Shown here: positions 1 to 64,000 of the stretch, piece after piece
How the letters are laid out: each line of letters opens with the position of its first letter
How positions within the stretch are numbered: the first letter of the stretch is position 1
Assembly (NCBI GenBank): GCA_031256175.1
Contig: JAIRRC010000012.1
Span: 914 to 64,913, forward strand
Origin: Rickettsiales bacterium
GTDB lineage: Bacteria > Pseudomonadota > Alphaproteobacteria > Rs-D84
Length of the DNA: 64,000 bases
Direction: 5' to 3'
The notes under the pieces: generated by a model
Told to the model about the DNA's origin: nothing
The model's database searches: none
What the model saw: only the letters and a program-made list of their open reading frames with translations
Program-made: the position numbers and the translations under genes

Positions 1-743
1 AAGCCGTTATGGTCGCGCGCGAATATATAATCGGCGTGAAGCCCAACATCGCCTATTGGACGGCCCTTGGCGCCGAGGACGTCTTGGGGGATGTCTTCCG
101 CTTCATCGCCGATGAAGCGCCCGAGCTTGTAAGCATATTGGACGCCAAGTTCGGCGACATCGGCGCGACCCAGGAAATGTCCGCGCTTACCAATTTCAAC
201 CGCTATAAATCCGACATGACGACCATAAACGCCTATATGGGGACCAAGTCCACGCTGGCGCCCTTCATAGTCCCGGGCGAAAAGGACGAAAAGACGCCCG
301 GCCTTTATGAATGGAAGGCGAACCATGCGGGCATAGTCGTCGCCGCAAGCAGCAATCCCGACGCCGCGGAATTCCAGGACATGATGGTCGAAGGCGGGCT
401 ACCGAACTATGTCCATATGGCCATGAACGCCAAGAAATTCTGCCCGGGCAGGGTTATGGCCGTCGTCGGCGCAACCCAGCCCGAAAAGGCCGAACATATC
501 CGCAAGATGGAGGAAGGCCGCGACGACAGGATAATTTTCCTTTGTCCGGGGCTTGGTCCGAAACAAAAGGGCGAGGTGTCGAAATTCGTCGCCGTCGCCG
601 GTTTGGACGCGACGTATCCGGTGTCCAGCGGAATCATGAGCCCGGAATACCGCATGGGAATGTCGGTCAAGGAAGCCGCCGCTTTCTACAAGGGCAAGAT
701 AAACGAAGAGCTGGCGAAGGCCGGACTCGGCAAAACAAGATAA
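1..743 (+). CDS. pyrF: Orotidine 5'-phosphate decarboxylase, type 2 family (5'-truncated by window edge)
   Basis: Motif LDAKFGDIGAT resembles the DxKxxDIxxT OMP-decarboxylase active site. It aligns from about residue 50 of long-form PyrF. The frame is open to position 1, so the N-terminus lies outside the window. Confidence 0.65.
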   Translation, partial: AVMVAREYIIGVKPNIAYWTALGAEDVLGDVFRFIADEAPELVSILDAKFGDIGATQEMSALTNFNRYKSDMTTINAYMGTKSTLAPFIVPGEKDEKTPGLYEWKANHAGIVVAASSNPDAAEFQDMMVEGGLPNYVHMAMNAKKFCPGRVMAVVGATQPEKAEHIRKMEEGRDDRIIFLCPGLGPKQKGEVSKFVAVAGLDATYPVSSGIMSPEYRMGMSVKEAAAFYKGKINEELAKAGLGKTR

Positions 744-753
744 GGGGAACGAT

Positions 754-1422
754 ATGGAAAAGATGTCTTACAGGGAAATCGAAACGAAAAAGGAATTCTT
801 CACAAGGGGATTGTTGGCCAAGGATTTGCTTAAAATCGCGCCCGGCGCGGACGAGGCGGCCTGGTTCAAATTGAAAACGCCCAATCCCGACGGAAGCCCG
901 AACATGTCGCCCTTGTTCTGGAACTTGCAGTTCGCCCAGTCTTATCCCCGGATATTCAAGAACATGATAGACCTTATGGTGGACGCCTTGCAGGAATCGG
1001 GTATAAAATTCGACCATATACTCGGCGTGCCCGAAGGCGGCAAATCGATTGCCGCCGCCATCGGCCTGACCATCGGCGCGCCTATATTGACGCTTCGCAA
1101 GGAAGCGAAAGACCACGGCCAGGGCGGGCTTTTAATCGGCGACTGGAAGCCGGGCGACAGGGTTCTTGTGGCCGAAGACGTCGCGACATCGGGCAGCTCT
1201 ATACATAAGGACGCGGCCGTGAAGCTTCGCGACCTGGGCATGGTTGTCGATTATGCCATCGTCGGCCTGGACCGCCTGTCCGGCGCGGCGAAATATCTCG
1301 GCACCGCCGGCATAAGGCTTGTATCCGCCATGGATGTTTCCGAAGCGGTGAAATTCGTTCCGCGCGACCATCCTATGTATTCCGTCATAACCGAATATGT
1401 CGAAAGGACTATCGTTAGATAG
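754..1422 (+). CDS. pyrE: Orotate phosphoribosyltransferase
   Basis: PRPP-binding motif VLVAEDVATSGSS at the usual position for PyrE. About 220 aa. Sits directly after pyrF. Confidence 0.85.
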   Translation: MEKMSYREIETKKEFFTRGLLAKDLLKIAPGADEAAWFKLKTPNPDGSPNMSPLFWNLQFAQSYPRIFKNMIDLMVDALQESGIKFDHILGVPEGGKSIAAAIGLTIGAPILTLRKEAKDHGQGGLLIGDWKPGDRVLVAEDVATSGSSIHKDAAVKLRDLGMVVDYAIVGLDRLSGAAKYLGTAGIRLVSAMDVSEAVKFVPRDHPMYSVITEYVERTIVR

Positions 1423-1430
1423 GTTGAAAC

Positions 1431-1462
1431 TAGCTCCCCCCTTGCGGGGGAGTTGTTTTTTT
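1431..1462 (+). terminator. Rho-independent terminator; member of the AACTCCCCC..GGGGGAGTT hairpin family
   Basis: gctcccccc-ttgc-gggggagttg stem-loop followed by TTTTTTT, immediately after the pyrE stop. Confidence 0.7.
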
Positions 1463-3476
1463 ACACGAACAGGTCTTTCACGAACTTCGCGTTTTCGGTT
1501 ATGAACTTGAATCGGAACTCGGGCTTTTTGCCCATAAGGTTCGCGACCAATAATTTCGTCTTTTCCGCGTCCTCGTGGCCTTCTTCGGTTTTGGGCGGAA
1601 GCTCCACGCGGATAAGTTTCCGCGTTTTGGGATTCATGGTCGTGTCTTTCAGCTGCGCCGCCATCATTTCGCCAAGGCCCTTGAAGCGCGACACTTCCAG
1701 CTTTTTATTCTTGTATTTTCCGGCTTTCAGCTCTTCCAATTCCTCGTCGCTGGCGACATAGACCGATTCGTTGCCCGCGGACAATTTATAAAGCGGCGGG
1801 CATGACAGATACAAATGTCCGTCCTCTATCATCCCGGGCATGTATTGATAGAAGAACGTCATTAGCAAAGACGCTATGTGCGAGCCGTCGACGTCCGCGT
1901 CGGTCATGATGATTATCTTTTCATAGCGGAGTTTTTCCTCGTCGTAATTTTCGCGCGTGCCGCAGCCCAGCGTTTCAATCAAATCGTTCAGTTCCTTGTT
2001 GTTGTCGAACTTCTCGTCGCTGCCGGTAAGCACGTTCAGGATTTTTCCGCGCAAAGGCAGTATCGCCTGGGTTTCGCGGACGCGCGCCTGTTTGGCGGTG
2101 CCGCCGGCGCTCTCGCCTTCGACTATGAACAATTCCGTGCCGTCTATATGGTGCTTGGCGCAGTCGGCAAGCTTGCTTGGAAGGCGCAGTTTTTTCGAAG
2201 GCGTTTTCCGCGCTATGTCCTTCGCCTTTCTTATCTTTATGCGCGCCTCGGCCAGCTGGTTCGCGAATGCGAGCAGGGCGTTCGAAGTCTTCGGGTCCGA
2301 GCCCAGGAACAAATCGAACGGGTCGCGGATTGCGTTCTCTATATATTTGACCACTTCGGGATTCGAAAGCTTTTCCTTCGTCTGGCCCAGGAACTGCGGC
2401 GTCTTATAGAACAATGACACGATGGCGCAGGCGGAATCGAAGACGTCTTCGGCCATGATGATGTCGCCCGCCTTGTCGCCGACCTTTTGCGCATAGTTTT
2501 TAAGCCCGCGCGTTATGGCGGACTTGAAGCCGCTTTCATGCGTGCCGCCGTCCGTCGTCGCGATGGTGTTGCAGTACGAGTTCAGGAATCCGTCGTCGCT
2601 TGCCGCGCCGTTTTCGTCGGTCAGCCATGTTATTGCGAATTCGACCTTGCCGGAATCGTCCGGGAACGGAATACTGCCCGAGAACATTTTCGGCGTAAGC
2701 TTCGTCTTGCCTTCCGTGTTCTGTTCCAAGAAGTCCGACACGCCGTGCGGGAAATAGAATTCCGCCTGGGCCGGTATGCCCATGTCTTCGGTTATAAGGC
2801 TTGGATTGCAGTTCCAGAATATCCTGACGCCCTTGGACAAAAAGGCTTTCGCCCGCGCCCGGCGGTAAAGTTTCACGGGCTTGAAGGCGGCGCCCTCGCC
2901 GAATATCTGCGTGTCGATTGTGAAGCGGACGGATGTTCCCGTTTCCTTTGTCGACTCGCCCTTTTCTATATGGCCGACCGCTTTTCCGCGCTTGAACTTC
3001 ATGGTCCAGATATGGCCGCCCTTCGCGACCCGGACTATCGTTTCGGACGACAGCGCGTTGACGACGGAAGAACCGACGCCGTGCAGTCCGCCCGATGTCT
3101 TGTAATTGCTGTTGTCGAATTTGCCGCCCGAATGAAGCGTCGTGAATATGATTTCAAGCGCCGATTTGCCCGGATATTTGGGATGCTCGTCCACCGGTAT
3201 TCCGCGGCCGTTGTCCACGATTTCTATCGTGCGCGCGTCTATAAGGTTGACTTCGATTCTGTCCGCGAAGCCGGCGACCACTTCGTCTATGGAATTGTCC
3301 AGGATTTCGGTCGGGAGATGGTGCCAGGCCTTCTCGTCCGTGCCGCCTATATACATTCCGGGGCGAAGCCGGACGGGTTCCAGCCCTTCCAGAACCTGTA
3401 TGTCCGCCGCCGAATAAGATTTGTTGATTTCCTTGGTCATGTTGGGGATATTAACGATTTTTCCCCTTGCGCGCAA
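1461..3476 (-). CDS. parE: Type IIA topoisomerase ATPase subunit B; the 671-aa length favours topoisomerase IV ParE over GyrB
   Basis: GHKL ATPase N-domain, Toprim region with the EGDSA-like motif (EGESAGG) and PLRGKILN motif. It lacks the ~170-aa insertion of proteobacterial GyrB. Confidence 0.8.
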   Translation of the reverse strand: MRARGKIVNIPNMTKEINKSYSAADIQVLEGLEPVRLRPGMYIGGTDEKAWHHLPTEILDNSIDEVVAGFADRIEVNLIDARTIEIVDNGRGIPVDEHPKYPGKSALEIIFTTLHSGGKFDNSNYKTSGGLHGVGSSVVNALSSETIVRVAKGGHIWTMKFKRGKAVGHIEKGESTKETGTSVRFTIDTQIFGEGAAFKPVKLYRRARAKAFLSKGVRIFWNCNPSLITEDMGIPAQAEFYFPHGVSDFLEQNTEGKTKLTPKMFSGSIPFPDDSGKVEFAITWLTDENGAASDDGFLNSYCNTIATTDGGTHESGFKSAITRGLKNYAQKVGDKAGDIIMAEDVFDSACAIVSLFYKTPQFLGQTKEKLSNPEVVKYIENAIRDPFDLFLGSDPKTSNALLAFANQLAEARIKIRKAKDIARKTPSKKLRLPSKLADCAKHHIDGTELFIVEGESAGGTAKQARVRETQAILPLRGKILNVLTGSDEKFDNNKELNDLIETLGCGTRENYDEEKLRYEKIIIMTDADVDGSHIASLLMTFFYQYMPGMIEDGHLYLSCPPLYKLSAGNESVYVASDEELEELKAGKYKNKKLEVSRFKGLGEMMAAQLKDTTMNPKTRKLIRVELPPKTEEGHEDAEKTKLLVANLMGKKPEFRFKFITENAKFVKDLFV

Positions 3477-3520
3477 GGGGTATTTTTTTGTAAAGTTAGG
3501 AAAACAAGGAGTAGTTAGTC

Positions 3521-4642
3521 ATGGAATTTTCAGTTTTTCGCCAAGTCCTTATAAAGGCCATCGGACACATGCAGTCTATTGTGGAGCGGCGCGCCCCGCT
3601 GCCTATCATGATGAATATCAAGATAGAGGCGAAGGAAGACCTTGTCATGACCGCCGCCAACGTCGACCTGGAACTGGTCGAGCGCGTAAAGGCCGATATT
3701 ACCCTTCCGGGCAAAATAACCATCCCGGTTCATCTTCTTTATGACATTCTTCGGAAATTGCCCGAAGAAGCCGAAATCAAATTCAAGCAGGCGAACGAGC
3801 AGCAGCTTATAGTGTCCAGCGGCAAGGCGAAATTCACTTTGTCGACCCTGTCGGCCGACAGCTTCCCGAGCATGGGCGCCGCCAACCTCTCCACCAAATT
3901 CACCATGACGACCGGCGAGCTGGCCCATATGATTGACAAGACCAAATTCGCGATTCCATCCGACGACACCCGCTATCATTTGGCCGGCATATTCTTCCAT
4001 ATAACCGAAGAAGGCGGCAAGAAGATGCTGACATCTGTCGCGACCGATTCTCAGCGCATGGCGGTTTGCACCGCGCTCGCGCCCGCAGGCAGCGAAAATA
4101 TGCCGAGCGTCATTCTGCCGCGCAGAAGCATTGCCGAGCTTTCGAAGCTGCTTGCCGACGCCGATGTCGACGATGTCGTGGTCGAATTGTCCGAAACCAA
4201 GGCGCGCTTCACTTTCGGAAGCGCCGTCCTTACGACGAAATTAATCGACGCCCAGTATCCGAACTATCGCGTGGTTATCCCAAAGAACAACGACAAGCTC
4301 GCGGTTTTCGGAAAGGCCCAGTTCGTCGAGATGATTGACCGCGTTTCCGTCACCAGCACCGAGCGGACGAAATCCGTCATCCTCAATTTCTCGGCCGGGA
4401 AGCTTGTCGCGAACACCTCGACGCCCGAATCCGGCGCCGCGGTCGAGGAAATGGACGTGGAATATAATAATGACGAGCAGTTCCAGATTGTCTTCAATGT
4501 CCGCTTCCTGCTTGACATCGCGACGCAAATCGACGCGGACAAGATGCAGATTGCCATGATGGATTCGCTGTCCCCGACGATTATGCAGGGGCGCGAAAAG
4601 GAAACCGACTGCCTGTTCGTCCTTATGCCGCAACGCATATAA
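3521..4642 (+). CDS. dnaN: DNA polymerase III beta sliding clamp
   Basis: 373 aa with the three-domain clamp pattern. N-terminus MEFSVFRQVLIKAIGHMQSIVERR and C-terminal CLFVLMPQRI are typical of DnaN. Confidence 0.93.
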   Translation: MEFSVFRQVLIKAIGHMQSIVERRAPLPIMMNIKIEAKEDLVMTAANVDLELVERVKADITLPGKITIPVHLLYDILRKLPEEAEIKFKQANEQQLIVSSGKAKFTLSTLSADSFPSMGAANLSTKFTMTTGELAHMIDKTKFAIPSDDTRYHLAGIFFHITEEGGKKMLTSVATDSQRMAVCTALAPAGSENMPSVILPRRSIAELSKLLADADVDDVVVELSETKARFTFGSAVLTTKLIDAQYPNYRVVIPKNNDKLAVFGKAQFVEMIDRVSVTSTERTKSVILNFSAGKLVANTSTPESGAAVEEMDVEYNNDEQFQIVFNVRFLLDIATQIDADKMQIAMMDSLSPTIMQGREKETDCLFVLMPQRI

Positions 4643-4653
4643 ACCTATAATAA

Positions 4654-4708
4654 CCCCGCCCGGCGAAGCGAATAGAACAGCGAAGCCGGGCGGGCTTGAT
4701 TTTTTTTA
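4654..4708 (+). terminator. Rho-independent terminator after dnaN
   Basis: GC-rich inverted repeat ccccgcccggcg...cgaagccgggcggg followed by TTTTTTTT. Confidence 0.7.
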
Positions 4709-4743
4709 TTCGTCCCCTATATCACCATTAAAAAGGATAGACG

Positions 4744-5832
4744 ATGTCGTCGCAGCGCGATTTTTACGAAATTTTGGGCGTCCAAAAGGGCGCGGGTGAA
4801 AGCGATATAAAAAAGGCCTATCACAAGCTTGTCATGAAATACCATCCGGATAAAAATCCCGGCGACAAGGACGCGGAAGCCAAATTCAAGGAAATCAGCA
4901 ATGCTTATGACATCCTGCGCGACCCGCAGAAAAAGGCGGCTTACGACCAGTTCGGGCATTCCGCGTTCCAGGGCGGACAAGGGTTCGGCGGCGGCGCGGG
5001 CGGCAATCCTTTCGGCGGTTTCGATTTCGGCGGCGCGGGATTTTCAGGCGGCTTCGGCGATATGTTCGAGGACATATTCAACCAGATGGGATTCGGCGGC
5101 CGCCGCGCGCAGCCGAGGCAGGCCGACAATTCCGGCCGCGACCTTCTGCATGAAGTAAGGATAACTTTGGCCGAAGCCTTCGCCGGAAAGAATGTCGAAG
5201 TGAAATTCCAAACGAACGCGGCGTGCGAAAAATGCGGCGGCAAAGGCGGCGAGAATGTGAAGACTTGTCCGACTTGCGGCGGCAGCGGAAGCGTCCGCAG
5301 GTCGAACGGATTTTTCGCGGCGGAAACCGCGTGCCACGACTGCGGCGGCTTCGGAAAAAAGCCCGATAAAAAGTGCTCCGCTTGCGGCGGCACGGGCGCG
5401 AAGCGCGCGGCCAAAACCATCGAAGTCAAAATCCCCGCGGGCGTCGAAACCGGCGCGCGTCTGCGGCTTTCCGGGCAAGGCGAGGCGGGCGCGTTCGGCG
5501 CGCCGAGCGGCGATTTATACGTCGATATAATCGTTTTGAAGGACCCGCATTTCTCTCGCGACGGGTCGGATTTGTTAATCAATTTATCGGTGCCTTTCGC
5601 GACTTTGGCGCTGGGCGGAAGCGTCGATGTTTCGGGCGTCGACGGCAAGAATATCGAAGTCAAAATTCCTGCCGGAACCCAGGTCGGAACCAAGCTTCGC
5701 GTGAAGGGAAACGGCATGCCCGAACTTGGCCGCGCGTCGTCCCGCGGCGACCTTTACATAAACGTCATGACCCAAATCCCGACCCGTCTTTCGTCGAAAC
5801 AGAAAAAGCTTCTTGAAGAGTTCGCATCCTAA
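4744..5832 (+). CDS. dnaJ: Chaperone DnaJ
   Basis: J-domain with HPD (YHPDKNP), G/F-rich linker, four CxxCxGxG zinc-finger repeats, and a C-terminal substrate-binding domain. Confidence 0.95.
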   Translation: MSSQRDFYEILGVQKGAGESDIKKAYHKLVMKYHPDKNPGDKDAEAKFKEISNAYDILRDPQKKAAYDQFGHSAFQGGQGFGGGAGGNPFGGFDFGGAGFSGGFGDMFEDIFNQMGFGGRRAQPRQADNSGRDLLHEVRITLAEAFAGKNVEVKFQTNAACEKCGGKGGENVKTCPTCGGSGSVRRSNGFFAAETACHDCGGFGKKPDKKCSACGGTGAKRAAKTIEVKIPAGVETGARLRLSGQGEAGAFGAPSGDLYVDIIVLKDPHFSRDGSDLLINLSVPFATLALGGSVDVSGVDGKNIEVKIPAGTQVGTKLRVKGNGMPELGRASSRGDLYINVMTQIPTRLSSKQKKLLEEFAS

Positions 5833-5833
5833 A

Positions 5834-5870
5834 AACAACTCGACGGCGATTGCGGGGGAGTTGTTTTATT
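5834..5870 (+). terminator. Terminator after dnaJ; degenerate copy of the GGGGGAGTT hairpin family
   Basis: aacaactc...gcgggggagttgtt stem followed by TTTTATT. Confidence 0.55.
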
Positions 5871-5940
5871 AATTGAAATATATTCCTACTTGTGATAAAA
5901 TGTCTTAGTCAACAGGACAAATTCAAAAAAGGACTAGAAA

Positions 5941-6330
5941 ATGAATAAGAAAATATTCCTTGCCGTCGGCCTGACGCTGGCAAGCGCCGCCGCTTTCGCC
6001 GCCCCGCTTAAATTTTTCAAGGGTCTTTCTTGGACCAAATCCGCGGCTTCCCCGTTCGTCTTCGCGGAAAACACCAATCCGGCCGCGCGCGACCAGATGG
6101 TCAAATTCGACAAAATTCTTTCCCAATGCGGCGTGAAATTGGTTTATGCCCGCGCGAACGACGGCATGAAGATAGAGCTGGACGGCATAGGTTCCTTCAA
6201 ATACGACGACAATTTCGCGAATGGAAAAGTCGCGCTTGTGGCGTCGGCCAGGACGCCTTCGCTCTGCCCGAACGGCATCGGCCTGGCCATCGGGGACGAG
6301 GACGCCAACGTCCGCTGGACCGCCCAGTAA
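5941..6330 (+). CDS. Small secreted protein of unknown function (Sec signal peptide)
   Basis: N-terminal MNKKIFLAVGLTLASAAAFAAP signal peptide with an AFA-AP cleavage site. No prepilin G/xxxxE motif, so it is not the pilin of the downstream cluster. A terminator follows at 6335-6361. Confidence 0.5.
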   Translation: MNKKIFLAVGLTLASAAAFAAPLKFFKGLSWTKSAASPFVFAENTNPAARDQMVKFDKILSQCGVKLVYARANDGMKIELDGIGSFKYDDNFANGKVALVASARTPSLCPNGIGLAIGDEDANVRWTAQ

Positions 6331-6377
6331 AAATAAATCCCCCGAAAGGGGGATTTTTCATATGAATTTTATTTTTT

Positions 6378-6422
6378 CGGGGTCCCCATAAAACCGCCCC
6401 GGCACGGGTTGGTTTTATGGGG
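6378..6422. repeat. 45-nt palindromic element CCCCATAAAACC-GCCCCGGCACGGG-TTGGTTTTATGGGG (copy 1 of 2)
   Basis: Perfect 12-bp outer inverted repeat. A second copy at 45811-45856 carries compensatory substitutions. This copy lies ~75 nt upstream of the first pilus-cluster gene. Confidence 0.7.
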
Positions 6423-6495
6423 AAATTCCCTTGCTAGCCGGCGGGCTATTTGTTATAATTTAGGGAAGTATTAGGGGAAGAAAAGGAAATCGATT

Positions 6496-7344
6496 ATGAT
6501 TCAAAGAATTATGCTCGGCATTTTGGCCGTTTTCACGCTTTTTCCGGCGCACGCCGCGTTCGACCAGAGCGACCCTTCGGGCCTTGTCTGGCAAAGCCCC
6601 GACTGGGGTCCGGATACCGGCTGGGGCCCCGAGCCTTCGCTGGACAAGGTGAACAACATGTATCGGTCGGAAAGGCCGGTTATAAAATCGCGTCCATTCG
6701 GCGTCAATAATTCCACTTACCGCGAGCCGGGGCTTAAAGTGAACCACGCCATAACGGGCGAGGGATGGGGCGGCCAATACAGCTTCTCGGGTGGGGCGGA
6801 CCTTATGCACGGCAACAATGCGCCCGCCGGATTCAATGATAATTCCAAAGCGAAAATGCCGCTTCTGACCCAGGAAATGATAGAGGACGACGGCGGCGCC
6901 GCGCTTGTCATGTCCGTAAGCGACAGGAAATACAACGACAAAAAAGACGCGGGCGACGGCGTCATGATTGACGGCGGCGACACCGGCGGCGGGCTTTTCG
7001 CCAGCGCGGCCGACCTGTCGGGCAAAGCCGCCGACAAGGCCCAGATTGCGCCGGTCGGCGCGGGCGCCGACGTGGTCCGCAGCTGGGTCGTCGTAAGCGG
7101 CAAGACGCTGAGGCAAGTTTTGGAGGAATGGGCCCAGGCCGCCGGATGGGAGCTTGTATGGAACACTTCGCGCGAATATCCCGTCGCGGCCAGCGCCGTT
7201 TTCGAAGGCAGGTTCATGGACGTGTCCAGCGCCCTGGTCAGGAATTTCAGCCGCGCGAATCCGGTTCCGTATGCCAGGTTCTACAAGGGGAACAAGGTGC
7301 TGGTCGTAAGCACCTTGGATGAAGGGGAGAATAATGGCCATTAG
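6496..7344 (+). CDS. Periplasmic pilus-assembly protein with a C-terminal TcpQ/STN-like domain (putative secretin partner or pilotin-like protein)
   Basis: Sec signal peptide. The C-terminal ~80 aa (KTLRQVLEEWAQAAGWELVWNTSREYPVAASAVFEGRFMDVSSALVRNFSRANPVPYARFYKGNKVLVV) matches the STN/TcpQ-type fold pattern. First gene of the pilus operon. Confidence 0.45.
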   Translation: MIQRIMLGILAVFTLFPAHAAFDQSDPSGLVWQSPDWGPDTGWGPEPSLDKVNNMYRSERPVIKSRPFGVNNSTYREPGLKVNHAITGEGWGGQYSFSGGADLMHGNNAPAGFNDNSKAKMPLLTQEMIEDDGGAALVMSVSDRKYNDKKDAGDGVMIDGGDTGGGLFASAADLSGKAADKAQIAPVGAGADVVRSWVVVSGKTLRQVLEEWAQAAGWELVWNTSREYPVAASAVFEGRFMDVSSALVRNFSRANPVPYARFYKGNKVLVVSTLDEGENNGH

Positions 7345-8887
7345 AAAATACGTGCTTATGGCATGTATTTTTTCGGCGGCGGCGCTTGGCGCCGCCTGCA
7401 ATAAAACGCAGTCCGCGAAAGTCGCGGCCGCGGTCGACGACGATTTCGTGAACGCCAGCATAGCGCTGGACAGCACGCGCCAGCCGCAAAGCCGCGTGAC
7501 TTCCGACACCATTTCGGCGTCTGATGGCGTATGGCTGGGCTCGCGCTCGACCGCGGTGCGGCGCGGTTTCGATTTGCCCGCGCGCTTCGAGACCGGAAAC
7601 GGAATCACCATCATCATGGACGAGCCCGCGACGCTTCAACAGCTTTCGAACAGCATATACGAGATAACCGGAATAAACGTATCGATAGACGGGCAGGTTT
7701 CTTCGGAAAAATTGGGCAAGACGATTTCGCTTAGCCATAGCGGAAAATTAAGCGACATGCTGACCCGCGTCGCGACCGATTTGGATTTGCTTTGGCAATA
7801 CGACAGGGAAGACATAGTTTTCTACGAGACCGAAACCAAGACTTACAATCTTTACGCTCTCGGCACCGACATCAGTTTTTCTTCGCGCATATCGACCGAC
7901 GATTCGAATCAGGTTTCGCTTGAATCCAACCTCCGCGAATGGGACGAGATAGAGCGCAGCATAACGGGAATCCTGGACGGCGTGCCGAATGCTAAATTTT
8001 CCGTGTCGCGTTCCTTGGGCACGATTACCCTTACCGCGGGCCCAAGCGTCCAGAAGCGCGTGGCTGGTTATATCTCACGCCAGAACCGCCGCCTGTCCCA
8101 GCAGATTTCGATAGACGTCAAGGTCTTGCAGGTTTCGATTACGAACACCAACGCGGTCGGCCTGAATCTTACCGCCGCGATTTCGAGCGTCGCCGGATTG
8201 CAAATAGCGTCCAACGCTTCGAACAATATCACGGGCGCGTCCGGCCTTAACGTCGCGGTCGCCGAAGGCGCCAGCGGCGCGCTTGCGCCTGCGGCGGGGT
8301 CGAGCGCGCTTATCCAGGCACTGGCGCGCCAGGGCAAGGTGTCGCTTATGACCAACGCTTCGGTCACGACGCGCAACAACCGCGTGGCGCCAGTCAGCAA
8401 CGTCCGCAACACCGGATACATCAAGCGCATAGAATCCCGCACCTTCACCGCGGTCGAAAGTTCGAGCGTCGAGCAGGACACGCTTGAAACCGGATTTTCC
8501 ATGCAGCTGCTTCCGAACATCTTGGACGGCGGCCGCGTTCTTCTGCTTTTCAAGATGTCGCTTCGCGAGCTTATCCGCATGAACACCGAAACCATCGGCG
8601 GCGACAATGGAATCACCATCCAGATGCCCGACGTCGAAGAGCGGTCCTTCATGCAGGAAGTGATTTTGGAAACGGGGCAGATGCTTGTTATCTCGGGCTT
8701 CGAGCGCCAGGCGAACGACGACACGCGCTACGGCGTGGGCGAGGCGGACTTCATGGCGCTTGGCGGCTCGCGCGAGTCGACGTCCCAGCGCGACGTGCTG
8801 GTCGTGATTCTGACGCCGCAGGTGCATGTTTCCCCGATGGATTCCGAAAGGGCGATTATGCGCGAGGTCGGGGCGCCGCTTAATTAA
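7334..8887 (+). CDS. Outer-membrane secretin lipoprotein of the type IVb / R64 PilN / TcpC / BfpB class
   Basis: Lipobox LGAAC after the signal peptide (start taken at MAIRKY; an alternative start lies 15 nt upstream at 7319). C-terminal secretin domain (LMTNASVTTRNNRVAPVSNV...GFSMQLLPNILDGGRVLL). About 520 aa. Confidence 0.75.
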   Translation: MAIRKYVLMACIFSAAALGAACNKTQSAKVAAAVDDDFVNASIALDSTRQPQSRVTSDTISASDGVWLGSRSTAVRRGFDLPARFETGNGITIIMDEPATLQQLSNSIYEITGINVSIDGQVSSEKLGKTISLSHSGKLSDMLTRVATDLDLLWQYDREDIVFYETETKTYNLYALGTDISFSSRISTDDSNQVSLESNLREWDEIERSITGILDGVPNAKFSVSRSLGTITLTAGPSVQKRVAGYISRQNRRLSQQISIDVKVLQVSITNTNAVGLNLTAAISSVAGLQIASNASNNITGASGLNVAVAEGASGALAPAAGSSALIQALARQGKVSLMTNASVTTRNNRVAPVSNVRNTGYIKRIESRTFTAVESSSVEQDTLETGFSMQLLPNILDGGRVLLLFKMSLRELIRMNTETIGGDNGITIQMPDVEERSFMQEVILETGQMLVISGFERQANDDTRYGVGEADFMALGGSRESTSQRDVLVVILTPQVHVSPMDSERAIMREVGAPLN

Positions 8888-8909
8888 ATTCGCAGCAGGG
8901 GGAAATCTT

Positions 8910-10178
8910 TTGACGGCACAGATAGTTTCCGTTTCAAGAAAAAAATACGCGGTCGGGCTTTTCTGGCAGCCCGTCGCCGCCGCGCACGCCGCCAAGGGCG
9001 TCGCCGAAAGAATCTCGAAGTCCGCGCCCCAGGCGAGATTCAGATACTATGCGCAATACAGGAACCTTGTCGGCCTTGGCAGTCCCGCGCTTAAACATTA
9101 TTCGGGCCTGTCCGCGCTTGCGCCCGAAGTCATGGAATCCTTCGGCGACGCGCCTTCCTTCGCCGCGGTTTTCAAGGTCGGCGGCGGATACTGGATGATT
9201 GCCGTCAGGAACGGAATAATCCTGTCCGACCAGGACAGGTTGTTCGCGGTCGAAAAGGACGCGCGCGAGGCATTCGACAAACTATTGCAGCTTCCCGACT
9301 GGTCGCTTAAAGTCGCGCCGGAATCCTGGGGGATAACGGGCGCCCAGGAACGGAATATCGACGACGTCATATCGGGCAAAGTCCGAAGCGCGCTGCGTCC
9401 GATTGGCGAAACTTCCGGCCTTATGTTGAAGCTGCTTGTTTTCGGCGCCGCCGCGATAGCGCTTGTGTATTTTTTCGAGGCGGACATAAACAGGTTCCTT
9501 TCGCCCGGGCCCGCCGCGTCCCAAATGACCGAGGAATCCGCCCGCTTGTATAAAGAGCAATTGGCGCTTATGAAATCCGACCTGGCCGCGCCTGAAACTA
9601 TTGCGCCGGCGGGTCCCGTCATGCCGTGGGAAACTATTCCGCCGGCGAACGAAGTCGCCGCCCTTTGCACCAAGGCCATCGCCTTCATAATGCAGCCGGT
9701 CTATGGCTGGAACGTCGTTTCCGCCGACTGCGCCAATGGAAAAATCCACGCGGTAATCCGCCGCGACTACGGCACCATCCAGGAATTATACGAAGCGGTC
9801 GGCGGCCTTATGCCCGGCGTGGAAATCAAGACTTCGGGCGCGGGCGGAAGCGATGCGGAATTGTCGGGAACCTGGCCGCTGGCCGCCGCCGTCGCGAATG
9901 CCCCGGCTGAAAACATCGCCGCTGTCGAGCGCCGCGTCCGCAGCGTCTTTCAAATGGCGAACATGCCGGCCGCCATTTCCGTCGGCAAGGAAATCGTCGC
10001 GTCCCAAGGCGGCGATGTCAAAAGGACCGCGGAATATGTCCTTGTCCGCGCCGATTCCAAAATCATGCCGGAAGAATTCATGAAATTCCTTGAAATCCCG
10101 GCCGTCGAATTGCTGTCGGTTTCATGGGACATGGGAAAAAGCCAATGGAGCTATGAGGTGAGGGTGTATGCTTTGTAA
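8910..10178 (+). CDS. Pilus biogenesis protein, R64 PilO-like by position and size (single TM segment)
   Basis: Plausible TTG start at 8910 with RBS cagggggaa, directly after the secretin stop; the ORF track gives an ATG at 8826 that overlaps the secretin. One hydrophobic segment LMLKLLVFGAAAIALVYFF. Size and position match R64 PilO / ICE pilO. Confidence 0.4.
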   Translation: MTAQIVSVSRKKYAVGLFWQPVAAAHAAKGVAERISKSAPQARFRYYAQYRNLVGLGSPALKHYSGLSALAPEVMESFGDAPSFAAVFKVGGGYWMIAVRNGIILSDQDRLFAVEKDAREAFDKLLQLPDWSLKVAPESWGITGAQERNIDDVISGKVRSALRPIGETSGLMLKLLVFGAAAIALVYFFEADINRFLSPGPAASQMTEESARLYKEQLALMKSDLAAPETIAPAGPVMPWETIPPANEVAALCTKAIAFIMQPVYGWNVVSADCANGKIHAVIRRDYGTIQELYEAVGGLMPGVEIKTSGAGGSDAELSGTWPLAAAVANAPAENIAAVERRVRSVFQMANMPAAISVGKEIVASQGGDVKRTAEYVLVRADSKIMPEEFMKFLEIPAVELLSVSWDMGKSQWSYEVRVYAL

Positions 10179-10797
10179 GAAATATTTGATTGCCGCGCTG
10201 CTGTCCGCGCTTGCCGCGCCGGTCTTCGCGGACGATATAAACCTGGACGAATTCGACGCCGAAGGTTCGGTCTTCCTTCGCATAACCGCGCTGGAACAGG
10301 ACAAGGTCCTGATGAGGCTTGAAAAGGAGCGCGCGCAGCTTGCGCTCGACCTAAGCCGCATAGAGGCCGAAAAGTCGCGCCTTGCCGGAAGCGAAAGCGC
10401 GCCCGCGGGCGACGCCTCGGCCGAGCTTGCCGCCCAGTTCGACGAAGAGCGCAGGAAGATGAACGAGGAATTGGAGCGTTTCCGCCGCCAGCTCGACGAA
10501 GTCAAAACCGCGCCGCGCGAACCTGCCGATGCGCCCGCCCGCGCCGCCGATGTCGCCGCGGCTTCGGACGACGGCGAATTCGACATAGCCGACCATTACC
10601 GCCTTGTTCACATAACCGGGACCGAAGGCAATCTTAAAGCCATGGTCGAAATCGTCGCGAACGGCCACAGGCAGCGCGTCGGCGAAGGCCACGCATTCGA
10701 CGGATTCGTCGTGCAGGGAATTTCAAGCGGCGATGGCGTTCGGCTGGAGCGGGACGGCGAAGTCTTCCAGCTTCGCATGGTGAACGCCGCGAGATAA
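10168..10797 (+). CDS. Pilus biogenesis protein, PilP-like (signal peptide, coiled coil, C-terminal beta domain)
   Basis: Signal peptide MLCKKYLIAALLSALAAPVFA, a coiled-coil stretch, and a C-terminal HR-like beta domain YRLVHITGTEGNLKAMVEIVANGHRQRVGEGHAFDGFVVQGI. The start overlaps the previous gene by 11 nt. Confidence 0.4.
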   Translation: MLCKKYLIAALLSALAAPVFADDINLDEFDAEGSVFLRITALEQDKVLMRLEKERAQLALDLSRIEAEKSRLAGSESAPAGDASAELAAQFDEERRKMNEELERFRRQLDEVKTAPREPADAPARAADVAAASDDGEFDIADHYRLVHITGTEGNLKAMVEIVANGHRQRVGEGHAFDGFVVQGISSGDGVRLERDGEVFQLRMVNAAR

Positions 10798-10824
10798 AAT
10801 AACGCCATAAGTGGGAGAGAGCGA

Positions 10825-12450
10825 GTGGCAATATCGGCTAAGAACATCATAAGGGATATGAAGGAATCCGTGCCTGCGCGCATGGCGGATTCCGATTCGA
10901 AAAAAATCGTGGAATATCTTTTTTCCGAAGGCAACCAATTGCTGACGGGATTCCGCGGGCGGCTCGAACTGCCCAAAGACACCCAGAATTTGATAGCTTA
11001 TTTTTCCGGCGGCGAATTGATAATTTCGCGCACGCACAGATACGACGGCCGCGTGCTTGCCTTCGTTTCATTGGCCCAGCGCGAAAATCTTCCCCTTAAA
11101 GAGCCGTTTTACAGCGACATGGGCCTGCTGTCCGCCATATACAAGCAGGGCGAGGGCGCTTCGGGCGCCGCCGCGAAATCCCGCCTTGACTACGACAACC
11201 AGATGCAAAAGGACTTCGTCGACATAGTCGCCAAGGCCGCTAGCGCGAAAGTGTCCGACATACATATCGAAGTCGCGAACCATACGACCATATATTTCCG
11301 GAAAGACGGCGGAATGCAGACCATGCTTGAATACAGCGCCGCCTGGGGCGAAAGCTTCATCCGCGCGGCCTTCGCAAGCGCCGACATATCGAGCAGCAAC
11401 TATGCCAAGAACGAATACCAAAGCGCGCAAAAAGACGGCAGGACCCCGCTTCGCGGAACCAAGGATTTATATCTTCCCGCCGGGGTCCTCGGCATCCGCA
11501 TGCAGTTCAATCCAATCGCTTTCGGCTCGCGCTATGTGGTCATGCGCCTTCTTTACGAGAACCCGAGCGAAGGCATTCGGATAGAGCAGGAATTCACCGA
11601 TTTCGAGCAGCGCCTGTTGGCGCGCCTGCGTTCCTTCCCGACCGGCCTTGTGATAGTCGCGGGCCCGACGTCCAGCGGTAAATCGACCACGCTTTTCCAG
11701 AACATGACCATGATGCTGGGCGAGCGCGACTATGAAATAAACTTGATAACCGTCGAAGACCCGGCGGAAAGAAAAATCTTCGGCAGTCGCCAGATGCCGG
11801 TCGTGAACGCCACGACCGAGGAAGCCCGCGACGAAAAATTCACCGAAGCCTTGGCCGCCGCTTTGCGAAGCGACCCGGACGTCCTGATGGTCGGCGAAAT
11901 CCGCACGCTTAGCGCGGCCGAGCTTACCTTGAAGGGCGCGCTTTCGGGACATTCCGTCTGGACGACGCTTCATGCGAATTCCGCGATAGGCGCGCTTAAC
12001 CGCCTTATCGACATGGGCGTCGAGGCCTTCAAACTTAAAGACGAAACCATGATGCGCGGCCTTATGTCCATGCGCCTGTTCAAGCAGCTTTGCCCGCACT
12101 GCAAGGAACCATTGGCGCGTCATCCCGAGCTTGCCGTTCATGCGCGCGCCCTGGATTATTTCGGCGAAACCGGACTTGCGCAGATTTTCATCCGCGGCCA
12201 TGGGTGCGAGCAATGCGGCGGCAAGGGCACCATCGGCCGCGTCAAAGCGGGCGAAATCGTTCTGTGCGACGGAAAAATTTTAGAGCTTGTCGCCAAGGGA
12301 AGCAAACTGGAAGCCCAGGATTATTGGCTGAACGCTTTGGGCGGGCGCACGCTTAAAGAAGCCGCCGGCGAGCTTATGCTTAAAGGCCGCGTCGGCGCGG
12401 ACGAGCTTGAACGCTGGGTCGGCCTTATAGACCAGCCGGGGATTTACTGA
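10825..12450 (+). CDS. Type II/IV secretion-system ATPase (GspE/PilB/TcpT/R64 PilQ family)
   Basis: GTG start with RBS gggagagag. Walker A GPTSSGKST, Asp box, Walker B DPDVLMVGEIR, His box GHSVWTTLHANSA, and the tetracysteine motif CPHC...CEQC. Confidence 0.9.
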   Translation: MAISAKNIIRDMKESVPARMADSDSKKIVEYLFSEGNQLLTGFRGRLELPKDTQNLIAYFSGGELIISRTHRYDGRVLAFVSLAQRENLPLKEPFYSDMGLLSAIYKQGEGASGAAAKSRLDYDNQMQKDFVDIVAKAASAKVSDIHIEVANHTTIYFRKDGGMQTMLEYSAAWGESFIRAAFASADISSSNYAKNEYQSAQKDGRTPLRGTKDLYLPAGVLGIRMQFNPIAFGSRYVVMRLLYENPSEGIRIEQEFTDFEQRLLARLRSFPTGLVIVAGPTSSGKSTTLFQNMTMMLGERDYEINLITVEDPAERKIFGSRQMPVVNATTEEARDEKFTEALAAALRSDPDVLMVGEIRTLSAAELTLKGALSGHSVWTTLHANSAIGALNRLIDMGVEAFKLKDETMMRGLMSMRLFKQLCPHCKEPLARHPELAVHARALDYFGETGLAQIFIRGHGCEQCGGKGTIGRVKAGEIVLCDGKILELVAKGSKLEAQDYWLNALGGRTLKEAAGELMLKGRVGADELERWVGLIDQPGIY

Positions 12451-13523
12451 TGGCGACCAAGCTCGATATAATTTATTCGAAAATCATGTTCCGGTTCGAT
12501 ACGGCGAAGCGCCTTAACGCGTATCGGAAATTGTCGTCGCTGCTTCGGAACGATTTCACCTTGATTGAATCGTTGGACCGGCTTGTCGCGATAGAAAGCC
12601 GCGAGGGGAAAAAACCCAGCGAGCCCTTCGCCGTCGCTTACGCCGACTGGCAGGCCAAGCTGGAACGCGGATACACTTTTTCCGAAGCCATATCCGGCTG
12701 GGCGCCCGAGATAGAAGTCCTTATGCTTTCGGCGTCCGACATTTCGAAGCTTTGGGTCGCGCTTGAAAACGCCGTCAGGGTGGTCGAGGGCGGAAATAAA
12801 ATCAGCGGCGCGTTGGTGTCGGCGCTTTCCTATCCTTTGTTTTTGCTGGCCGCGACATTCGCGATAGTCGTCATGGTCGGGACGTATTTACTGCCGCCCA
12901 TGCTGGAAGCCGCGGGCAGGGACGTCATATGGCGCGGCGCCGCGCGCACCCTTGTAAGCGTGTCGGAATTCTTCGGCGCGAACTGGATTGTCATGGCGGG
13001 CGGGCTTGTCGGCGCCGCGGCATTGATTGCGTTTTCCATGCCGGTTATGCGCGGTCGCCTGCGGACCATGCTGGACAATATTCCGCCCTGGTCGCTTTAT
13101 AAGATTTCCGCAAGCGCCGGCTGGCTGGTGAGTCTTGCGTCGCTTATCAAGGCGGGCGCGACATTGCCCGAAGCGCTTAAAATGATGTCGCAGAATTCGA
13201 ACGGCTATCTGGCCGATGTGTCGGACAAGGCGCTTAACAATGTTATCGCCGGGCACAATCTCGGCGACGCTTTGGACGCCGCAGGTTTGCATTTCCCGAA
13301 CGATGAAATCATAGGCGATTTGAAAATCTATGCGGACATGGACGAATTCGACAAGAACCTTATGAATGTCGCGACTGAATACATGGATAATTCCGTCAAA
13401 AGCATAGAAACGACGGCGAACCTTTTGAATTCGATAGGCGTGCTTCTGATTTCGGTCGTCATAGCGTGGGTCGTCTTCGGCACCTTCGAAATGCAGGACC
13501 AAGTCGCCGCCGCTATCAGCTGA
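12450..13523 (+). CDS. Inner-membrane platform protein (GspF/PilC/TcpE/R64 PilR family)
   Basis: 357 aa with three hydrophobic segments in the GspF-like arrangement. The start overlaps the ATPase stop (TGATG). Confidence 0.7.
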   Translation: MATKLDIIYSKIMFRFDTAKRLNAYRKLSSLLRNDFTLIESLDRLVAIESREGKKPSEPFAVAYADWQAKLERGYTFSEAISGWAPEIEVLMLSASDISKLWVALENAVRVVEGGNKISGALVSALSYPLFLLAATFAIVVMVGTYLLPPMLEAAGRDVIWRGAARTLVSVSEFFGANWIVMAGGLVGAAALIAFSMPVMRGRLRTMLDNIPPWSLYKISASAGWLVSLASLIKAGATLPEALKMMSQNSNGYLADVSDKALNNVIAGHNLGDALDAAGLHFPNDEIIGDLKIYADMDEFDKNLMNVATEYMDNSVKSIETTANLLNSIGVLLISVVIAWVVFGTFEMQDQVAAAIS

Positions 13524-15998
13524 TTATTTCGCCCTTATATAATCCGGGTCGATGGCGCGAAGCGCTTCCGCCTCGTCGAACTTGGCGCCTTTTGGCGTCG
13601 CTATGACGCTTAGCGGACGTGATTCGGAAGACGAATTCCTGAACAGAATCTGCATGGACGCGCCCGTGCCTTCCGCCATGACGGCGGCGTCCCCGGAGAT
13701 TGTCGCGCTGTCCGTTTTAAGGACGAAGGGCGCGCTTGATATGATTTCGCTTCCGCTTATGCGCACCGGAATCGAAAGGGTCTTGATTTCCATCGACGCT
13801 TTGGGCGAAAACGCCCTTTCCAAAAATTCGCCTATATTCGCGCGGGTCAGGCCCTTGCCGAATATCTGGCGCGTGTCTATGCCGACGATTTTTCCGCCGG
13901 TTATGCTTATGTCCGCGCTGCCCTCCATATTTTCCGATATGTCGTTCGCGACCAGGCCGAATGTCGTAAGCAGCGCTTCGCCGGTTATGCTCGCGTCCAT
14001 GATGTCAAGGCCGAGTCTGCCGATAAGCGCGCCCGGAACGGCAAAGCCGCTTGCCTTGGCCGAAATTTCGAATTCGCTTCCGCCGCGCCGCGTTATTTCG
14101 GCGAAGCCCGTGCCGCCGCCCGTGCTTTCCACTGAAATTTTCTGCACGTTTCCGGCCTTGGAGAATACAAGGTTCTTGTATTCCTGTCCGTCGAATATCA
14201 CGACCTTGTCGGCGACCAATGAAAAATCGGGGGCGATTTTGAACAGGCCCATAAGCGGCGCCTGGTGCAGAAACTGCATTTGCTCGTAATTCATAATCCA
14301 ATGGTTCGAAAGCAGGGTGTCGATGTTAAGCTCCGCCGTTTTGAACGCGAAGCTTGTGTCCGCGCCGCGGCCGTAAATCGTCTGCGCGAAAACGCCCTTT
14401 GTCGTAAGCCGCAGGTTCTCGAAGTTTCCAAGCCTGTATTCGCCGGAAAAATCGAATCCTATGCCGCTTTTCATGAAGGCGGTGTCGAAGCCCGGGAACA
14501 TAAGCTGCAATGTTTCCGCCAGGTCGGCGCCCGACAAGACGAATCGGATTTCGCCGCCGGATTCATAGAGCGCGACGCCCATGTTTTCGCTTTTGACGAA
14601 AAGCGTCTGGTCTTTTCCGTCCGTTTCCGCGGTTATCTCGCCCTTGAATTTGGCGCGAAGCGCGGCTGGGATTTTTTCGATTGCGCTCATCTTGAACGGG
14701 ATTTCGGCCAAGGTCCCGGATATATTCCTGTATTTGTGCGAAGCGCCCGCGCGGCTGGCCTTATAGAATCCGATTGTGTCCGAAAGGATTATATGGATGT
14801 CGCCCGCGGCTTCCTTCTTGATTTTTTTTATGACGGCGGCGGTGTCCTGGCCTTCGGTCTTTTCCAGCCAAACCATAAGGCCGCCTTCCCCCATCCCTGC
14901 GCTGCCGGATATGCGCAGGTTTTCCGTATTGATGGAAAGCCCGTTGCAGCCCCAGTCGTCCGCCGATTTCCAGGACAGCGAATTGCACCTGATGGAAACC
15001 GGTTCCGCTATGCCGATTATATCGCTTCCGTCTTTCTTGTATAGGGATACTTCGATGTCCTTCGGCAGTCCGTCCTTCAATTTTCCGCGCGCGCGGAGCG
15101 AAAAATCCTCGCCCTGGATTTCGGCCTTTTGGATTTCGTCCCCGTTCGCGCGGATTTCGAATTTCCTGATTGTCCGCTCGCCGAATTTGAATTTTCCCTC
15201 GCCCGAGATATTGACCGAAGCGGCGGCCGGCGCGCTTTCAAGTATGCCCAAATCGCCCTCTATCATCGTAAGGTCGAGCGTCGATGTTTTTCCGAATGTC
15301 GCATTGCCCTTCATGATGGTGTCGGTGGACGACAGCGTCATGTCGGTAAGTTTCAGGGAATTTTCGGACAGGACGAAATTCGCGTCTATGCCGAGTGGCC
15401 GCGCCGCGGCCGCGCCGAAGCTGTATCCGAAGCCCTGCAAAAATTCTTCAAGATTCGGAAAGCTGCCGCGGAAATGCCCCGCCGCCGTTGTCTTGCCGCC
15501 CGAAAATTTATAGTCGAATTCGGTTTCGAGCGACAGGGCGGAGTTTTCTATCTTGGCGCGCCCGTCCTTTATATCGGCCGTGAACCGCCTGTCGTTATGG
15601 ACGAAGGAACCGGTGAACCGCCGCCCGTCCAAAGTCAGGCGCCCGTTTATGTTTTTGAAGTCGCCGAAGATGGCGCCGCGCACCGACACCGCGCCTGGCA
15701 CCGATATATTGGCCGGATTCAAAAAGTCCGTTATCCTTATCGGGAACTGGACGCTTTCGGCCCGGATGTCCCCGGCCGACACAAGGTGCGCGCGCAAGAT
15801 GGGCCGCGGCAATAATGTTATCCGGACCGCGCCGTCTATCTTCGCGTCCCTTCCTGATTGCTCGGATATGGCGGCGGCGAGACCCGGTTTAAGATACGAA
15901 AAGTCCATAAATGCCGGGAAGATTAGGATACTAATCCCAACGGCGGCGATGATTAGGGTCGAAAACCAGATTATCCGGGCGCGGGTTTTGCGTTTCAT
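13524..15998 (-). CDS. AsmA-family protein (N-terminal TM anchor, large periplasmic domain)
   Basis: Trimmed to the internal start MKRKTRARIIWFSTLIIAAVGISILIF, a TM anchor preceded by an RBS-like sequence. Length and composition are typical of AsmA/TamB-like proteins. The first 88 codons of the tracked ORF read as non-coding. Confidence 0.65.
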   Translation of the reverse strand: MKRKTRARIIWFSTLIIAAVGISILIFPAFMDFSYLKPGLAAAISEQSGRDAKIDGAVRITLLPRPILRAHLVSAGDIRAESVQFPIRITDFLNPANISVPGAVSVRGAIFGDFKNINGRLTLDGRRFTGSFVHNDRRFTADIKDGRAKIENSALSLETEFDYKFSGGKTTAAGHFRGSFPNLEEFLQGFGYSFGAAAARPLGIDANFVLSENSLKLTDMTLSSTDTIMKGNATFGKTSTLDLTMIEGDLGILESAPAAASVNISGEGKFKFGERTIRKFEIRANGDEIQKAEIQGEDFSLRARGKLKDGLPKDIEVSLYKKDGSDIIGIAEPVSIRCNSLSWKSADDWGCNGLSINTENLRISGSAGMGEGGLMVWLEKTEGQDTAAVIKKIKKEAAGDIHIILSDTIGFYKASRAGASHKYRNISGTLAEIPFKMSAIEKIPAALRAKFKGEITAETDGKDQTLFVKSENMGVALYESGGEIRFVLSGADLAETLQLMFPGFDTAFMKSGIGFDFSGEYRLGNFENLRLTTKGVFAQTIYGRGADTSFAFKTAELNIDTLLSNHWIMNYEQMQFLHQAPLMGLFKIAPDFSLVADKVVIFDGQEYKNLVFSKAGNVQKISVESTGGGTGFAEITRRGGSEFEISAKASGFAVPGALIGRLGLDIMDASITGEALLTTFGLVANDISENMEGSADISITGGKIVGIDTRQIFGKGLTRANIGEFLERAFSPKASMEIKTLSIPVRISGSEIISSAPFVLKTDSATISGDAAVMAEGTGASMQILFRNSSSESRPLSVIATPKGAKFDEAEALRAIDPDYIRAK

Positions 15999-16047
15999 AT
16001 TCCTCTCTCTTGATTTATAAGTATAACACATTAGTATATAGGGAACA

Positions 16048-18030
16048 ATGTTTGAATTGAAATCCGCATTTTCACCGACGGGCGACCAGCCCGCAGCAAT
16101 CAAGGAATTGACAGACGGCCTGATAGCGGGCAAACGCGACCAGACGCTTCTTGGGGTTACGGGTTCGGGCAAGACCTTCACCATGGCGAATATAATCGCG
16201 AACCTTGACCGGCCGGCGCTTGTCATGGCGCCGAATAAAATCCTGGCCGCCCAGCTGTTCACCGAAATGAAATCGTTCTTTCCGAAGAACCATGTCGAAT
16301 ACTTCGTGTCCTATTACGATTACTACCAGCCCGAGGCATACGTCCCGACGACCGACACTTATATAGACAAGGACGCCGCGATAAATTCGGATTTGGAGCG
16401 CATGAGGCATTCCGCGACCCGCTCGCTTTTGGAATACCGCGATACGATTGTGGTTTCGTCGGTTTCGTCGATTTACGGCCTTGGCGACCCGGCCGAGTAT
16501 AAATCGATGTGCCGGACTTTTTCGGTCGGGCAGAAAATCGAAATGATGAAAATGCTGATGGAGCTTGTGGCGCTTCAATACAAAAGGAACGACATAGGCT
16601 TTTCCCGCGGCGACTTCATGGTTTCCGGCGACGCGGTCCAGATTTTTCCGCCCCATTCCGAAGACCGCTGCGTCCGCGTTTCATTCTTCGGCGACGAGAT
16701 AGAGGCCATCTATGAAATCGACGGCCTTACCGGAAAAACCATCGCCCAGGTCGGCCATATTTCCGTTTATCCGAACAGCCATTATGCGACGGAAAATTCC
16801 ATAATAACGAACGCTATAAAAAGCATCCGCGTCGAATTGGCCGACCGCCTTGCCTGGCTTGCGGAGAACAAAAAATTGCTGGAAGAACAGCGCCTTAAAG
16901 AGCGCACCAATTTCGATTTGGAAATGATGTCGGCGACGGGAACCTGCAAGGGGATAGAGAATTATTCGCGCTATCTTTCCGGCCGCGCGCCCGGCGAAGC
17001 GCCGCCTACGCTTTTCGAATATCTTCCCAAAGATTCGCTTCTGTTCATCGACGAATCGCACGTGTCGGTTCCGCAAATCGGCGCGATGTATAAGGGCGAC
17101 CGGTCGCGGAAGCAAACGCTTGTGGATTACGGCTTCCGTTTGCCCAGCGCGCTTGACAACCGCCCCATGAAGTTCGAGGAATGGGACGCCATAAGGCCGC
17201 AGACCATTTATGTATCCGCGACGCCGAACGATTATGAAATCGGATTGTCGAAAGGCGTCGTCGCCGAACAGGTAATCCGCCCGACCGGACTTCTCGACCC
17301 GGTGTGCGAAATAAGGCCGACCGCGTCCCAGGTGGACGACCTGCTTGGCGAATGCAAAAAAGTCGCGGCGAACGGGGGCAGGGTGCTGATTACCACCCTT
17401 ACCAAAAAGATGGCGGAACAGCTTACGGAATACCTTGCGGAAAACGGAATCCGCGCGCGCTATCTTCATTCGGACGTCGAAACATTGGAGCGCATAGAAT
17501 TGATTCGGCAGTTGCGCGCGGGCGATTACGACGTCTTGGTCGGAATCAATCTATTGCGCGAAGGGCTGGACATTCCCGAATGCGAGCTTGTCGCGATTAT
17601 GGACGCGGACAAGGAAGGGTTCTTGCGTTCGGCGCGCTCGCTGATTCAGACGATAGGCCGCGCGGCGCGGAACGCGGACGGCCGCGTGATTCTTTATGCC
17701 GATACCGAAACGCGAAGCATGAAGGATGCATTGGCGGAAACTTCGCGCCGGCGCGAAAAGCAGATGGCTTATAATAAGGCGAACAATATAACGCCGAAAA
17801 CCATAACCAAAACCATCTTCGATAAAATCGGCGAAGATTTGAAAGACCGCAAAAAGACCCGGTATATCTATACGCAAAAAGGCGCGCTTACGGCGGACGA
17901 CGTGAAGAAGGAAATCGCGGCGCTTGCGAAACAGATGAAGAAATTGGCCGAAGATTTGGAGTTCGAGCGCGCCGGACTAGTCCGCGACCGATTGAATTCT
18001 CTTAAAGAGGATTTATTGTATTTGGAATAA
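16048..18030 (+). CDS. uvrB: Excinuclease ABC subunit B
   Basis: 660 aa. Helicase Walker [10 protein letters not shown], the beta-hairpin region, and a C-terminal UVR coiled-coil domain. Confidence 0.95.
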
Positions 18031-18036
18031 TCCATT

Positions 18037-18062
18037 GTCATTCCGACCTTCGTCGGAATGAC
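18037..18062. repeat. Palindromic element GTCATTCCGAC-CTTC-GTCGGAATGAC (family copy)
   Basis: Perfect 11-bp inverted repeat. A 23-nt identical core recurs at 33459-33481, and related copies lie at 41613-41636 and 45123-45146. Confidence 0.75.
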
Positions 18063-18162
18063 TAGGGTGGTTTGTTAGGCGCAAGCGGCCGGGAATGGCG
18101 GACGAATTCATACCTATCGAAAAAAATTTCCTTGCATATATAATGCGGGCAGAGGTGATGCC

Positions 18163-18426
18163 ATGAGGAAGATTTTTTTTATATCGATTATATTTTCAAG
18201 TTTTATAGTCTTGGGGGCTCGCGCCGAAGATTCTGACTGCGGCGAGGGGATGTATTCGTTCGAAAATATGTGCATAGACCGGAAGCATGCTTACGCATTG
18301 GCCGGGACGGAATGCGCGATAGACGCGGAAGACGCCGACATGGGCGAGGCGCGCCTCGGCGTATACGCGGTGAATGAAAACTCGGTCGAATGCGTGGAAT
18401 TATGGCAGGGCCAGCTGCCGGAATAA
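18163..18426 (+). CDS. Small secreted cysteine-containing protein, unknown function
   Basis: Signal peptide MRKIFFISIIFSSFIVLGARA and four Cys residues. 87 aa. Confidence 0.4.
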   Translation: MRKIFFISIIFSSFIVLGARAEDSDCGEGMYSFENMCIDRKHAYALAGTECAIDAEDADMGEARLGVYAVNENSVECVELWQGQLPE

Positions 18427-18429
18427 AAA

Positions 18430-19056
18430 CTATTTCGGATTGTAGCCGAAGATGTCGCGCTCGCCCCAGTCCAGGTCGAGAAGCACGCGCGTCTTCAAAA
18501 ATTCGAAGCAGCTTTGGGCCAGCGCGGCGCGGTTCTTGTCCCGCAGTCCGTCTTCCAGAACTTTCTTCAAATCGTGCAGGTGAAGCACGTCTTCCGCCGC
18601 ATAGGCCTGCTGCTGTTCGTTCAAATCCAGGCTCCAATCCGACATGCATTCCTTCTTGTCCAACTCGATTTTGAAAATCTCGCGCAGGGAATTCGCAAGG
18701 GTGTGCCCGCCCTTTGGCCGCGCGAGCAGGACGCCGATTTTCGTGCAGAAAACCGGTGTGGCCCAGACGCCCAGGTATTTGTAAATCATCAGCAAATCCA
18801 TCCGCGCATAATGGAAAATCTTCGCCGAATTCGGGTTCGACAGAACCTTCGCAAGGTTCGGATACCGCAATTCGTCCCGCATCTGGACCAGATAAACATC
18901 CGGGCCGGCGCCCTTAATCTGCACAAGCCAAAGCCGGTCGGTCTTCACGTTCAGGCCGCTTAGCTCGGTATCGACCGCGAGTTCGGGCTCGGCCATAAGC
19001 GCGGCGGTTTCGGCTTCGTTCAGGTCGCGCCGAAGATAATTTATTCTAGGCGGCAT
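18430..19056 (-). CDS. 3'-5' exonuclease, short RNase D-like (DEDDy family)
   Basis: Exo motif pattern (DTE...; Y..D region HYARMDLL). About 200 aa, as in the short alphaproteobacterial RNase D homologues. Confidence 0.6.
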   Translation of the reverse strand: MPPRINYLRRDLNEAETAALMAEPELAVDTELSGLNVKTDRLWLVQIKGAGPDVYLVQMRDELRYPNLAKVLSNPNSAKIFHYARMDLLMIYKYLGVWATPVFCTKIGVLLARPKGGHTLANSLREIFKIELDKKECMSDWSLDLNEQQQAYAAEDVLHLHDLKKVLEDGLRDKNRAALAQSCFEFLKTRVLLDLDWGERDIFGYNPK

Positions 19057-19483
19057 CCTTCATCCTTTTCAAAAATTCGTCCAGCACCACAAGCGCCGCG
19101 ACGCTGTCCGACTTGCCCTTTTGCTGTTTCGTATTAAGGCCCGCCTCGTGAAGCAAATCTTCCGCCGCCTTGCTGCTTAAATGCTCGTCGTAAAGCAGAA
19201 TCGGCGTGTCGGTCCGGGCGGCGAGCGACGCTGCGAAAGCCCGAATCTCGTCCGCGGTTTTGCCCGCCGGCGGCAGGCCGACCAGGATTCCGACAACGTT
19301 GTCTTCCGCGGCCGTCCGCGCGATTTGCGCCGCGTCCGGCGAAACTTGCGGACGCGGGAACGTCCATTCGCGGGCGGCGTCCGATATGGCGATTCCTGTG
19401 CGCGCGGCGCCCCAATCGACCGCCATGATTTTCCCGCTTGGCGGCAGTTTTCCTATAAAATCCTTGAAATCCGAATATATCAA
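19046..19483 (-). CDS. ruvX: Putative Holliday-junction resolvase / pre-16S rRNA nuclease YqgF/RuvX
   Basis: RNase H-like motif MAVDWGAARTGIAISD; about 145 aa. Confidence 0.75.
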   Translation of the reverse strand: MIYSDFKDFIGKLPPSGKIMAVDWGAARTGIAISDAAREWTFPRPQVSPDAAQIARTAAEDNVVGILVGLPPAGKTADEIRAFAASLAARTDTPILLYDEHLSSKAAEDLLHEAGLNTKQQKGKSDSVAALVVLDEFLKRMKDAA

Positions 19484-19519
19484 TGTTATATTCCCATAGC
19501 TTGTTTATAAGGATATATT

Positions 19520-19816
19520 ATGGCGTTTTCAAAAGCAACATTAAAAAAATTCGCAAGCCTGGCGCGCATCCGCGTGTCGGAAGAAGAGCTTGATAATATG
19601 AACATAAGCGGGATAATCGACTGGATAGAAAAATTGCAGAAAATCGACACGTCGGGCGCGGCGCCCCTGCTGTCCCCGGTCGGGCATGACCTTCCGCTCC
19701 GCGACGACGCGGCGACCGACGGGAATTTGCGCGACGCGGTCTTGGCGAACGCGCCCGACGCCGCCGGCAAATCGCGCGGATATTTCGCGGTGCCCAAGAT
19801 GATGGAGGGCGAATAA
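19520..19816 (+). CDS. gatC: Glu/Asp-tRNA amidotransferase subunit C
   Basis: 98 aa, typical GatC N-terminus, directly upstream of gatA. Confidence 0.85.
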   Translation: MAFSKATLKKFASLARIRVSEEELDNMNISGIIDWIEKLQKIDTSGAAPLLSPVGHDLPLRDDAATDGNLRDAVLANAPDAAGKSRGYFAVPKMMEGE

Positions 19817-21268
19817 ATGGAACTGACCGACCTTACCCTTTGCGAAATAATGTCCTGCCTGGACCAAAAGGAATTTTCAAGCGTCGAACTGACCAAGGCT
19901 TATTTGGCGCGCATGGAAAAATTCAGGAGCGAAATAAACTGCTATATAACGGAAACGCCCGAGCGCGCCCTGGCGGACGCGGCCGCAAGCGACGCGCGCC
20001 GCGCCAAGAACCGGGCGTTATTGCTGGACGGAATTCCGATAGGGATGAAGGACCTGTTCTGCACGAAGGGAATCCGCACGACGGCGGCCAGCCGCATGCT
20101 TGAAAACTTCGTCCCGCAATACGAAAGCACCGTATCGCAAAAATTGGCGGACGCGGGGATGGTGCTTCTCGGCAAGCTGAACATGGACGAATTCGCGATG
20201 GGCGGAACAAGCAAGACGTCCTTCTTCGGCGCGCCGGTCAATCCTTGGAAACGCGAACTTAGACTAACCGCGGGCGGAAGCAGCGGCGGGTCGAGCGCCG
20301 CTGTCGCGGCCGGACTATGCGCGGCGGCCACGGGCACGGACACGGGCGGAAGCATAAGGTTCCCGGCGGCTATAACCGGGCTGGTCGGGCACAAGCCGAC
20401 TTACGGATTATGCTCGCGCTTCGGCTGCATCGCGTTCGCTAGCTCGCTCGATACCCCGGGAACCATAACCCGCACCGCGTCCGACGCCGGGTTCATGCTT
20501 AACGAGATGTCCGGCTTCGACCCGTTTGAGGCGACTTCGGAATCGCGGAAAGTGTTTCCGGAAAAACCAATCAAGAATCTTAGAATCGGAATCATAAAGG
20601 AATTCGGCGATATAAAAATCTCGGCCGACATGAAGGCGCTTTTCGAAAGGCGCGTCGCGGAATTGAAATCGCTCGGCTGCGAGGTCGTCGAAGTGTCCGT
20701 CCCGCTCGCGCTCGAGGCGTTGGCGGCGTATTATATAGTCGCGCCGGCCGAGGCTTCGTCGAATTTGGCGCGCTATGACGGCGTGCGATACGGATTCCGC
20801 GCGGACGCGGACAATATAATCGACATGTATGAGAAGACGCGCGCGGAGGGTTTCGGCACGGAAGTGAAGCGCCGCATAATCGTCGGCACCGCGGTTCTGT
20901 CCAGCGAATCATACGAGAAATATTTCATGCAGGCCGCCCGCGTCCGGCGCCTGCTTTCCGATTCGATGGACGCGGCGTTCGAAAAATGCGATTTGATTCT
21001 GACGCCGGCTTCGGCCGACGCGGCGTTTCCGCTTTCGGAAGATTTGGCGCCCCTGTCCGCATACGCGCTCGATGTGTTCACGATTCTGGCGAATCTTACG
21101 GGAATGCCCGCGACAAGCGTTCCCGCCGGGCTGAACGCCGCCGGATTGCCGCTTGGGATACAGATAATCGGCAAACGATTCGACGATTGGAACTGCCTTA
21201 TGCTGGCGCGGGAAATCGAAAAAATCACGGGCTTTTCATTTAGGCCCGGCGAAATAACGGGGGCCTGA
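19817..21268 (+). CDS. gatA: Glu/Asp-tRNA amidotransferase subunit A (amidase)
   Basis: Amidase signature GGSSGGSSAAVAAG. 483 aa. Confidence 0.95.
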   Translation: MELTDLTLCEIMSCLDQKEFSSVELTKAYLARMEKFRSEINCYITETPERALADAAASDARRAKNRALLLDGIPIGMKDLFCTKGIRTTAASRMLENFVPQYESTVSQKLADAGMVLLGKLNMDEFAMGGTSKTSFFGAPVNPWKRELRLTAGGSSGGSSAAVAAGLCAAATGTDTGGSIRFPAAITGLVGHKPTYGLCSRFGCIAFASSLDTPGTITRTASDAGFMLNEMSGFDPFEATSESRKVFPEKPIKNLRIGIIKEFGDIKISADMKALFERRVAELKSLGCEVVEVSVPLALEALAAYYIVAPAEASSNLARYDGVRYGFRADADNIIDMYEKTRAEGFGTEVKRRIIVGTAVLSSESYEKYFMQAARVRRLLSDSMDAAFEKCDLILTPASADAAFPLSEDLAPLSAYALDVFTILANLTGMPATSVPAGLNAAGLPLGIQIIGKRFDDWNCLMLAREIEKITGFSFRPGEITGA

Positions 21269-21269
21269 C

Positions 21270-22697
21270 ATGTTCGCGATAAACGGATGGGAAATCGTAG
21301 TCGGGCTTGAAACGCATATGGAAGTCCTGTCGCATTCGAAGCTGTTTTCGGGCGCGTCGGCGGATTACAATCCGCAGATTCCGGCGAATACCCAGGTGTC
21401 GTTCATAGACGCCGCGATGCCCGGAATGCTTCCGGTGCCGAACAGGTTCTGCGTCATGCAGGCGATTAAAATGGGGCTTGGGATAAACGCCGAAATAAAC
21501 AAGAAATCGGTCTTCGCGCGCAAGCAGTATTTCTATCCCGACCTGCCCGCGGGCTACCAGATTTCGCAGACGATTCCGGTCGTGGGCAACGGCTATCTCG
21601 ACATCCTGGACGATGAAGGAAACACCAAAAGAATCAGAATCGAACGCATTCATCTGGAACAGGACGCGGGGAAAAACCTGCACGACAGGAATCCTTCGAA
21701 ATCGTTCGTGGACCTTAACCGCGCGGGCGTGGCGCTGATGGAAATCGTGTCGTTTCCCGACATAAGCTCGCCTGCCGAGGCGGCGAATTATCTGAAAGGA
21801 TTGCAGGCAATCGCGCGGGCCCTCGGGACTTCGAACGGCAATATGGACGAGGGAAGCATGCGCGCCGACGTCAATGTGTCCGTCAGAAAAATCGGCGAAA
21901 AGGAATTCCGCACAAGGTGCGAAATAAAAAACATGACCAGCTTCCGCTTCATACAAACGGCGATAGAATTCGAGGCGAAGCGCCAGATTGCAATTTATGA
22001 AGCGGGCGGTTCGGTTGACCAGGAAACCCGCCGGTTTTCCGCGGACACCGGCGAAACATCGACTTTGCGCAGCAAGGAAAACGCGCTGGATTACAGATAT
22101 TTTCCGGACCCGGATTTATTGCCCTTGATTATAACGGACGAAGAAATAGAAAGCGCGCGAAGGGATATGCCCGAACTTCCGGCCGAGAAAAAAGCGCGCT
22201 TCATCAAGGAATTTTCGCTGCCCGAATACGACGCGGAATTGCTTACCGAAAAGCCAGAAACTTCCGCATGGTTCGAAGCGGCGGTCGCGGGAAAAGCCGC
22301 GCGCGCGAAACCCGTCGCGAACTGGATGATTTCGGAACTCTTCGCCCACCCCGGGCATAATATAAAGCCCGAAGATTTGGCGCGGCTTGTCGATTTGATT
22401 TCAGACGGGACCATCAGCGGCAAAATCGCGAAGGACGTTTTCGCCATAATGCTTGAATCCGGCGGAAATCCGGCCCAAATCGTGGAATCGCGCGGCCTGG
22501 AACAGATGACCGACACGGGCGCCATAGAAAAAATAATCGATGAAGTAATCGCGGCGAATCCCGAACAAGCGGCGCTTTACAGGGGCGGCAAGACGGGCGT
22601 CATGGGCTGGCTTGTCGGACAAGTCATGAAACAGACCGGCGGGCGCGCGAATCCGGCGGCGCTTAACAAACTCATGGCGGAAAAACTGGCCTCATGA
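21270..22697 (+). CDS. gatB: Glu/Asp-tRNA amidotransferase subunit B
   Basis: 475 aa with a GatB/YqeY C-terminal domain. Confidence 0.95.
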   Translation: MFAINGWEIVVGLETHMEVLSHSKLFSGASADYNPQIPANTQVSFIDAAMPGMLPVPNRFCVMQAIKMGLGINAEINKKSVFARKQYFYPDLPAGYQISQTIPVVGNGYLDILDDEGNTKRIRIERIHLEQDAGKNLHDRNPSKSFVDLNRAGVALMEIVSFPDISSPAEAANYLKGLQAIARALGTSNGNMDEGSMRADVNVSVRKIGEKEFRTRCEIKNMTSFRFIQTAIEFEAKRQIAIYEAGGSVDQETRRFSADTGETSTLRSKENALDYRYFPDPDLLPLIITDEEIESARRDMPELPAEKKARFIKEFSLPEYDAELLTEKPETSAWFEAAVAGKAARAKPVANWMISELFAHPGHNIKPEDLARLVDLISDGTISGKIAKDVFAIMLESGGNPAQIVESRGLEQMTDTGAIEKIIDEVIAANPEQAALYRGGKTGVMGWLVGQVMKQTGGRANPAALNKLMAEKLAS

Positions 22698-23959
22698 AGT
22701 TTTTCATGCGAACCTTCGGCTGCCAGATGAACGTCTATGACGGCCAGAGAATCGCAAGCCTTCTCGAAAAATCAGGATACGCCGAAACATCCGAAATCCC
22801 GGAAGCCGACGTCATAATAATAAACACCTGCGCGGTGCGCGAAAAGGCGTCGGAAAAAATATTCTCGCTTTTGGGAAAAATTTCGAAAACGAAAAAGGCG
22901 GGCGCGCTGCTCGGCATAGTCGGCTGCGTCGCGCGGGCCGAGGGCGCAAACGCGTTCCGCCGCATAAAGGGCCTGAACTTCGCGCTCGGGCCGCAGTCGT
23001 ATCACAAGCTGCCCGAAGTATTGCGCGAATCGAAATATATGGACGTAGATTTGTCCGGCCTGGAAAAATTCGACGCGCTGCCGACGAACACGCGCAGCAC
23101 CGCAATCGCATACGTGCCCGTTCAGGAAGGCTGTTCGCATTGCTGCACCTATTGCATAGTGCCCTTCACGCGCGGGCCGGAAGTGTCGCGCGATATGGAT
23201 TCGGTCATGTTCGAGGCCCTCGCCGCCGCGGCGCGCGGCGCGGTCGAAATATGCTTCCTTGGCCAGAACGTGAACGGATACAAGCCGGGCTTGGCCGAAC
23301 TTATCCGCCGCGCGGCGAAGATAGAGGGGGTCCGGCGCATAAGATACACTTCGTCCTATCCGACCGAAATGACGGACGATTTAATCGCGCTTCACGGGAC
23401 GGAAGAAAAATTACTGCCCTTCGTGAATATGCCGCTTCAATCTGGTTCGCTCGAAATTCTGAAACGCATGAACCGGCCTTATGACATCGAACAATACCTC
23501 GGCGTTATGGAAAAGTTCAAAGCCGCGCGGCCGGACATAAAAATTTCAAGCGACTTCATAGTGGGATTTCCGGGCGAAACCGAAAAAGATTTCGAAATGA
23601 CGATGGAAATAGTGCGCCGGTGCGGCTTCATAAATTCCTATCCTTTCAAATATTCCCCGCGCCCGCGCACCGCCGCGGCCCTTATGGACGGCCAGGTCGC
23701 CGAAGACGTGAAATCGCGGCGCCTTGAAGAGCTGGACAATCTTCTTAATGAAAACAACCGGGAATTCAACGAAAGTCTGGTCGGGCGCACTTTGACGTGT
23801 CTGGTCGGCGAGGCGGGAAAAAAATCCGGCCAGGTTATAGCGCGCACGCCTTGGACGCAGCAGGTTGTCCTTGACGGCGCCGGCGCGCTCATGGGAAAAT
23901 TGGTCGACATCAAAATAACTTCCGGAAACAAAAGCAGTCTGCGGGGCGAAATCAAATGA
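22694..23959 (+). CDS. miaB: Radical-SAM methylthiotransferase of the MiaB/RimO family (MTTase, radical SAM and TRAM domains)
   Basis: N-terminal MTTase domain (FGCQMN), radical SAM motif CSHCCTYC, and a C-terminal TRAM region. Its position ahead of ybeY-lnt matches the conserved miaB neighbourhood. Confidence 0.65.
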   Translation: MKFFMRTFGCQMNVYDGQRIASLLEKSGYAETSEIPEADVIIINTCAVREKASEKIFSLLGKISKTKKAGALLGIVGCVARAEGANAFRRIKGLNFALGPQSYHKLPEVLRESKYMDVDLSGLEKFDALPTNTRSTAIAYVPVQEGCSHCCTYCIVPFTRGPEVSRDMDSVMFEALAAAARGAVEICFLGQNVNGYKPGLAELIRRAAKIEGVRRIRYTSSYPTEMTDDLIALHGTEEKLLPFVNMPLQSGSLEILKRMNRPYDIEQYLGVMEKFKAARPDIKISSDFIVGFPGETEKDFEMTMEIVRRCGFINSYPFKYSPRPRTAAALMDGQVAEDVKSRRLEELDNLLNENNREFNESLVGRTLTCLVGEAGKKSGQVIARTPWTQQVVLDGAGALMGKLVDIKITSGNKSSLRGEIK

Positions 23960-25746
23960 CGAAAGTTCTTGTTCAAATCCACGACAAAAGATGGAACGGC
24001 GTCAAGCTGGACTATGAAAAAATCATAAATTCCGCTTTGAAAAACAATGCCGAGGTTTCGGTTCTTCTTACGGACGACAAGGAAATCCGCGCGCTTAACA
24101 AGAAATACCGGAACATCGACAAGCCCACCAACGTCCTTTCGTTCGAAACCGGCGACCCCGAGATAATGGGCGACATAGTCCTGTCGTTCGACACGATTCT
24201 GCGCGAATCCGATGAAAAAAAATTCGCGGCGCACGCGACGCATATGCTTGTCCATGGCGCGCTACACTTGGCCGGATACGACCATATAAAGGATTCCGAC
24301 GCCATCATAATGGAATCGCGCGAGGCGAAAATTCTGCGGAAAATAAGATGGGGAAAATGGGTCCGGCGCGCGGCGCTTTTCGCGCTTGGCGGTTTGGCGA
24401 CACTCGGCTTCGCGCCGCATTATTTCTGGTTCATGACCATCTTCGCCATCGGCCTGGCGTATAAGACGGCGCGCGGATACAAGGACGGGTTCTTCTTCGG
24501 CGCGGGATACGCCGCGTTCGCCCTAAGCTGGATGATAAATTCATTCTTCGTGGACGAAGCGGCCGCCGCGATTTTCGGATTTTTGGCGCCGGTCGCCTTA
24601 ATCGGACTTGCAATCGGCGGCGGAATCATATTCGGCCTGCCATTCGCGCTTACGGCCGCGACAAAAGATTACAGCTGGCGAAGGCCGTTTTATTTCGCCG
24701 CGTTCTCTGCGCTCGTCCTTTGGCTGCGCGGCTGGCTTTTCAGCGGATTCCCATGGAATCCCCTTGCCGGAATATTGTTGGAATACGAATCCGCCGCGAA
24801 CATGACTGGCGTCATAGGGGTCGTCGGAACAAGTTTCTTAATCGCCGGAATTTCCGCCGCGATTTTTTCAAAAAAACTAATTCCGATTTTATTTTTCACC
24901 TTGATATTCGCGGCGCTTTCGGTCGTCGGATTCGGAAGGACGATGTCCTATATACCGCTGGCGCCGACCGGAAAGACGGCGCGAATTGTCCAGCCCGCCA
25001 TAGCGCAAGCCTTCAAATCCGACCGCGCAATGGCCGAAGAAAATTTGAAAATCGTCTTGAAATTATCCGACCTGCCGGGCGAATTCGACTTCATAGTATG
25101 GCCGGAAAGCGCGTATCCATATCTTGTGAACGAATTCCAGCGGCTGGATTTTTCCTTCGAAAAACCCCTTGTATTCGGCGGCCTGCGCCGCGGCGCGTCC
25201 GGCTATTACAATTCGATGTTCGTTTTGGAGAACGGAAAAATAACGGCCGTCTACGACAAGCGCCACCTGGTTCCGTTCGGCGAATACAGCCCGCTTGGAC
25301 CGCTTGTGCCGGTGCCCGGGACATTCATGTTCGGCGATGAAAACCAAGGCGCCATGGGCGGTTTCGCGCCGTCTATCTGCTACGAGATAATTTTCCCGGA
25401 TACGGCGGGCGCGGCCGCGGCGGACTTTATAATAAACATTACGAACGACGGATGGTTCGGCAAGTCCAAGGGGCCGCACCAGCACCTTGCGATGGCGCGG
25501 CTGCGCGCAATCGAATCGGGCCTTCCGGTAATCCGCGCGAATTATTCGGGCATATCGGCGGTCATCAATCCGCTGGGCGAAATAACGGCGCGGCTTCCGA
25601 TAGGCGAGCGCGGAATCATAGACGCGCCGGTGCCGCCAAAAATGGAATCAAGCGCGCCGTCGCCGAACGCCGCGATTATAACAATACTGCTTATGGCCGC
25701 CGCGATTCGTTTAACAAGAAGACGCGCAAAGCCGAAGAGAGATTAG
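23956..25746 (+). CDS. ybeY-lnt: In-frame fusion of endoribonuclease YbeY with apolipoprotein N-acyltransferase Lnt
   Basis: The N-terminal ~125 aa carry the YbeY Zn-site motif HGALHLAGYDH. They continue without a stop into multi-TM segments and a CN-hydrolase domain with the Lnt catalytic E/K/C (WPESAYP, YDKRHLVPFGEY, SICYEIIF). Confidence 0.8.
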   Translation: MTKVLVQIHDKRWNGVKLDYEKIINSALKNNAEVSVLLTDDKEIRALNKKYRNIDKPTNVLSFETGDPEIMGDIVLSFDTILRESDEKKFAAHATHMLVHGALHLAGYDHIKDSDAIIMESREAKILRKIRWGKWVRRAALFALGGLATLGFAPHYFWFMTIFAIGLAYKTARGYKDGFFFGAGYAAFALSWMINSFFVDEAAAAIFGFLAPVALIGLAIGGGIIFGLPFALTAATKDYSWRRPFYFAAFSALVLWLRGWLFSGFPWNPLAGILLEYESAANMTGVIGVVGTSFLIAGISAAIFSKKLIPILFFTLIFAALSVVGFGRTMSYIPLAPTGKTARIVQPAIAQAFKSDRAMAEENLKIVLKLSDLPGEFDFIVWPESAYPYLVNEFQRLDFSFEKPLVFGGLRRGASGYYNSMFVLENGKITAVYDKRHLVPFGEYSPLGPLVPVPGTFMFGDENQGAMGGFAPSICYEIIFPDTAGAAAADFIINITNDGWFGKSKGPHQHLAMARLRAIESGLPVIRANYSGISAVINPLGEITARLPIGERGIIDAPVPPKMESSAPSPNAAIITILLMAAAIRLTRRRAKPKRD

Positions 25747-25894
25747 TTTTCCTGCCTTCGTCGATACCGGCCACAAGCTTCGCGACGGAAATTTTCCTTT
25801 GCCCCGCGGCGGCGCGAAGGGCTTCCCAGAATTCGGGTTCAAGGCTGAATGAAGTCTGATGGCCTTTTATAGAGACCGAATATTTTTTCATCAC
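25691..25894 (-). CDS. Ribbon-helix-helix (Arc/MetJ-like) small DNA-binding protein
   Basis: YSVSIKGHQTSFSLEPEFWEALRAAAGQRKISVAKLVAGIDE matches the RHH beta-strand plus two-helix pattern. Last gene of the four-gene operon. Confidence 0.5.
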   Translation of the reverse strand: MMKKYSVSIKGHQTSFSLEPEFWEALRAAAGQRKISVAKLVAGIDEGRKTNLSSALRVFLLNESRRP

Positions 25895-26313
25895 ATCGCA
25901 CCGACAAGCAGGCAGTCGCGAATCGCGGCAAGCGCGTCGTCATAAGCTTTCACCGGCCGCATGGTGTAGAAATCGAGCAGCGAATATTTCAAGTCTTCGC
26001 CCACAACCAGCAGGAACAGGCCGTTGCGGCCGAATATGGTTTTCTTCGCAAGCTGTGGCGTGTTCGAAAAATCGCCGTTCGTCTCCATAAGCGTCCTGGC
26101 GCGCGTCTTGCCCACGGCCGCCGGAAGAAGGCCGAAAATTTCCGCGTCGCCCAAAACCATGCCGCCCGCATTCTCGTAGAATTCGACCAGGCCGCGCGGC
26201 ATCATGATTTTGCCGCTTGCCTGCAAGGCGGCCTGGGTCCGCACGATTTCGCCAGCCGCGCGCGGCAGGAAAACCGCGCCGTATTTTTTAAGCTCTGTCA
26301 GGAATTCGTTCAT
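25891..26313 (-). CDS. Hypothetical protein, possibly SMI1/KNR4 (SUKH)-like
   Basis: The motif MPRGLVEFYENAGG resembles the SUKH LPxxYxxFLxxxNGG signature. 140 aa. ATGA overlap with the downstream RHH gene. Confidence 0.3.
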   Translation of the reverse strand: MNEFLTELKKYGAVFLPRAAGEIVRTQAALQASGKIMMPRGLVEFYENAGGMVLGDAEIFGLLPAAVGKTRARTLMETNGDFSNTPQLAKKTIFGRNGLFLLVVGEDLKYSLLDFYTMRPVKAYDDALAAIRDCLLVGAM

Positions 26314-26317
26314 TCGA

Positions 26318-26836
26318 TTACTCCCTGCTTCCGCTTATCGCGCTCATGACGTCGCTTGCCAGGACGTCGGACATGCGGTCGCTTGTCGCGTTTCCGCCCG
26401 GCGAATTCATGGACGACATGGACGTTAGATAAATCGGTTTTTTCGGATTCGGATAGAAGAATTTTTCCGCGCCGGCCTGGGCCGCTATGAAAACGTCTAT
26501 TGCGCGGCCTTCGCTTGCGGCGCGGCAGACGAACATATTGTCCGGCGAAATCGCGCCGCCGAAAATCGGCGGAACGCGGAATTTCACGGAAACATTTGCC
26601 GGAATCCTTTCGCCTTTAAGCATGGCCATGATGTCGTCCATCGGCAGGTCCATCATCATAAGCTCGTCCCTGTAATCCTGGATGATATTCGTCAGAAGCG
26701 CGCGCCGCGCGGCGCGGTATGCCGCGAACCAGTCGCGCGGCAAGGGGCGCGGGCGGGCGTCGACATCCGCCACCGGCAAATCCGACAATCCCATCGAAGC
26801 CAAAATCCGTTCCGCGTCCGCCTGCGATTTCATCAT
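26318..26836 (-). CDS. Hypothetical protein (172 aa), no recognisable domain
   Basis: Start trimmed to MMKSQADAERIL, which overlaps (ATGA) the stop of the upstream membrane-protein gene. The upstream 48 codons of the tracked ORF lie inside that gene. Confidence 0.4.
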   Translation of the reverse strand: MMKSQADAERILASMGLSDLPVADVDARPRPLPRDWFAAYRAARRALLTNIIQDYRDELMMMDLPMDDIMAMLKGERIPANVSVKFRVPPIFGGAISPDNMFVCRAASEGRAIDVFIAAQAGAEKFFYPNPKKPIYLTSMSSMNSPGGNATSDRMSDVLASDVMSAISGSRE

Positions 26837-27834
26837 TTCTTGTCCCCGCCGTAATACCAAAGAATCGTGTCCATATATTCCACGAAGGATTCGTTCTTCG
26901 GAAGCTTTTCGATTTCGCGCGCGAAGGCTGTCAGCTCGGGCACGCCATGGTTCATGACCTTGACGCCGAGGGCCGCCCATATGCTGGAAAGCTTTTCGTA
27001 ATTTTCGATGTTGCCGTCGGCCATGACGACGAAGGGAACGATTTTTATCTGCATTCCGGCGTCGAGGGTTTCGGCGAACAGGGCTTGCAAAGCCTCGACC
27101 GCGGAATAGATTTCGGAAACCGGCGACTTGAATCCGCCGTCTATGTCGGAAGACCAGATATTCTTTCCGCCCTCGTGCGCCATGACGCGGCCGTGCGCGC
27201 CGCAGACTATTCCTATGTATAATTCCTCGCCATTCAGGGCCCAGACGTCGAGCTGAACGCCTTCGATTTTCGGCGCCTTGCCGATGGTGAATCCGGCGGA
27301 TTCCAGCTCGCGCAGGACTTCGGGCGCGGCGTTCGATTTTATTTCCTCGTCCGTGTTGGCGGGCGCCGGGGTGGGCGACAGGACAGGTTGATAAGTCGGA
27401 ACCGCGGGCGGCGTCGCCGGGCGATACATGGGCTGGGCAAGCGGCGCCATTCTGCGCGGCCTTTCCAAGGCGGTGGCGGCGGCCGAAATTTCCACCGGCT
27501 TTATGTCGAGCACGGGCGAAGCCGCGGGCGAAGCGACAAGCAACGGCATATAATTATCGGCGGGCGCATTCGCTTTCGCGAATCGAATCCGGCGGCGCGG
27601 GCGAACAAGCGCGAACCATACGACCGCTACGGAATAGACCGCGAAAAACAGCATCGCGATATAAAAGCCCCCGGCAATCGCCTGTCCGTCCAGCTGCATG
27701 TCCATGAAATACCGCCAGTGCGCGACCGACAGAATATTGAAGCCGAACGCAAGGTTCGCATAGGCGGAAAATCCCATGACGCCTATGGTCTGCAAAAATG
27801 CGAATTCGAGAAATTTCCGAAGGGATTTCATCAT
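26833..27834 (-). CDS. Membrane protein with a Pro/Ala-rich linker and a C-terminal domain showing weak NERD (PD-(D/E)xK-like) similarity
   Basis: Three predicted N-terminal TM helices. The C-terminal LDVWALNGEELYIGIVCG...NIWS...SPVSEIY...IKIVPFVVMAD follows the NERD pattern, but the catalytic E/K positions appear substituted. Confidence 0.45.
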   Translation of the reverse strand: MMKSLRKFLEFAFLQTIGVMGFSAYANLAFGFNILSVAHWRYFMDMQLDGQAIAGGFYIAMLFFAVYSVAVVWFALVRPRRRIRFAKANAPADNYMPLLVASPAASPVLDIKPVEISAAATALERPRRMAPLAQPMYRPATPPAVPTYQPVLSPTPAPANTDEEIKSNAAPEVLRELESAGFTIGKAPKIEGVQLDVWALNGEELYIGIVCGAHGRVMAHEGGKNIWSSDIDGGFKSPVSEIYSAVEALQALFAETLDAGMQIKIVPFVVMADGNIENYEKLSSIWAALGVKVMNHGVPELTAFAREIEKLPKNESFVEYMDTILWYYGGDKK

Positions 27835-27877
27835 AAAGCAATTATAGCAAAAACGCCCGCGATATGCTAGAATAAGT

Positions 27878-28585
27878 TTGATGGAACAAATGGACTTTCA
27901 AAGCACTTTGTCGGAAATAAGGCCGCACCTGGACCTTTGCTGCTGGAACGCGCCCGACGCATCGGCGCTGATACAGGCGGCGGCGCTGGCCGCGCAGTTC
28001 GAGTTGCGGCGCATTTCGGTCGACGCTTCGTCCGTCGCCAGCGTGTGGAGCTGGCTGGAAAAATCGCGCGTCGCGCTTTCGGCGATGGTCGCGTGGAATT
28101 CGGACAAGGCGGACGCGGCCGCATTGGCGCGCGATATAACGGCGCCATTGAAGCGCGGCGCGGACAGCGTGCAATTATTCGTCAGATGGAAGGATTTGCC
28201 GAAAGCGGCCGAGGCGCTCCGCGAAATAAAATCCGAAATTTTCTTCGACAAGAAATTGTCCGTCGCGCTATCCCTGGACGAAGCGCCATACGACGGCTGG
28301 CCGGCCGCGTTCGATTGCATGGACGATTTGGCCGCGGACAATATAATGCTTATCGCGAAGAATATAAAAACCGCGGGCCAGAAATATTACAGCTTTTTGG
28401 ACGCGCTGGACGCGCCGCGGAAATGGGGGATAGAGGTCTGCGTCGCGTCGGACGCGGTGAAGCCTTTGGAAGACCTTTACCGGCTTACGAACAAAATGCT
28501 TCCGGACGGGATGAATAATCTGCGCATGATAGTCCGGCCGGAATTCATGAAAAATTTTCAGGCGGTGGAACATGAGGATTTATAG
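27878..28585 (+). CDS. Hypothetical protein, possibly a DeoC-like TIM-barrel aldolase-family fold
   Basis: Weak pattern similarity to deoxyribose-phosphate aldolase (alternating beta/alpha segments; IAKNIKTAG near the expected Schiff-base Lys). Low confidence. Confidence 0.3.
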   Translation: MMEQMDFQSTLSEIRPHLDLCCWNAPDASALIQAAALAAQFELRRISVDASSVASVWSWLEKSRVALSAMVAWNSDKADAAALARDITAPLKRGADSVQLFVRWKDLPKAAEALREIKSEIFFDKKLSVALSLDEAPYDGWPAAFDCMDDLAADNIMLIAKNIKTAGQKYYSFLDALDAPRKWGIEVCVASDAVKPLEDLYRLTNKMLPDGMNNLRMIVRPEFMKNFQAVEHEDL

Positions 28586-29360
28586 CATATCGGCTTGCCT
28601 AATCGCCGGCATATCGGCCGAGGCGCCCAAACTTTGCGGCGTCGCGGAACAAGGCGGAATACTATACGGCGAATCGGAAACCCACAGCGTCTATTTTAAC
28701 GGCGAAAACGTGTCGAAGGACGGCGTCTTCGTAATTGGCCTGGCCATGGACGCGCCGGAAAAAGTGTCGCTTAAATTCTGCCCCTCGGGATTCTTCAAAT
28801 CGTGCGAAACATTCGAATATAAAGTCGCGCAAAGGCAGTGGCAGGAACAGCATGTGAAAGTCGCGGACAAATTCATAAACTATCCGAAGGAAACGGCGGA
28901 CAGGATAGCGCGCGAGCGGAAAGTCATAAAGAAAGCGCGAAGCGGCTGGACGGACGGGCTGGCCTTCATGGACATGAAGCCTCCGCTTTCACCCGAACAA
29001 TTCAAGATTTCAAGCGTCTATGGAAGCCGCCGCGTGTTCAACGGAACGCCGAAAAATCCGCATAACGGAATCGATTTCGCCGCGCCTGCCGGAACGCCGG
29101 TGGCGGCTGCGGCGCCCGGCGTCGTGGTGCTTGCCGCAAATTTGTATATGACCGGGAACACGATATTCATCGACCATGGGAACCGGATTTTTTCGGCCTA
29201 TTTCCATTTAAGGAAACTGGACGTCGGCGCGGGCGACGAAGTGTCGGCGGGCACGATTATCGGCGAAGTCGGCAGCACCGGGCGGTCGTCCGGCGCGCAT
29301 CTGCACCTTTCGATTTACTGGGCCGGCACCGCCCTGGACCCCGCGTTTTTCATCGAATGA
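28572..29360 (+). CDS. M23 family (LytM-type) metallopeptidase
   Basis: HxxxD motif region NPHNGIDFAAPAGTPV and HxH motif SGAHLHLSIY. Signal peptide present. Confidence 0.8.
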   Translation: MRIYSISACLIAGISAEAPKLCGVAEQGGILYGESETHSVYFNGENVSKDGVFVIGLAMDAPEKVSLKFCPSGFFKSCETFEYKVAQRQWQEQHVKVADKFINYPKETADRIARERKVIKKARSGWTDGLAFMDMKPPLSPEQFKISSVYGSRRVFNGTPKNPHNGIDFAAPAGTPVAAAAPGVVVLAANLYMTGNTIFIDHGNRIFSAYFHLRKLDVGAGDEVSAGTIIGEVGSTGRSSGAHLHLSIYWAGTALDPAFFIE

Positions 29361-29364
29361 TTTT

Positions 29365-30309
29365 TTAGAATTCGAATCTGAATCCGGCGAGCACCATGCC
29401 GTATATCACGGGCGACGATGTCGCGACGACGGCTTTTTCCATTCCGGTGTTCGGATTCGTCATGTTCCATTCTACCTTGTTCGCCATTATGACCTTGGCG
29501 CCGAAGTCCAGAAATGCGAACTGGTTTATTCCATACGATATGCCGAAAGCCGCGCCCGCCGCCAGCCCGTTCGAATAGTTTTCCGAAAAATAGAATCCGC
29601 CCGTCGACTGGTCGACGAAATCCGCGAATGCGCCGGTGTCTTCCAGCGTCCCGTTCGAATCGATAAGCGACATCGATGTGCGGCTCTGCGCGTATCCAAG
29701 CCCGAGCCCGATATAAGGAATCGCCTGGCGCGCCGGTTTTTGGCGGCCTTGGAAGAAATCGAAATAAGCCATCATCATGAATATGTCGGTCTGGACGCCG
29801 GATGTTATCGCGCCCGTGTCCATGACGCTTATCGGAACGTTCTCGCTTGTTAGGGTTTCGCCGGCGACGAAGGGCGAGGCGTTGTAGGATACTTCGGAAA
29901 TCCTGTCCCACGAGCCCTCTATCCGCGTGCCCGGCATTCCGGGCAGAACCACGCCGACGCCGATATTTGTGTTCCATGTCATGACGCTGAATTTTTCGCT
30001 GACGGGCAGGCCGCCCAATGGCACGACGCCGATGAATTCATAGTCCGGGTCGCTTGTGTTTATCATGTCTTCGGTGGATATATAGTCGGTGCAGACGCCG
30101 TCCGGGCAATAAAGGAAAAGCCCCGAAGACGATACCGAGCCCAGCTTGTTTTCCATATATCCGCCTATGCCGAAAGCCGCGCCGCCGCGGACGGCGAAAT
30201 AGAATCGCCCGCCGTCGTCCGCGTCGCTTATGCGCGACCAGTTGGCGTTCGCCGTGCTTGCGAAAAACGCTATGGCTGCCGCCGCCAGAAATCCGGTTGG
30301 TTTCTTCAT
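29365..30309 (-). CDS. Outer-membrane beta-barrel protein (OmpA/Omp25-like porin family)
   Basis: Signal peptide MKKPTGFLAAAAIAFFASTANA, alternating amphipathic beta-strands, and a C-terminal aromatic terminus ...FRFEF. Confidence 0.6.
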   Translation of the reverse strand: MKKPTGFLAAAAIAFFASTANANWSRISDADDGGRFYFAVRGGAAFGIGGYMENKLGSVSSSGLFLYCPDGVCTDYISTEDMINTSDPDYEFIGVVPLGGLPVSEKFSVMTWNTNIGVGVVLPGMPGTRIEGSWDRISEVSYNASPFVAGETLTSENVPISVMDTGAITSGVQTDIFMMMAYFDFFQGRQKPARQAIPYIGLGLGYAQSRTSMSLIDSNGTLEDTGAFADFVDQSTGGFYFSENYSNGLAAGAAFGISYGINQFAFLDFGAKVIMANKVEWNMTNPNTGMEKAVVATSSPVIYGMVLAGFRFEF

Positions 30310-30327
30310 ATGGCATTATACCATATT

Positions 30328-30921
30328 TTACAGGACTTTCAAAGCCTTCATGATTATCTGGTCGAGCGGAAGGTCGGGACCCGCGTCCAAAATCTCGCGC
30401 ACGGCCGGTATGGCCGAAGCGCGCTTGTAGCCAAGCCCTTCAAGCGCCGATACCGCGTCCGCGAAGGCCGCGGAATTGTTTCCCGCTCCCGCTTCCAGCT
30501 CGGCCCCGGCGGCCGCCGACAATTTCTTGATTTGCGATTTAAGTTCCGTGGTAATGCGTTCCGCGACCTTTGGCCCGACGCCCGGCGCCGCCGTGAACGC
30601 CGCCTTGTCGCCCGCGATTACCGCGCGGATTATAGTCGGAACCGGCAATGTCCCGAGTATCGACATCGCGGCTTTGGGTCCTATGCCCTGGACCTGCGTC
30701 AGCATATTGAACATATTCTTGTCGTCGCTGCTGGCGAAGCCGTAAAGGTTGATTGCGTCCTCGCGCACATTGGTTTCTATCCATAAGGTTGCGGCTTCGC
30801 CTTTTTTTAATTTCGAAAGCGTGCCGGTGTCCATGAAGACCAGGTATCCTACGCCGCCCGCCATGACTATGGCGCTGTTGTCCGTAATGGTGTCAATAAT
30901 GCCTTGAATTTTTCCAATCAT
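30328..30921 (-). CDS. ruvA: Holliday junction DNA helicase RuvA
   Basis: MIGKIQG...GVGYLVF N-terminus, HhH domain II, and a C-terminal domain III. Confidence 0.9.
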   Translation of the reverse strand: MIGKIQGIIDTITDNSAIVMAGGVGYLVFMDTGTLSKLKKGEAATLWIETNVREDAINLYGFASSDDKNMFNMLTQVQGIGPKAAMSILGTLPVPTIIRAVIAGDKAAFTAAPGVGPKVAERITTELKSQIKKLSAAAGAELEAGAGNNSAAFADAVSALEGLGYKRASAIPAVREILDAGPDLPLDQIIMKALKVL

Positions 30922-30973
30922 TTGCTATCCTTTTCCCGTCATTATAATATAAAAAACTAAAAAGAGTAGAAAA

Positions 30974-31687
30974 ATGTCGGGACATTCGAAATGGCATAAC
31001 ATAATGCATCGAAAGGGCGCGCAGGACGCGGCGAAAGCCGGCCAGTTCACGAAACTTGCGCGCGAAATAACCATGGCCGCCAAATTGGGCGACGCCAATC
31101 CGGACAATAATCCGCGCCTTCGCCTGGCAATACAAAGCGCGCGCAAACTCAATATGCCGGGCGACAATATCAAGCGCGCGATAGAAAAGGCCGCGGCCGC
31201 GGGTGGCGACAGCTATGTGTCCGTCAGATACGAAGGCTACGGCCCGGCGAGCGTCCCCGTCATAGTCGAGGCCATGACCGACAATCCGCGCAGAACCGTT
31301 CCCGAAGTCCGCAGCGCCTTCACGAAAAACGGCGGCAACATGGGCGAAAGCGGAAGCGTCGCCTTCATGTTCAACCATGCCGGCATGATAGTTTATCCGA
31401 AATCGGCCGCCGCGGAAGACGCCATGTTTGAAGCCGCGATAGACGCCGGCGCCGAAGATTTGGACGGCAGCGACGAAGCGGCTTATGTTATAACGACTTC
31501 GGTCGATAATTTCATGCCCGCGGTCGCGGCGCTTGCGAAAAAATTCGGCGAGGCTGAAAAGGCCGAGCTTACATGGCTTGCGACAACGCCGGCCGAATTG
31601 TCGGACGAAGCCATGGCCCAGGTCGAGAAATTGGTCGAAGCGCTGGAAGATTTGGACGACGTCCAAAAAGTTTTCATAGGGGCTTGA
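30974..31687 (+). CDS. yebC: YebC/PmpR family DNA-binding regulator
   Basis: N-terminus MSGHSKWHNIMHRKGAQDAAKAGQFTKL is the hallmark of YebC. Confidence 0.9.
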   Translation: MSGHSKWHNIMHRKGAQDAAKAGQFTKLAREITMAAKLGDANPDNNPRLRLAIQSARKLNMPGDNIKRAIEKAAAAGGDSYVSVRYEGYGPASVPVIVEAMTDNPRRTVPEVRSAFTKNGGNMGESGSVAFMFNHAGMIVYPKSAAAEDAMFEAAIDAGAEDLDGSDEAAYVITTSVDNFMPAVAALAKKFGEAEKAELTWLATTPAELSDEAMAQVEKLVEALEDLDDVQKVFIGA

Positions 31688-31711
31688 CAAAATAAATAAT
31701 CAGCATATAAT

Positions 31712-32047
31712 ATGGGAATAATAACCCAACATAAAGCTGAAATTATGACAATCAAAGAACTTCCCGTATTGAACAGCAAATTTACGATAGCGGCGTTCAT
31801 ATTCGCGTCCGCTGGCGCGGCATTTCTGATAGTGGACAATTTCGAAACCATCGCGAAAATATTGTCTTATCCGGGCAATCTTCATCATAACGGAAAGATG
31901 TGCGGCGAAACAAGCGGCTCCGCGAAAGTCGCGACCGGCGTCGTTATAGCGATGCTGACGCTCCCGGCGGCCGTCGGCGTGTTCAACATAGGCATGCGCG
32001 TCAAACATGGAATTAACAAAATGCTTCTAAGGAACAAATCCCGGTAA
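31712..32047 (+). CDS. Small membrane protein, unknown function
   Basis: Two hydrophobic helices. 111 aa. Confidence 0.35.
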   Translation: MGIITQHKAEIMTIKELPVLNSKFTIAAFIFASAGAAFLIVDNFETIAKILSYPGNLHHNGKMCGETSGSAKVATGVVIAMLTLPAAVGVFNIGMRVKHGINKMLLRNKSR

Positions 32048-32051
32048 TAAA

Positions 32052-32086
32052 AAAACTCCCCCCTTGCGGGAGAGTTGTTTTATTAC
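32052..32086. terminator. Bidirectional terminator hairpin of the AACTCCCCCC..GGGAGAGTT family
   Basis: A-run, aaactcccccc-ttgc-gggagagttg, T-run. It lies between convergent genes. Confidence 0.7.
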
Positions 32087-33366
32087 CAGCTTAAACTGCG
32101 TGTGGTCGATTGGGATTTCCTGTCGCCGAACATGTCGCGTTCGGTCTGTCTTAGAACTTTGAACTGGTCCGTCGATATGACGCGCAAGACGAACGAGCCG
32201 TCCGCCCTGTCGACCAGGACCGGTATGATGCGGCTTTCATGCACGCCCGAATCTATCAGCACCTGGTTGATTATCGCAAGGCGCCGCGCCGCCAGGCGTT
32301 TCGCCTCGGTGTTCGAAACCGCGTCTTCGGACACGGAAATTTGAATCGCGCGCTTCGGATTGTTCGCAATCATCGAGGCGTATTCGGACAGCAGATTGAA
32401 ATTGTCCTTGGTAAGCGCGCTGTCGTTGTCGGCGAAGCTCATCCTGATTTCGAGGGTTTTGGGCATGGATGCGTTCGCATTAATCGAATTGTCGCCGACG
32501 AATCCTTCCTGCGTTACGATTTCCCAATTGTCCGAGCTTAAAGAATCGAAATCTTCGTTCGAATATGCGGAAAGATGCTTGTTTTCCGATATGTAGGATT
32601 TATAGAACGCTTGTTTGAGTTCGCGCGGGGACAGCCTGTTCATCGGAACTTCGCCCGTGTCTTTCGGCGCGAATTCGTCGGTCGTGTTTCGCGCGATTAT
32701 GCGCGCCGGCCTGTCCGCCGGAGCATTTGCGAAGGCGGGCACCGGCTCTGGCGCGGCGACGGCGAATTGTTTATCATCTGACATACCGCGGCTTGACCGC
32801 GGTATCCCGGCATTGTTTATATTATTGGAAAATTTTTCCACGGCCGATTTCGCGCGGCTCGCTTTCTGCTGGCGGTTCTTTTGTTCAATCATGCGCGCGA
32901 TGGAATTGTCGATTTGCGCCTTGCGCTCCGCGTTCGATTGCTTGGGCGCTTGGCGGACCGGCTCGGGCGCGTATGCGATTTTGCTTTTATCTATGTATTC
33001 TTCCGGAAGCGAAAATTCTTCCGCGTCCAGCCGCACGATTTCACCCGCCCGCGGCATGCGGATTTTTTGTTCCGAATATGTTTCGGGTTTTTTGCCCGTA
33101 TTCGCCCAAAGCTCGGAATTCGGCCTGCGCGGCACAAGGACTTCGTTCGCGCCGCTATACTTGGGCGTGCTTGCGGGCTTGCCCGCCGAAGCCTTGGCGA
33201 AGGCGGGCGCGGGTTTCGCGAGAATGGTTTTTTGCGCGCCGAACAATTCCTTGGCCGACACGCTGCCGCGTTCGTATGAAACGCTTGGCAGCTGCGCCGC
33301 CGCGGCCGCATTGTGCGATATAAGCGCGGCAAGAACCGCGAAAATGCCGATTGAATTCCCCTTCAT
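32083..33366 (-). CDS. Secreted protein with a degenerate OmpA-like C-terminal domain
   Basis: Start trimmed to MKGNSIGIFAVLAALISHNAAAAA (signal peptide). The C-terminal AIQISVSE...EAKRLAARRLAIINQVLIDSGV..SRI follows the OmpA_C pattern but lacks GHTD. Confidence 0.4.
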   Translation of the reverse strand: MKGNSIGIFAVLAALISHNAAAAAQLPSVSYERGSVSAKELFGAQKTILAKPAPAFAKASAGKPASTPKYSGANEVLVPRRPNSELWANTGKKPETYSEQKIRMPRAGEIVRLDAEEFSLPEEYIDKSKIAYAPEPVRQAPKQSNAERKAQIDNSIARMIEQKNRQQKASRAKSAVEKFSNNINNAGIPRSSRGMSDDKQFAVAAPEPVPAFANAPADRPARIIARNTTDEFAPKDTGEVPMNRLSPRELKQAFYKSYISENKHLSAYSNEDFDSLSSDNWEIVTQEGFVGDNSINANASMPKTLEIRMSFADNDSALTKDNFNLLSEYASMIANNPKRAIQISVSEDAVSNTEAKRLAARRLAIINQVLIDSGVHESRIIPVLVDRADGSFVLRVISTDQFKVLRQTERDMFGDRKSQSTTRSLSW

Positions 33367-33455
33367 GCAAGGATTGTATCTTAAATCGGCCGGGCGGGTC
33401 AATGGCAAAATAGTTGCATTCGGGGCGCCGTCGGCGTATAATGAATATACGATTT

Positions 33456-33481
33456 GAGATTCCGACCTTCGTCGGAATGAC
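33456..33481. repeat. Palindromic element ..ATTCCGACCTTCGTCGGAATGAC (family copy)
   Basis: 23-nt identity with the 18037-18062 copy. Confidence 0.7.
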
Positions 33482-33490
33482 AAGGAAAAA

Positions 33491-34219
33491 ATGCAAAAAT
33501 TTATAGTTAAGAAAAGATTGTCGATGTATCAGATGGACCCTGCCGGAAGCCTGCGGCCGCTGATGTTGATGAACGAATTGCAATCTGTCGCGGGCGACCA
33601 TGCGGAAATTCTTGGCGTCGGAATGAGTTTTTGCATAAAGAACAACCTTGCCTGGGTTGCGCTGTTCTTCCATGTCGACATAATAAGGATGCCCGCCGGT
33701 CAGGAAGAAATCACAATCGAAACCTGGCCGTCGTCGCGCGACGCTTTGCGCACCACCAGGGATTATATTATAAAGGACGCCGCGGGCGAAACCCTTGTCC
33801 GCGCGACGAGCCAATGGGTTATGATTGATATAGAAAAACGCCGCCCGGCTCCGCTTGCGGGCAGATTGCCCGAATTCGAATTGTCGGGCGAGCGCGCCTT
33901 GGAAACGCCGTTCGACAAATTCCCGGACTTCGCGCCTGACTTTTCCGAAAGCGTGAAGCCGCGCTATGACGACTTCGACATCAACCAGCATTTGAACAAC
34001 GCCGTCTATGCCGTCTGGGCGACCGAGGCGCTTGGCATAGAATTCCGCGAAAAGCATAAACTGCGCGGAATATCTTTGAACTTCAAGAAGGAAATCCCGA
34101 TGGACGGGGCCGATATAAAGGTCGAAACCCTGCGCGAAGGCCTTAAAACCAGGCACCGGATAGTAAGCGGCGACGCGGTGAACGCATACGTGATGTGCGA
34201 ATGGAACAATGCCAATTAA
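33491..34219 (+). CDS. Acyl-ACP thioesterase (double hotdog fold)
   Basis: 242 aa with two hotdog halves. N-terminal MDPAGSLRPLMLMNELQSVAGDHA and C-terminal DINQHLNNAVY match the acyl-ACP TE family pattern. Confidence 0.7.
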   Translation: MQKFIVKKRLSMYQMDPAGSLRPLMLMNELQSVAGDHAEILGVGMSFCIKNNLAWVALFFHVDIIRMPAGQEEITIETWPSSRDALRTTRDYIIKDAAGETLVRATSQWVMIDIEKRRPAPLAGRLPEFELSGERALETPFDKFPDFAPDFSESVKPRYDDFDINQHLNNAVYAVWATEALGIEFREKHKLRGISLNFKKEIPMDGADIKVETLREGLKTRHRIVSGDAVNAYVMCEWNNAN

Positions 34220-34240
34220 GTCCTTGATTCAAGCAGGTTT

Positions 34241-35554
34241 TTAATACCCCCCCCCGGCTTTTTCTGCAAGGGAAATCACATTGTTCAAGACGGCGGATTT
34301 GAACCGCGCGTATATGCGCTGGGACTTTTTCGGCGCGACGATTGAGACGATTTTCCAGAATGCCCGGCGTGTCTTGGGCCAATTGGCCAGCTGGGACAAA
34401 TTCATCAGGTCGGCGGCTTCGATTTGATTTCCCTTCTGGTTTATCAAATCATAATAATGTTCCGTCGTCGAATACATATATAGATAGCGGCGCAGAAATT
34501 CGCGCGCGTGCCTTTCGGGCCGGAATTTTATTCCGCAGTCGTCCATATTGTTGTCCTTGAAGAATTCGCGAAGGTGCTTCGTCATGCCGATTATGAAGGG
34601 CCCGTCCGAATGCGCGACCCGGATGAAATTATGGTATGCTTCGATTGTGGTCGAATCCGCGCCGGCCGCCTCGTCCAGCATGGGCTGGATATTCATGATT
34701 TCCGTGCGGTTGAGCGCGATGACGCGCTTTTTTTCGGTCGTGCCCGCCGCGAATAAAATATTGTGGAGCGCCGTGCCGCTGATTCCCGCGATTTCATCCG
34801 CGCCCTTTATGGCGGCGATTTGGCCGGCAAGGCTCAGCTTTTCGGGACATATCGATTTGAATCCGTTCTTATTGAAGGCGCGCTCGACTTCCTTTTCGCC
34901 TATGACATAAGCCTTATGGTCTTCCCATGCGCTCCGCGACAAGTATATTTTCTTGTCGCGTCCCGCCGGAACTTTTTCGGCCGCGTTTTTGAACGGCAGA
35001 AGGAAATCGTCCGTCCAATCCCAGCAGTTGTAGCAGGAAAGCGTCGGCACCGCAAGTTCCCGGACTTTAAGAACCTGATTCGTTATTTTGACTTCATCAA
35101 GGGGAATTCCGGCAAGTTGGAAGAAATCCAGCATATACTGCGGCAGGCCGAAGTTCCAAAGCCATACGAAGAGTATCCCGTCGAACTTGTCCCTGTTTTG
35201 AAGGTAATAATAAATGCGCGCGGTGCTTTGCGTCAGGAAATGGCCGTAATGGTTTAGAAGCTCTCCGCCCCAGACGAACTTGGCGTCCGCGACCGGCATA
35301 TATTCGGGCAGCTGCGCTGTCATCTCTTCATGCGCCATCCACATATTGCTGCCCATGACGTAGGTGCGGTCCTTTCGGAACACGCCGACGTCGGTGCGCT
35401 TGAAGCCCTGGATTTTCGCATGATGCACGACGGGCTGTATTATAGCATCGGTCAGGATTTCGGCTGAATTTTCTCTATCCGATTTATAAGGCCGGTTCAA
35501 TCTGTCGAAACTTCCCCGTAAATCGTCCGATATGTATGCGGAAACTTTTCTCAT
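34241..35554 (-). CDS. Cytoplasmic glycosyltransferase-like protein, GT61/DUF563 family
   Basis: Trimmed to MRKVSAY, whose ATG overlaps the tolB stop (ATGA). Motifs HYGHFLTQS and ISGTALHNILFA resemble the DUF563 signatures. Confidence 0.5.
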   Translation of the reverse strand: MRKVSAYISDDLRGSFDRLNRPYKSDRENSAEILTDAIIQPVVHHAKIQGFKRTDVGVFRKDRTYVMGSNMWMAHEEMTAQLPEYMPVADAKFVWGGELLNHYGHFLTQSTARIYYYLQNRDKFDGILFVWLWNFGLPQYMLDFFQLAGIPLDEVKITNQVLKVRELAVPTLSCYNCWDWTDDFLLPFKNAAEKVPAGRDKKIYLSRSAWEDHKAYVIGEKEVERAFNKNGFKSICPEKLSLAGQIAAIKGADEIAGISGTALHNILFAAGTTEKKRVIALNRTEIMNIQPMLDEAAGADSTTIEAYHNFIRVAHSDGPFIIGMTKHLREFFKDNNMDDCGIKFRPERHAREFLRRYLYMYSTTEHYYDLINQKGNQIEAADLMNLSQLANWPKTRRAFWKIVSIVAPKKSQRIYARFKSAVLNNVISLAEKAGGGY

Positions 35555-36861
35555 GGGAGAAGCGGCGACCATGACGGCGAGACGGCGTTCCCGGGCGTCT
35601 TTATATGATAGGAATTCTGTCCGGTTATATCGACCGATATTATTTCGCTGCTGCGCTCCATCCCGTCTTTGGACTTGTCCGTCGCATGGAACACGACGCG
35701 CCTTCCGTTCGGCGCCCAGTTCGGAGATTCCATGAACCAGCCGCTGGCCAGTATCTTTTCGGACTTGCCCTTCGGCGTCATGACGCCGATTGAAAAAGTG
35801 TCGGACAGGATTCGCGTGAACGCGATGTAGTCGCCGCGCGGCGACCATGAAGGCGTGGCGTATCGGCCGCTTCCGAATGAAATCCGGTGCGCGTCCAGCG
35901 TCGACAAATCCAGGATGTGAAGCTGCTGCGAACCCGACCGGTCCGAATTGAAGACAAGCGATTTTCCGTCGGGCGAATAGGAAGGCGACGTGTCGATTCC
36001 GTCGTAATAGGTAAGCTGCCGGAGCGTCTTCTTTTCCATGTCGTATTCGTAAAGGTTGATGGCCATATCGTCCACAAGGCTCATCGCGACCTTGTTTCCG
36101 TCGGGCGAAAACGCGGGCGCGAACGTCATGCCGGAAAATTTGCCCAGCTTGCGCTGCTCGCCCGTCGAAAGGTCCAAGGTCCAAACCGCCGGGTCGTCGT
36201 TCCTGTATGAAAGGAAGACGAGGGTGTGCATATTGGGCGAGAAATAGGGCGACGTTACATATACGTCCGGGCTGGAAATATAGCGGTTGTTGTGCCCGTC
36301 CTGGTCCATGATGGCAAGGCGGCGGATTCGCGCTTCGACCGGGCCGGATTCGGCTATATAGACGATTTGCGTGTCGAAATATCCGCCTTCGCCCGTAAGC
36401 CTTTTATAAATCTCGTCGCCGGATATGTGCGCCAGGCGGCGTTTGGATTTTACCGAAGCGACCAAACTCTGCGCCTCTATCTGCTCGCCGCTGTCGACGT
36501 CCCAAAGGAAGAATTGCAGGCGAAGGTTGTTGTTGCTTGCCTTGGATAGTTTCGCCTGGACCAGGGCTTTTGCCTTTATAAGCTTCCAATGTTCGAAGCT
36601 TGGCAGCTCGCCGAATTTAAGCGTTTCGGGAAAGCTTTCCGGGTCCAATATTTTGAACAGGCCGGTGCGTTCCAGATTCTGCGCGAGGACCTGGTTCAGC
36701 ATTTTCGCGTCGGCTTTAAGCGTTGCGTCCGCGGTTTCGAACGGAACTATCGCGACCGGGATTTGCGGAGTGTTTCCCGCGACTATGTCCACGACGATTT
36801 CCGCGCGGGCGCCGGAAAACATGGCGAAAAACAGCGAAAAAACGAATATTTTCTTTATCAT
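35551..36861 (-). CDS. tolB: Periplasmic TolB protein (TolB_N domain plus beta-propeller)
   Basis: Signal peptide, N-terminal TolB domain (VAIVPFE...LNQVLAQNLERTGLF), and a six-bladed propeller pattern with repeated SPDG/SWSP motifs. Confidence 0.85.
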   Translation of the reverse strand: MIKKIFVFSLFFAMFSGARAEIVVDIVAGNTPQIPVAIVPFETADATLKADAKMLNQVLAQNLERTGLFKILDPESFPETLKFGELPSFEHWKLIKAKALVQAKLSKASNNNLRLQFFLWDVDSGEQIEAQSLVASVKSKRRLAHISGDEIYKRLTGEGGYFDTQIVYIAESGPVEARIRRLAIMDQDGHNNRYISSPDVYVTSPYFSPNMHTLVFLSYRNDDPAVWTLDLSTGEQRKLGKFSGMTFAPAFSPDGNKVAMSLVDDMAINLYEYDMEKKTLRQLTYYDGIDTSPSYSPDGKSLVFNSDRSGSQQLHILDLSTLDAHRISFGSGRYATPSWSPRGDYIAFTRILSDTFSIGVMTPKGKSEKILASGWFMESPNWAPNGRRVVFHATDKSKDGMERSSEIISVDITGQNSYHIKTPGNAVSPSWSPLLP

Positions 36862-36915
36862 GCGGGCATTTTAATACTTTGACAGCCAAAAAGCAAATGG
36901 TTATAATCGGGTCAT

Positions 36916-37851
36916 ATGGCAGAAAAAATGCAACCCCTTGTAGTTCCGGCGACCATGGACGGAGTGAAACTGGACAGGTTCCTATTCCGGCACTTTCCCG
37001 CGCTTCCGCGCGCGGTCTTCCACCGGGTCTGCCGCACGGGAGAGCTTCGCGTCGATTCCAAGCGCATGAAGGGCACCGAACGCATAGCAAGCGGCAGCGT
37101 CGTCCGCCTTCCGCCAAGCATGAAGGAATTCGAAAAGCCCGCGATAGAGATTGAAAAAACGAACGACGGCGCCAAATTTTCCATGTCGGATTTGGAGGCG
37201 CTTCGCAAAACCATCATATATAACGACAAGGACATGGTCGTGTTCAACAAGCCCGCGGGACTCGCCGCGCAGGGCGGGACGGGAATTTCGAAATCGATGG
37301 ACAAGATGGCGGGCGCTTTGTTCCCGGCGACGGGCGCGTTTCCGGTCCACCGCCTTGACAAGGAGACCAGCGGTGTAATAGTATTCGCCAAAAGCCTGTC
37401 CGCCGCGCGCTGCTTGTCGGAACAGCTTCAAGACAAGACCGCGGCAAAGGAATATCTGGCCGTCCTTGCGGGCGACGTCAAAAAGAAGAAGGGAATTATA
37501 GAAACCATGATTGCCAAAAAGGGCGATGAAGATTTGAAGGAAGCCGCGACCGAATTCGAAGTCGTCGGCAATATTCCCGGCAAGATGACGCTTGTCCGCT
37601 TTCGTCCTAAGACCGGCCGCACGCACCAGCTTCGCATACACGCCGCGCGGGAACTTAAAGCCGCGATATTCGGCGACGCTGTTTATGGATTCAAGGGCGA
37701 CGCCGAAAAATACCAGTTCGGCAAAATAAAGGGCCTTCATCTGCTGGCGAAGAAATTGTCGGTGAAGCATCCCTCGACGGGCGCGCTTATGGAATTTTCC
37801 GCGCCGGTTCCGGACTTTATGGCGGCGGCTGTCCGCGGGATTCTGGGTTAG
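36916..37851 (+). CDS. rluC: 23S rRNA pseudouridine synthase, RluA family (RluC/D-like)
   Basis: S4-like N-terminal region and catalytic motif HRLDKETSGVIVFAK. Confidence 0.8.
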   Translation: MAEKMQPLVVPATMDGVKLDRFLFRHFPALPRAVFHRVCRTGELRVDSKRMKGTERIASGSVVRLPPSMKEFEKPAIEIEKTNDGAKFSMSDLEALRKTIIYNDKDMVVFNKPAGLAAQGGTGISKSMDKMAGALFPATGAFPVHRLDKETSGVIVFAKSLSAARCLSEQLQDKTAAKEYLAVLAGDVKKKKGIIETMIAKKGDEDLKEAATEFEVVGNIPGKMTLVRFRPKTGRTHQLRIHAARELKAAIFGDAVYGFKGDAEKYQFGKIKGLHLLAKKLSVKHPSTGALMEFSAPVPDFMAAAVRGILG

Positions 37852-37854
37852 GCC

Positions 37855-39921
37855 ATGAAGATTAAATTGTCGAAATTCATTTATAATTTCGCGCTTTGGA
37901 CGCGCCTTTTGGCGCTTACCATAGCCGCGCTCGCGGTGTCCCTTGGCATATATATATATACGACCGACCCTAACGAGTATAAGGACAGGATTGTCGCCGA
38001 AATCCAAAAATCTTCCGGCGTGTCCGTGGACAAATGGGGAAAGGTTTCCTGGGACATATCGCCGCGCCCTGTTATAGTGTTCGAGGACGTGTCGGTGTCG
38101 ATGTCCGGCGCTTCGGCCTCGCTTTCGAAATTGTCCGTCCGGATAAATCTGATTTCGCTTTTCCGCGAGCGCGTGTCGATAGAGCAGATTGCGGTAAGCG
38201 ACCTTAACCTGAATATTTCCGAAAGCCTGTCGGCCGGAGCCTCGGCGAAGGCCGGCGGCGGCGAAAGGCTAATCGAAAGAATCCCCGCGCGCGAGCTTAT
38301 ACTAAGGAATTCCAAATTGAAGTTCGGCGATGAAACCTATAATCCGCAGCTTGTCCGCATAACGATGGACAGGAAGGCCGACGGCGACCTGGCCCAGCTG
38401 AGAATCGTGTCCGGCAAGGATGTCTACGACTTGAAGGCCGTCATGGCGCCGCTTAATACCGAACGCAAAATCTATCCCATCCGCGCGACATTGACCGGCG
38501 CGGGCTTTGACCTTACGGCGGACATCGCGCTTGAAAAGACAAGCCTGGTGCCCATCGATTTCAAGCTTCGCGGCGGCGCCATGGATTCGGCGAAAACCTT
38601 CCGCAAACTGGGCTTTGATTTCCCGAAGCTTATGCCCGTCAGCATCGCGGCCGACGGCGGATTCGGGCGCAAGGATTTGAAGCTGCGCAAGCTTGAAATC
38701 AAGTCGGCGCTTCCGCGCGGCGGCAATGCGCTGGCCGTGTCCGGCGACATATCCTGGGGCGCGCCGCGCCATCGCGCGAAGTTGGATATAAAAACCGACC
38801 GGATGGTTCTGGGCGAAATTTTCCCGACCCTTTACGGCGGGACATGGAAGCGGCCCGCCCGCCCCCTGAACGTTTTCAAGGATACATCGCTGCCTGTCGA
38901 AATTCTTGAAGACTGGGACGCCGATTTGGATTTGGACGTCTTGGCTTTGGTCGTCTATCGCGAGCTTGGAATCAACAATATAAAGGCGAAGATAAAGCTT
39001 AAGGACGCCGCGTTCGGAATAAAGGCGCGGGTCATGATGGGCGGCGGCGATATAGACGCCTTCATGCGCGGCGAAATTATGGATTCCGAAATCCACGCCT
39101 ATGCGGCCGGCCTTGGCGAGCGAATCTATGTCGCGGGAATCCTGAACGAAATCGGCCAGGACAAGCTTGTGTCCGGCGTGCCGATGAATGTCGAATTCGC
39201 CGTCCGCGCGCGCGGCGCCGATTTAAGCCGGGTCTTCGCGACCCTTACAGGAAGGGCCCAGGCGCATTCCGTCGGAAGCGGATATGCCAAGAAGAAGCTG
39301 GTATCGTCCGTCTACGGCCAGGATTTCCTGACGGGCCTGGGCGGCGATTTGCGCGACCTTTTCCGCACCGACAAGGACGAGCATCAGGCCAAAATCGATT
39401 GCGTCGCGGTCAATCTTAAAGTGCGCGACGGGCTTATAGAAACGCGGAACGGCATCGCGCTCGAATCCAGCGTGTTCAATATAAACCTTGCGGGCGATTT
39501 GGATTTCGGCCGCGAAACAATCCGCATAGGCATGACTTCGCGCCCGGCAAGCGGCCTTCGCCTGAGCATAACGGGCGACCTGATAAGCCTTATGGAATTC
39601 GACGGAAGCCTGGCCGAGCCTTCGCTCAGCCTCAACACTTCCGGCCTTATAAAGAAGACGGCCTTGGGCGCGGCGGCCGGCGTCGCCAGCGGTATCGCCC
39701 TCGCGCCCTTTACCGGCGGCGCCAGCATAGTTGTCGGCGTCGCGGGCGGCTGGCTTGGCGGAAACCTGCTGTCCAGCTGGTTCGCCGACAGCCATCCGTG
39801 CGAAACCGCGATGGAAAGCGCAAGCGCGCCGCTTAAAAAATCCGACCCGCGCTTCATGCGCGTTCCTTTAAGCGAAGCGGTTTCCGAAACCGCCGCCGCC
39901 GCGGCTAAGATTCTTGATTGA
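37855..39921 (+). CDS. AsmA-family protein (second paralog)
   Basis: N-terminal TM anchor LLALTIAALAVSLGIYIY and a long periplasmic domain. 688 aa. Confidence 0.55.
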   Translation: MKIKLSKFIYNFALWTRLLALTIAALAVSLGIYIYTTDPNEYKDRIVAEIQKSSGVSVDKWGKVSWDISPRPVIVFEDVSVSMSGASASLSKLSVRINLISLFRERVSIEQIAVSDLNLNISESLSAGASAKAGGGERLIERIPARELILRNSKLKFGDETYNPQLVRITMDRKADGDLAQLRIVSGKDVYDLKAVMAPLNTERKIYPIRATLTGAGFDLTADIALEKTSLVPIDFKLRGGAMDSAKTFRKLGFDFPKLMPVSIAADGGFGRKDLKLRKLEIKSALPRGGNALAVSGDISWGAPRHRAKLDIKTDRMVLGEIFPTLYGGTWKRPARPLNVFKDTSLPVEILEDWDADLDLDVLALVVYRELGINNIKAKIKLKDAAFGIKARVMMGGGDIDAFMRGEIMDSEIHAYAAGLGERIYVAGILNEIGQDKLVSGVPMNVEFAVRARGADLSRVFATLTGRAQAHSVGSGYAKKKLVSSVYGQDFLTGLGGDLRDLFRTDKDEHQAKIDCVAVNLKVRDGLIETRNGIALESSVFNINLAGDLDFGRETIRIGMTSRPASGLRLSITGDLISLMEFDGSLAEPSLSLNTSGLIKKTALGAAAGVASGIALAPFTGGASIVVGVAGGWLGGNLLSSWFADSHPCETAMESASAPLKKSDPRFMRVPLSEAVSETAAAAAKILD

Positions 39922-39981
39922 ACCCAGCCCGAAAATATGGTATAATTCCGCATAGGGAATTACCAGGTTAGGGGGCGTATT

Positions 39982-41610
39982 ATGCAAAAAAAGATAGTAT
40001 TCGGAATCATCGGCGCCATGGCGTTTTCGGCGCAGGTTCATGCGGCGGGCGTGGAAGCCGGCCGGGCCGTTCTTCGCGGCGCGCCCATGCCGGCCGGAAA
40101 TAACGCCAATCTGGCGGACATAGTCCGCGCGAGCGCCGCCGCCAATGTCCGCGCGCCGGGCGACGTCCAGGTCGTGAACCCGAACACCGGAAACATAATG
40201 ACCGAAAGCTTTTTGGCCGACGGCACCATCCTTTACACCGACCCCGTAACGGGTGAAAAATTCGTCATGGCCGGCGGCAAGCTTGTCGCCTATATGGACG
40301 AGGACGACCGCATGGTCCCGGCGCTTAACGTGAACGTCGGCACCGCGCGAAACGTTTGCAACGCCATCGAAGCATACGGCTATCAGGGCGAATTCAACGA
40401 GCTTACGTATGAGTGCATGGTGCCGATAGTCGCGGTCGGAACCGGCGGAAAGATTAGCAGCGGCGACGGCGACGCGGTCGCTTTCTATCCCTTCGGTTCC
40501 TATGTGAAGTGCGACGCCGGCATGTTCGACACCATCAGCGTCATGCGCAGGAATTCCCAATATATCGTTCCCGCGATGATTGTGGGCGGCGGCCTTGCGG
40601 GCGCCGGCATCGGACTTGCGGTCGATAAATATCAGGAAGGCCAGGCCAAGAAAAAAGTCGACGCCAACGCGGCCGCCGCTGGCGCCGAGGCCGGTGTCGC
40701 CGCGGCTTCGTCCGGCTCCAAGCTTTCCACCAAGCAGGATTTCCTTGCCGAGATTGAAAGAATCAAAAAACAGATGGACGCCAACGACACGACTTTCTGG
40801 TGCGCGTCCTTGCCGCGCGACGTCGCGAATAATATAAAGAGCACGATGGCCGCCGGAACCACATGGAACTGCATAGCCCAGTCGGAGCTTAAATATCCGA
40901 ACCAGGGCGACGCCTTCATGTTCGACGTGATAGCGGGCAACCTGAACAATGCGAAGGATATGCTCAGCAGAACCAACCGGGAATGCCAGCCCGCTTTGGA
41001 TATAATGAATTATATAAACAACACCGCGAAGTTCGAATACGCGCCAAGCATTAAATGCGCCGGAAAGACCGGGCCCGCGGTTACCATCAAATATAGCGTC
41101 GACGGCCAATGGAAATACTTCGGCGACAACGAGATACTGGAAGGCAAGCGCCGCGCGAACGAAATGTCGTCTAAGCTCGAAGCTTTGGTGAAGAATCTTC
41201 CGCCGGTCGGAAACTTCGACAAGGCGCAGTATATGGCAGACAGGGCGAACAGGGTTAACGAGCTTAAACTGCTCGAACCGCAAATCGCCGGTTCTAACCT
41301 CAGCCAATCCGAGAAGAACGACCTTTATATAATCATAAACGACCTGTCCAAGCTGTATATAAAGCAGGACGGCGAGAAGCAGTCCATCTTCGGAAAGATT
41401 TGGGACAGCAATGTCGGCAGGGGCGCCATACTCGGAACCGCCGTCGGCGCGGTCGCCGGCACGGCCTATTTCTTCTACGAGGGCGCGAACACCAAATGCG
41501 ACATCGGCGGATTCAAGTCCATCGGCCTTGACGACACCTTCCGCATGCCGAGCTTCCGCGACTTCATCCAAACCAATATGCCGGCCGTTCTTCCCGAGCC
41601 CGAAATATAG
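39982..41610 (+). CDS. Large secreted/membrane protein of unknown function (542 aa)
   Basis: Sec signal peptide MQKKIVFGIIGAMAFSAQVHA and two internal Gly-rich hydrophobic segments. No recognisable domain. Confidence 0.45.
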   Translation: MQKKIVFGIIGAMAFSAQVHAAGVEAGRAVLRGAPMPAGNNANLADIVRASAAANVRAPGDVQVVNPNTGNIMTESFLADGTILYTDPVTGEKFVMAGGKLVAYMDEDDRMVPALNVNVGTARNVCNAIEAYGYQGEFNELTYECMVPIVAVGTGGKISSGDGDAVAFYPFGSYVKCDAGMFDTISVMRRNSQYIVPAMIVGGGLAGAGIGLAVDKYQEGQAKKKVDANAAAAGAEAGVAAASSGSKLSTKQDFLAEIERIKKQMDANDTTFWCASLPRDVANNIKSTMAAGTTWNCIAQSELKYPNQGDAFMFDVIAGNLNNAKDMLSRTNRECQPALDIMNYINNTAKFEYAPSIKCAGKTGPAVTIKYSVDGQWKYFGDNEILEGKRRANEMSSKLEALVKNLPPVGNFDKAQYMADRANRVNELKLLEPQIAGSNLSQSEKNDLYIIINDLSKLYIKQDGEKQSIFGKIWDSNVGRGAILGTAVGAVAGTAYFFYEGANTKCDIGGFKSIGLDDTFRMPSFRDFIQTNMPAVLPEPEI

Positions 41611-41612
41611 TC

Positions 41613-41636
41613 GTCATGCTGGCGCAGGCCAGCATC
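41613..41636. repeat. Palindromic element GTCATGCTGGC-GCAG-GCCAGCATC (variant of the GTCATNCCGAC family with compensatory stem changes)
   Basis: Same outer GTCATGC..GCATC as the 45123 copy, with the inner stem exchanged (ctggc/gccag versus ccgac/gtcgg). Followed by a terminator hairpin and element C. Confidence 0.65.
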
Positions 41637-41648
41637 CAGTTATAGAGC

Positions 41649-41676
41649 GTCGGCCGGAAGGCCGACTTCTTTTTTA
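41649..41676 (+). terminator. Rho-independent terminator after the 542-aa gene
   Basis: gtcggcc-ggaa-ggccgac followed by TTCTTTTTT. Confidence 0.7.
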
Positions 41677-41681
41677 CTGGA

Positions 41682-41705
41682 CCCTGGCTTTCGCCAGGGT
41701 GACGG
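41682..41705. repeat. Palindromic element CCCTGGC-TTTC-GCCAGGGTGACG (element C)
   Basis: Second copy CCCTGAC-CTTA-GTCAGGGTGACG at 45192-45215, again with compensatory stem changes. Confidence 0.65.
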
Positions 41706-41789
41706 ATGGGGTGTCAAGCGCAATTTTTCCGCGCTTGCAATCCTGTTTTTCTATGCTATTATTCAATTCCAAGAAAGGAAAGAAACGAT

Positions 41790-42743
41790 ATGTCAAAAAT
41801 GCTAGTTTTTCCTGGCCAAGGCAGCCAGTTCGTCGGCATGGGTAAAGACCTTGCCGATAAATTCGACGTCGCCAAAAACGTCTTCGCCGAAGTCGACGAC
41901 GCGCTGGGCCAGGACCTGTCCAAGATAATGTTCGACGGAAGCATGGAAGAACTTACCCTTACCGCCAATTCCCAGCCAGCAATCATGGCCGTGTCCATCG
42001 CCGTCCTTAAAGTTTGGATGAACCTTTCGGGCCGCACCATCCGCGACGCTTTCGCTTATGTCGCGGGGCATTCGCTCGGCGAATACACGGCGCTTTGCGC
42101 CGCGGGCTCGTTGTCCCTTCATGACACCGCGAAATTATTGCGCCTGCGCGGCGAAGCCATGCAGCGCGCCGTGCCCGTCGGCCAGGGCGCTATGGCGGTT
42201 CTGCTCGGACTCGACATAGAATCGGTTCAGAAAATCTGCCGCGCTTCGTCCGATTTGGATTTTGGCGTTTGCGATTTGGCGAACGACAATGCGCCCGGCC
42301 AGGTCGTGGTTAGCGGTTCCAAGCCCGCCGTCGACAAAGCCATCGAGCTTGCCAAAGAAGCGGGCGCCAAGCGCGCCATGCTGTTGCCGCTTTCGGTGCC
42401 GCCGCATTCGTCGCTTATGGAGAACGCGCGCATGGAGATGGAAGCCGCGCTTGCCGACATAGTTCTTGTGCCGCCGATTGTCCCGATGATTTCCAACCGC
42501 ACCGCCCAGCCCGTTTTCAATTCGGAAGAAATCAAAAATCTTCTGGTGCAGCAGATGGTGAAGGGCGTTCGCTGGCGCGAAACTATTTTGAACGCGGCCG
42601 AGCTCGGCGTCGACGAAGTCGTCGAATTCGGTCCGGGCAAAGTCCTGACCGGACTTGCGCCGCGCATATCCGAAGGCATGAAGGCCGAAGCTGTCGGCAC
42701 GCCCGATGACATCAAGAATTTCATAGGAGAACAGAATGTTTGA
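41790..42743 (+). CDS. fabD: Malonyl CoA-ACP transacylase
   Basis: Start at MSKMLVFPGQGSQ with RBS aaggaaagaaacg. Active-site GHSLGEYTAL. Confidence 0.9.
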   Translation: MSKMLVFPGQGSQFVGMGKDLADKFDVAKNVFAEVDDALGQDLSKIMFDGSMEELTLTANSQPAIMAVSIAVLKVWMNLSGRTIRDAFAYVAGHSLGEYTALCAAGSLSLHDTAKLLRLRGEAMQRAVPVGQGAMAVLLGLDIESVQKICRASSDLDFGVCDLANDNAPGQVVVSGSKPAVDKAIELAKEAGAKRAMLLPLSVPPHSSLMENARMEMEAALADIVLVPPIVPMISNRTAQPVFNSEEIKNLLVQQMVKGVRWRETILNAAELGVDEVVEFGPGKVLTGLAPRISEGMKAEAVGTPDDIKNFIGEQNV

Positions 42744-43473
42744 TTTGACTGGAAAAGTCGCGCTTATAACGGGCGCCACAGGTGGAATCGGCGAAGGCAT
42801 AGCGCGCGCTATGCACGCGGCCGGCGCGGCCGTCGTCTTGACCGGGCGGAAACTCGACAAGTTGGAATCGCTTAAAGCGGAGCTCGGCGACCGCGCGTTT
42901 TTAATCGCGGCCGACTTGTCGGACGCGGCCGCCGCTGAAAAGCTTGTCGCCGATTCGATTGCCGCCGCGGGCCGCCTTGATATTCTTGTGAACAATGCGG
43001 GCATGACAAAGGACGGCCTGATGATGCGCATGAAGGACGAAGATTTCTTCGAAGTCCTTAATGTGAACCTTGGCTCCGCCTTTCGTCTTTCGAAGGCCGC
43101 GGTTTCGCCGATGATGAAGAACCGCTTCGGCCGAATCATCAATATAACTTCCGTCGTCGGCACCATGGGCAACGCCGGTCAGGCGAATTACGCCGCGTCG
43201 AAGGGCGCCATAACCGCTATGACAAAATCCGTCGCGACGGAAGTCGCCAGCCGCGGCATAACCGCGAACTGCATAGCGCCGGGCTTCATAAAAACCGCTA
43301 TGACGGATGTCTTGTCGGACGATATAAAAAATCTTATGTTGAAACAGATTCCGGCCGGCAGATTCGGCGAACCCGCCGATATAGCCGCCGCCGCCGTGTT
43401 TTTGGCGTCGGGCGAAGCGTCCTATATCACGGGCCAAACCATCCATGTCAACGGCGGAATGCTGAGGGTTTAA
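42736..43473 (+). CDS. fabG: 3-oxoacyl-ACP reductase
   Basis: SDR motif TGATGGIG plus the YxxxK catalytic pair. 245 aa, overlapping fabD by 8 nt. Confidence 0.9.
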   Translation: MFDLTGKVALITGATGGIGEGIARAMHAAGAAVVLTGRKLDKLESLKAELGDRAFLIAADLSDAAAAEKLVADSIAAAGRLDILVNNAGMTKDGLMMRMKDEDFFEVLNVNLGSAFRLSKAAVSPMMKNRFGRIINITSVVGTMGNAGQANYAASKGAITAMTKSVATEVASRGITANCIAPGFIKTAMTDVLSDDIKNLMLKQIPAGRFGEPADIAAAAVFLASGEASYITGQTIHVNGGMLRV

Positions 43474-43474
43474 T

Positions 43475-43819
43475 ATGATGAAAAAACTTCTGATATTTTC
43501 TTTTATTGCGGCTTTCGCGTTCGGCGCTTCGGCCGAAGAATGCAACGAAACCAACTGCTACGCCGACGTTTCCGAATCCGGAATCAATCCGGCGCAAGTC
43601 AGAAGGATTCCCGGCAGCATGCCGCCCGAATGCGAAGTCGACGCCGGCATCGCCAATATGTATGGCGTCATCGACCGGAATTTTTCCGGCGAGGAAAGGG
43701 ACTTCGAAATCGCGGTTTTCAAGAGCGAGCTTAGAAGCATATGCTGCCCGGACCATTCGGACGAGAATATAATTCTGCTGTTCGAAGGCGTGGACAACCG
43801 CGTCCAATGCGCGGAGTAA
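43475..43819 (+). CDS. Small secreted cysteine-rich protein, unknown function
   Basis: Signal peptide MMKKLLIFSFIAAFAFGASA and seven Cys residues. It occupies the slot where acpP usually follows fabG. Confidence 0.4.
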   Translation: MMKKLLIFSFIAAFAFGASAEECNETNCYADVSESGINPAQVRRIPGSMPPECEVDAGIANMYGVIDRNFSGEERDFEIAVFKSELRSICCPDHSDENIILLFEGVDNRVQCAE

Positions 43820-43873
43820 TCCCGGTTTATTTATCCTTGCAATCTGGCTCTGCGCGGTTATAATTCATGCACT

Positions 43874-43960
43874 GCGGATATGGCGGAACTGGTAGACGCG
43901 CTAGTTTCAGGTACTAGTGAACGCAAGTTCATGGAGGTTCGAGTCCTCTTATCCGCACCA
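43874..43960 (+). tRNA. tRNA-Leu (anticodon CAG), class II with a long variable arm
   Basis: Hand-folded cloverleaf: acceptor GCGGATA/TATCCGC, anticodon stem CTAGT/ACTAG with loop TTCAGGT, long variable arm, T-loop GTTCGAGT, 3' CCA encoded. Confidence 0.85.
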
Positions 43961-43978
43961 TTTTTGTCTGTTTTTACT

Positions 43979-44053
43979 GGCCCCATCGTCTAGCGGTTAG
44001 GACGCAAGATTCTCATTCTTGAAACCCGGGTTCGATTCCCGGTGGGGTCGCCA
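43979..44053 (+). tRNA. tRNA-Glu (anticodon CTC)
   Basis: Acceptor GGCCCCA/TGGGGTC (one G-U pair), anticodon stem CAAGA/TCTTG with loop TTCTCAT, T-arm CCGGGTTCGATTCCCGG, CCA encoded. Confidence 0.8.
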
Positions 44054-44060
44054 AAAAATC

Positions 44061-44090
44061 AAATCGCGCGAAAGCGCGGTTTTATTTTTT
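44061..44090 (+). terminator. Terminator after tRNA-Glu
   Basis: aaatcgcgcg-aaa-gcgcggttt hairpin followed by ATTTTTT. Confidence 0.65.
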
Positions 44091-44191
44091 GCCCCCGGGA
44101 AGCGAACCCGGAGGGTTCGACAATGAGTCAGCGAAAACGAGCTTGCGAAGTTTGAGCTGGGACGATTGCCGCGCAGGTGCGAAGCACCGAG

Positions 44192-44216
44192 CGAATCCCG
44201 GTGGGGTCGCCAAAAA
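44192..44216. repeat. Direct repeat of the tRNA-Glu 3' end (25/26 nt: CGAATCCCGGTGGGGTCGCCAAAAA), att-like scar
   Basis: Near-identical to 44033-44058 inside tRNA-Glu, about 135 nt downstream. No cloverleaf upstream of it, so it is not a second tRNA. Confidence 0.7.
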
Positions 44217-44480
44217 TCACTTCTTCTTGTTTTTATCTTCGTCGTTGACCAGTGAAAAAAGCGTTGCGGTTATAAGCGTCTGATACGGGACGCCTTTCGC
44301 CGCCGCAAGCTGTTTCAGCTTGTCGGCGACCGCGCCCGGTATCCGCATATTGATTACCGAATCGCTTTTGTTGAACGCGCGGTAGACGGCGTAGTCCTTC
44401 AAAATATCGTCGCTGTTCATCAGGAAAAGTTGTTGGAGCATATTCGGCATGACCCATGTTTTATACAACAAGTTTTCCAA
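44217..44480 (-). CDS. Ribbon-helix-helix (CopG/antitoxin-like) DNA-binding protein
   Basis: C-terminal INMRIPGAVADKLKQLAAAKGVPYQTLI matches the RHH beta-alpha-alpha pattern. Palindromes sit in its promoter region. Note: my hand indexing around 44455-44462 did not reproduce the tracked frame exactly, so the start codon is uncertain. Confidence 0.45.
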   Translation of the reverse strand: MENLLYKTWVMPNMLQQLFLMNSDDILKDYAVYRAFNKSDSVINMRIPGAVADKLKQLAAAKGVPYQTLITATLFSLVNDEDKNKKK

Positions 44481-44486
44481 ATGTCA

Positions 44487-44515
44487 ATAGATTTATCTAT
44501 ACAAATGTATATACA
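44487..44515. promoter_or_regulatory. Candidate operator: two palindromes ATAGAT-TT-ATCTAT and TGTATATACA in the divergent RHH / DUF2147 intergenic region
   Basis: Perfect inverted repeats in an AT-rich 97-nt intergenic region immediately upstream of the RHH gene start. Confidence 0.35.
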
Positions 44516-44577
44516 ATGAATTTCTGGATTTCCCGCGGCTTTCGGGTATTATTGCCCTAACAAAAAAGGAGTATGTC

Positions 44578-45117
44578 ATGCAGAAGATTTTAACCGCCGC
44601 TTTCGCGGTTTTTATGGCGACCAACGCTTTCGCTACGACCGAACCGGCCGATGTGAAATTCCCTGTGAAGGGATTTTGGAAAACGATAGACGACAAGACG
44701 GGCAATGCGAAATCCATCGTGCGCTTGTATGATTGCGGAGAAAATCTTTGCGGCCGCATAGTCGCGATTTTCAATGTCGAGGGAACCGCCGTCGCCGAAA
44801 CATTGTCCGCGCCGGTGAAGGTCGCCGAAGACGTGAAGGGCAAGCCCAAAATGGTCGGCCTTGATATAATCTGGGACATGGAATGGAACGGAACCGAATG
44901 GAAGGGCGGAAAAATCCTGGACCCGAAATCGGGCAGCGTTTATTCGTCCGTCATTTGGCAGACCAAGGAAGACGTCGACTTCAACCAGCTTCAAGTCCGC
45001 GGGAAAATCGGCCCATTCGGCCGCACCCAGATGTGGAACGCGATGGAAGTGAAGGAACTTCCGAAAGATTTGCAAAAAATCGACGTGTCCGTTTGGACGC
45101 CGGTTATTGTGAAATAA
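44578..45117 (+). CDS. Secreted DUF2147-family protein
   Basis: Signal peptide, then GFWKTIDDKTGNAKSIVRLYDCGENLCGRIVAI matching the DUF2147 signature (GxWxxxDDKTGxxKSxVxIYxxxxxLxGKIV). Confidence 0.6.
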   Translation: MQKILTAAFAVFMATNAFATTEPADVKFPVKGFWKTIDDKTGNAKSIVRLYDCGENLCGRIVAIFNVEGTAVAETLSAPVKVAEDVKGKPKMVGLDIIWDMEWNGTEWKGGKILDPKSGSVYSSVIWQTKEDVDFNQLQVRGKIGPFGRTQMWNAMEVKELPKDLQKIDVSVWTPVIVK

Positions 45118-45122
45118 AAATT

Positions 45123-45146
45123 GTCATGCCGACGGAGGTCGGCATC
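45123..45146. repeat. Palindromic element GTCATGCCGAC-GGAG-GTCGGCATC (family copy)
   Basis: 10-bp stem. Followed by a 45-nt AT-rich palindrome (TCAAATTGT...ACAATTTGA) and element C. Confidence 0.7.
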
Positions 45147-45191
45147 TCAAATTGTAAATATCCTTATAATAATGAATTATACAATTTGAGA

Positions 45192-45215
45192 CCCTGACCT
45201 TAGTCAGGGTGACGA
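45192..45215. repeat. Palindromic element CCCTGAC-CTTA-GTCAGGGTGACG (element C copy)
   Basis: See 41682-41705. Confidence 0.65.
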
Positions 45216-45221
45216 ATTAAA

Positions 45222-45812
45222 TTATATCGGTTTGCTGATGAATTTATTTCCCTTTATGACGAACCGCCAGGGAAGCGCGGCGTCTTTGCCCGCATAATCG
45301 ACGCCGATTCTTTTTCCGCTGGCCGCCGGAAATTTTTTCGGCGACGCTTCCAGCCAAATCACAGCGCCTTCCAAATCTTCGCCGTTGTGCTTCCGCGTTA
45401 TCCCAAGCGCTTGCGTCAGTTTCGCCGGCCCGTTGCAAAGGTTTTTTTCGTCCCGGATTTTTCTGCGCGCCTTCATCGTTTCCAATCCGTCAATCGGTTC
45501 CAAAGCGCGAATCAATATCGCGTTCGCTTCGCCGGCTTTGCTTATCACGACATTCATCATATGGTGCATTCCATAGACGAAATAGACGTATGCGAATCCG
45601 CCCGGGCCGAACATGACCGCGTTGCGCGGAGTTTTCCCGCGCCATGCATGGCAGGCCTTGTCGCCGCGTCCCGTATATAGTTCCAATTCCACTATGCGCC
45701 CGCTGGTCGGTTTTCCGCCGATGTTCGAATGCAATGTCGCGCCCAGCAAATTTTTCGCTACATGAAACGGGTCCTTCAAAAATTCGGATTTTTTTATTTT
45801 CATTTTTCCCAT
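45222..45812 (-). CDS. mpg: DNA-3-methyladenine glycosylase, Mpg/AAG family
   Basis: HVAKNLLGATL...RIVELELYTG...GGFAYVYFVYGMHHMMNVV is the AAG-family core. Start taken at MGKMKIKK. Confidence 0.8.
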   Translation of the reverse strand: MGKMKIKKSEFLKDPFHVAKNLLGATLHSNIGGKPTSGRIVELELYTGRGDKACHAWRGKTPRNAVMFGPGGFAYVYFVYGMHHMMNVVISKAGEANAILIRALEPIDGLETMKARRKIRDEKNLCNGPAKLTQALGITRKHNGEDLEGAVIWLEASPKKFPAASGKRIGVDYAGKDAALPWRFVIKGNKFISKPI

Positions 45813-45856
45813 GGGTCCCCGCAAACCCGCCCGGAACGGGTTGGGTTTGTGGGGCG
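45811..45856. repeat. 45-nt palindromic element CCCCGCAAACCC-GCCCGGAACGGG-TTGGGTTTGTGGGG (copy 2 of 2)
   Basis: Homologous to 6378-6422 with paired compensatory substitutions (T.A to C.G, A.T to C.G, one G.T wobble). It abuts the mpg start on the minus strand. Confidence 0.7.
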
Positions 45857-46094
45857 TGATTCCTATTGAGAGGATGGCCGCGCCGCGCTAAGATTTCAAG
45901 GCAAAAAAGGAGCGCCTATGTCCTTCAAGGAAATAATGGAAATTGTCGCATTGACCATGACGATTACCATATCGTCCTTCGCGCTGCTTGGAATTTTCGC
46001 CGCGCACAAAAAAGGATTCTTCAAGTCCGTCCACACCATCGTCGACTATTACCGCGAATTCATAGAGCGCGAGAAAAAGCCGCGCGGCCGCCGC

Positions 46095-47423
46095 TTATCT
46101 TGAATACGAGAACGTCCCGTTGACGCCGGATATTATGACAGACGGCTTGTCGCTTCCGTTGTGCGCGACCTCGCCGATTATTTTGGACGCGACATTGTAT
46201 CGCATGGCTATGTTCTGGATTTTCTCGGCGGTTTTTTCGTCCTCGACATAAATCTCGAATCCGCATCCCATGTTGAAGTCTTCATACATTCCCTTCCACT
46301 GCGCGCCCGTTTCGGCCTGGATAAGCCCGAAAAGCGCGGGCATGTCGAACAGGTTGTCTTTTATTATCGTCATCGGCCGGGACAGATAGTTCAGGACTTT
46401 CGTCATGCCTCCGCCGCTGTTGTGCACCATGCCCTTGATTTTCCTGTTTCCGATTTCCCTGTATATGTCCCTGCATATCGGCGCATAGGTGCGCGTCGGC
46501 GACAGGGCCAGTTTTCCGAAGGGAATCTGCTCGTCCGTTTCGACCTTTATCAAGTCGGTTAGTTTTTTCGTTCCGTTGTATGCGTTTTCGCCGATTCCGA
46601 CGAATACGTTTTCGATGTGTTTTTCCAAATCGTTTTGAAGGGCGGTCGGAATCCTGTAATTTTTTCTCATGATTTCTTTAAGCTCTTTGATGTGGAGCAT
46701 TCCGAATCCGCCGTTGTATGTTTCCGGATATTTCCATCGGTATTCGGGATGGATAAGGTCGTGCCGCATTCTTGTGTATCCGTTGCTGCGCGCGCCGCCG
46801 TTGTAGGAATCTTCATAGGTCGCCTGCCCGTGCGAGGCCAGTCCCACGACTTTCTGCCCCGGCGCGATGTTTCCATTATTGATGACGTCGCGTTTTTTCA
46901 TGCGGCAGTGCATCGCGTTGTTGATTAGGATTGTAGGCGTCAGGTCCGGGACGTCGGCGGTCTCGCCGCATTGGCCGTTTATGTTTATGCCGAAAAGCCG
47001 CATGGTGTGAAGGAAATAATTCTCGCCGTTTATAAGTTCGGCCAGGACTTCGCCCGGTATCCTTTTCGTATTGCGGTCTATGTTGGACGTCAGATGAAGC
47101 TCGCCCGCGATTCCGCCCGCGCAAAGTATGTCGTCTAGGTTCATGACTATCGAATCCTGAACCACCCCGTGCCATACGGATATGTCGCCGGTTTCCTTCC
47201 AATACATATAGGCCAGGGCGGCTTTGGTTCCGGCGCCGTCCGAAGAATTTATGGATACCAAAGGATTTATCCAGTCGGCTATGCGTCCGAAGAAACCGCC
47301 GCGCGGGGCGGGATTGATTTTGCAGAATGCTTTCGGGAAAAGCCCCTTGTCATTGTCCTTTGTCGCCGCATGGACTTCGGGCTTGGACGAGGATACGTCG
47401 TATTTTTCATAGTCTTTGGACAT
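46095..47423 (-). CDS. AIR-synthase-related (PurM-like fold) protein, atypically long at 442 aa
   Basis: N-domain motif NSSDGAGTKAALAYMYWKETGDISVWHGVVQDSIVMNLDDILCAGG parallels PurM's SGTDGVGTK...DLVAMCVNDL. About 80-90 aa longer than canonical PurM. Confidence 0.5.
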   Translation of the reverse strand: MSKDYEKYDVSSSKPEVHAATKDNDKGLFPKAFCKINPAPRGGFFGRIADWINPLVSINSSDGAGTKAALAYMYWKETGDISVWHGVVQDSIVMNLDDILCAGGIAGELHLTSNIDRNTKRIPGEVLAELINGENYFLHTMRLFGININGQCGETADVPDLTPTILINNAMHCRMKKRDVINNGNIAPGQKVVGLASHGQATYEDSYNGGARSNGYTRMRHDLIHPEYRWKYPETYNGGFGMLHIKELKEIMRKNYRIPTALQNDLEKHIENVFVGIGENAYNGTKKLTDLIKVETDEQIPFGKLALSPTRTYAPICRDIYREIGNRKIKGMVHNSGGGMTKVLNYLSRPMTIIKDNLFDMPALFGLIQAETGAQWKGMYEDFNMGCGFEIYVEDEKTAEKIQNIAMRYNVASKIIGEVAHNGSDKPSVIISGVNGTFSYSR

Positions 47424-47484
47424 GGGAAACTCCTATAAAGTTTGCCCCTCTCCGTCCCTTGGACCAAGGCTACACCTAGAATAT

Positions 47485-47940
47485 CTATATGTCAATCCCT
47501 TCGATTCGCAAAAGGCGCGTCTTGTTGGCAAGGCCCGATGAATATCCGCCGATGGTTCCGTCCGCCGCTATCACGCGGTGGCAGGGGATTATGATTGATA
47601 TGGGATTTTTTCCGTTCGCGTTTCCGACCGCGCGGCAGGCGAGCGGGCGCCCGATGTTGGTCGCAAGCTGCTTATACGAAATGGCTTTGCCGTATGGAAT
47701 CGCAAGAAGCCCCGACCATACGGATTTTTGGAATTTCGTGCCGGCCGGCGCCAACGGGATTGAAAATTCGCGTCGCGCGCCGGAAAAATATTCGGCCAGT
47801 TGCGCGGCGGCGAGCTTTGTGATTTTGTTCCCTTCGGTCGCGGCGTGGCGCCGCCCGAATTCGAGTTCGATAAGCGCGGCGTCATTCGCGACCAGCGTTA
47901 TAATCCCGTTCGGAGAATCTATATATTGGATGTATTTCAT
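47485..47940 (-). CDS. ogt: O6-methylguanine-DNA methyltransferase
   Basis: Active-site PCHRVI, the HTH region, and a GNANGKNP-type loop. Start trimmed to MKYIQY so that it does not run through the tRNA-end repeat. Confidence 0.85.
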   Translation of the reverse strand: MKYIQYIDSPNGIITLVANDAALIELEFGRRHAATEGNKITKLAAAQLAEYFSGARREFSIPLAPAGTKFQKSVWSGLLAIPYGKAISYKQLATNIGRPLACRAVGNANGKNPISIIIPCHRVIAADGTIGGYSSGLANKTRLLRIEGIDI

Positions 47941-47949
47941 TTTTAATTC

Positions 47950-47971
47950 TGGTGGGTGCTGGGGGATTCGA
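47950..47971. repeat. Direct repeat of the tRNA-Lys 3' end (22 nt TGGTGGGTGCTGGGGGATTCGA), att-like scar
   Basis: Identical to 48065-48086 (the tRNA-Lys 3' end on the minus strand), 115 nt away, beyond the tRNA terminator. Confidence 0.7.
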
Positions 47972-47984
47972 GCACGAGCGAATA

Positions 47985-48018
47985 AGCACACAAAAATTTC
48001 CGTTATTAGGAAATTTTT
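47985..48018 (-). terminator. Terminator for tRNA-Lys (minus strand)
   Basis: Perfect hairpin AAAAATTTCC-GTTATTA-GGAAATTTTT. In the minus-strand transcript it is followed by UUUUUGUGUG. Confidence 0.65.
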
Positions 48019-48064
48019 GATGTGCGCGTCGCGAGGGAACGAAGGACGGCGCACCACGGATTAA

Positions 48065-48140
48065 TGGTGGGTGCTGGGGGATTCGAACCCACGACCAAAT
48101 GATTAAGAGTCATTTGCTCTACCAACTGAGCTAAGCACCC
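48065..48140 (-). tRNA. tRNA-Lys (anticodon CTT)
   Basis: Reverse complement folds as acceptor GGGTGCT/AGCACCC, D-arm GCTCAGTTGGTAGAGC, anticodon stem AATGA/TCATT with loop CTCTTAA, T-arm GTGGGTTCGAATCCCCC (one apparent mismatch), ACCA 3' end. Confidence 0.8.
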
Positions 48141-48253
48141 GTATAGGCCGATATTATATTGTATCCCGCCCGGTTTGCAAGCTTAAATTTTGCTTGTATT
48201 CTTATGGTTTTTGGAATAAAATCCCGTCAGTTAAACTAAAAAGGAGATAACTC

Positions 48254-48466
48254 ATGAAAAAACTATCCCTGTTGGCTTTGGCCGCCCTTGTCCTTACCGG
48301 ATGCTACGGTTACACCACCAACAGAACCTTCGACGCCAACGGCAACAAGAAAGATTGCACGGTCGTCGTCGCCAAAACCGGAAACATGGTCTTCGGATAC
48401 GAGGAGAACACCTTCTCGAACATGGCCCGCGGCGAGAAAGACTGCAAGGAATGGATGAAGAAGTAA
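48254..48466 (+). CDS. Small lipoprotein, unknown function
   Basis: Lipobox LTGC after the signal peptide MKKLSLLALAALV. 70 aa. Confidence 0.5.
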   Translation: MKKLSLLALAALVLTGCYGYTTNRTFDANGNKKDCTVVVAKTGNMVFGYEENTFSNMARGEKDCKEWMKK

Positions 48467-48548
48467 TTCTTCCCATACCGGATGAAAGCCCGCGGTTGCG
48501 GGCTTTTTTTTATTTTGTCGTTCCCGCATTTTATGGTATAATTGTCGC

Positions 48549-49220
48549 ATGGATACCAATTCGAAAATGAGCGTAGACGAAATCAGGGAAAGCCTCGGCT
48601 TTTTCCGGCTCGTCATGGACAAGAAAATGGCCGTGGCCGAGCGGCTCCGCTATGTCGCCGAACTTTTCGCGGAATTGGACAGGTTCGTCGCCGCTTCCGG
48701 CGAATACGGCCTCGATTTCAAGAATAAATTCATGCCCGAGGCATACGAGGAATTCTTCAAGGGAAAAATCGCGGCCGTGGATATTCCGGAAAATCTGCTG
48801 GGCGATTCCAATAAGTGGCCCTGGCCGTTCGAATCCAAAAAAGGCGCCGCCGCCAAGGATTTTTACGAAAGGGCTTCGGCCAGGTTCGGCATGATAAAGG
48901 CCGCCGATGCGGCCAAGCCCGAATACGATATAGTCATGCCAAAGCTTACCCCCAGGGAATACGACAATATTTGGAGTTATATTTCCGAATACAGGAAAAT
49001 CATGGACACGGAATTGAACTATGCGAATTCCGCGGTAATCGCGCGGGACCTTGCATTGGCCGCGGATGGTTTGGACGCAAAGATGGCCGCGCTTGGGAAG
49101 GATTCTTCTTCCTATAAGAACCCGGCGGCGCGCATGGGCTTCATGGTCGCCGCAAAGGACGATTCCAGCAAGCTTCCGGTGCCGGTGCAGTTCCGCGTTC
49201 CCGCGAAAATGCAAGGATAG
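48549..49220 (+). CDS. Hypothetical cytoplasmic protein (223 aa), paralogous to the C-terminal half of the next gene
   Basis: Shares several collinear motifs with 49224-50828 (IMDTELNYANS vs YMDMELNYYNS; EAYEEFFKGK..PENLLG vs KLEDEFLSAG..PENPNG). Confidence 0.45.
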   Translation: MDTNSKMSVDEIRESLGFFRLVMDKKMAVAERLRYVAELFAELDRFVAASGEYGLDFKNKFMPEAYEEFFKGKIAAVDIPENLLGDSNKWPWPFESKKGAAAKDFYERASARFGMIKAADAAKPEYDIVMPKLTPREYDNIWSYISEYRKIMDTELNYANSAVIARDLALAADGLDAKMAALGKDSSSYKNPAARMGFMVAAKDDSSKLPVPVQFRVPAKMQG

Positions 49221-49223
49221 GAA

Positions 49224-50828
49224 ATGAAATCCATAAAGACGGAAGACCAGCTTCTTGCCGCATACAAGGCTTGGCGCGCAAGCGATATGTCCGGCAAGAC
49301 TATGGAAAATGACGAATATTCCGCGCAGCTTGGCGGCGAATTCGATTTCAAATTGTCGCCCGACTTGGATTCGGATTTATTGTCGGGCAGGATTCCTGAC
49401 GCCGAAGACTCCGGATTTCTTTTTCTTAACGGACTTGTCCGGAATTCCTTGGACGGGCTTGGGAAAAAGAAGCAGGCCGATTTCATCGACAAGGTTTATG
49501 GCGGAATCGATATGAAGAAAATCGGCGGCGGCTTCGGCAATATGGAAATCCTGGCGCGCGCTTTCAACAAGTATATAAGGGTCAACCAGTATGTCGGCGC
49601 GAAGGCCCAGCTTGTCAACAAGGAATTCTTCGACATCGACCGCGAGCGGCCGGTGAATTTTTCCCCTATGGTTTCGGACGAGAAATACGGCGGATACGAA
49701 TTCAGGAAAACCGCGGTGCTTGAAGATTTGAAAAGAAAAGCCGCGGCTGACGAAAAGAAGATAAAGGATTCTTCCATGCCCGCGCCGCGCGCCTTTCCGC
49801 CCGCCGCCGCGCCGAAAAAGAAATCCGGCGCGGACAGGGAAGCTTTCAAGAAAGACGTCGCGGCCGAAAAGATAGTGGCGTCAGCCCTGCGCGCCCTTGC
49901 GGAATTCAAGTCGGTCGTCGACAAAAAGGTCGCGCTGGCTTACAAGCTTTACGACATACACCAGGAATTCCAGAAGGATTTCGGCAAGCTTCGCGAAATG
50001 GCGCGGGGCTATAAGGGCAAGTTCACCTACGGGTATCCGATTGCCGCCCAGAAGTTGGAGGATGAATTTTTGTCGGCCGGAATCGGAAACGTCGCGGATT
50101 ACGAGGTGCCTGAAAATCCCAACGGCTTTTTCGCCGGAAAGTATGAGAAGGACTTCTATAATAAGTTCGCCGACTTGGCGCAAAGGATAAAGGACAAGGT
50201 TCTCGCCGCCGAGAAGCGGGGCGCGCTTGCCGGCGCCACGGACCCGATGATGCCGGAATTTTCGAACGACGAGCGCGCGGTTATAGGGCTCGCCGAAAGG
50301 AACGTGAACACGTATGTGTCGGCCGCGTTTTTCGGCGAGAACCTTGACGACTATAAGAACAATAGCCGGATAGATGTCAATGTGGGCGACTATGAGCGCT
50401 ATATGGATATGGAATTGAATTATTACAATTCGGGCGACGTCGCCTATCGCTTGGGCGAGAAGGCGCAGTATCTGACCGACCAGGTTTCCCAGGCGGAAAA
50501 ATCTTTGGCGACTTTAAGGACGCGCATAGCCGAAAAGCGCGCCGAAATCGACGCGGCGGACCTTGAAGCGGCCAGGCATGCGGCGCGCGTTGAAGAATTC
50601 AAAAACGAAATCGCGGTGTTTGACCCGGACAAATTCGCGCTCGGCAAATCCGAAACGACCAAAAATTATTTGGAAAAAGCGTCGAAGCGCTTGAAGAACA
50701 AAGCCGCATGGGATAGTTCCCCTTCGGGCGTCGTCCTGCTGGACAGAAAGCTTGCGGAGGAAAAGAAGGCGGCGGCGGAAAATAAAGCCGCGCGCCTGGC
50801 GCTCCATAAATCCCGCAGCGAATTATAA
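49224..50828 (+). CDS. Hypothetical cytoplasmic protein (534 aa) with a Lys/Glu-rich coiled-coil C-terminus, paralogous to the preceding gene
   Basis: No signal peptide or known domain. An internal region is homologous to the upstream 223-aa protein. Confidence 0.45.
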   Translation: MKSIKTEDQLLAAYKAWRASDMSGKTMENDEYSAQLGGEFDFKLSPDLDSDLLSGRIPDAEDSGFLFLNGLVRNSLDGLGKKKQADFIDKVYGGIDMKKIGGGFGNMEILARAFNKYIRVNQYVGAKAQLVNKEFFDIDRERPVNFSPMVSDEKYGGYEFRKTAVLEDLKRKAAADEKKIKDSSMPAPRAFPPAAAPKKKSGADREAFKKDVAAEKIVASALRALAEFKSVVDKKVALAYKLYDIHQEFQKDFGKLREMARGYKGKFTYGYPIAAQKLEDEFLSAGIGNVADYEVPENPNGFFAGKYEKDFYNKFADLAQRIKDKVLAAEKRGALAGATDPMMPEFSNDERAVIGLAERNVNTYVSAAFFGENLDDYKNNSRIDVNVGDYERYMDMELNYYNSGDVAYRLGEKAQYLTDQVSQAEKSLATLRTRIAEKRAEIDAADLEAARHAARVEEFKNEIAVFDPDKFALGKSETTKNYLEKASKRLKNKAAWDSSPSGVVLLDRKLAEEKKAAAENKAARLALHKSRSEL

Positions 50829-50875
50829 TAAATATTTTATAAAAAACTCCCCCGCAAGGGGGAGCTGACAATAAT

Positions 50876-51121
50876 TTACTTCAACTTCTTCGCCAATCTC
50901 GAAACCTTGCGCGCCGCGCGCTTTTTCGGCATGACCTTGTTCTTCATGATTTTGGATTCCGCCGCGCGGACCGCAAGCGCCGCCGCGGCCTTGTCGCCGC
51001 CGGCTATCGCCTTTTCGGCCTTTTTTATAGCGGTTTTGACCGCGGTCTTTTTCGCCGTGTTGCACGCTTTCTTGGTCGCGCTTACCAGGATTCTCTTTTT
51101 CGACGACTTGTGGCTTGCCAT
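50876..51121 (-). CDS. rpsT: 30S ribosomal protein S20
   Basis: MASHKSSKKRILVSATKKACNTAKKTAVKTAIKKAEKA is the typical S20 N-terminus. Start trimmed to MASHK. A terminator hairpin follows at 50841-50866. Confidence 0.85.
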   Translation of the reverse strand: MASHKSSKKRILVSATKKACNTAKKTAVKTAIKKAEKAIAGGDKAAAALAVRAAESKIMKNKVMPKKRAARKVSRLAKKLK

Positions 51122-51192
51122 AATAAATTCCTTTGTTTTGTTTGGTTGCTTCATTATAATGAAAGCGCGTTTATAAATCAAGGGGTTAAGAG

Positions 51193-51771
51193 ATGTATCA
51201 GCTAATCGCGTTGTTGTTCGGCTATTTATTGGGCGGCGTTCCGTTCGGCTATATAATAGTGAAGGCGTCCGGCATGGGCGACGTCAGAAAAATCGGAAGC
51301 AAAAGCACCGGCGCGACGAACGTTTTGCGGACGGGGAAAAAATGGCTGGCGGCTTTGACATTGGCGCTCGATTTCTTGAAGGCTGCTGCGGCCTATTGGA
51401 TTGCCGAATGGATTGTGCCTGGCGCGGGAATTCTGGCGGGCGCCGCCGCGGTCGTCGGGCATTGCTTTCCGGTATGGCTGAAATTCAAAGGCGGCAAGGG
51501 CTTCGCGTCCACGCTTGGATTCTTGTTCGCGGTGTCGCCGCTGCTTTGGCTGATATGCTCCGCGATTTGGCTGATAGTGGCCTTTGCGACGAAAATATCG
51601 TCGGTCGCGGCGCTGTTCGTCTTGGCCGCGGCGCCCAGCGTCGCCTGGTTTCTGGGCCAGGGCTGGGCGGTAGTCTTCGCGATTGCGTTCCTGTCGTTGC
51701 TTGGCATAATAAGGCACCGCGAGAATATAAAGCGCCTGGCGTCCGGCACCGAATCGAAAATCAAATTATGA
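51193..51771 (+). CDS. plsY: Glycerol-3-phosphate acyltransferase PlsY
   Basis: GSKSTGATNVLRTGKKW motif and five TM segments. 192 aa. Confidence 0.9.
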   Translation: MYQLIALLFGYLLGGVPFGYIIVKASGMGDVRKIGSKSTGATNVLRTGKKWLAALTLALDFLKAAAAYWIAEWIVPGAGILAGAAAVVGHCFPVWLKFKGGKGFASTLGFLFAVSPLLWLICSAIWLIVAFATKISSVAALFVLAAAPSVAWFLGQGWAVVFAIAFLSLLGIIRHRENIKRLASGTESKIKL

Positions 51772-52814
51772 TGGGCGATATTTTCCACCGCCTTTGCATA
51801 TATAGGTCGCCGGGAATAGGGGCCGTGAAATTTTCCGCTATTATGGCGAAATACGGCGACGCGGAAGCGGCCGCGGCCAGTTTGGATTTATCGGACTCTT
51901 TCAAGGATTCCGTGAAGCGCGAAATGGATTCGCTGCGCGCGCTGGGCGGATTTTATATTTCGGACGCGGACGATGATTTTCCAAAAAATTTGAAGCACGC
52001 TTACGGCTGCGCGCCGATACTGAGCGTGCTCGGCAACCGCGCGGCGCTGGATAAGAAATCGGTTTCGGTCGTCGGCACGCGGCACGCTTCCGCCGCGGGC
52101 ATGGATATAATCCGGGACATTGCGAAGCGCCTTGCCGAAAACGATGTCGCCGTTGTGTCGGGCATGGCGATGGGAACGGACGCGGCGGCGCACGAAGGCG
52201 CGCTGCGCGCGGACGGCGACGCGAATACGATTGCGGTCCTGGCGGGCGGCGTCGATTATGTATGGCCTTTGGAGAATCGGAAATTGTATGACGATATTGT
52301 CCGGCGCGGCGCGGTGGTATCCGAAATGCCGGTCGGCTTCAAGCCGACTGCGACGCACTTCGCGCAGCGGAACAGGATAGTCGCGGCGCTTGGCGAAAAA
52401 TTGGTGCTGGGCGAATCGAACGAAGGAAGCGGCAGTCTGATTACCGCGAATTTCGCGAAGGATTTCGGACGCAGGATTTTCGCATTGCCCGGACATCCCG
52501 CCGACCCGCGCGCGCACGGCCCGAACAGATTGATTCGTGAAGGCGCGGCGACCTTGTGCATGGGCGCGGACGATTTCTTTCCGAAATTGGAGTTTGGTGG
52601 TAGTATTGACAATACAAAAAAGGCGGTTTTGCGCGCCGAATCGGCGCTTGGGAATAGGATTTTAGACCTTATGGCCGCATCACCCTCGTCCGAATCGGTT
52701 ATCGCGTCCGCCCTTGGCGAAAATATAGCGATAATCAAGAAGGAACTCGTGCTCCTCGAAATATCCGGCCGCGTCGAAAAGGCGAACGGCGGCTTCATTC
52801 GGAAATCATTTTAA
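51768..52814 (+). CDS. dprA: DNA processing protein DprA (Smf)
   Basis: Start at MMGDIFHRL overlapping the plsY stop (ATGA). Rossmann-like DprA core VVGTRHASAAGMDI...VVSGMAMGTDAAAHEGAL. Confidence 0.85.
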   Translation: MMGDIFHRLCIYRSPGIGAVKFSAIMAKYGDAEAAAASLDLSDSFKDSVKREMDSLRALGGFYISDADDDFPKNLKHAYGCAPILSVLGNRAALDKKSVSVVGTRHASAAGMDIIRDIAKRLAENDVAVVSGMAMGTDAAAHEGALRADGDANTIAVLAGGVDYVWPLENRKLYDDIVRRGAVVSEMPVGFKPTATHFAQRNRIVAALGEKLVLGESNEGSGSLITANFAKDFGRRIFALPGHPADPRAHGPNRLIREGAATLCMGADDFFPKLEFGGSIDNTKKAVLRAESALGNRILDLMAASPSSESVIASALGENIAIIKKELVLLEISGRVEKANGGFIRKSF

Positions 52815-52969
52815 CCCCGTTTTTTGGCGGTTTTCAAGGCATTTCCCGCGAATCCGAAAAATCCGCAGAAATCCGTTCAAGCGAAAATTTTTTCCATTTT
52901 TCAAATTAAATTATGGCAAATTCCCCGTCCCCCCTTAAAGTGTCTTATACGAAGGAAGGAAAATCGCAA

Positions 52970-54262
52970 ATGTCCGCTGTTGAACAACCCAAAAATTTGT
53001 TCGAAGACTTTATGGGCTCGGTCGCCGACGCCGTGCGTCCCGCGGAATTCAACACATGGTTTTCCAAAGTGTCGGGCAGCGCCGACGGCGGCAAAATAAT
53101 TTTGCGCGCGCCCAGCGACTTCGTCGCGGGCTGCATAAAGAACAGATACAAATCCGCGTTGGAATTGCTCGCGGCCGAAATGAAGCTTGGCCTTGAAATA
53201 GGCAGCCGCATGAATTCCGCCGCGGCCGAGGCCGCGAATATCAATGACAACAAACCCGCCGTCGCATCCGCGCCCGCGCCGCGCCCGGAAACCGATTCAT
53301 ATTCCTTCGAAAATTTCATAACAAGCGCGGAAAACGAATTCGTCGTCGCGGCTTGCAAAAAACTTTCGGCCGCGAATGTCGGGTTTTCGCCGCTGTTTTT
53401 ATACGGCGCCAGCGGCTGCGGTAAAACGCACTTGGCGCGCGCGGTCAGGAATGAAATCGTCCTTGGCGGCGACCGGAGCGTCGTCATGCTTTCGGGCGAC
53501 AGGTTCGTGTCCGACTTCGTGCGGTCGCTCAAAAACCAGACCAACTTCGCCTTCAAGGATAAAATCGCGTCGGCTGACGTCCTTATAATAGACGGCGTGG
53601 AAAGCTTGATTGGAAAATCCGCGACGCTCGCCGAATTTGAATCGCTTCTGGTTTCCGTAATCGAAAACGGCGGGAATGTGGTGCTGACGGCGTCCCAGGC
53701 GCCGGGCGCGCTTTCGGGAATTTCGCGCCGCTTGCAGTCTTTATTGTCGTCCGGCGTGGTCGCCGATGTCGCGTCGCCGAACGCCGCGGCGAAAATGCGG
53801 ATTCTGAAGACCGCGGGCGCGACCGATGAAGTCGCCCGGTTCGTCGCGGAGAATTCCGCCTGCGACGGGCATGTTGTCGCGGGACTGGCGAAAAAAATAT
53901 CGGTCTGGTGCGAAACCTTCGGAATGAAGATGACCTTGGATGAATCGCGCCGCGTCTTGGGCGATTCGCTTAATGGGAAAAAATCGCCGGAAGATTTCGT
54001 GAAGAAGATGTGCGCGGCGCTTGCGGTGTCGTTCGATGAAATAATGTCCGCGCGGCGCCAGGCGAAAATCGTGCGCGCGCGTCAGATGATGATGCACGTG
54101 CTGAAATCGGAAACGAATATGTCGTTGTCCGAAATCGGCCGCGCGCTTGGCGGCAAGGACCACGCCACGATTATTTATGGAATCAATAATATCGAAAAAC
54201 AGAAACTATCCGACCTTACATTAACGGCGGAATTGGAAACATTGCGCGCCGCGATGAATTAG
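52970..54262 (+). CDS. dnaA: Chromosomal replication initiator DnaA
   Basis: AAA+ Walker A GASGCGKTHL, Walker B DVLIIDGVESL, and the domain IV DNA-binding helix (MSLSEIGRALGGKDHATIIYGINNIEK). Start chosen at MSAVEQ with a strong RBS gaaggaagga; the tracked ORF begins 57 nt upstream at 52913. Confidence 0.9.
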   Translation: MSAVEQPKNLFEDFMGSVADAVRPAEFNTWFSKVSGSADGGKIILRAPSDFVAGCIKNRYKSALELLAAEMKLGLEIGSRMNSAAAEAANINDNKPAVASAPAPRPETDSYSFENFITSAENEFVVAACKKLSAANVGFSPLFLYGASGCGKTHLARAVRNEIVLGGDRSVVMLSGDRFVSDFVRSLKNQTNFAFKDKIASADVLIIDGVESLIGKSATLAEFESLLVSVIENGGNVVLTASQAPGALSGISRRLQSLLSSGVVADVASPNAAAKMRILKTAGATDEVARFVAENSACDGHVVAGLAKKISVWCETFGMKMTLDESRRVLGDSLNGKKSPEDFVKKMCAALAVSFDEIMSARRQAKIVRARQMMMHVLKSETNMSLSEIGRALGGKDHATIIYGINNIEKQKLSDLTLTAELETLRAAMN

Positions 54263-54660
54263 TCTTCGTATGGCGCCTGTGCCGCAGTCGGTGCGGCGGA
54301 CTTGGGCGCCGATAGGTTTCTTTCTTCTACCTTTATGTTTTTTGCGTCCTTGACGACGCATAGATGGTTTTTATTCAATTCGAATCCGGCGTCGCATTCC
54401 TTGACGATTTTCTTTACGCATTCGCCGGTCTTGGCGTCGAAGGTCGTGGTATCCGGGCAGAAATCGACAGGGTCGACGCAGCCGCTTTGCGCGGCGTTCG
54501 GAATCTGTCCGTCCTTGCAGAATACGCAGTGCGTCCCCTTGGATATTTGCGCGGGCCCGCAGGCGACGCAGTCGCCGGCCTTGTTGGTGAATTCGTTCGG
54601 CTCGCACGCCAGGGCGGGCGTTATGATTGTCGTTAAAACCGCAAGGATAAGGAATCGCAT
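54259..54660 (-). CDS. Secreted cysteine-rich repeat protein, unknown function
   Basis: Signal peptide followed by 14 Cys residues in repeated CxxC / CxDG arrangements. 133 aa. Confidence 0.45.
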   Translation of the reverse strand: MRFLILAVLTTIITPALACEPNEFTNKAGDCVACGPAQISKGTHCVFCKDGQIPNAAQSGCVDPVDFCPDTTTFDAKTGECVKKIVKECDAGFELNKNHLCVVKDAKNIKVEERNLSAPKSAAPTAAQAPYED

Positions 54661-54661
54661 T

Positions 54662-55228
54662 TTATTTTCCCTTCTTTATTTTTTGGACGGCTTTGAGAGT
54701 ATATCGGGCCGCGGACAGGACCGAAAGCGCGGCCGCCAGCGCCAGCAGCCCGAGCGCGGCGTAAAGAGCCGCCGAATGCGCGCCGATGGAAATATCGTTC
54801 ATATATATATAGAAGAATCCGAAGAATGCGAAAAGCGCGACAAGCTGCGCGGCGGTCTTTATCTTGCCAAGGTTGTCGACCGGCAATTCCATCTTTTGCG
54901 AGCCCATGAATTCTCGAAGCCCGCTTATATAAAGGTCGCGGATAATCATTGTTATGACAAGGCTGATGACCAGCGGCGTCTGCACCGCCAGCATCGCGAT
55001 GACCATTCCGATTGTCATAAGGAACTTGTCGCCCATATGGTCCAGCACGCCGCCGAGTTTGGACGTCGCTTTGAACTTCCGCGCGAGCCAGCCGTCGAAG
55101 AAATCGCTGGCGGCGGCAAGCGAAAACAATATAAGCGCCGCGCCCCAAAGCTGTTCGAACATGAGAGGCACCAGCGCGAATGCGGCGCCGATTCTGAAAA
55201 TCGATAGTCCGTTTATGAATGCTTTCAT
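54662..55228 (-). CDS. pgsA: CDP-diacylglycerol--glycerol-3-phosphate 3-phosphatidyltransferase
   Basis: CDP-alcohol phosphatidyltransferase motif DFFDGWLARKFKATSKLGGVLDHMGDK. Trimmed to MKAFING with RBS gaggaaatca. Confidence 0.8.
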   Translation of the reverse strand: MKAFINGLSIFRIGAAFALVPLMFEQLWGAALILFSLAAASDFFDGWLARKFKATSKLGGVLDHMGDKFLMTIGMVIAMLAVQTPLVISLVITMIIRDLYISGLREFMGSQKMELPVDNLGKIKTAAQLVALFAFFGFFYIYMNDISIGAHSAALYAALGLLALAAALSVLSAARYTLKAVQKIKKGK

Positions 55229-55245
55229 GTGATTTCCTCTTTTTC

Positions 55246-56718
55246 CTAGTTTATCATATCGGGATGGAAAAACAAAAATATTTTGTTCGCCATGTCCTTT
55301 GATATTCCGGGAACTTTCGCAAGAGCGCCGGCGGGCGCGTCCTTTATAATGGACAGCGCGCCGAAATGCGCGAGAAGCGCGCGGCGCCGCGCGGCGCCGA
55401 CGCCTTCGATTTCGGACAGGACGCTGGAAGTCGCCGACCGCGCCCTTTGCCGGCGATGGAAAGTTATGGCGAACCGGTGCGCTTCGTCGCGGACCGCGCG
55501 CAGCATTAAAAACAGCGGCGTGCCTTTTTCGATTTTTTCTTCCGCGCCCGATGGCATTATGAAATGCTCGTCGCCGCTGCGGACCTCGCCTTTCACTACG
55601 CCCAAAACCGGAATGTCTAAACCGAGCCGCGATAGAACTTTCTTGGCGGCGTTCCATTGCGCGCGGCCGCCGTCGACGATTGTTAATGACGGCGCCGAAT
55701 GGTCGGCTTGAACGCGCGAATATCTTCGGGTCAGGAATTCCTCCATCATGCCGGTGTCGTTTCCGGATACGGACTTGTCTTCCAGTTTATAATGGCGGTA
55801 TTCGCCCTTGGCGAAGCCTTCCTTGGTGAAGACTATCATGGCGCCGACCGGATTTTTCCCGAACAGGTGCGAATTGTCGAACACGTCCGCGCGCTTCAAA
55901 TCTATGCCCAGCCATTTTTCCAAAGCGGCCGCCGGTTCTTCCCATTTTTTCAATTTATACGCGAAGAATTTCGCCTCGGCCGGTTCCGCCCTTTCCGAAA
56001 TCTTCCCCATCTGCGCGGTGGTCTGCAATGATTTCAGCCTGTCGCGAAGGGTCGCCGCGGCCTCATAATCCTGCGTTTCGCTTGCGGCGTTCATCCGCTC
56101 GCGTATGGTTTCCGCGACATTCGCCGAATCGCCCGAAAGCGTGCGCCGCGCCAATTTCACGTCCAGTGCGTAATTTTCTTTCGAAATTTTGCCGCAGCAC
56201 GGCGCGCTGCACCTTTTGATTTGGTGCAATATGCAGGGCCGCGCGCGGTTCTTCATCTGCGCGTCCGAACACGTCCTAAGCCCCGTCGTCTGCTGCAATG
56301 TCTTAATCGCGTCGTGAAGCGCCGCGACGGACGGATAAGGTCCGAACACGTCGCGCCCGCCGGTTATTTTCGCGCGGAACTTCAACAGCCGCGGAAACTC
56401 GGATTTGGTGAGGGTCAGCATAGGATACATCTTGTCGTCCGCCATCAGGATATTGTATTTCGGCTTTTCGCCTTTTATCAAATCCTGTTCCAGCAGAAGC
56501 GCTTCCGCCTCGGTCGGCGTTATCTTTATATCGACGCGGCGGGTTTCGGAAACCATTCCTATCTTGTGCGGTTCAAGCCGCGCATTGTCCGTGTATTGTT
56601 TAAGGCGCGCGGCCAAATCCTTGGCTTTGCCGACATAAAGCAGGCGCCCCGCGGCGTCGTAGAACATATAGATTCCGGACTGCCTGGGCGCGTCTTTTAT
56701 CAAATCGCCGAATTGCAT
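55246..56718 (-). CDS. uvrC: Excinuclease ABC subunit C (490 aa, shorter than usual)
   Basis: GIY-YIG N-terminal domain (SGIYMFYDAAGRLLYVGKAKDL), a Cys-rich region, an RNase H-like domain, and a C-terminal HhH2. Confidence 0.8.
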   Translation of the reverse strand: MQFGDLIKDAPRQSGIYMFYDAAGRLLYVGKAKDLAARLKQYTDNARLEPHKIGMVSETRRVDIKITPTEAEALLLEQDLIKGEKPKYNILMADDKMYPMLTLTKSEFPRLLKFRAKITGGRDVFGPYPSVAALHDAIKTLQQTTGLRTCSDAQMKNRARPCILHQIKRCSAPCCGKISKENYALDVKLARRTLSGDSANVAETIRERMNAASETQDYEAAATLRDRLKSLQTTAQMGKISERAEPAEAKFFAYKLKKWEEPAAALEKWLGIDLKRADVFDNSHLFGKNPVGAMIVFTKEGFAKGEYRHYKLEDKSVSGNDTGMMEEFLTRRYSRVQADHSAPSLTIVDGGRAQWNAAKKVLSRLGLDIPVLGVVKGEVRSGDEHFIMPSGAEEKIEKGTPLFLMLRAVRDEAHRFAITFHRRQRARSATSSVLSEIEGVGAARRRALLAHFGALSIIKDAPAGALAKVPGISKDMANKIFLFFHPDMIN

Positions 56719-56775
56719 TTCGCCGCCTTTTATGGTATCATTGCATAATGATAAAATTAATCGCGGGGGCTTGCA

Positions 56776-57252
56776 ATGTATAAAAACGAATCGGGAAGGT
56801 CCATGATAGAGATGATGGGCGTGCTTGCCGTCATGACTATAATCACAATCGCGGCCTTCACCATGGTGCCGAACCTTCTCAGGAACCAGAAGAAATTGCA
56901 GGTTCGGGACGAAGTGTCCTTGATGGTCCAGAACGTCCGAATGTTGATGGCCGAATACGAGGATTTCAGCAATATCGAAGGCTCTATCATCTTCGGCGCG
57001 ATAGGCATGAGCAAAAAGAATCCATATGGCGGCGAATACGGCATCGCGGCGGATTCAAGCAATCCGCGCCAGTTCGTCATAACCATAGGCGGGCTTCCGG
57101 AAGACGAATGCAAATACTTCAAAATCATGGGCTGGAAGGACTCGGTAGAATACGAGAGGTCGGGCGGTTCGCGCAGCGGCGCCGTGGCCGAGCCTTCGGA
57201 TTGCGGCGACAAGAATGCGGGCAACAAGATAATGATAACCTTCGGACAATGA
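56776..57252 (+). CDS. Type IV pilin-like protein (prepilin with short leader, G/RSMIE cleavage motif, C-terminal disulfide)
   Basis: MYKNESG | RSMIEMMGVLAVMTIITIAAF: Gly at -1, Glu at +5, then a ~20-aa hydrophobic helix. Two Cys (DECKYF...SDCGD) form a D-region-like loop. Confidence 0.6.
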   Translation: MYKNESGRSMIEMMGVLAVMTIITIAAFTMVPNLLRNQKKLQVRDEVSLMVQNVRMLMAEYEDFSNIEGSIIFGAIGMSKKNPYGGEYGIAADSSNPRQFVITIGGLPEDECKYFKIMGWKDSVEYERSGGSRSGAVAEPSDCGDKNAGNKIMITFGQ

Positions 57253-57256
57253 TATT

Positions 57257-57811
57257 ATGAGAAGAATAATCGCAGTTTTTTCCGCGTGCCTTTTGGCAAG
57301 CCCGGCGTTTTCGATGTATTATTTCGGCGATATGTCCGATGATGAAATTTCGGAACTTGCGGCGGAATGCGACGATATTGTTTTCGGCGTGACCCCTGTC
57401 GAAACCATAGAGAAATGCAACGCCTTGGCCGAAGCGCGGTCCGAAGGTTCCGACGACGAAATCGACCTGTCGGGCGCTTACGATGTCGAATTGTCCGAAG
57501 GCATCGAAGCCATTCCCGAAGGCGGCGGCGAATACAGGGAAAGGAACATCGGCGACGAATTGAAGAAGACGAAAAGGACGATAGAGCAGAACACCCGGTT
57601 CGAAGTCCAAAGCGACACCACGAAATACAAGGGCGGCGCGAATCCCTTCGACCGCAAGGCTTATGTCGGGTTGGAGAACGAGAACGTCGCGTTCCAAGTC
57701 TATGGCAAAGTCCACGACGACGATTTGAAAGGCGCGGTCGGAATGGGCGGCGGCGGCAAAAGCAAATCCCAGGTCGGCGCCGGCCTTACATTGCCGATTC
57801 CCGGAACTTAA
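57257..57811 (+). CDS. Secreted acidic protein, unknown function
   Basis: Signal peptide MRRIIAVFSACLLASPAFS, Asp/Glu-rich, with a Gly-rich C-terminus. 184 aa. Confidence 0.4.
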   Translation: MRRIIAVFSACLLASPAFSMYYFGDMSDDEISELAAECDDIVFGVTPVETIEKCNALAEARSEGSDDEIDLSGAYDVELSEGIEAIPEGGGEYRERNIGDELKKTKRTIEQNTRFEVQSDTTKYKGGANPFDRKAYVGLENENVAFQVYGKVHDDDLKGAVGMGGGGKSKSQVGAGLTLPIPGT

Positions 57812-57815
57812 AAAT

Positions 57816-57839
57816 CAACTCCCCCTTTCGGGGGAGTTG
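57816..57839. terminator. Bidirectional terminator hairpin CAACTCCCCC-TTTC-GGGGGAGTTG (family copy)
   Basis: Perfect 10-bp stem flanked by A-run and T-rich sequence, between convergent genes. Confidence 0.7.
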
Positions 57840-57847
57840 GATAATGA

Positions 57848-58804
57848 TTAATACTTCCCGGCGGAATTCATGACGCCGGAATTTTTATCCTTGTAAAGCT
57901 GTTCCATCGTTTCGCGCGCCGCGCCAAGATAGCCGCGCGGGTCGAAAGCGTCGGGTTTCTCGGCCAAAAACTTCCTGACGCCGGCCGTGAACGCAAGACG
58001 CGAATCGCTGTCGACGTTTATTTTGCATACGTTCATTTCTACGGCGCGGCGCAGCTGGTCTTCCGGGATTCCCATCGCGCCGGAAAGTTTTCCGCCGAAC
58101 TTGTTTATTTCCGCGACCAAATCCTGCGGCACGCTCGACGCGCCGTGCAGCACCAGCGGAAAGCCCGGAAGCTTCTTCGCGATTTCTTCCAATATGTCGA
58201 AGCGCAGGGTGTCCGACGCCGACTTCATCTTGAACGCGCCGTGCGATGTGCCGATTGAAATCGCGAGTGAATCGACGCCGGTCGCGCCGACGAATTTCAC
58301 GACATCTTCCGGGTTTGTGTAAGCCGAATGCGCGACATTCACGTCGTCTTCGATTCCGGCCAATGCGCCCAGCTCGCCCTCGACCGACACGTCGAATTGC
58401 TTGGCGTATTCGACCACGCGGCGGGTGAGGGCGATGTTTTCTTCGAACGGCAGATGGGAACCGTCAATCATAACGCTTGAAAATCCGCCGTCGATGCAGT
58501 CCTTGCAAATCTCGAAGCTTTCGCCATGGTCCAGGTGAAGCGCGATTGGCGCGCGCATGCCCAGCTCGGCCGCGTATTTCGTCGCGCCGCCCGCCATCGC
58601 GGCAAGAAGCGTCGCGCCGACATAGTTCCGCGCGCCCTTGCTTACTTGCAAAATCACGGGCGACTGGGACCCGGCGCACGCTTTTATTATCGCTTGCAGC
58701 TGTTCAAGATTGTTGAAATTGTATCCGGGCGCGGCGTATTTTCCGGCTTCGGCTTTCTTTAACATTTCCTTGGTGTTGGACAATCCAAGTTCTTTGAATT
58801 TCAT
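57848..58804 (-). CDS. fba: Fructose-bisphosphate aldolase, class II
   Basis: Zn/catalytic motifs LHLDHG, DGSHLPFEENI and SIGTSHGAFK. Start at MKFKELG with RBS aaaggagtc. Confidence 0.9.
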   Translation of the reverse strand: MKFKELGLSNTKEMLKKAEAGKYAAPGYNFNNLEQLQAIIKACAGSQSPVILQVSKGARNYVGATLLAAMAGGATKYAAELGMRAPIALHLDHGESFEICKDCIDGGFSSVMIDGSHLPFEENIALTRRVVEYAKQFDVSVEGELGALAGIEDDVNVAHSAYTNPEDVVKFVGATGVDSLAISIGTSHGAFKMKSASDTLRFDILEEIAKKLPGFPLVLHGASSVPQDLVAEINKFGGKLSGAMGIPEDQLRRAVEMNVCKINVDSDSRLAFTAGVRKFLAEKPDAFDPRGYLGAARETMEQLYKDKNSGVMNSAGKY

Positions 58805-58842
58805 CGTTTGACTCCTTTTGCGCAATAGTCTAGCATAGGATT

Positions 58843-59418
58843 ATGTTCGATGCAAAATGGTTTTTTGACTTGGAAAAGCGGCTGATAGAGGCGGGCTTGG
58901 ATTCCGATTTGGACAGCTTCGCAGTCATCAAAAAGCGCCTGGGCGCGGCCGGGAAATTTTCGCCGGACGAATTCGCGCGCCAGGCCGCGTATGTCGTCTT
59001 GGCTGGCGGATTTTCGCAGAAAACCGCCAAGAAAATCCATGTCCTTATTATGGAAGCGCTGCGCAAAGGCGCGCCGCTTTCGGACTTGTTCGGGAACGCG
59101 AACAAGACGAAGGCGATTCAGAAAATCTGGGACAATCGCGAAAAATATCGGGATGAATATTATAAGCGGGAAGGCTTGGAGAATAAATTGGTTTATCTGG
59201 CGACCCTTCCGCACATCGGAAAAATCACGGCGAACCATCTTGCGCGCAACCTTGGCGAAGACATAGTGAAATACGATGTTTGGATTGTGCGGCTGGGTGA
59301 AAAATTTCCTGGCGGCGCCGACGCCATGTTCGCGCATCTTGTCCGCGAAACCGGGTTGCCGCGCGGTTATATCGACGTGGTCTTGTGGAAATCGATGCAG
59401 CAGGGGTTTATAAAATGA
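58843..59418 (+). CDS. Hypothetical HhH-motif protein, possibly DNA repair related
   Basis: LPHIGKITANHLARNLG looks like a helix-hairpin-helix. Translationally coupled (ATGA) to ung. Confidence 0.35.
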   Translation: MFDAKWFFDLEKRLIEAGLDSDLDSFAVIKKRLGAAGKFSPDEFARQAAYVVLAGGFSQKTAKKIHVLIMEALRKGAPLSDLFGNANKTKAIQKIWDNREKYRDEYYKREGLENKLVYLATLPHIGKITANHLARNLGEDIVKYDVWIVRLGEKFPGGADAMFAHLVRETGLPRGYIDVVLWKSMQQGFIK

Positions 59419-60080
59419 TAGACGTTAAAATAAACGAATCGTGGAAAAACGCGCTGGCGGCGGAATTCGAAAAGGATTATTTCGTCCAGCTTACGGACTT
59501 CGTGCGCGGCGAATACAAATCGGGCAGGCGGATTTTCCCGAAAGCGTCCGATATTTTCAACGCCTTCGACCTTTGTCCGCTGGATAAGGTTAAAGTCGTT
59601 GTCATCGGACAGGACCCGTATCACGAGCCGGGCCAGGCCCACGGCCTCTGCTTTTCGGTGAAGGACGGCGTGGCGTTCCCGCCAAGCTTGCAGAATATTT
59701 ATAAGGAAATTCGCGCCGACCTTGGCCGCGAATCGAAGACGAAAGGCGACTTGACGGACTGGGCGAAGCAGGGCGTTTTATTGTTGAACTCTACCCTTAG
59801 CGTCCAGGCGCATATGGCCGCAAGCCACGCCGGAAAGGGCTGGGAAGCCTTCACCGACGCGGTTATCCGCGCATTAAGCCATCGCGAAGGAATCGTATAT
59901 TTGTTATGGGGAAGCTATGCGCAGAGGAAGGCGGAATTTGTCGACCCCGGCCGAAATTTGGTTTTGAAGTCGGTTCATCCTTCGCCGCTAAGCGCGGCGC
60001 GCGGCTTCTTCGGCAACAACCATTTTTCCCGCGCGAACGAATACTTGTCCGCCCGCGGCGCGGAACCAATCGACTGGTGA
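59415..60080 (+). CDS. ung: Uracil-DNA glycosylase, family 1
   Basis: Motifs GQDPYH and HPSPLS plus the leucine-loop region. Confidence 0.9.
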   Translation: MIDVKINESWKNALAAEFEKDYFVQLTDFVRGEYKSGRRIFPKASDIFNAFDLCPLDKVKVVVIGQDPYHEPGQAHGLCFSVKDGVAFPPSLQNIYKEIRADLGRESKTKGDLTDWAKQGVLLLNSTLSVQAHMAASHAGKGWEAFTDAVIRALSHREGIVYLLWGSYAQRKAEFVDPGRNLVLKSVHPSPLSAARGFFGNNHFSRANEYLSARGAEPIDW

Positions 60081-60084
60081 AAAC

Positions 60085-60957
60085 ATGAACAAAGACGATA
60101 TAATAAGATACTTGTCGGAAAAATATCCCGCGTCCGACATTCGGTTTTTCGGCGAGGGATGGACTTCCGCGGCCTTCGCCGTGGACGGAAATATTTTGCG
60201 CTTTCCCAAAACCGAAGAATATATGAAGAACTATCATAAGGAAAAAGGCGTATTGTCCCTGATAAGGCCCTTCACCGATACCCCGATTCCCGATGTCGAG
60301 ATTATAGCGGACGAAAAATATCCGCACGCGAAGCATAAATTGCTTCCGGGCGCGCATTGGGATTTGAACGAATTCGAAGCCATGCCGCCCGATATGCAGG
60401 ACGCTTTGGCGCGGGATGCGGCGGCTTTCCTGTGGCAGGTTCACAATACGGATTTGAACGCCGCGCGGCTCGTTTTGAAAATGACGAAAACAATCGAAAC
60501 CCCTTTGGAACCGGTGCGAAAGAGCGATATATGGTCTTTGATTCGGGGTTATGTTCCGGCTGGGGCGTTCGATAATATTTGGGATAAATACATGGAAATC
60601 CGCGATGTCGACATAGGCGGCGACCCCGTCGTCATACACGCCGATTTCAAAGGCACGAACACGGTTATAGATTCGACCGCGCGCTTGGCCGGGGTGTTCG
60701 ATTTCGTGAACGCGAAAATCGCCGCGCGCGAATACGAGTTCAAATATTTCTATAATCCCGCGGCGCCGACGTTCCTTCGGAAGTTTTCCGAGGAATACGG
60801 CAAGCTTTCGGGATTCGTGGTTGATGTGGGGAAATTGAAGATATTGTGCATGCGCCACAATATAGACGGCATGCGGCGGCTTGGCGATTCGTCCCTTGAT
60901 TCAATCCGCGACGGCGCGCTGAAACAGCGCGCGGAGCGGATGATGTTCTTCGCCTAG
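60085..60957 (+). CDS. Aminoglycoside/small-molecule phosphotransferase (APH / eukaryotic-like kinase fold) family protein
   Basis: Brenner motif VIHADFKGTN and DFxxA motif VFDFVNA. 290 aa, 4 nt after ung. Confidence 0.6.
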   Translation: MNKDDIIRYLSEKYPASDIRFFGEGWTSAAFAVDGNILRFPKTEEYMKNYHKEKGVLSLIRPFTDTPIPDVEIIADEKYPHAKHKLLPGAHWDLNEFEAMPPDMQDALARDAAAFLWQVHNTDLNAARLVLKMTKTIETPLEPVRKSDIWSLIRGYVPAGAFDNIWDKYMEIRDVDIGGDPVVIHADFKGTNTVIDSTARLAGVFDFVNAKIAAREYEFKYFYNPAAPTFLRKFSEEYGKLSGFVVDVGKLKILCMRHNIDGMRRLGDSSLDSIRDGALKQRAERMMFFA

Positions 60958-63005
60958 TGCCTCTCGGTCGTGCGTCCCGGCTTGCCGCCGAACGCGGCGG
61001 TTATAAGGACGTTCATTCCGAATTTTCCCTGTATGTCGCCTACTATCCTGTCCAAAACCGCCTTTGGAATATCGGTCGAATTGAACGATGTGAAGTCGCG
61101 CGTGTCCACCGAATTGATTTCGACTTTCGCAAGCTTGCCGTCCTTGAACCGAAGCGGCGTATCGCTTTGCGTCAGCGCGTATGACACGCGCGTGATTTCC
61201 TTGATGTTCATCAGGTCGTTCGCAATCTTTTCGCGTTCCTCATACGAAATATCCATCGGAGAGCCGTCTTGTTCGAACAATCGGACTTCCGCCTGGTAGC
61301 CGTCCACGCGGCTATCGCCTTTCTGTCCGGTCGTCGTGATAGTGTTGCATAATACGCACAGGCTTGCCGCCAAGGCCCCCCATTTCTTGAAATTAACGAG
61401 GTGTCTGTTGCGGAATATATCATTCACCTTTCTGTAAAGGCTGATGGATTTTTCTGATTTTTCTCCGTCTATATATACTCCGTATCCATTGCCTTTCTCG
61501 AAAAATGGTTTTTCCGCGTTGTCTTCGGCGGTGTTCAGGGTCGCCGCGAAGTATTGGCGCGTCTTGTATCCTTTTTCAAGCGGCTTTATCTCGCCGTTTG
61601 TCATAGCCTCTTCCAAGCGATGGCGCACAATCGCGTCGCAGATTCCTGTGAATTCCAGGGAATCCATGTCGATGGTTCCGTCTATGCGGACGCCGAGGCC
61701 GGGTCCGGGGAAGGGAGGCTGCTTGTAAAGCTCCATGTTCAGGCCGAGATGTTGCCCAAGCTCGATGATGTTGTTCTTATACAGCCAATGCAAAGGCTCT
61801 ACTATTTTGATTTCCGATTGTTCCAGACGCTCTTTCAGATAAGGCACTTCGTTGTGGTGCGTTTTTATGTGTCCCGATTTGCCTTTGCCCTTACCGGATT
61901 CCTGCTTGTCGGCCTGGTTGGTTCCTTGGAAGAACCATTGGATGTCGCCGCGTTCGTCGGCCCAGTCCGCGAATATGTCGGCGAAAAGGTTTCCGATTAT
62001 TTGGCGTCGCCCTTTGTTGGTTGCAGGATTGTCGAATCCGTCGGCCTCGGCCAGCGCGCCGATGAAGCGTTCCCGCGCGTCGATTTCATGGACCTCGCCG
62101 AATTGGTCGCGCAGAAGTTTCAGCAGTCTGTTGGTTTCGCGTCCGAATTCCTGTCCTTCGCTTGAAGGATAATCGCGGCGCAGCAGGCCGGTGTTCACGA
62201 ATACCAGCTCCACATTCTCGCGGCCGTAATGCTTGATGACTGCGGCGGCGGTGGCGGTGGAATCGACGCCGCCCGACAGCGCGACCATAAGTTTTTTGCC
62301 GGGTTCCAGCGGATAATTTTTTTCCAAGTCTTGGACGATGTATTCTTCCATCACAGCGGCCGTGAATTCTTCGCGTGCTTCGAAACCCGTCCATTCGCGG
62401 AAAGCCTTGAAGAAGGCGCTTCGCACGGGTTCCTTCGATATTTCGAAATGCGGCTGAACGGCGATGATGTCGCGCCAGTCGTCATAGGCCGCGGCGAATT
62501 TATTGTTGGGCGTGGCTGCCAGCGGCTCGGCGCAGGGCCAGAGTTCGACGACTTCGTCGCCATGGTTCGTGACCACGTCGAATGCCTTGTCCCCGGCCGA
62601 TTCCTGGAAAGTTCTGATGAACGGCGGAAGCTGCGCGAATTGCTCTGTTTGGAATTCCATTTTTTCTACGCCGTTCTCGCGGTTGCTTGCGGGCTGAACC
62701 TTGCCGCCCAGCTGATATGCCGCGTCCTGATATGCGTAGCAGATTAGAAGCTTTTTGACGCCAAGCTCGTAAATTCGCGGGTCAAGGTGTGTTGCGTCTT
62801 CGTCGTAGACGCTGCGCGGGCTGCCGGAAACGATGACGCCTTTAAGGCTTCCGTTGTCCCAGTCGGCCTGGATTTTTTCGAAAAGCGCGGGGTCCGATTG
62901 CTCTATTTCGACGATGGATTTGTGCGGAAAGTCTTGGGACAGCAATGAATGCCGGATGTTGGGGGCGGATTGGCTTCCGTCGACGACGAGATATATTTTT
63001 TCCAT
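60954..63005 (-). CDS. guaA: GMP synthase (glutamine-hydrolysing)-like, long form (683 aa)
   Basis: GATase-like N-domain with a conserved Cys (LLICYAYQ), PP-loop ALSGGVDSTATAA, and the GMP-synthase C-terminal signature HHNEVPYL...KQPPFPGPGLGVRI, plus ~150 extra C-terminal residues. Confidence 0.65.
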   Translation of the reverse strand: MEKIYLVVDGSQSAPNIRHSLLSQDFPHKSIVEIEQSDPALFEKIQADWDNGSLKGVIVSGSPRSVYDEDATHLDPRIYELGVKKLLICYAYQDAAYQLGGKVQPASNRENGVEKMEFQTEQFAQLPPFIRTFQESAGDKAFDVVTNHGDEVVELWPCAEPLAATPNNKFAAAYDDWRDIIAVQPHFEISKEPVRSAFFKAFREWTGFEAREEFTAAVMEEYIVQDLEKNYPLEPGKKLMVALSGGVDSTATAAAVIKHYGRENVELVFVNTGLLRRDYPSSEGQEFGRETNRLLKLLRDQFGEVHEIDARERFIGALAEADGFDNPATNKGRRQIIGNLFADIFADWADERGDIQWFFQGTNQADKQESGKGKGKSGHIKTHHNEVPYLKERLEQSEIKIVEPLHWLYKNNIIELGQHLGLNMELYKQPPFPGPGLGVRIDGTIDMDSLEFTGICDAIVRHRLEEAMTNGEIKPLEKGYKTRQYFAATLNTAEDNAEKPFFEKGNGYGVYIDGEKSEKSISLYRKVNDIFRNRHLVNFKKWGALAASLCVLCNTITTTGQKGDSRVDGYQAEVRLFEQDGSPMDISYEEREKIANDLMNIKEITRVSYALTQSDTPLRFKDGKLAKVEINSVDTRDFTSFNSTDIPKAVLDRIVGDIQGKFGMNVLITAAFGGKPGRTTERH

Positions 63006-63190
63006 TTTGTTCTATCCTTTCGGTTTATTCTCTCTCCCGAAAGCCGGCTCGCCACCCGAAGCCCATTGGGCGAAGGGTGGTGCCCCCAGCAAGAATCGGA
63101 CTTGCGTCTCGTCCTTACCAAGGACGTGTTCTACCATTATACTATGGGGGCGAACCCGTGGATTATAACAGCCGAAACAATAAAGTCAAT

Positions 63191-64000
63191 TTATTTGGAG
63201 CGCCCGTCGGCCATCAAAGCTTTCGCCTTGGTCAGGCAGCAGTCCAGCGTCCTGTGGTTGCTGCATTCGATGCTGCATCTGCCCGCGCATTCCGGGCATT
63301 GCGGCGGCATCCATTTCAGTATCGAATTCATAAGCTCGCGCGTGTGGCCGGAAGTCTGGGCTTTCCTCATCTTTCCGATGTTTTTCAAAAGCTGTTCCAG
63401 TATCGCCTTGTATGCGACGGAATCCACGCCGAATTCCTTCTGGCATTTTTCCAAAAGGTCCAGATAATAGCACATCTGGTTGGCGTAGAATTCGACTATG
63501 CGCATTCCGCGCTCGGCCGAGTCCAGCTTGTTGACCGCGCTTGCCGGATGCTTGCGGTAGACGTATTTGCATTCCGGCGTGTATAAGGCGCGCGTGAAGG
63601 GCATTTTGATGACATAATCGGCGACGAACTTCACGTCTTCGAAATAGGTGTAGGTCGTGTCGAATCGTATGCTTTCGCGGACGACCTTGCCGTCGAATAG
63701 TTTGTTGCAGGAACTTATCTGCTTGTCGTTCCACAGAAGGATGGTTTGTTTTCCCTCCATATTCATGTCTTTGTCGGTTATATAGTATTCCTTCCAGCTT
63801 TCTGGCATATAGACGCCCTTGTCGTCGGTGCGTTTTAGCATGCTTCCCGAAGTCATCCCGATGTCGGGCAGGGCGTATGACCGGCTGTAAAGAGTTTGAA
63901 GGTTGTATTCGCCGGCGAGATAGTCGTCGGAATCCAGGAACATGATTTTCTTTCCGGTGGAATTTTCGATGATGGTGTTCCTTGCCGCGGAAACGCCGCG
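63191..64000 (-). CDS. Family 2 glycosyltransferase with a Cys-rich C-terminus (N-terminus beyond window end)
   Basis: The frame is open to the window edge. RGVSAARNTIIENSTGKKIMFLDSDDYL is the classic GT2 motif. Confidence 0.6.
   Translation of the reverse strand, partial: RGVSAARNTIIENSTGKKIMFLDSDDYLAGEYNLQTLYSRSYALPDIGMTSGSMLKRTDDKGVYMPESWKEYYITDKDMNMEGKQTILLWNDKQISSCNKLFDGKVVRESIRFDTTYTYFEDVKFVADYVIKMPFTRALYTPECKYVYRKHPASAVNKLDSAERGMRIVEFYANQMCYYLDLLEKCQKEFGVDSVAYKAILEQLLKNIGKMRKAQTSGHTRELMNSILKWMPPQCPECAGRCSIECSNHRTLDCCLTKAKALMADGRSK

Follow-up and report, generated by a model that had tools for sequence, protein, structure and literature searches.

A cassette of four genes, which we call g1 to g4, in the genome of an uncultured gut alphaproteobacterium of the order Rs-D84 (genomes of the order are 0.67-1.6 Mb) is more likely to encode an accessory complex of a secretion system than a phage-defence or toxin system. 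Our leading, still tentative, reading is that the gene products form a non-enzymatic inner-membrane complex made from domesticated parts of nuclease-based conflict systems, and that its most likely role is as an accessory module of a VirD4-type type IV secretion system (T4SS). We favor a role in secretion because the same operon contains VirD4 in sister bacteria and because the catalytic residues have been lost. Below, "the window" is the whole 64-kb stretch of DNA analyzed.

Organization of the cassette

The first-pass annotation described four translationally coupled genes on the minus strand, and the ORFs and junctions in the sequence bear this out. They are g1 (26833..27834, 333 aa), encoding an inner-membrane-anchored pseudo-nuclease; g2 (26318..26836, 172 aa), a catalytically dead HNH-fold protein; g3 (25891..26313, 140 aa), a SUKH (SMI1/KNR4-like) protein related to YrhA-type immunity proteins; and g4 (25691..25894, 66-67 aa), an RHH_4 ribbon-helix-helix protein. 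Read directly from the sequence, the g1/g2 junction is an ATGA overlap and the g2/g3 junction is TAA-tcga-ATG, a 4-nt gap. The g3/g4 junction is a GTGA overlap if g4 starts at the GTG (25894, 67 aa), or TGATG if it starts at the ATG chosen by gene callers (25691-25891, 66 aa), and the 3′ end of g4 overlaps the convergent ybeY-lnt fusion ORF (23956-25746) by 56 nt. The g1-g2 distance is -1 in 56 of 81 related loci and the median g3-RHH distance across the 81 is 1 nt; because this tight spacing is kept across all of these loci, chance ORFs can be ruled out.

Upstream of g1, a 55-bp spacer separates it from the divergent gene u224 (27890..28585, plus strand, 231 aa). Within the spacer, 6 nt upstream of the g1 ATG, lies TGCTATAAT (27841..27849, minus strand), which reads as an extended -10 element and is conserved in the window and in two related loci (L002 and L004); it probably acts as a promoter element, and was not among the outputs of a generic promoter scan. 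u224 itself adjoins the cassette across Rs-D84, in at least 80 related loci, with a u224-g1 spacer of 42-44 bp in 68 of 81, and overlaps the M23 peptidase gene downstream of it. It has no Pfam match and is absent from the virD4-type loci described below, and its membership of the system is uncertain.

g1 is a membrane-anchored pseudo-nuclease

The g1 protein comprises a membrane hairpin (aa 1-77, nt 27604-27834), a disordered Pro/Ala linker (aa 78-165, nt 27340-27603) and a cytoplasmic PD-(D/E)xK-fold domain (aa 166-333, nt 26836-27339). Rather than the three transmembrane helices initially proposed, the AF2 model contains two long membrane helices (aa 2-30 and 55-77) and a short amphipathic one (aa 37-48). 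The C-terminal domain was also described at first pass as NERD-like with substituted catalytic positions, a description that fits our findings: the domain has the alpha-beta-beta-beta-alpha-beta core fold of restriction endonucleases, and the catalytic D...(D/E)xK is not conserved, with D196 present in 36 of 70 sequences and positions 209-213 occupied by hydrophobic residues, C, G, N or P (IVCGA in the window protein). As a sequence match to NERD (PF08378), g1 falls below the gathering cutoff (16.1 bits, E 0.016, vs 22.1 bits); only 2 of 58 family members match, weakly, and one paralogue from the sister clade has a weak precomputed match. The domain therefore differs from the NERD and other PD-(D/E)xK nucleases (Can2/Card1-type, the FokI cleavage domain, NucS, AF1548) both in lacking their conserved catalytic D...(D/E)xK and in its fusion partners, a long disordered tether and a membrane hairpin that is itself conserved.

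g2 is an HNH-fold protein without its catalytic histidines

The first-pass annotation found no recognizable domain in g2. This stands insofar as g2 has no Pfam or PDB sequence match, but Foldseek, hhalign and tblastn all point to an HNH fold, with the beta-beta-alpha core at aa 82-118. The best 11 Foldseek matches are all Cas8-HNH, though with E values of 0.04-0.5. Against a plasmid HNH endonuclease, the sister-clade g2 profile gave an hhalign probability of 99.2% (E 1e-19) and the Rs-D84 profile 86%, and tblastn linked g2 to HNH and LXG toxins at E 2e-8. g2 is thus a homologue of the HNH domain of LXG and plasmid toxins, with which it shares the motif skeleton P..GG...N...P.P..IY. In contrast to those toxins, it has no N-terminal trafficking domain and no HH dyad. 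The general base, the second His of the dyad at the end of beta-1, is missing from all 73 g2 sequences tabulated, where the position (86) is F in 61, L in 10, W in 1 and M in 1. The reference toxins read VHHK here; the dyad is H-[L/I/M] in the sister clade, with L, I or M at the general-base position, R/K-F/L across Rs-D84 and KF in the window, in whose g2 none of the three motif His remains. The protein is otherwise highly conserved rather than polymorphic, and its disordered C-terminal tail carries the invariant motif GGNATSDR (aa 147-154).

g3 is a SUKH protein and g4 an RHH_4 protein

Taken alone, the g3 of the window has no Pfam match to SUKH families. The SMI1/KNR4 likeness suggested at first pass is nonetheless upheld through its relatives: 8 of 37 close family members match SMI1_KNR4 weakly, and the homologue in a more distant locus, L093, scores 29.8 bits (E 1e-6), above the Pfam gathering cutoff of 25.4, and matches the window-family HMM at E 4e-14. 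Among 23 members, SMI1_KNR4 is matched by 12, SUKH_5 by 11 and SUKH_6 by 7. A broad g3 profile also aligned with the YrhA encoded next to the plasmid HNH gene (hhalign 95.5%, E 1.4e-8); a profile built from Rs-D84 alone did not reach YrhA directly.

The ribbon-helix-helix assignment of g4 proved correct, with a match to RHH_4 (PF13467) at 77 bits (cutoff 25, E 1.1e-21) over 61 of 67 residues. An RHH gene follows g3 in all related loci, overlooked by gene callers in two of them; in Rs-D84 it closes the operon at the 3′ end, and in the sister clade it opens it at the 5′ end. g4 is a clear family member whose gene is tied to g1-g3, and we presume it to be a DNA-binding regulator of the operon; a literature search found no published function for RHH_4.

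The g2-g3 pair resembles toxin-immunity pairs

In the SUKH framework set out by Zhang, Iyer and Aravind 2011 (PMC3113570), g2 has its homologue in an HNH toxin domain and g3 in the YrhA/SUKH immunity-type protein encoded downstream of it, in identical order. Our reference pairs were the C-terminus of the LXG T7SS toxin WP_109962769.1 with YrhA on the B. subtilis plasmid NZ_CP064819.1, and the "HNH endonuclease" WP_224379386.1 with YrhA on IncHI2 plasmids. Whereas such pairs are polymorphic, g2-g3 is an order-wide core pair, neither polymorphic nor mobile, and the genes coupled to it encode a membrane pseudo-nuclease and, in the sister clade, VirD4 as well.

The cassette is a core locus of Rs-D84

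Every one of the 81 species-level loci in which the four genes could all be placed has the colinear order u224|g1-g2-g3-RHH_4, always with the divergent u224 on one side and the ybeY-lnt fusion on the other. The suspicion that the four genes form a conserved cassette in other genomes is thus confirmed, but their expected home in defence islands is not: in Rs-D84 they occupy the same site among housekeeping genes (gatCAB, miaB, ybeY-lnt, M23 peptidase, yebC, ruvA), with no composition anomaly or sign of mobility at the locus. A search of PADLOC-DB 2.0 with the four proteins gave no match at E <= 1, and hence no known defence system. The cassette belongs to the core genome and is inherited vertically; it is no defence island.

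These observations bear on the view, raised at first pass, of a toxin/immunity or phage-defence module. An active toxin-immunity, toxin-antitoxin (TA) or abortive-infection module, with g2 as toxin, g3 as immunity protein, the RHH protein as autoregulator and g1 as membrane sensor or effector, would fit the adjacent g2-g3 pair, whose homologues include both the B. subtilis LXG T7SS toxin C-terminus and a pair carried by 406 conjugative plasmids; the toxin-then-immunity order with its 4-nt gap, the tight coupling and the small RHH gene are also typical of TA-like modules. We nevertheless consider it improbable. The general base is gone from every g2 tabulated and the remaining motif His from that of the window, g1 has no D/ExK, PADLOC gave no match, and in the orthologous sister-clade operon virD4 lies between g1 and g2. 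The locus is fixed among housekeeping genes, without marks of mobility or unusual composition, in every Rs-D84 species locus examined, in extremely reduced genomes, and an active defence or TA module is not supported: those systems are patchily distributed and mobile, the reverse of such same-site presence. What survives of the earlier view is descent: g2-g3 derive from a toxin-immunity pair, but the lost catalytic residues, the core location and the PADLOC result speak against an active system.

VirD4 interrupts the operon in a sister clade

The sister clade to which "Acetobacter sp. CAG:977" belongs has the gene order (RHH_4)-g1-virD4-g2-g3, and its operon is the positional orthologue of the window cassette. 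A metagenome scan seeded with one VirD4 yielded 80 loci with 54-74% identity. In every one of these whose contig extends far enough, g1 immediately precedes virD4, often in 2-3 tandem copies, and g2 and g3 lie directly downstream in ~45 of the 80. The other ~35 have no detectable g2-g3 downstream of virD4, and in the five examined (L137, L141, L150, L164, L176) the downstream ORFs contain no g2- or g3-like sequence. RHH_4 precedes g1 in L094, L101, L126 and L173, and tandem VirB6/TrbL arrays lie 3-5 kb upstream in virD4-type loci. The order g1-virD4-g2-g3-uvrB in L111 can be set beside g1-g2-g3-RHH_4|AsmA|UvrB in L093 and L177, and beside the close relatives of the window, where uvrB is ~2 kb or less from the cassette. 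In L093 the virD4-less cassette directly adjoins a VirB6/TrbL array, and a cassette without virD4 can therefore coexist with T4SS genes; L177 has the cassette and no T4SS gene within 10 kb. In essence, two lineages supply the evidence for T4SS linkage: the CAG:977-like clade and that of L093.

The position of g2-g3 after virD4 in those ~45 loci would also suit g2 as a T4SS-translocated effector, interbacterial or directed at a host, with g3 as its chaperone or immunity protein and g1 as a receptor handing g2 to VirD4. In Xanthomonadales, T4SS effector-immunity pairs are known beside virD4, and the conserved, disordered C-terminal motif of g2 might serve as a recognition signal. Yet a toxin lacking its catalytic base is an unlikely weapon, g2 is strongly conserved rather than polymorphic, and no virD4 or VirB6/TrbL was found in the window or the Rs-D84 flanks searched; we regard this as even less probable than an active toxin or defence module.

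In Rs-D84 itself, tblastn found no virD4 or VirB6/TrbL in the 64-kb window or in ~12-kb flanks of 80 loci, and Pfam scans of 34 window ORFs, the four cassette proteins included, found no VirB/VirD4 families. An operon containing VirD4 or another T4CP was thus seen in the sister clade and not in the window or the Rs-D84 flanks. Because this sequence contains no such homologue, the T4SS link is inferred for the window organism, as is its possession of a T4SS.

The same result is in keeping with a lineage-specific housekeeping complex, independent of T4SS, that took on a new role after loss of virD4 or perhaps of the whole T4SS. Candidate roles are membrane DNA tethering or handling, work with the nearby type IVb pilus, and an envelope function with ybeY-lnt or M23. 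In its favor, nucleic-acid binding may persist in both nuclease folds; the window and L177 have a type IVb-pilus-like cluster, AsmA and UvrB as syntenic neighbors; and the cassette is strictly kept beside ybeY-lnt and u224-M23. However, virD4 splits the orthologous operon in the sister clade, the virD4-less cassette of L093 adjoins a VirB6 array, no pilus genes are found near the virD4-type operons, and the only tie to Lnt and M23 is an adjacency that varies outside Rs-D84. We consider such a complex somewhat unlikely, and well ahead of the effector and active-module readings.

A possible multi-subunit coupling complex

If the cassette does encode a T4SS accessory module, the complex would sit on the cytoplasmic side of the inner membrane. 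There g1 would supply a membrane hairpin of two helices, a Pro/Ala stretch serving as a flexible tether, and a domain of restriction-endonuclease fold stripped of catalytic residues; g2, the toxin-domain homologue without its His dyad, would presumably still be bound by g3, a one-time SUKH/YrhA-type immunity protein; and g4 would repress the operon, presumably from the 55-bp divergent promoter region. The three larger proteins would form a complex and bind VirD4, as accessory, receptor or adaptor subunits of a VirD4-type coupling protein whose gene, in the Rs-D84 lineage, would no longer lie within the operon.

A more specific proposal, which we hold less firmly than the general one but think possible, is that g1, g2 and g3 form a new type IV coupling complex of VirB/VirD4-type (type IVA, tandem-VirB6) systems in host-associated uncultured Alphaproteobacteria. 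It would have arisen from a domesticated HNH and SUKH pair and a membrane NERD-like nuclease, all now dead, and would be indispensable, hence a core operon in the most reduced lineage, Rs-D84.

In Legionella, dotM lies upstream of dotL, as g1 lies upstream of virD4 in the sister clade. The likeness is one of analogy: a VirD4-family ATPase, a membrane protein with N-terminal transmembrane helices and a cytoplasmic domain whose gene comes immediately upstream, and small cytoplasmic partners are encoded together. The Dot/Icm type IV coupling complex consists of DotL with DotM, DotN and IcmS/IcmW (PMC5802825, PMC7280309). We found no homology of g1-g3 to DotM, DotN, IcmS or IcmW; the cytoplasmic domain of DotM is all-alpha, whereas that of g1 has the PD-(D/E)xK alpha/beta fold and g2 and g3 have HNH and SUKH folds. 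The associated machinery is type IVA-like (TrbL/VirB6 arrays), not type IVB as in Dot/Icm, and, unlike in Dot/Icm, virD4 is not adjacent in the window itself.

Type IVA systems have been described as needing VirD4 alone for substrate coupling (PMC5802825). If our proposal is right, a type IVA-like system would have a multi-subunit coupling complex whose evolutionary origin is independent of Legionella DotM/DotN/IcmSW, and an HNH domain of polymorphic toxins, with its SUKH partner, would have been exapted as non-catalytic structural subunits, with all intermediate states of active-site loss visible among related clades: the toxins have HH, the sister clade retains H-x, and Rs-D84 has neither His. 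Should Rs-D84 have no T4SS, the operon would be a conserved core module built from dead nucleases. Members of the order ("Candidatus Enterousia" and relatives) are thought to depend on other cells as obligate symbionts or parasites (PMC12306168), and under the coupling-complex proposal the cassette genes would mark candidates for the interaction of these 0.7-1 Mb gut bacteria with their partner cells.

A four-gene operon inherited at a fixed chromosomal site

The four minus-strand ORFs proposed by the first-pass annotation are indeed present and match the public gene calls for the source contig (locus tags LBG89_01060-01070): g1 (26833-27834, 333 aa), g2 (26318-26836, 172 aa), g3 (25891-26313, 140 aa) and g4, an RHH_4 gene (25691-25891/25894, 66 or 67 aa). 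The coupled junctions that it described are also borne out: g1 and g2 overlap at an ATGA, g2 and g3 are separated by a 4-nt gap, and g3 and g4 meet at a GTGA, or at a TGATG with the ATG start of g4. A conserved extended -10 element, TGCTATAAT (27841-27849), lies 6 nt ahead of the g1 start, and a search for an RHH_4 operator repeat in the spacer upstream of g1 returned only chance-level repeats. A generic scan for promoters and terminators added no information on the operon.

Across Pfam, NCBIfam and PADLOC, the sole match for the four window proteins was that of g4, a bona fide RHH_4 member (Pfam, 77 bits). Sequence queries of the PDB with g1, g2, g3 and the RHH protein, both one by one and as profiles, gave nothing meaningful, no source assigned a functional name to g1, g2 or g3, and we found no paper on the family. 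A search for functional literature on RHH_4/PF13467/COG4321 found nothing relevant.

The cassette, whose base composition is unremarkable, has housekeeping neighbors: on one side gatC-gatA-gatB, miaB and a ybeY-lnt fusion ORF, and on the other a gene for an unknown 231-aa protein, u224, and an M23 peptidase gene, followed by ruvA and yebC. A word-indexed search of 5.8 billion proteins found five g1 relatives in all, every one in the same four-gene arrangement; gene callers had overlooked two of the RHH genes owing to their overlap with lnt. With g2 and g3 profiles we retrieved 30-42% identical relatives from MAGs of gut Alphaproteobacteria, with an identical layout. When each GTDB species was represented by a single genome, 224 genomes encoded a g3 relative, many of them named 'Candidatus Enterousia'. 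When the ORFs of 80 fetched loci were scanned with HMMs, u224 (minus strand) followed by g1-g2-g3-RHH_4 (plus strand) was the order in every locus of sufficient length, ybeY-lnt came immediately after the cassette in about 70, and the intergenic spacing was conserved. The cassette is thus conserved, as the first-pass annotation had hoped, but as part of the core genome that is passed on vertically rather than as a mobile island. The bacteria that carry it belong to the order Rs-D84; their genomes span 0.67-1.6 Mb and encode no respiration and few biosynthetic pathways, and they are believed to rely on other cells (PMC12306168).

Both flanking genes have peculiarities of their own. The ybeY-lnt ORF (23956-25746, +) encodes a single 596-aa fusion of the endoribonuclease YbeY and the apolipoprotein N-acyltransferase Lnt (Pfam YbeY, LNT_N and CN_hydrolase); the fusion is called in all related loci (596-669 aa), and at its 3′ end the ORF runs 56 nt into the convergent RHH_4 gene. 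The u224 protein has no Pfam match, and its gene overlaps the downstream M23 peptidase gene (together 27890-29360, +). The divergent spacer between u224 and g1 is 42-44 bp in 68 of 81 related loci, and u224 is absent from loci with virD4 inside the operon.

A membrane-anchored pseudo-nuclease

Among 1.84 billion representatives, a profile search picked out 183 relatives of g1 with the same architecture, and those with names are all 'hypothetical protein [Alphaproteobacteria bacterium]'; a search of plasmids gave no match. The AF2 model, built from 70 sequences (pLDDT 86.5), contains one helix at aa 2-30 and another at aa 55-77, separated by a short amphipathic one (aa 37-48), then a disordered linker (aa 78-165) and a confident alpha/beta domain of the PD-(D/E)xK fold (aa 166-330). 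Because an RPRRRIRF segment follows the second helix, the positive-inside rule leads us to infer that the C-terminal domain faces the cytoplasm. Its conserved residues (W227, S237-P238, N278, T323 and Y327) do not lie at nuclease catalytic positions; those of the membrane hairpin are G31-F32-N33, H39-W40, Q47 and F57-Y58.

A loop of ~25 aa in the C-terminal domain, GAHGRV...SSDIDG (aa 212-236; window 27127-27201), is found in the window clade and the virD4-type clade and is deleted in Enterousia-type members (loci L007 and L009). Many loci of the sister, CAG:977-like clade carry 2-3 tandem g1 copies before virD4 (L095, L096, L103-L176). One such paralogue (L096, 6294-7121) consists of the membrane hairpin only, and another (P0200) still has a D...DDK motif, together with a weak match to NERD.

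g2 and g3 derive from a toxin-immunity pair

The fold likenesses of g2 include McrA, IscB, colicin E9 and EsaD, and Foldseek agrees in kind, with no match reaching E 0.001. None of 22 sister-clade g2 proteins matched an HNH family by Pfam scan. Searched against plasmids, sister-clade g2 matched HNH endonucleases and the C-terminus of LXG T7SS toxins (tblastn E 2e-8). The sister-clade profile aligned with an IncHI2 'HNH endonuclease' at 99.2% (hhalign, E 1e-19), and the Rs-D84 profile aligned with the same protein at 86% (E 5e-6). This sequence evidence settles the assignment of g2 to the HNH fold.

The active site has decayed. The toxins carry the motif VHHK[LI]PLDDGG...N...PYH, in which the second His is the general base. 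Sister-clade g2 proteins keep the first His and the PYH His and have L, I or M at the general-base position. Rs-D84 members have R or K at the first position, and F or L at the general-base position; 49 of 73 still carry the later His, at position 109. In the window protein (VKFRVPPIFGG...N...SEG) the first position is K, the general-base position is F and the later His is lost. The motif Asn is invariant throughout. A C-terminal g2 motif, GGNATSDR, is also invariant and sits in a low-confidence tail, where it may serve as a docking peptide.

The window g3 protein by itself matched nothing. Its family gives recurrent SUKH signals, and the homologue at locus L093 scores above the SMI1_KNR4 gathering cutoff. 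A broad g3 profile matched the YrhA family protein encoded downstream of a plasmid HNH gene (95.5%, E 1.4e-8); a profile confined to Rs-D84 gave no direct match to YrhA or to a B. subtilis SMI1/KNR4 protein, so that the broader one was needed. YrhA also follows a B. subtilis LXG toxin. Taken together, g2 and g3 are thus the homologues of an HNH toxin and its immunity protein, a type of pair that Zhang, Iyer and Aravind have described (PMC3113570).

Given this ancestry, an active toxin-immunity, TA or defense module, as the first-pass annotation had proposed, might be considered. That proposal is weakened by the absence of catalytic residues, by the failure of PADLOC to match any of the proteins, and by the fact that the cassette is always inherited at one fixed site, in genomes that are extremely reduced; we now regard it as quite improbable.

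An HNH endonuclease and YrhA pair homologous to g2 and g3 occurs on 406 conjugative enterobacterial plasmids (417 plasmid records); on one IncHI2 plasmid (L180, NZ_CP067381.1, 3749-4840) it adjoins a gene for a TraG N-terminal domain.

Linkage to VirD4 and VirB6 in sister lineages

Distant g1 relatives adjoin type IV secretion genes. At L094 the order is RHH_4, g1, a VirD4/TraG coupling protein and g2; at L096 four tandem TrbL/VirB6 paralogues diverge from three tandem g1 paralogues; and at L093 three VirB6-like genes diverge from a 422-aa gene, which is followed by g1-g2-g3-RHH_4, AsmA and UvrB. As a metagenome query, the L094 VirD4 retrieved 80 loci (54-74% identity, contigs up to 375 kb); members of its cluster are found on contigs as long as 958 kb, one being 'Acetobacter sp. 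CAG:977'. Among these 80 virD4 loci, g1 (often in 2-3 copies) stands immediately before virD4 in every one whose contig extends that far; about 45 have g2 and g3 immediately after it, and several have VirB6 arrays a few kb upstream.

The two operon types share a chromosomal neighborhood: L111 reads g1-virD4-g2-g3-uvrB; in L093 and L177 the cassette lacks virD4 and is followed by AsmA and UvrB; and in close relatives of the window the cassette and uvrB are no more than about 2 kb apart. This shared neighborhood makes the virD4-type and virD4-less operons positional orthologues. At L093 a virD4-less cassette coexists with VirB6 genes.

At L096 (2-5346) and in the first 3 kb of L103, L112, L117 and L120, the g1-virD4 operon has 2-4 VirB6/TrbL paralogues upstream of it, arranged in tandem and divergently oriented. 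These sister-clade arrays resemble the duplicated rvhB6 genes of Rickettsiales.

A possible coupling-protein-associated complex

We tentatively favor, at somewhat less than even confidence, a reading in which the operon encodes a non-catalytic inner-membrane complex that works with a VirD4-type coupling protein. The anchor and platform would be g1; g2 and g3 would remain together as a heterodimer of the toxin-immunity type, now in a structural or adaptor role; and RHH_4 would govern transcription from the 55-bp divergent promoter region that g1 shares with u224. The folds, the dead active sites, the ancestry, the conservation and the linkage in the sister clade are observed; the interactions, the regulation and a type IV secretion system in the window organism are inferred. 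Such an assembly would be analogous, not homologous, to DotM/DotN/IcmSW around DotL. We considered g1 as a DotM homologue and rejected this, as DotM is all-alpha. Our literature search for an association of VirD4 with SUKH or HNH proteins found nothing relevant.

The main weakness of the VirD4-complex reading is that virD4 and VirB6/TrbL homologues were not found in the 64-kb window or in any of the Rs-D84 flanks examined; likewise, no VirB/VirD4 family was found among 34 scanned window ORFs, including the four cassette proteins. A housekeeping role independent of type IV secretion, retained after loss of virD4, is an alternative that we think unlikely. That g2 is itself a translocated effector, with g3 as its chaperone or immunity protein, seems to us very improbable. 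The VirD4-complex reading opens a testable hypothesis for a conserved operon of unexpected composition, in which an apparently exapted toxin-immunity pair is joined with putative coupling-protein accessory subunits.

Other features of the window and related records

A type IVb-pilus-like cluster (6496-13523, +; TcpQ, secretin, PilO-like, T2SSE ATPase and T2SSF platform) adjoins AsmA (13524-16262) and UvrB (16048-18030); loci L002, L004 and L177 likewise have these neighbors close to the cassette. A tie between the cassette and this pilus was dropped, as there are no pilus genes near the virD4-type operons. Four window ORFs of 442-542 aa are without a Pfam match at E <= 1e-4: 32083-33483 (-), 39982-41610 (+), 46095-47423 (-) and 49224-50828 (+). 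Finally, a 716,531-bp record labeled 'uncultured Muribaculaceae ... chromosome 1' (OZ246409.1; L015, 423661-436080) bears the alphaproteobacterial cassette and ybeY-lnt; its label appears to be wrong, and it may be a complete Rs-D84 chromosome.

Follow-up and report, generated by a model that had tools for sequence, protein, structure and literature searches.

Short extragenic hairpins that carry a CGTC tag have been described as the REP family CGTC-1, which comprises the dRS3 repeats of Neisseria and the RPE-6 repeats of Rickettsia conorii (Di Nocera, De Gregorio & Rocco 2013, BMC Genomics 14:522, PMC3733652). A CGTC-1 unit is defined by a CGTC or TGTC (also CCTC) tag that ends the hairpin on one side and stays unpaired within the unit, an 8-bp stem whose first and second positions are "almost invariably" A and T with their complements opposite, a loop of 4 nt, and a short tail that is likewise unpaired and in most cases CCA. 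The units occur mostly as HH dimers with spacers of 20-100 bp whose ends are often complementary. They lie outside genes, for the most part close to 3' ends and where neighbouring ORFs are unidirectional or convergent, and number from tens to thousands per genome (PMC3733652). The same repeats are the NTS/SRM (Ssn-related motif) elements of the Ssn system (Chenal et al. 2025, Nat Commun 16:2388, PMC11893778), in which the hairpins are bound in single-stranded DNA by small single-domain GIY-YIG nucleases (Ssn, cd10448) and cut just upstream. A small nuclease that cuts CGTC-type repeats in single-stranded DNA has been reported for Neisseria and Wolbachia. For N. meningitidis SsnA, the sole enzyme whose requirements have been mapped by mutation, a C after the palindrome is required for binding, and the three bases that precede the palindrome, GTC, are required for cleavage (PMC11893778). 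Neisseria SsnA binds and cuts ssDNA, and neither RNA nor dsDNA. Repeats of this kind usually flank the ssn gene, an arrangement like that of a small mobile element, and in N. meningitidis cutting by Ssn lowers the integration of transforming DNA that bears the repeat (PMC11893778). The spread of the repeats by Ssn is a published hypothesis and not a demonstrated mechanism.

Here, we describe six hairpin units, spread over four intergenic loci (about one unit per 10 kb), in a 64-kb stretch of DNA, hereafter the window, from a Rickettsiales MAG, a member of a clade rich in CGTC-type repeats (Table 1). We consider it probable that these elements are copies of CGTC-1, or NTS/SRM. Since this family has already been described in many bacteria, the finding is an ordinary one of further copies of a known kind. 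The original prediction had offered a REP/MITE-like mobile repeat as one of its alternatives, and it is this alternative that the match to the known family bears out.

Table 1. Coordinates and composition of the repeat units and dimer spacers in the window.
Feature	Coordinates	Strand	Composition
Palindromic singleton unit	18036..18063	.	tGTC-ATTCCGAC-cttc-GTCGGAAT-GACt; tag on both strands
Complete singleton unit	33451..33482	-	TGTC ATTCCGAC GAAG GTCGGAAT + tail CTCAAATC
First tags-outside dimer, left unit	41612..41635	+	CGTC ATGCTGGC GCAG GCCAGCAT; fits the published SRM degenerate pattern
First dimer, spacer (45 nt)	41636..41680	.	tails CCAGT and ACTGG pair together around a terminator-like hairpin
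First dimer, right inverted unit	41681..41704	-	CGTC ACCCTGGC GAAA GCCAGGGT, tail CCAGT
Second dimer, left unit	45122..45145	+	TGTC ATGCCGAC GGAG GTCGGCAT
Second dimer, AT-rich spacer (45 nt)	45146..45190	.	end tails CTCAAATTGTA and TACAATTTGAG pair over about 11-12 bp
Second dimer, right inverted unit	45191..45214	-	CGTC ACCCTGAC TAAG GTCAGGGT, tail CTCAAATTGTA

The unit is a directional module in which a (C/T)GTC tag precedes an 8-bp stem closed by a 4-nt loop, and a CCAGT or CTCAAATTGTA tail follows. A structural scan for GTCA followed by a perfect 8-bp stem with a 4-5 nt loop gave seven matches in the window, whereas 200 dinucleotide shuffles averaged 0.02 and never exceeded 1; the seven matches correspond to six units, since the 18037 palindrome matches once on each strand. 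In all six units the stem is a perfect 8 bp, the loop is 4 nt long and G-rich (GAAG, GCAG, GGAG, GAAA or TAAG), and GTC stands directly before the palindrome. The base directly after it is C in five and G at 18037, where it is G whichever strand is read. The tag is CGTC at 41612, 41704(-) and 45214(-), and TGTC at 18036, 33482(-) and 45122; read on the minus strand, the 18037 palindrome has AGTC. Stems open with AT in four units and with AC in two (ACCCTGGC and ACCCTGAC), while the tail begins with CCA in two, with CTC in three, and with GAC in the palindromic singleton. The units are represented on both strands and are arranged as two singletons and two tags-outside ("HH") heterodimers, each dimer with pairing ends to its spacer. 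Many other hairpins of 7-11 bp, unrelated to these, are also present in the window.

These features agree with CGTC-1 in tag, stem and loop length, presence of a short tail, HH dimers, heterodimers, range of spacer length and complementarity of spacer ends, and extragenic location near ORF ends, as well as in belonging to a mainly alphaproteobacterial family whose sub-families differ by complementary stem changes. They depart from it in the two of six stems that open with AC, in the three tails that read CTC(AAATTGTA) instead of CCA, and in the singleton that is a perfect palindrome with a tag on both strands. The resemblance to NTS/SRM extends to the GTC before the palindrome, the C after it in five of six units, the G-rich 4-nt loop, and the host, Rickettsiales being among the SRM-rich symbionts; the NTS consensus CGTCATTCCCGCGMAVGCGGGAATCYRG shares its layout with the window sequence at 41612-41639, CGTCATGCTGGCGCAGGCCAGCATCCAG. 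With the degenerate SRM pattern HGTCWYN(0-2)YYVSBRHN(0-5)WNVSBRGN(0-2)RNCYNB, two of the six units match, both in the 41612-41704 dimer, against a shuffle mean of 0.27, and one of the two, at 41681-41704, does so with a stem that opens AC and not the usual AT. The other four each fail one position of the pattern, the CCGAC and CTGAC stems failing one S position, and this, together with the lack of an ssn gene in the window, is where the elements differ from NTS/SRM. These departures from CGTC-1 and NTS/SRM count against the assignment, as does the 18037 palindrome, which has no C in the place where N. meningitidis SsnA needs one for binding.

Every sequence quoted in the original prediction is present where it had been placed, but its division of the repeats into two elements, A and C, does not hold. 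Element C is an A-type unit in reverse complement (CGTC-ACCCTGRC-N4-GYCAGGGT-C), so there is a single unit type and the A/C split is artificial. The pattern given for A in its title, GTCATNCCGAC-N4-GTCGGNATGAC, occurs at 18037-18062, and its literal form has no other match; the looser form GTCATKC...GMAT recovers all four of the copies proposed, at 18037, 33459, 41613 and 45123, and also matches, with one mismatch, position 4109, which is not a unit (six matches over the two strands versus 0.38 expected). The C pattern matches 41682-41704 and 45192-45214, with none expected. The exchanges of stem bases that preserve pairing are likewise real, both for A (ATGCTGGC/GCCAGCAT versus ATGCCGAC/GTCGGCAT) and for C (ACCCTGGC/GCCAGGGT versus ACCCTGAC/GTCAGGGT). 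The 33459 copy is neither truncated nor placed after a stop codon; a complete unit lies there on the minus strand, between a gene for an OmpA-like protein (minus, start near 33366) and one for an acyl-ACP thioesterase (plus, start 33491), which are divergent. On that strand the bases after GTCGGAAT read CTCAAAT, and the ribosome-binding site of the thioesterase gene begins 5 nt beyond the end of the hairpin.

As had been claimed, a terminator-like hairpin occupies the centre of the 41613 element and a 45-nt AT-rich palindrome that of the 45123 element. The "central palindrome" of these compound elements is mostly the pairing of two unit tails. Inversion of one unit relative to the other lets tag pair with tag and tail with tail within a dimer, and on paper the whole dimer is thus predicted to fold as a four-way junction or cruciform without unpaired junction bases. 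The dimers have highly stable predicted folds (z-scores, -7.5 to -9.2).

The same unit recurs far beyond this genome. Scanning 185,579 species-representative genomes for GTCATKCCGACNNNNGTCGGMAT matched at least 120 loci in many phyla, Neisseria included. Among the matches listed, 152 units could be scored, and 88 of these were tags-outside dimers, the median length of the spacer being 36 nt; CCA tails are found in 64 of the 88 dimers (CCAC 37, CCAG 21, CCAT 6), CTAT, CTCC and CTCA tails also being seen. Other genomes contain partner units that start with AC, such as ACCCCGGG in L013, and the tail of the second dimer is also carried by units in loci L073, L127 and L131-L136. The hairpins, whose covariation the original prediction had taken as a sign of selection on structure, are conserved across 54 dimers: paired cells make up 91%, both partners vary in 17 of 28 pairs, and none of 500 shuffles reached these values. 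At two loci, L030 and L006, the units form arrays with a period of 105-114 nt, as in the Neisseria intergenic mosaic elements (NIMEs), in which arrays of dRS3-type units alternate with short spacers; the window differs in holding only isolated singletons and single dimers.

Five of the sampled loci (L006, L012, L020, L030 and L055) encode single-domain GIY-YIG proteins of roughly 90-110 aa, and the three that were tested match Pfam PF01541 with E-values of 1e-14 to 1e-17. At all five, units lie within 150 nt of the Ssn-like gene, and at four they stand on both sides of it as dimer arrays; units of the CCGAC type found in the window flank ssn genes in five distant genomes. An HMM built from the five Ssn-like proteins found no ssn homologue in the window, in locus L122 from the same sample or the relatives' loci L123-L130 (roughly 130 kb), or in L131-L136. 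We infer that the units serve as recognition hairpins at the ssDNA level for an Ssn-type enzyme that would be encoded elsewhere in this Rickettsiales genome or have been lost. The compensated stem differences would in that case represent sub-families kept as hairpins by Ssn recognition and by their mode of spread, and a tags-outside dimer would present one cleavable orientation on each strand. The uvrB locus is relevant to mobility. The 18037 unit starts 5 nt past the uvrB stop codon (18028-18030), and no unit follows that stop codon in the relatives L123 and L125, whose UvrB proteins are 86-90% identical; the lack of the unit in such close relatives fits a mobile element.

An unlikely alternative is that the tags-outside dimers are REPINs, non-autonomous elements copied by a single-copy REP-associated tyrosine transposase (RAYT, HUH/Y1), as happens with GTAG REPs in Pseudomonas and E. 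coli. REPINs are defined by an inverted-pair architecture such as that of these dimers, and the Neisseria repeat ATTCCCGCGCAGGCGGGAATC, which is a dRS3/CGTC-1 unit, has been assigned by Bertels and Rainey to a REPIN population tied to the Group 2 RAYT NMAA_0235, with REPIN decay where this RAYT is frameshifted (bioRxiv 10.1101/2021.07.10.451892). Against this, Di Nocera et al. found no CGTC-positive species with a CGTC-flanked tyrosine transposase gene (PMC3733652), and we detected no RAYT-like ORF by phmmer, a weak search given its approximate query, in the window and the fetched loci, about 1.08 Mb that hold five ssn genes. The GTAG REPs, including BIMEs and REPINs, resemble our elements as short tagged hairpins that are mostly extragenic, often form inverted pairs and larger hairpins, and flank the gene of a dedicated enzyme that recognizes them in ssDNA form, but they differ in stem and loop format and in relying on a Y1/HUH transposase and not a GIY-YIG nuclease; RAYT cleaves GTAG, whereas the tag here is CGTC. 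The original prediction had named a known REP family with a RAYT as the outcome that would count against it. A known family was indeed found, so that this refuting clause largely applies; the enzyme associated with the family is the Ssn nuclease, and a RAYT has also been proposed for the Neisseria copies.

A reading that we regard as slightly less likely still is that the elements act primarily as RNA, as 3'-UTR structures, bidirectional terminators or mRNA-stabilising hairpins under transcript-level selection, the first of which the original prediction had also put forward. Three of the four loci begin 1-7 nt from a stop codon, and the stability of the dimer folds would suit such a role. The first dimer encloses a canonical intrinsic terminator on the plus strand (41649-41666, GTCGGCCGGAAGGCCGAC followed by TTCTTTTTT), the 45126-45145 hairpin followed by GACAATTTTT scores as a terminator on the minus strand, and the case for transcription of many REPs has been made by Di Nocera et al. 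(PMC3733652). However, SsnA acts on ssDNA and leaves RNA alone (PMC11893778), and the units occur in both orientations, one of them between divergent genes, and in unrelated contexts across phyla, with the uvrB copy dispensable in close relatives. In addition, G-T wobble is rare in the 54 dimers, and in helices 2 and 4 it is no more frequent than any other mismatch. No Rfam family matches the elements: at gathering scores only tRNAs reach threshold, and an E-value scan over the elements returned MIR8675 and SmY, both far below their gathering scores. These observations argue against RNA as the primary role. A secondary effect at the RNA level may nonetheless exist, in that copies near gene ends may act as terminators or as hairpins that protect mRNA 3' ends.

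Chance palindromes or independent terminators unrelated to one another, although hairpins are abundant in intergenic regions, including the unrelated ones of this window, can be set aside as exceedingly improbable, the lack of a family relationship being refuted by what the six units have in common (the tag, the lengths of stem and loop, and the type of loop), by the excess over shuffles, and by identical units at more than 100 loci in other genomes.

Two further ideas concern the dimers as such, and we hold them to be improbable: that tags-outside dimers have been co-opted in this Rickettsiales lineage as a gene-end device, or that the dimer and not the single unit is what an Ssn-type GIY-YIG nuclease copies. 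Were the latter true, the dimer would be a "REPIN" driven by an enzyme that is not a transposase. In the case of co-option, the dimers could serve as bidirectional terminators or protect 3' ends, and would persist with neither an Ssn nor a RAYT partner. In this respect, it is worth noting how the dimers are placed. The gene context is unidirectional at 18037 and 41613, convergent at 45123, and divergent at 33459, and the dimer junctions lie 1-7 nt from stop codons, one enclosing the intrinsic terminator of its gene and the other lying between convergent genes. The 41612 unit starts 1 nt past the stop codon of a 542-aa gene, and the 45122 unit 4 nt past that of a DUF2147 gene, while the end of the 45191-45214 unit is separated by 7 nt from the stop codon of the methylpurine-DNA glycosylase gene (45222-45824, minus), which is convergent.

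The palindromic elements of the window are six copies of one directional hairpin module. All six units share a layout composed of a (C/T)GTC tag, an 8-bp stem of the form A...T, a 4-nt loop and a tail. Read on the strand of the unit itself, the loops are GAAG, GCAG, GGAG, GAAA or TAAG. The sequences quoted in the original prediction are all found in the window DNA, and the compensatory stem differences it reported between copies are real; its separation of the palindromes into two elements, A and C, does not stand, as C is an A-type unit read on the opposite strand. The pattern GTCATKC-N3-C-N4-G-N3-GMAT has six matches over both strands, compared with 0.38 in shuffles, and the pattern for C has two, compared with none expected. 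A structural scan of the window, requiring GTCA, a perfect 8-bp stem and a loop of 4-5 nt, gave seven hits (mean of 0.02 in 200 dinucleotide shuffles), which correspond to six units because the palindrome at 18037 reads on both strands. These copies display four different stems, all perfectly compensated, and two tail sub-families. The six matches of the GTCATKC pattern fall at 18037, 33459, 41613 and 45123, together with a near-match at 4109 that carries one mismatch and is not a unit: its stem has 6 bp, its loop has 3 nt, and it lies within a long ORF.

Hairpin units in the window and the genes next to them
Position	Strand	Tag	Stem arm, loop, stem arm	Tail	Gene context
18036-18063	both	on both strands	perfect palindrome of the ATTCCGAC unit	GAC	18037 unit: 5 nt past the uvrB stop codon
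33482	-	TGTC	ATTCCGAC GAAG GTCGGAAT	CTCAAATC	33459 unit: between divergent genes, OmpA-like (-; signal-peptide start near 33366) and acyl-ACP thioesterase (at 33491)
41612	+	CGTC	ATGCTGGC GCAG GCCAGCAT	CCAGT	41613 dimer: 1 nt past the stop codon of a 542-aa gene; fabD downstream
41704	-	CGTC	ACCCTGGC GAAA GCCAGGGT	CCAGT	41613 dimer
45122	+	TGTC	ATGCCGAC GGAG GTCGGCAT	CTCAAATTGTA	45123 dimer: occupies the gap between convergent DUF2147 and methylpurine-DNA-glycosylase genes
45214	-	CGTC	ACCCTGAC TAAG GTCAGGGT	CTCAAATTGTA	45123 dimer

Since C is an A-type unit in reverse, both compound elements are inverted pairs of units with their tags outside. The tags (GTC/GAC) pair with each other and the tails do likewise, so that each dimer can fold into a four-way junction, predicted to have zero unpaired bases at the junction. 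The 45123 dimer takes this fold under both RNA and DNA folding parameters; the 41613 dimer takes it under DNA parameters and forms one long extended hairpin under RNA parameters, owing to a CTGGC core common to its two units. Fold z-scores are approximately -7 to -9. The central palindrome previously noted in the dimers is present, and consists mostly of the two tails pairing; the tails of the 41613 dimer wrap a terminator-like hairpin, which is followed by a T-run. Reading the flanks of the two window dimers revealed no target-site duplications.

These features place the units in a family that Di Nocera et al. (2013; PMC3733652) defined among the CGTC-tagged REPs. Their CGTC-1 repeats have an 8-bp stem beginning with AT, a 4-nt loop, a CCA tail and, in some copies, a TGTC tag; tags-outside (HH) dimers predominate, their spacers measure 20-100 bp and frequently end in complementary sequences, and sub-families are distinguished by complementary stem changes (PMC3733652). 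Copies occur near the 3' ends of ORFs in mainly alphaproteobacterial hosts, and CGTC-1 is the same repeat as dRS3 of Neisseria and RPE-6 of Rickettsia conorii (PMC3733652). More recently, Chenal et al. (2025; PMC11893778) gave the repeat the name NTS (CGTCATTCCCGCGMAVGCGGGAATCYRG) and, in a wider sense, SRM, with symbionts, including Rickettsia and Wolbachia, over-represented among SRM-rich genomes. The window elements are thus further copies of a known family, in a clade where they are expected: the repeat family proposed earlier is real, and it had already been described under several names. Differences are minor, the window variants showing stems that start with AC and CTC tails. The published SRM pattern matches two of the six units, both in the 41612-41704 dimer, and the other four fail at one S position. 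Rfam scans by gathering score and by E-value gave no RNA family match, and a literature search for the exact unit strings returned chance primer matches only.

The same hairpin is widespread. A scan for GTCATKCCGACNNNNGTCGGMAT, in which each bacterial or archaeal species was represented by a single genome, yielded at least 120 loci, and the matches listed come from Acetobacteraceae, Methylotenera, Neisseria, Ignavibacteria, Syntrophobacterales, Treponema, Dehalococcoidia, CPR bacteria and others. The matched units number 155 (152 in fetched loci and 3 in the window), three of which are truncated at the edge of a locus; the remaining 152 could be scored. Among the matches listed, 88 of the 152 scorable units form tags-outside dimers, whose spacers have a median length of 36 nt, and 12 of the 152 are palindromic singletons resembling the 18037 copy; CCA tails are present in 64 of the 88 dimers (CCAC 37, CCAG 21, CCAT 6). 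To count pairs, 54 dimers were anchored on unit boundaries and scored against the four-helix structure. Paired cells amount to 91%, compared with 80% in shuffles, both-sided changes occur at 17 of 28 pairs, and none of 500 shuffles reached the observed values; when the 3' partners are shifted by 1-3 columns, pairing falls to 24-46%. Helix 4, the stem of the partner unit, is 98% paired with six covarying positions, and G-T wobbles are rare. Helices 1 and 3 connect the two inverted units; their complementarity is a product of inverted duplication and hence is not independent evidence of selection.

Comparison with relatives indicates turnover of the copies. Two related loci (L123 and L125, with UvrB identities of 90% and 86%) keep the gene order, and neither has a unit after the uvrB stop codon, where L123 has a plain terminator and L125 lacks a hairpin. 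A third (L127, UvrB 83% identical) carries a tags-outside dimer elsewhere in the locus, at 4793-4920, which belongs to the CTCAAATTG-tail sub-family also found in the window and has yet another stem; its left unit, TGTC ATTCCCGC ... GCGGGAAT CTCAGATTGTA, contains a 39-nt loop insertion with its own small hairpin, which looks like a nested insertion into the unit loop. At the site orthologous to the 41613 dimer, another relative (L129 5697-5770, FabD 71% identical) has a different singleton upstream of fabD, TGTC ATTGTCAGG cttga CCTGACGAC, whose loop is 5 nt long, whose stem includes one wobble pair and whose tail reads CCAGG; a GC-rich terminator-like hairpin comes after it, and this site could be either a hot spot or the place of an old, diverged unit. 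A lineage-specific metagenome scan for units with the CTCAAATTGTA tail led to six termite-gut contigs (L131-L136) with compact heterodimers in which ATGCCTGC is paired with ATTCCGGC or ATTCCCGC across a 25-nt spacer that is just two CTCAARTTGTA tails. These dimers may be a minimal form of the sub-family found at 45122-45214. Four compensated stems, two tail sub-families, a terminator-wrapping dimer and a copy missing in relatives are together consistent with recent mobility and with constraint at the level of the hairpin, whatever the mechanism.

Candidate enzymes for the multiplication of these repeats are Ssn, RAYT or neither. Di Nocera et al. found no dedicated transposase for CGTC-1 (PMC3733652), and Bertels and Rainey proposed RAYT as the driver for the Neisseria repeats (bioRxiv 10.1101/2021.07.10.451892). 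A low-powered search by motif regex and phmmer, with an approximate E. coli YafM query, found no RAYT-like ORF in the window, in a locus from the same sample (L122) or in the relatives' loci. Ssn proteins are small single-domain GIY-YIG nucleases (cd10448) that bind and cleave the repeat, as tested in vitro for four of them, three from Neisseria species and one from Wolbachia pipientis; repeats typically flank ssn genes (PMC11893778). Unsupervised clustering of all 3,645 ORFs of the unit-centred loci returned Ssn-like GIY-YIG proteins as the only recurrent small family once ubiquitous superfamilies (ABC transporters, SDR, response regulators and histidine kinases) were set aside. Such ORFs, of approximately 90-110 aa, occur in 5 of the 120 unit-centred loci listed, and all three that were tested have a Pfam GIY-YIG hit. 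By our own count, the conserved Y, Y and E of the Neisseria protein are offset by three positions from the published SsnA Y6/Y17/E64. Units lie within 150 nt of the Ssn-like gene in all five loci and, as dimer arrays, on both sides of it in four. Tandem dimer arrays with a period of approximately 105-114 nt flank the gene on both sides in a Neisseria MAG (L030 200-1280) and in an Ignavibacteria MAG (L006 3400-4240), members of very distant phyla, matching the published NTS-ssn-NTS arrangement. In another locus (L012 4521-4580), a unit is translated as part of the ORF that extends upstream from the Ssn-like gene (…VIPAQAGIQ…), illustrating that repeats can yield spurious N-terminal extensions in gene calls. 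Ssn was not found in the window, L122 or the relatives' loci, and ssn is absent from the six termite-gut loci. Short Logan contigs from the sample of the window (L001, L122) lengthen its sequence by approximately 300 nt.

SsnA of N. meningitidis acts on single-stranded DNA only, and on neither dsDNA nor RNA; binding depends critically on the C following the palindrome, and cleavage on the three bases preceding it (PMC11893778). The window units have GTC before the palindrome in all six cases and C after it in five of six. By analogy, they are candidate directional ssDNA hairpin sites for recognition and cutting by Ssn nucleases. Their perfect, compensated stems would then reflect recognition and copying at the hairpin level, the tags-outside dimer would provide one cleavable orientation per strand, and copies may act secondarily as terminators or 3'-end hairpins. 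Taken alone, the window copies matter little: they add another uncultured Rickettsiales genome to the known range of a repeat family that is well described and phylogenetically widespread.

DNA uptake is the process modulated by Ssn/NTS in Neisseria; in N. meningitidis, the system reduces transformation by DNA that carries the repeat (PMC11893778). In this regard, dnaA is immediately preceded in the window (51342-54262) by dprA, which encodes DNA processing protein A (Pfam E-value 1.8e-60). A type IV pilus/secretion cluster (TcpQ, secretin, PilO, T2SSE, T2SSF) precedes asmA and uvrB in two relatives (L123 134-7251, L125 267-7069), and ORFs at approximately 7300-13500 of the window match it in size and order and, judged by this resemblance, probably represent the same cluster. 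The presence of dprA and of probable pilus/secretion genes next to uvrB hints at a possible capacity for DNA uptake in this organism.

The 33459 unit could be read as following the stop codon of a 280-aa ORF (32615-33457, +). We rejected this placement, as the ORF lacks a Pfam hit and is probably spurious, lying antisense to the OmpA-like gene; the minus-strand ORF at 32083-33366, whose N-terminus resembles a signal peptide (MKGNSIGIFAVLAALISHNAAAAAQ) and whose C-terminus has a weak OmpA-family hit, is probably the real gene. A promoter-like TTGCAT-17 nt-TATAAT (33414-33442) lies just upstream of this unit, and if it is used the hairpin would belong to the thioesterase 5' UTR, 5 nt before the ribosome-binding site. 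Elsewhere in the window, the ORF expected to be acpP (43506-43772) gave zero hits in the Pfam scan. Downstream of fabD and fabG is a pair of tRNA genes, one of 84 nt and one of 72 nt (43874-44091), with a bidirectional terminator-like hairpin at 44061-44082 after them.

Follow-up and report, generated by a model that had tools for sequence, protein, structure and literature searches.

Lineage-specific secreted effectors of Rickettsiales constitute a general class and not a homology family. The pair of tandem proteins described here resembles them in being orphan, lacking a Sec signal, having basic C-termini and evolving fast with many indels, but it shows neither sequence nor fold similarity to any named effector and carries no eukaryote-like domains. 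Like tRNA-linked genomic islands, the pair adjoins a tRNA gene whose 3' end is duplicated nearby; it differs from them in lying on the 5' side of that gene, lacking an integrase, having native composition and being syntenic in a sister genome. Generic antiparallel helical-hairpin or coiled-coil proteins (FlgL and flagellin D0/D1, FliJ/YscO/HrpB7, ESCRT-III/PspA/Vipp1 and SMC coiled coils) have in common with the low-confidence model of the longer protein its antiparallel packing of 60-residue helices; the sequence identity of all of these to the pair is only 5–12%. No Pfam model of these helical-hairpin families matched, and our literature search found nothing on the MAGs concerned or on the paralogue family.

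Results

Organization of the two-gene operon

The window, which is the whole 64,000-nucleotide stretch of DNA that was analysed, comes from a termite-gut MAG labelled Rickettsiales by NCBI. Two adjacent ORFs are present on its plus strand, a short gene of 223 aa (LBG89_01205, 48549..49220), defined by its ORF and by orthologue comparison, and a long gene of 534 aa (LBG89_01210, 49224..50828), defined by its ORF, alignment and a structure model. An independent gene caller applied to a separate Logan assembly called the same three genes. The Rfam scan of the region returned a tRNA as its sole match.

Upstream of the short gene we found a putative promoter (48515..48542, plus strand) with the elements TTGTCG, a 16-nt spacer and the extended −10 TGgTATAAT, and from its sequence we infer that this site may drive the operon. 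The −10 region, ATTTTATGrTAwAATTGTCG, is common to the window and the sister genome. The ATG of the short gene (48549) lies 7 nt past the predicted −10, which is a leaderless layout. The Shine-Dalgarno (SD) sequence of the long gene (AAGGA, 49213..49217, plus strand) is located inside the 3' end of the short gene, whose TAG stop (49218–49220) is followed by a 3-nt gap and the long-gene ATG at 49224; the sister genome has an equivalent arrangement of SD, stop and start with a gap of 2 nt. The placement of the SD within the short gene and the gap of 2–3 nt suggest that the two genes are translationally coupled. In the window the two genes share a frame and are separated only by the TAG and one codon, and a readthrough fusion of short and long was considered; it was rejected because the two frames differ in the sister genome. 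Downstream, a GC-rich hairpin (50845..50866), identified by sequence where the long gene and rpsT converge, is the rpsT terminator and probably acts in both directions. Positions 48549–50828 form an operon of two genes that arose by an ancient tandem duplication.

Paralogy of the short and long proteins

The initial annotation had described the two products as tandem paralogues of an unrecognised family without a known domain, and BLASTP, shuffling and domain searches all upheld this description. BLASTP aligned aa 15–169 of the short protein with aa 224–411 of the long protein at 23% identity (E=1e-5 in a single comparison), and the Smith-Waterman score of short against long was 98 versus 34±6 in 1000 shuffles (z=10.6, 0/1000). 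Module comparisons between short and long across the two genomes gave z values of 5.5, 5.1 and 1.4. The shared motifs that had been reported were all found, namely MDTELNYANS/MDMELNYYNS, PENLLG/PENPNG and KKMAVA/KKVALA. The collinearity claimed with residues ~220–450 of the long protein was significant to about residue 411 but not as far as 450, and the short-protein tail (residues 170–223) does not match the long protein.

The shared helical module spans aa 11–169 of the short protein (48579..49055, plus strand; BLASTP, tblastn and alignment) and aa ~215–411 of the long protein (49866..50456, plus strand; BLASTP, alignment, shuffles and model), in which long helices are predicted at 200–262, 306–335 and 381–395. 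A small N-terminal alpha/beta domain (aa 1–78 of the long protein; 49224..49457, plus strand) is also found in the sister short paralogue, whose N-terminus aligns with the first ~75 aa of the long protein (z=14 and 8.5; tblastn E=1e-4). When the short-pair profile was compared with the long-pair profile by hhalign, the N-terminal domain alone matched, at 45% probability; a two-sequence HMM was too weak for use. No internal duplication was detected when the N-terminal half or the C-terminal tail was compared with the central module, the insertion of P0002 gave no match, and the window and the sister loci held no further paralogues.

Descent, composition and selection

The sister Rickettsiales MAG, the only other known genome with the pair, has the same slot, comprising MGMT, tRNA-Lys, short, long, rpsT, plsY, dprA and dnaA. 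Identity is 50–55% between orthologues, far above the 23–30% between neighbouring paralogues, and on these identities the duplication is old and predates the split of the two genomes. The composition of the pair is native, with a GC content of 0.535 (window, 0.55), GC3 of 0.68–0.69 (other genes, 0.60–0.74) and a codon-usage correlation of 0.74–0.87. The pair is native and vertically inherited, in a stable housekeeping neighbourhood.

Compared with their neighbours, the two genes have a higher dN (0.40–0.41 versus 0.14–0.33) and a lower amino acid identity (50–53% versus 64–85%). Rough pairwise dN/dS values were 0.14 and 0.31, that of the short gene being about 0.14 with saturated dS. By these estimates the pair is under purifying selection and evolving faster than its neighbours.

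In the common ancestor a small alpha/beta domain at the N-terminus preceded a helical module of ~170–200 aa; then came a variable linker and, at the C-terminus, a short conserved peptide. After the duplication the long copy acquired extra sequence between its alpha/beta domain and the helical module, together with a coiled coil and a basic C-terminal module that is strongly conserved; the short copy in the window genome later lost its 5' UTR, SD and N-terminal domain.

The tRNA-Lys gene and the lipoprotein cassette

The tRNA-Lys(CTT) gene (48065..48140), identified by ARAGORN and by Rfam (tRNA, 72 bits), is a neighbour conserved in both genomes. It lies on the minus strand, with the 5' end directed towards the lipoprotein gene and the operon. 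This 70-aa lipoprotein gene (48254..48466, plus strand) was recognized by sequence motif, with the RBS AAGGAG and the lipobox LTGC; in its product, MKKLSLLALAALVLTGC, the lipobox occupies residues 14–17 and matches [LVI][ASTVI][GAS]C. Its maximum hydropathy of 1.5 is at the N-terminus, and Pfam LPAM_1 matched below cutoff (E=0.015). An intrinsic terminator (48484..48507, plus strand), with a 10-bp stem containing 6 GC pairs and a T-run, follows the gene, which is a separate transcription unit outside the conserved pair. The tiny lipoprotein gene that had been placed upstream of the pair by the tRNA-Lys 5' end is present, as is the tRNA-Lys. Neither a tblastn match in the sister loci nor a plasmid match was found for it.

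A variable accessory locus beside the tRNA had been proposed, and the pair could on that proposal be recently acquired, diverging cargo of an accessory or integrative locus at tRNA-Lys. The pair does adjoin tRNA-Lys and a lipoprotein cassette that is present in one of the two genomes, and 22 nt of the tRNA 3' end are repeated nearby. However, the two copies (47950–47971 and 48065–48086) enclose only about 93 nt, and this sole integration-like scar is on the 3' side of the tRNA, opposite to the pair. No integrase or recombinase lies between tRNA-Lys and rpsT, where the lipoprotein gene and the pair are the sole genes, and neither att sites nor flanking repeats surround the pair. Phage, plasmid, defence-system and viral matches were likewise absent. 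Together with the identical slot in the sister genome, a duplication older than the split and native GC, GC3 and codon usage, these results largely refute the acquired-cargo explanation, which we consider very improbable. Variability at the locus was borne out for the lipoprotein cassette, seen in one genome, but not for the paralogue pair, seen in both of the two genomes available. The main value of this result is negative: a tRNA neighbour and tandem paralogues do not here amount to a mobile or accessory locus.

Truncation of the short gene

In the short protein a short linker joins the shared module to the conserved C-terminal peptide YKN...LPVPVQFRVP. Its sister orthologue, of 336 aa, still has an SD and the N-terminal domain (~60–70 codons), both of which are missing from the window copy along with the 5' UTR. 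This truncation, like the lipoprotein cassette, is seen in the window only. These losses, along with an antisense shadow ORF of similar length, would fit the view that one or both ORFs, chiefly the SD-less 223-aa gene, are decaying remnants that yield no functional protein. The 223-codon frame is nevertheless intact, indels relative to the orthologue are in multiples of three, and tblastn of the short module against the orthologue gave 55% identity. In addition, GC3 is 0.69, as in real genes, dN/dS is low as given above, and the short gene carries the SD of the long gene. The predicted promoter is still in place and its expected transcription start coincides with the ATG, so that leaderless translation is possible. 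We regard decay as improbable.

Database searches and structure models

To define the family, a profile HMM was built from a four-sequence alignment without the coiled coil. In an exhaustive search of 1.84 billion representative proteins it retrieved only the four input sequences from the two MAGs, in agreement with the description of the family as unrecognised. When either paralogue was used to query a word index of 5.8 billion proteins, the protein itself and the sister MAG were the only matches. The same search with the C-terminal 79 aa returned nothing, and as it missed even the parent protein its sensitivity was low. A genome contig scan found the sister MAG only, and two metagenome contig scans and one viral contig scan gave no matches.

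In Pfam-A, NCBIfam, PHROGs and PADLOC no family was reached at cutoff by any of the four proteins, and the shared module matched no well-characterised domain family at cutoff in Pfam, NCBIfam or PDB sequences. The best matches below cutoff were HrpB7 (NCBIfam), a faint match to long aa 417–464 (E=0.008) at 16.5 bits versus a cutoff of 134 bits, and CTP_synth_N, MucBP_2 and TnpV, all at E>0.03. The long-pair profile had no match among PDB sequences, and the short-pair profile and the C-terminal module had none even at E<=10. The family is real and without detectable relatives; host-associated MAGs commonly encode helical orphans, and the pair is an ordinary orphan finding. In the window alone, several other conserved ORFs also have no Pfam match.

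A hydropathy scan found no signal peptide, as had been stated, and no Pfam or NCBIfam domain was present either. The two proteins have no transmembrane segment (maximum 19-aa hydropathy, 0.8) and no Cys, and the columns invariant in 4/4 sequences hold hydrophobic residues, Lys, Pro and Gly. Judged by sequence, the proteins look neither enzymatic nor like membrane proteins. The AF2 model of the long protein is of low confidence (pLDDT 59) and all-helical, with 60-residue helices; that of the 336-aa sister orthologue (pLDDT 50) was unusable. With the low-confidence long model, Foldseek returned nothing below E=0.07, TM scores were <=0.2 and the matches were generic helical hairpins. PspA/Vipp1/ESCRT-III and the flagellar axial proteins (FlgL, flagellin) were considered as relatives and rejected, as there was no profile match and no specific fold match. 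The most that can be said is that the proteins are predicted to be soluble and to have long helices.

Proposed function of the pair and the C-terminal module

Our tentative proposal, made with low confidence, is that the two proteins form a helical, hetero-oligomeric scaffold or adaptor that docks by means of the basic C-terminal module of the long subunit. Short and long would be co-transcribed and co-translated and would build the hetero-oligomer by contacts between their homologous helical modules; aa 459–512 of the long protein and the terminal peptides of both subunits would then dock the complex onto conserved partners, which might be a membrane or another protein. The structure models bearing on a heteromer are of low confidence (pLDDT 59 and 50), and the pair has no homologue of known function. 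The proposal is further weakened because the short subunit in the window is N-terminally truncated, lacks an SD and may be decaying.

The fast evolution, large indels and conserved terminal peptides of the pair fit an exported effector equally well. The main rival explanation is accordingly that these are exported host-interaction proteins, such as effectors that leave the cell by type IV secretion or by another non-Sec system, in which the conserved C-termini would be secretion or docking signals and the helical modules would bind host targets. The family is lineage-restricted, changes faster than the neighbouring genes, contains low-complexity linkers and large indels and lacks a Sec signal; the organism is classified by NCBI in Rickettsiales, whose members are host-associated. 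The C-termini are net-positive (+3 in the last 30 aa) and conserved past variable linkers, which would be compatible with a type IV secretion signal but is not specific to one. On the other hand, no T4SS genes, virB/virD4 included, were found among the ORFs of the 64-kb window and ~22 kb of the sister genome, and the only secretion-type genes in the window are a secretin and a T2SSE ATPase, in a Tad/T2SS-like cluster 35 kb away. Eukaryote-like domains are absent, an intracellular lifestyle is uncertain, given a GC of 55% and the many genes for repair and metabolism that the MAG keeps, and the 85%-identity segment described below suggests a conserved partner, more typical of an intracellular bacterial interaction. 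We hold export to be unlikely. If either the scaffold or the effector reading is true, its relevance will be mainly to students of this uncultured termite-gut lineage.

The initial annotation had the long protein end in a Lys/Glu-rich coiled coil; a heptad-periodic segment is indeed present at aa 407–446 (50442..50561, plus strand), but it is followed by the basic module at aa 459–512 and a variable A/K/E-rich helix. The heptad score exceeded 95% of shuffle maxima both at 407–446 and at the equivalent P0002 site, and AF2 predicted a helix at 403–464. The A/K/E-rich linker, of variable length, precedes the conserved extreme C-terminus AARLA(L/H)(H/L)KSRSEL (50787..50825, plus strand), which was defined by alignment; the net charge of the last 30 aa of the long protein is +3.

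By dN, aa 459–512 (50598..50759, plus strand), which read FKNEIAVFDPDKFAL...TKNYLEKASKRLKNKAAW...VVLLDRKLAE, form the most constrained segment of the long protein. They contain a basic amphipathic helix (hydrophobic moment p=0.02) and gave no match in protein or PDB sequence searches. It is somewhat doubtful that the pair represents a new hetero-oligomeric helical-hairpin family, restricted to a single termite-gut Rickettsiales-like lineage, that would be either a cytoskeletal or membrane scaffold or an effector pair, with this 54-aa module as a new domain for binding a partner or the membrane. Between the two genomes the segment is 85% identical, with a dN of 0.15 versus about 0.43 in the rest of the protein, a constraint comparable to that on UvrC or DUF2147.

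Paralogy of the short and long genes

An ORF scan placed three genes on the plus strand beside tRNA-Lys(CTT) (48065–48140, minus strand): a 70-aa lipoprotein ORF (48254–48466), the short paralogue of 223 aa (48549–49220) and the long paralogue of 534 aa (49224–50828). This is the layout given in the initial annotation, with the 5' end of the tRNA toward the ORFs. Identical entries for the short and long proteins, annotated as hypothetical, are LBG89_01205 and LBG89_01210 in a MAG labelled "Rickettsiales bacterium" by NCBI, and the same three genes were found on an independent Logan assembly (run SRR14710886). An antisense ORF of 227 aa (48531–49214, minus strand) spans nearly all of the 223-aa gene; we regard it as a shadow ORF. 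An orthologue, indels that keep the frame and a GC3 of 0.69 all belong to the plus-strand frame.

BLASTP aligned residues 15–169 of the short protein with residues 224–411 of the long protein (23% identity, E = 1e-5), and the local alignment score of the shared helical module was 98, compared with 34 ± 6 over 1000 shuffles (z = 10.6). Three more cross-genome comparisons of short with long gave z = 5.5, 5.1 and 1.4. The short orthologue of the sister genome, a second Rickettsiales MAG carrying both genes, has 336 aa, and its N-terminal domain (~75 aa) aligns with the N-terminal end of each long protein (z = 14 and 8.5; tblastn E ~1e-4; hhalign E = 2e-4). Since this domain matches as well as the module, the alignments identify the two genes as whole-gene duplicates rather than mere sharers of one module. 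The paralogy first noted is thus borne out, and the motifs quoted for it were all found, collinear in the alignment. Collinearity had been extended to long residues ~220–450; it holds to about residue 411, where significant similarity stops, and the tails beyond are unrelated. Identity between orthologues is 50–55% versus 23–30% between short and long within a genome, so that each paralogue is much nearer its orthologue than its neighbour and the duplication is older than the split of the two genomes.

Distribution of the family

A word-indexed search of 5.8 billion proteins returned for each query itself and one relative only; the relatives are LBH81_00400 and LBH81_00405 of the sister genome, on contig JAIRUP010000002.1 (isolate Cyl330_bin36; 55% and 51% identity). 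We also ran an exhaustive HMMER search of 1.84 billion cluster representatives with a profile of the four-sequence alignment, from which the coiled coil had been removed to prevent compositional hits, and it returned exactly the four known proteins, from two MAGs. The pair had no match in Pfam, NCBIfam, PHROGs, PADLOC, PDB sequences, viral contigs or JGI metagenome contigs. The family, described at the outset as unrecognised, is by these searches an orphan in no curated family. Further paralogues, for which a genome-wide check had been proposed, were absent from the window and the sister loci. The pair is a genuine new family, but one of a common kind, and represents an ordinary orphan paralogue operon. 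The same window has several more conserved ORFs without a Pfam match (6460–7617, 26833–27834, 32083–33483 and 39982–41610).

Genomic context and operon structure

The neighbourhood of the pair is housekeeping, with a CopG-like gene, DUF2147, a methylpurine glycosylase, a 442-aa conserved ORF and MGMT upstream and rpsT (convergent), plsY, dprA, dnaA, a CDP-alcohol phosphatidyltransferase and uvrC downstream. Gene order in the sister genome is identical (DUF2147, glycosylase, 403-aa ORF, MGMT, tRNA-Lys, short, long, rpsT, plsY, dprA, dnaA). The initial annotation had taken the genes beside the tRNA for a variable accessory locus. The lone integration-like trace lies 3' of tRNA-Lys, on the opposite side from the pair, and the accessory-island reading is essentially refuted by the shared slot, the old duplication, a native composition not distinguishable from the rest of the window (GC 0.535, GC3 0.68–0.69, codon-usage correlation 0.74–0.87) and the absence of an integrase at the pair and of repeats flanking it. 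The two genomes differ in two things, the truncated 5' part of the window's short paralogue and the lipoprotein cassette, which has its own RBS and terminator (48484–48507), separates the operon promoter from the ~50 conserved nt next to the tRNA, and was not found in the sister genome.

A single promoter-like site lies upstream of the short gene. The SD of the long gene (AAGGA, 49213–49217, plus strand) lies inside the short gene, in its final codons, and the intergenic gap is 3 nt in the window and 2 nt in the sister, which suggests that the two genes are translationally coupled. In the window they share one reading frame, a TAG and one codon apart; this is probably coincidental, because the frames differ in the sister. 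A GC-rich hairpin (50845–50866) separates the long gene from rpsT. Compared with the sister, the window's short paralogue has lost its 5' UTR, SD and ~60–70 N-terminal codons, and its ATG stands 7 nt past a conserved extended −10 (TGgTATAAT, 48534–48542), an apparently leaderless arrangement.

Among the neighbours, the 442-aa ORF (46095–47423, minus strand), between the glycosylase and MGMT genes, has 58% identity to its sister counterpart and no Pfam match at E ≤ 0.001. The mechanically called MGMT ORF (47485–48057, minus strand; GTG start, 190 aa) extends into the tRNA-3' element; the true start is probably an ATG near 47940 (MKYIQYIDSPNG), as in the sister gene calls of 151–167 aa. Directly after dnaA, a Cys-rich 133-aa ORF (54259–54660, minus strand) has an N-terminal hydrophobic segment, 47% identity in the sister and no Pfam match.

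Sequence constraint and a proposed role

Orthologue identity is 50–53% for the pair versus 64–85% for most neighbours, and dN is 0.40–0.41 versus 0.14–0.33 across the six neighbours used for comparison. Rough dN/dS values (short, 0.14; long, 0.31) point to purifying selection, although they are only indicative as dS is saturated. The truncated short gene could be decaying; its intact frame, gene-like GC3 and low dN/dS make this improbable. Constraint on the long protein is very uneven: residues 459–512 are 85% identical (dN 0.15), a conservation level equal to that of UvrC or DUF2147, and the remainder is ~50% identical. This segment holds a basic amphipathic helix, TKNYLEKASKRLKNKAAW (hydrophobic moment, p = 0.02 versus shuffles). 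Both paralogues carry a short conserved terminal peptide after a variable-length linker (AARLAxxKSRSEL in the long, LP(V/M)PV(Q/T)F(R/A)(V/I)P in the short).

Neither protein contains Cys, and both are hydrophilic. As initially reported, they have no signal peptide or known domain (Pfam and NCBIfam were blank); no transmembrane segment was found in either. The alignment columns that never vary among the four proteins hold hydrophobic residues, Lys, Pro and Gly, with no catalytic-looking constellation among them. AlphaFold2, run on the four-sequence alignment, predicted the long protein to be entirely helical (mean pLDDT 59, pTM 0.42), with 60-residue helices at 200–262 and 403–464 and module pLDDT of up to 75–85 in places; the model of the 336-aa orthologue was unusable (pLDDT 50). 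Heptad periodicity exceeded that of shuffles at long residues 407–446 and at the equivalent place in the sister's long protein. The pair resembles generic helical-hairpin and coiled-coil proteins only in predicted secondary and supersecondary structure.

We tentatively propose that these homologous helical proteins are made together and that their shared modules may join them into a hetero-oligomer acting as a non-enzymatic scaffold or adaptor, which the constrained basic C-terminal module of the long subunit and the terminal peptides would dock to conserved partners. That the pair is instead exported for host interaction, the main alternative, would fit its orphan status, rapid evolution and indels, and equally the missing Sec signal and basic conserved C-terminus; we consider it rather unlikely, with no T4SS in the available sequence, no eukaryote-like domain in the proteins and only a putative host-associated lifestyle for the organism.

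Duplicated tRNA 3' ends

An exact 22-nt copy of the tRNA-Lys 3' end lies at 47950–47971, 115 nt from the original, and the two copies enclose a conserved element of ~93 nt, which the sister genome has beside both tRNA-Lys and tRNA-Glu. Every copy of the element (window 47950–48064, in minus-strand orientation; sister locus L001 8710–8822 and ~4870–4989) lies directly 3' of a tRNA, and the last ~22 nt of that resident tRNA are repeated exactly beyond it. The element (folding z = −4.8) has no Rfam family. It contains an AT-rich hairpin, roughly 11–15 bp long (the MFE fold gives 11 bp), in which one C-G to T-A difference between the two genomes is compensatory. The element resembles a miniature integrative element that targets tRNAs, or else a scar flanked by att sites. 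The tRNA-Glu(CTC) 3' end of the window is duplicated 159 nt downstream (44033–44057 and 44192–44216, 96% identity), with a spacer that differs from, and is longer than, that of the sister. The tRNA-Leu(CAG)-tRNA-Glu(CTC) block (window 43874–44053; L001 4990–5162) is inverted between the genomes relative to the fabD/fabG and CopG genes that flank it.

Other features of the window

A cluster at ~6460–13523, with a secretin (7319–8887) and a T2SSE-family ATPase (10825–12450), resembles a locus for Tad pili or type II secretion; an adjoining 385-aa ORF has no Pfam match. A 596-aa ORF (23956–25746, plus strand) joins a YbeY endoribonuclease domain (residues 21–129) to apolipoprotein N-acyltransferase domains (LNT_N and CN_hydrolase, residues 145–563); gene fusion, loss of a stop codon or an artefact of assembly could each account for this single ORF.
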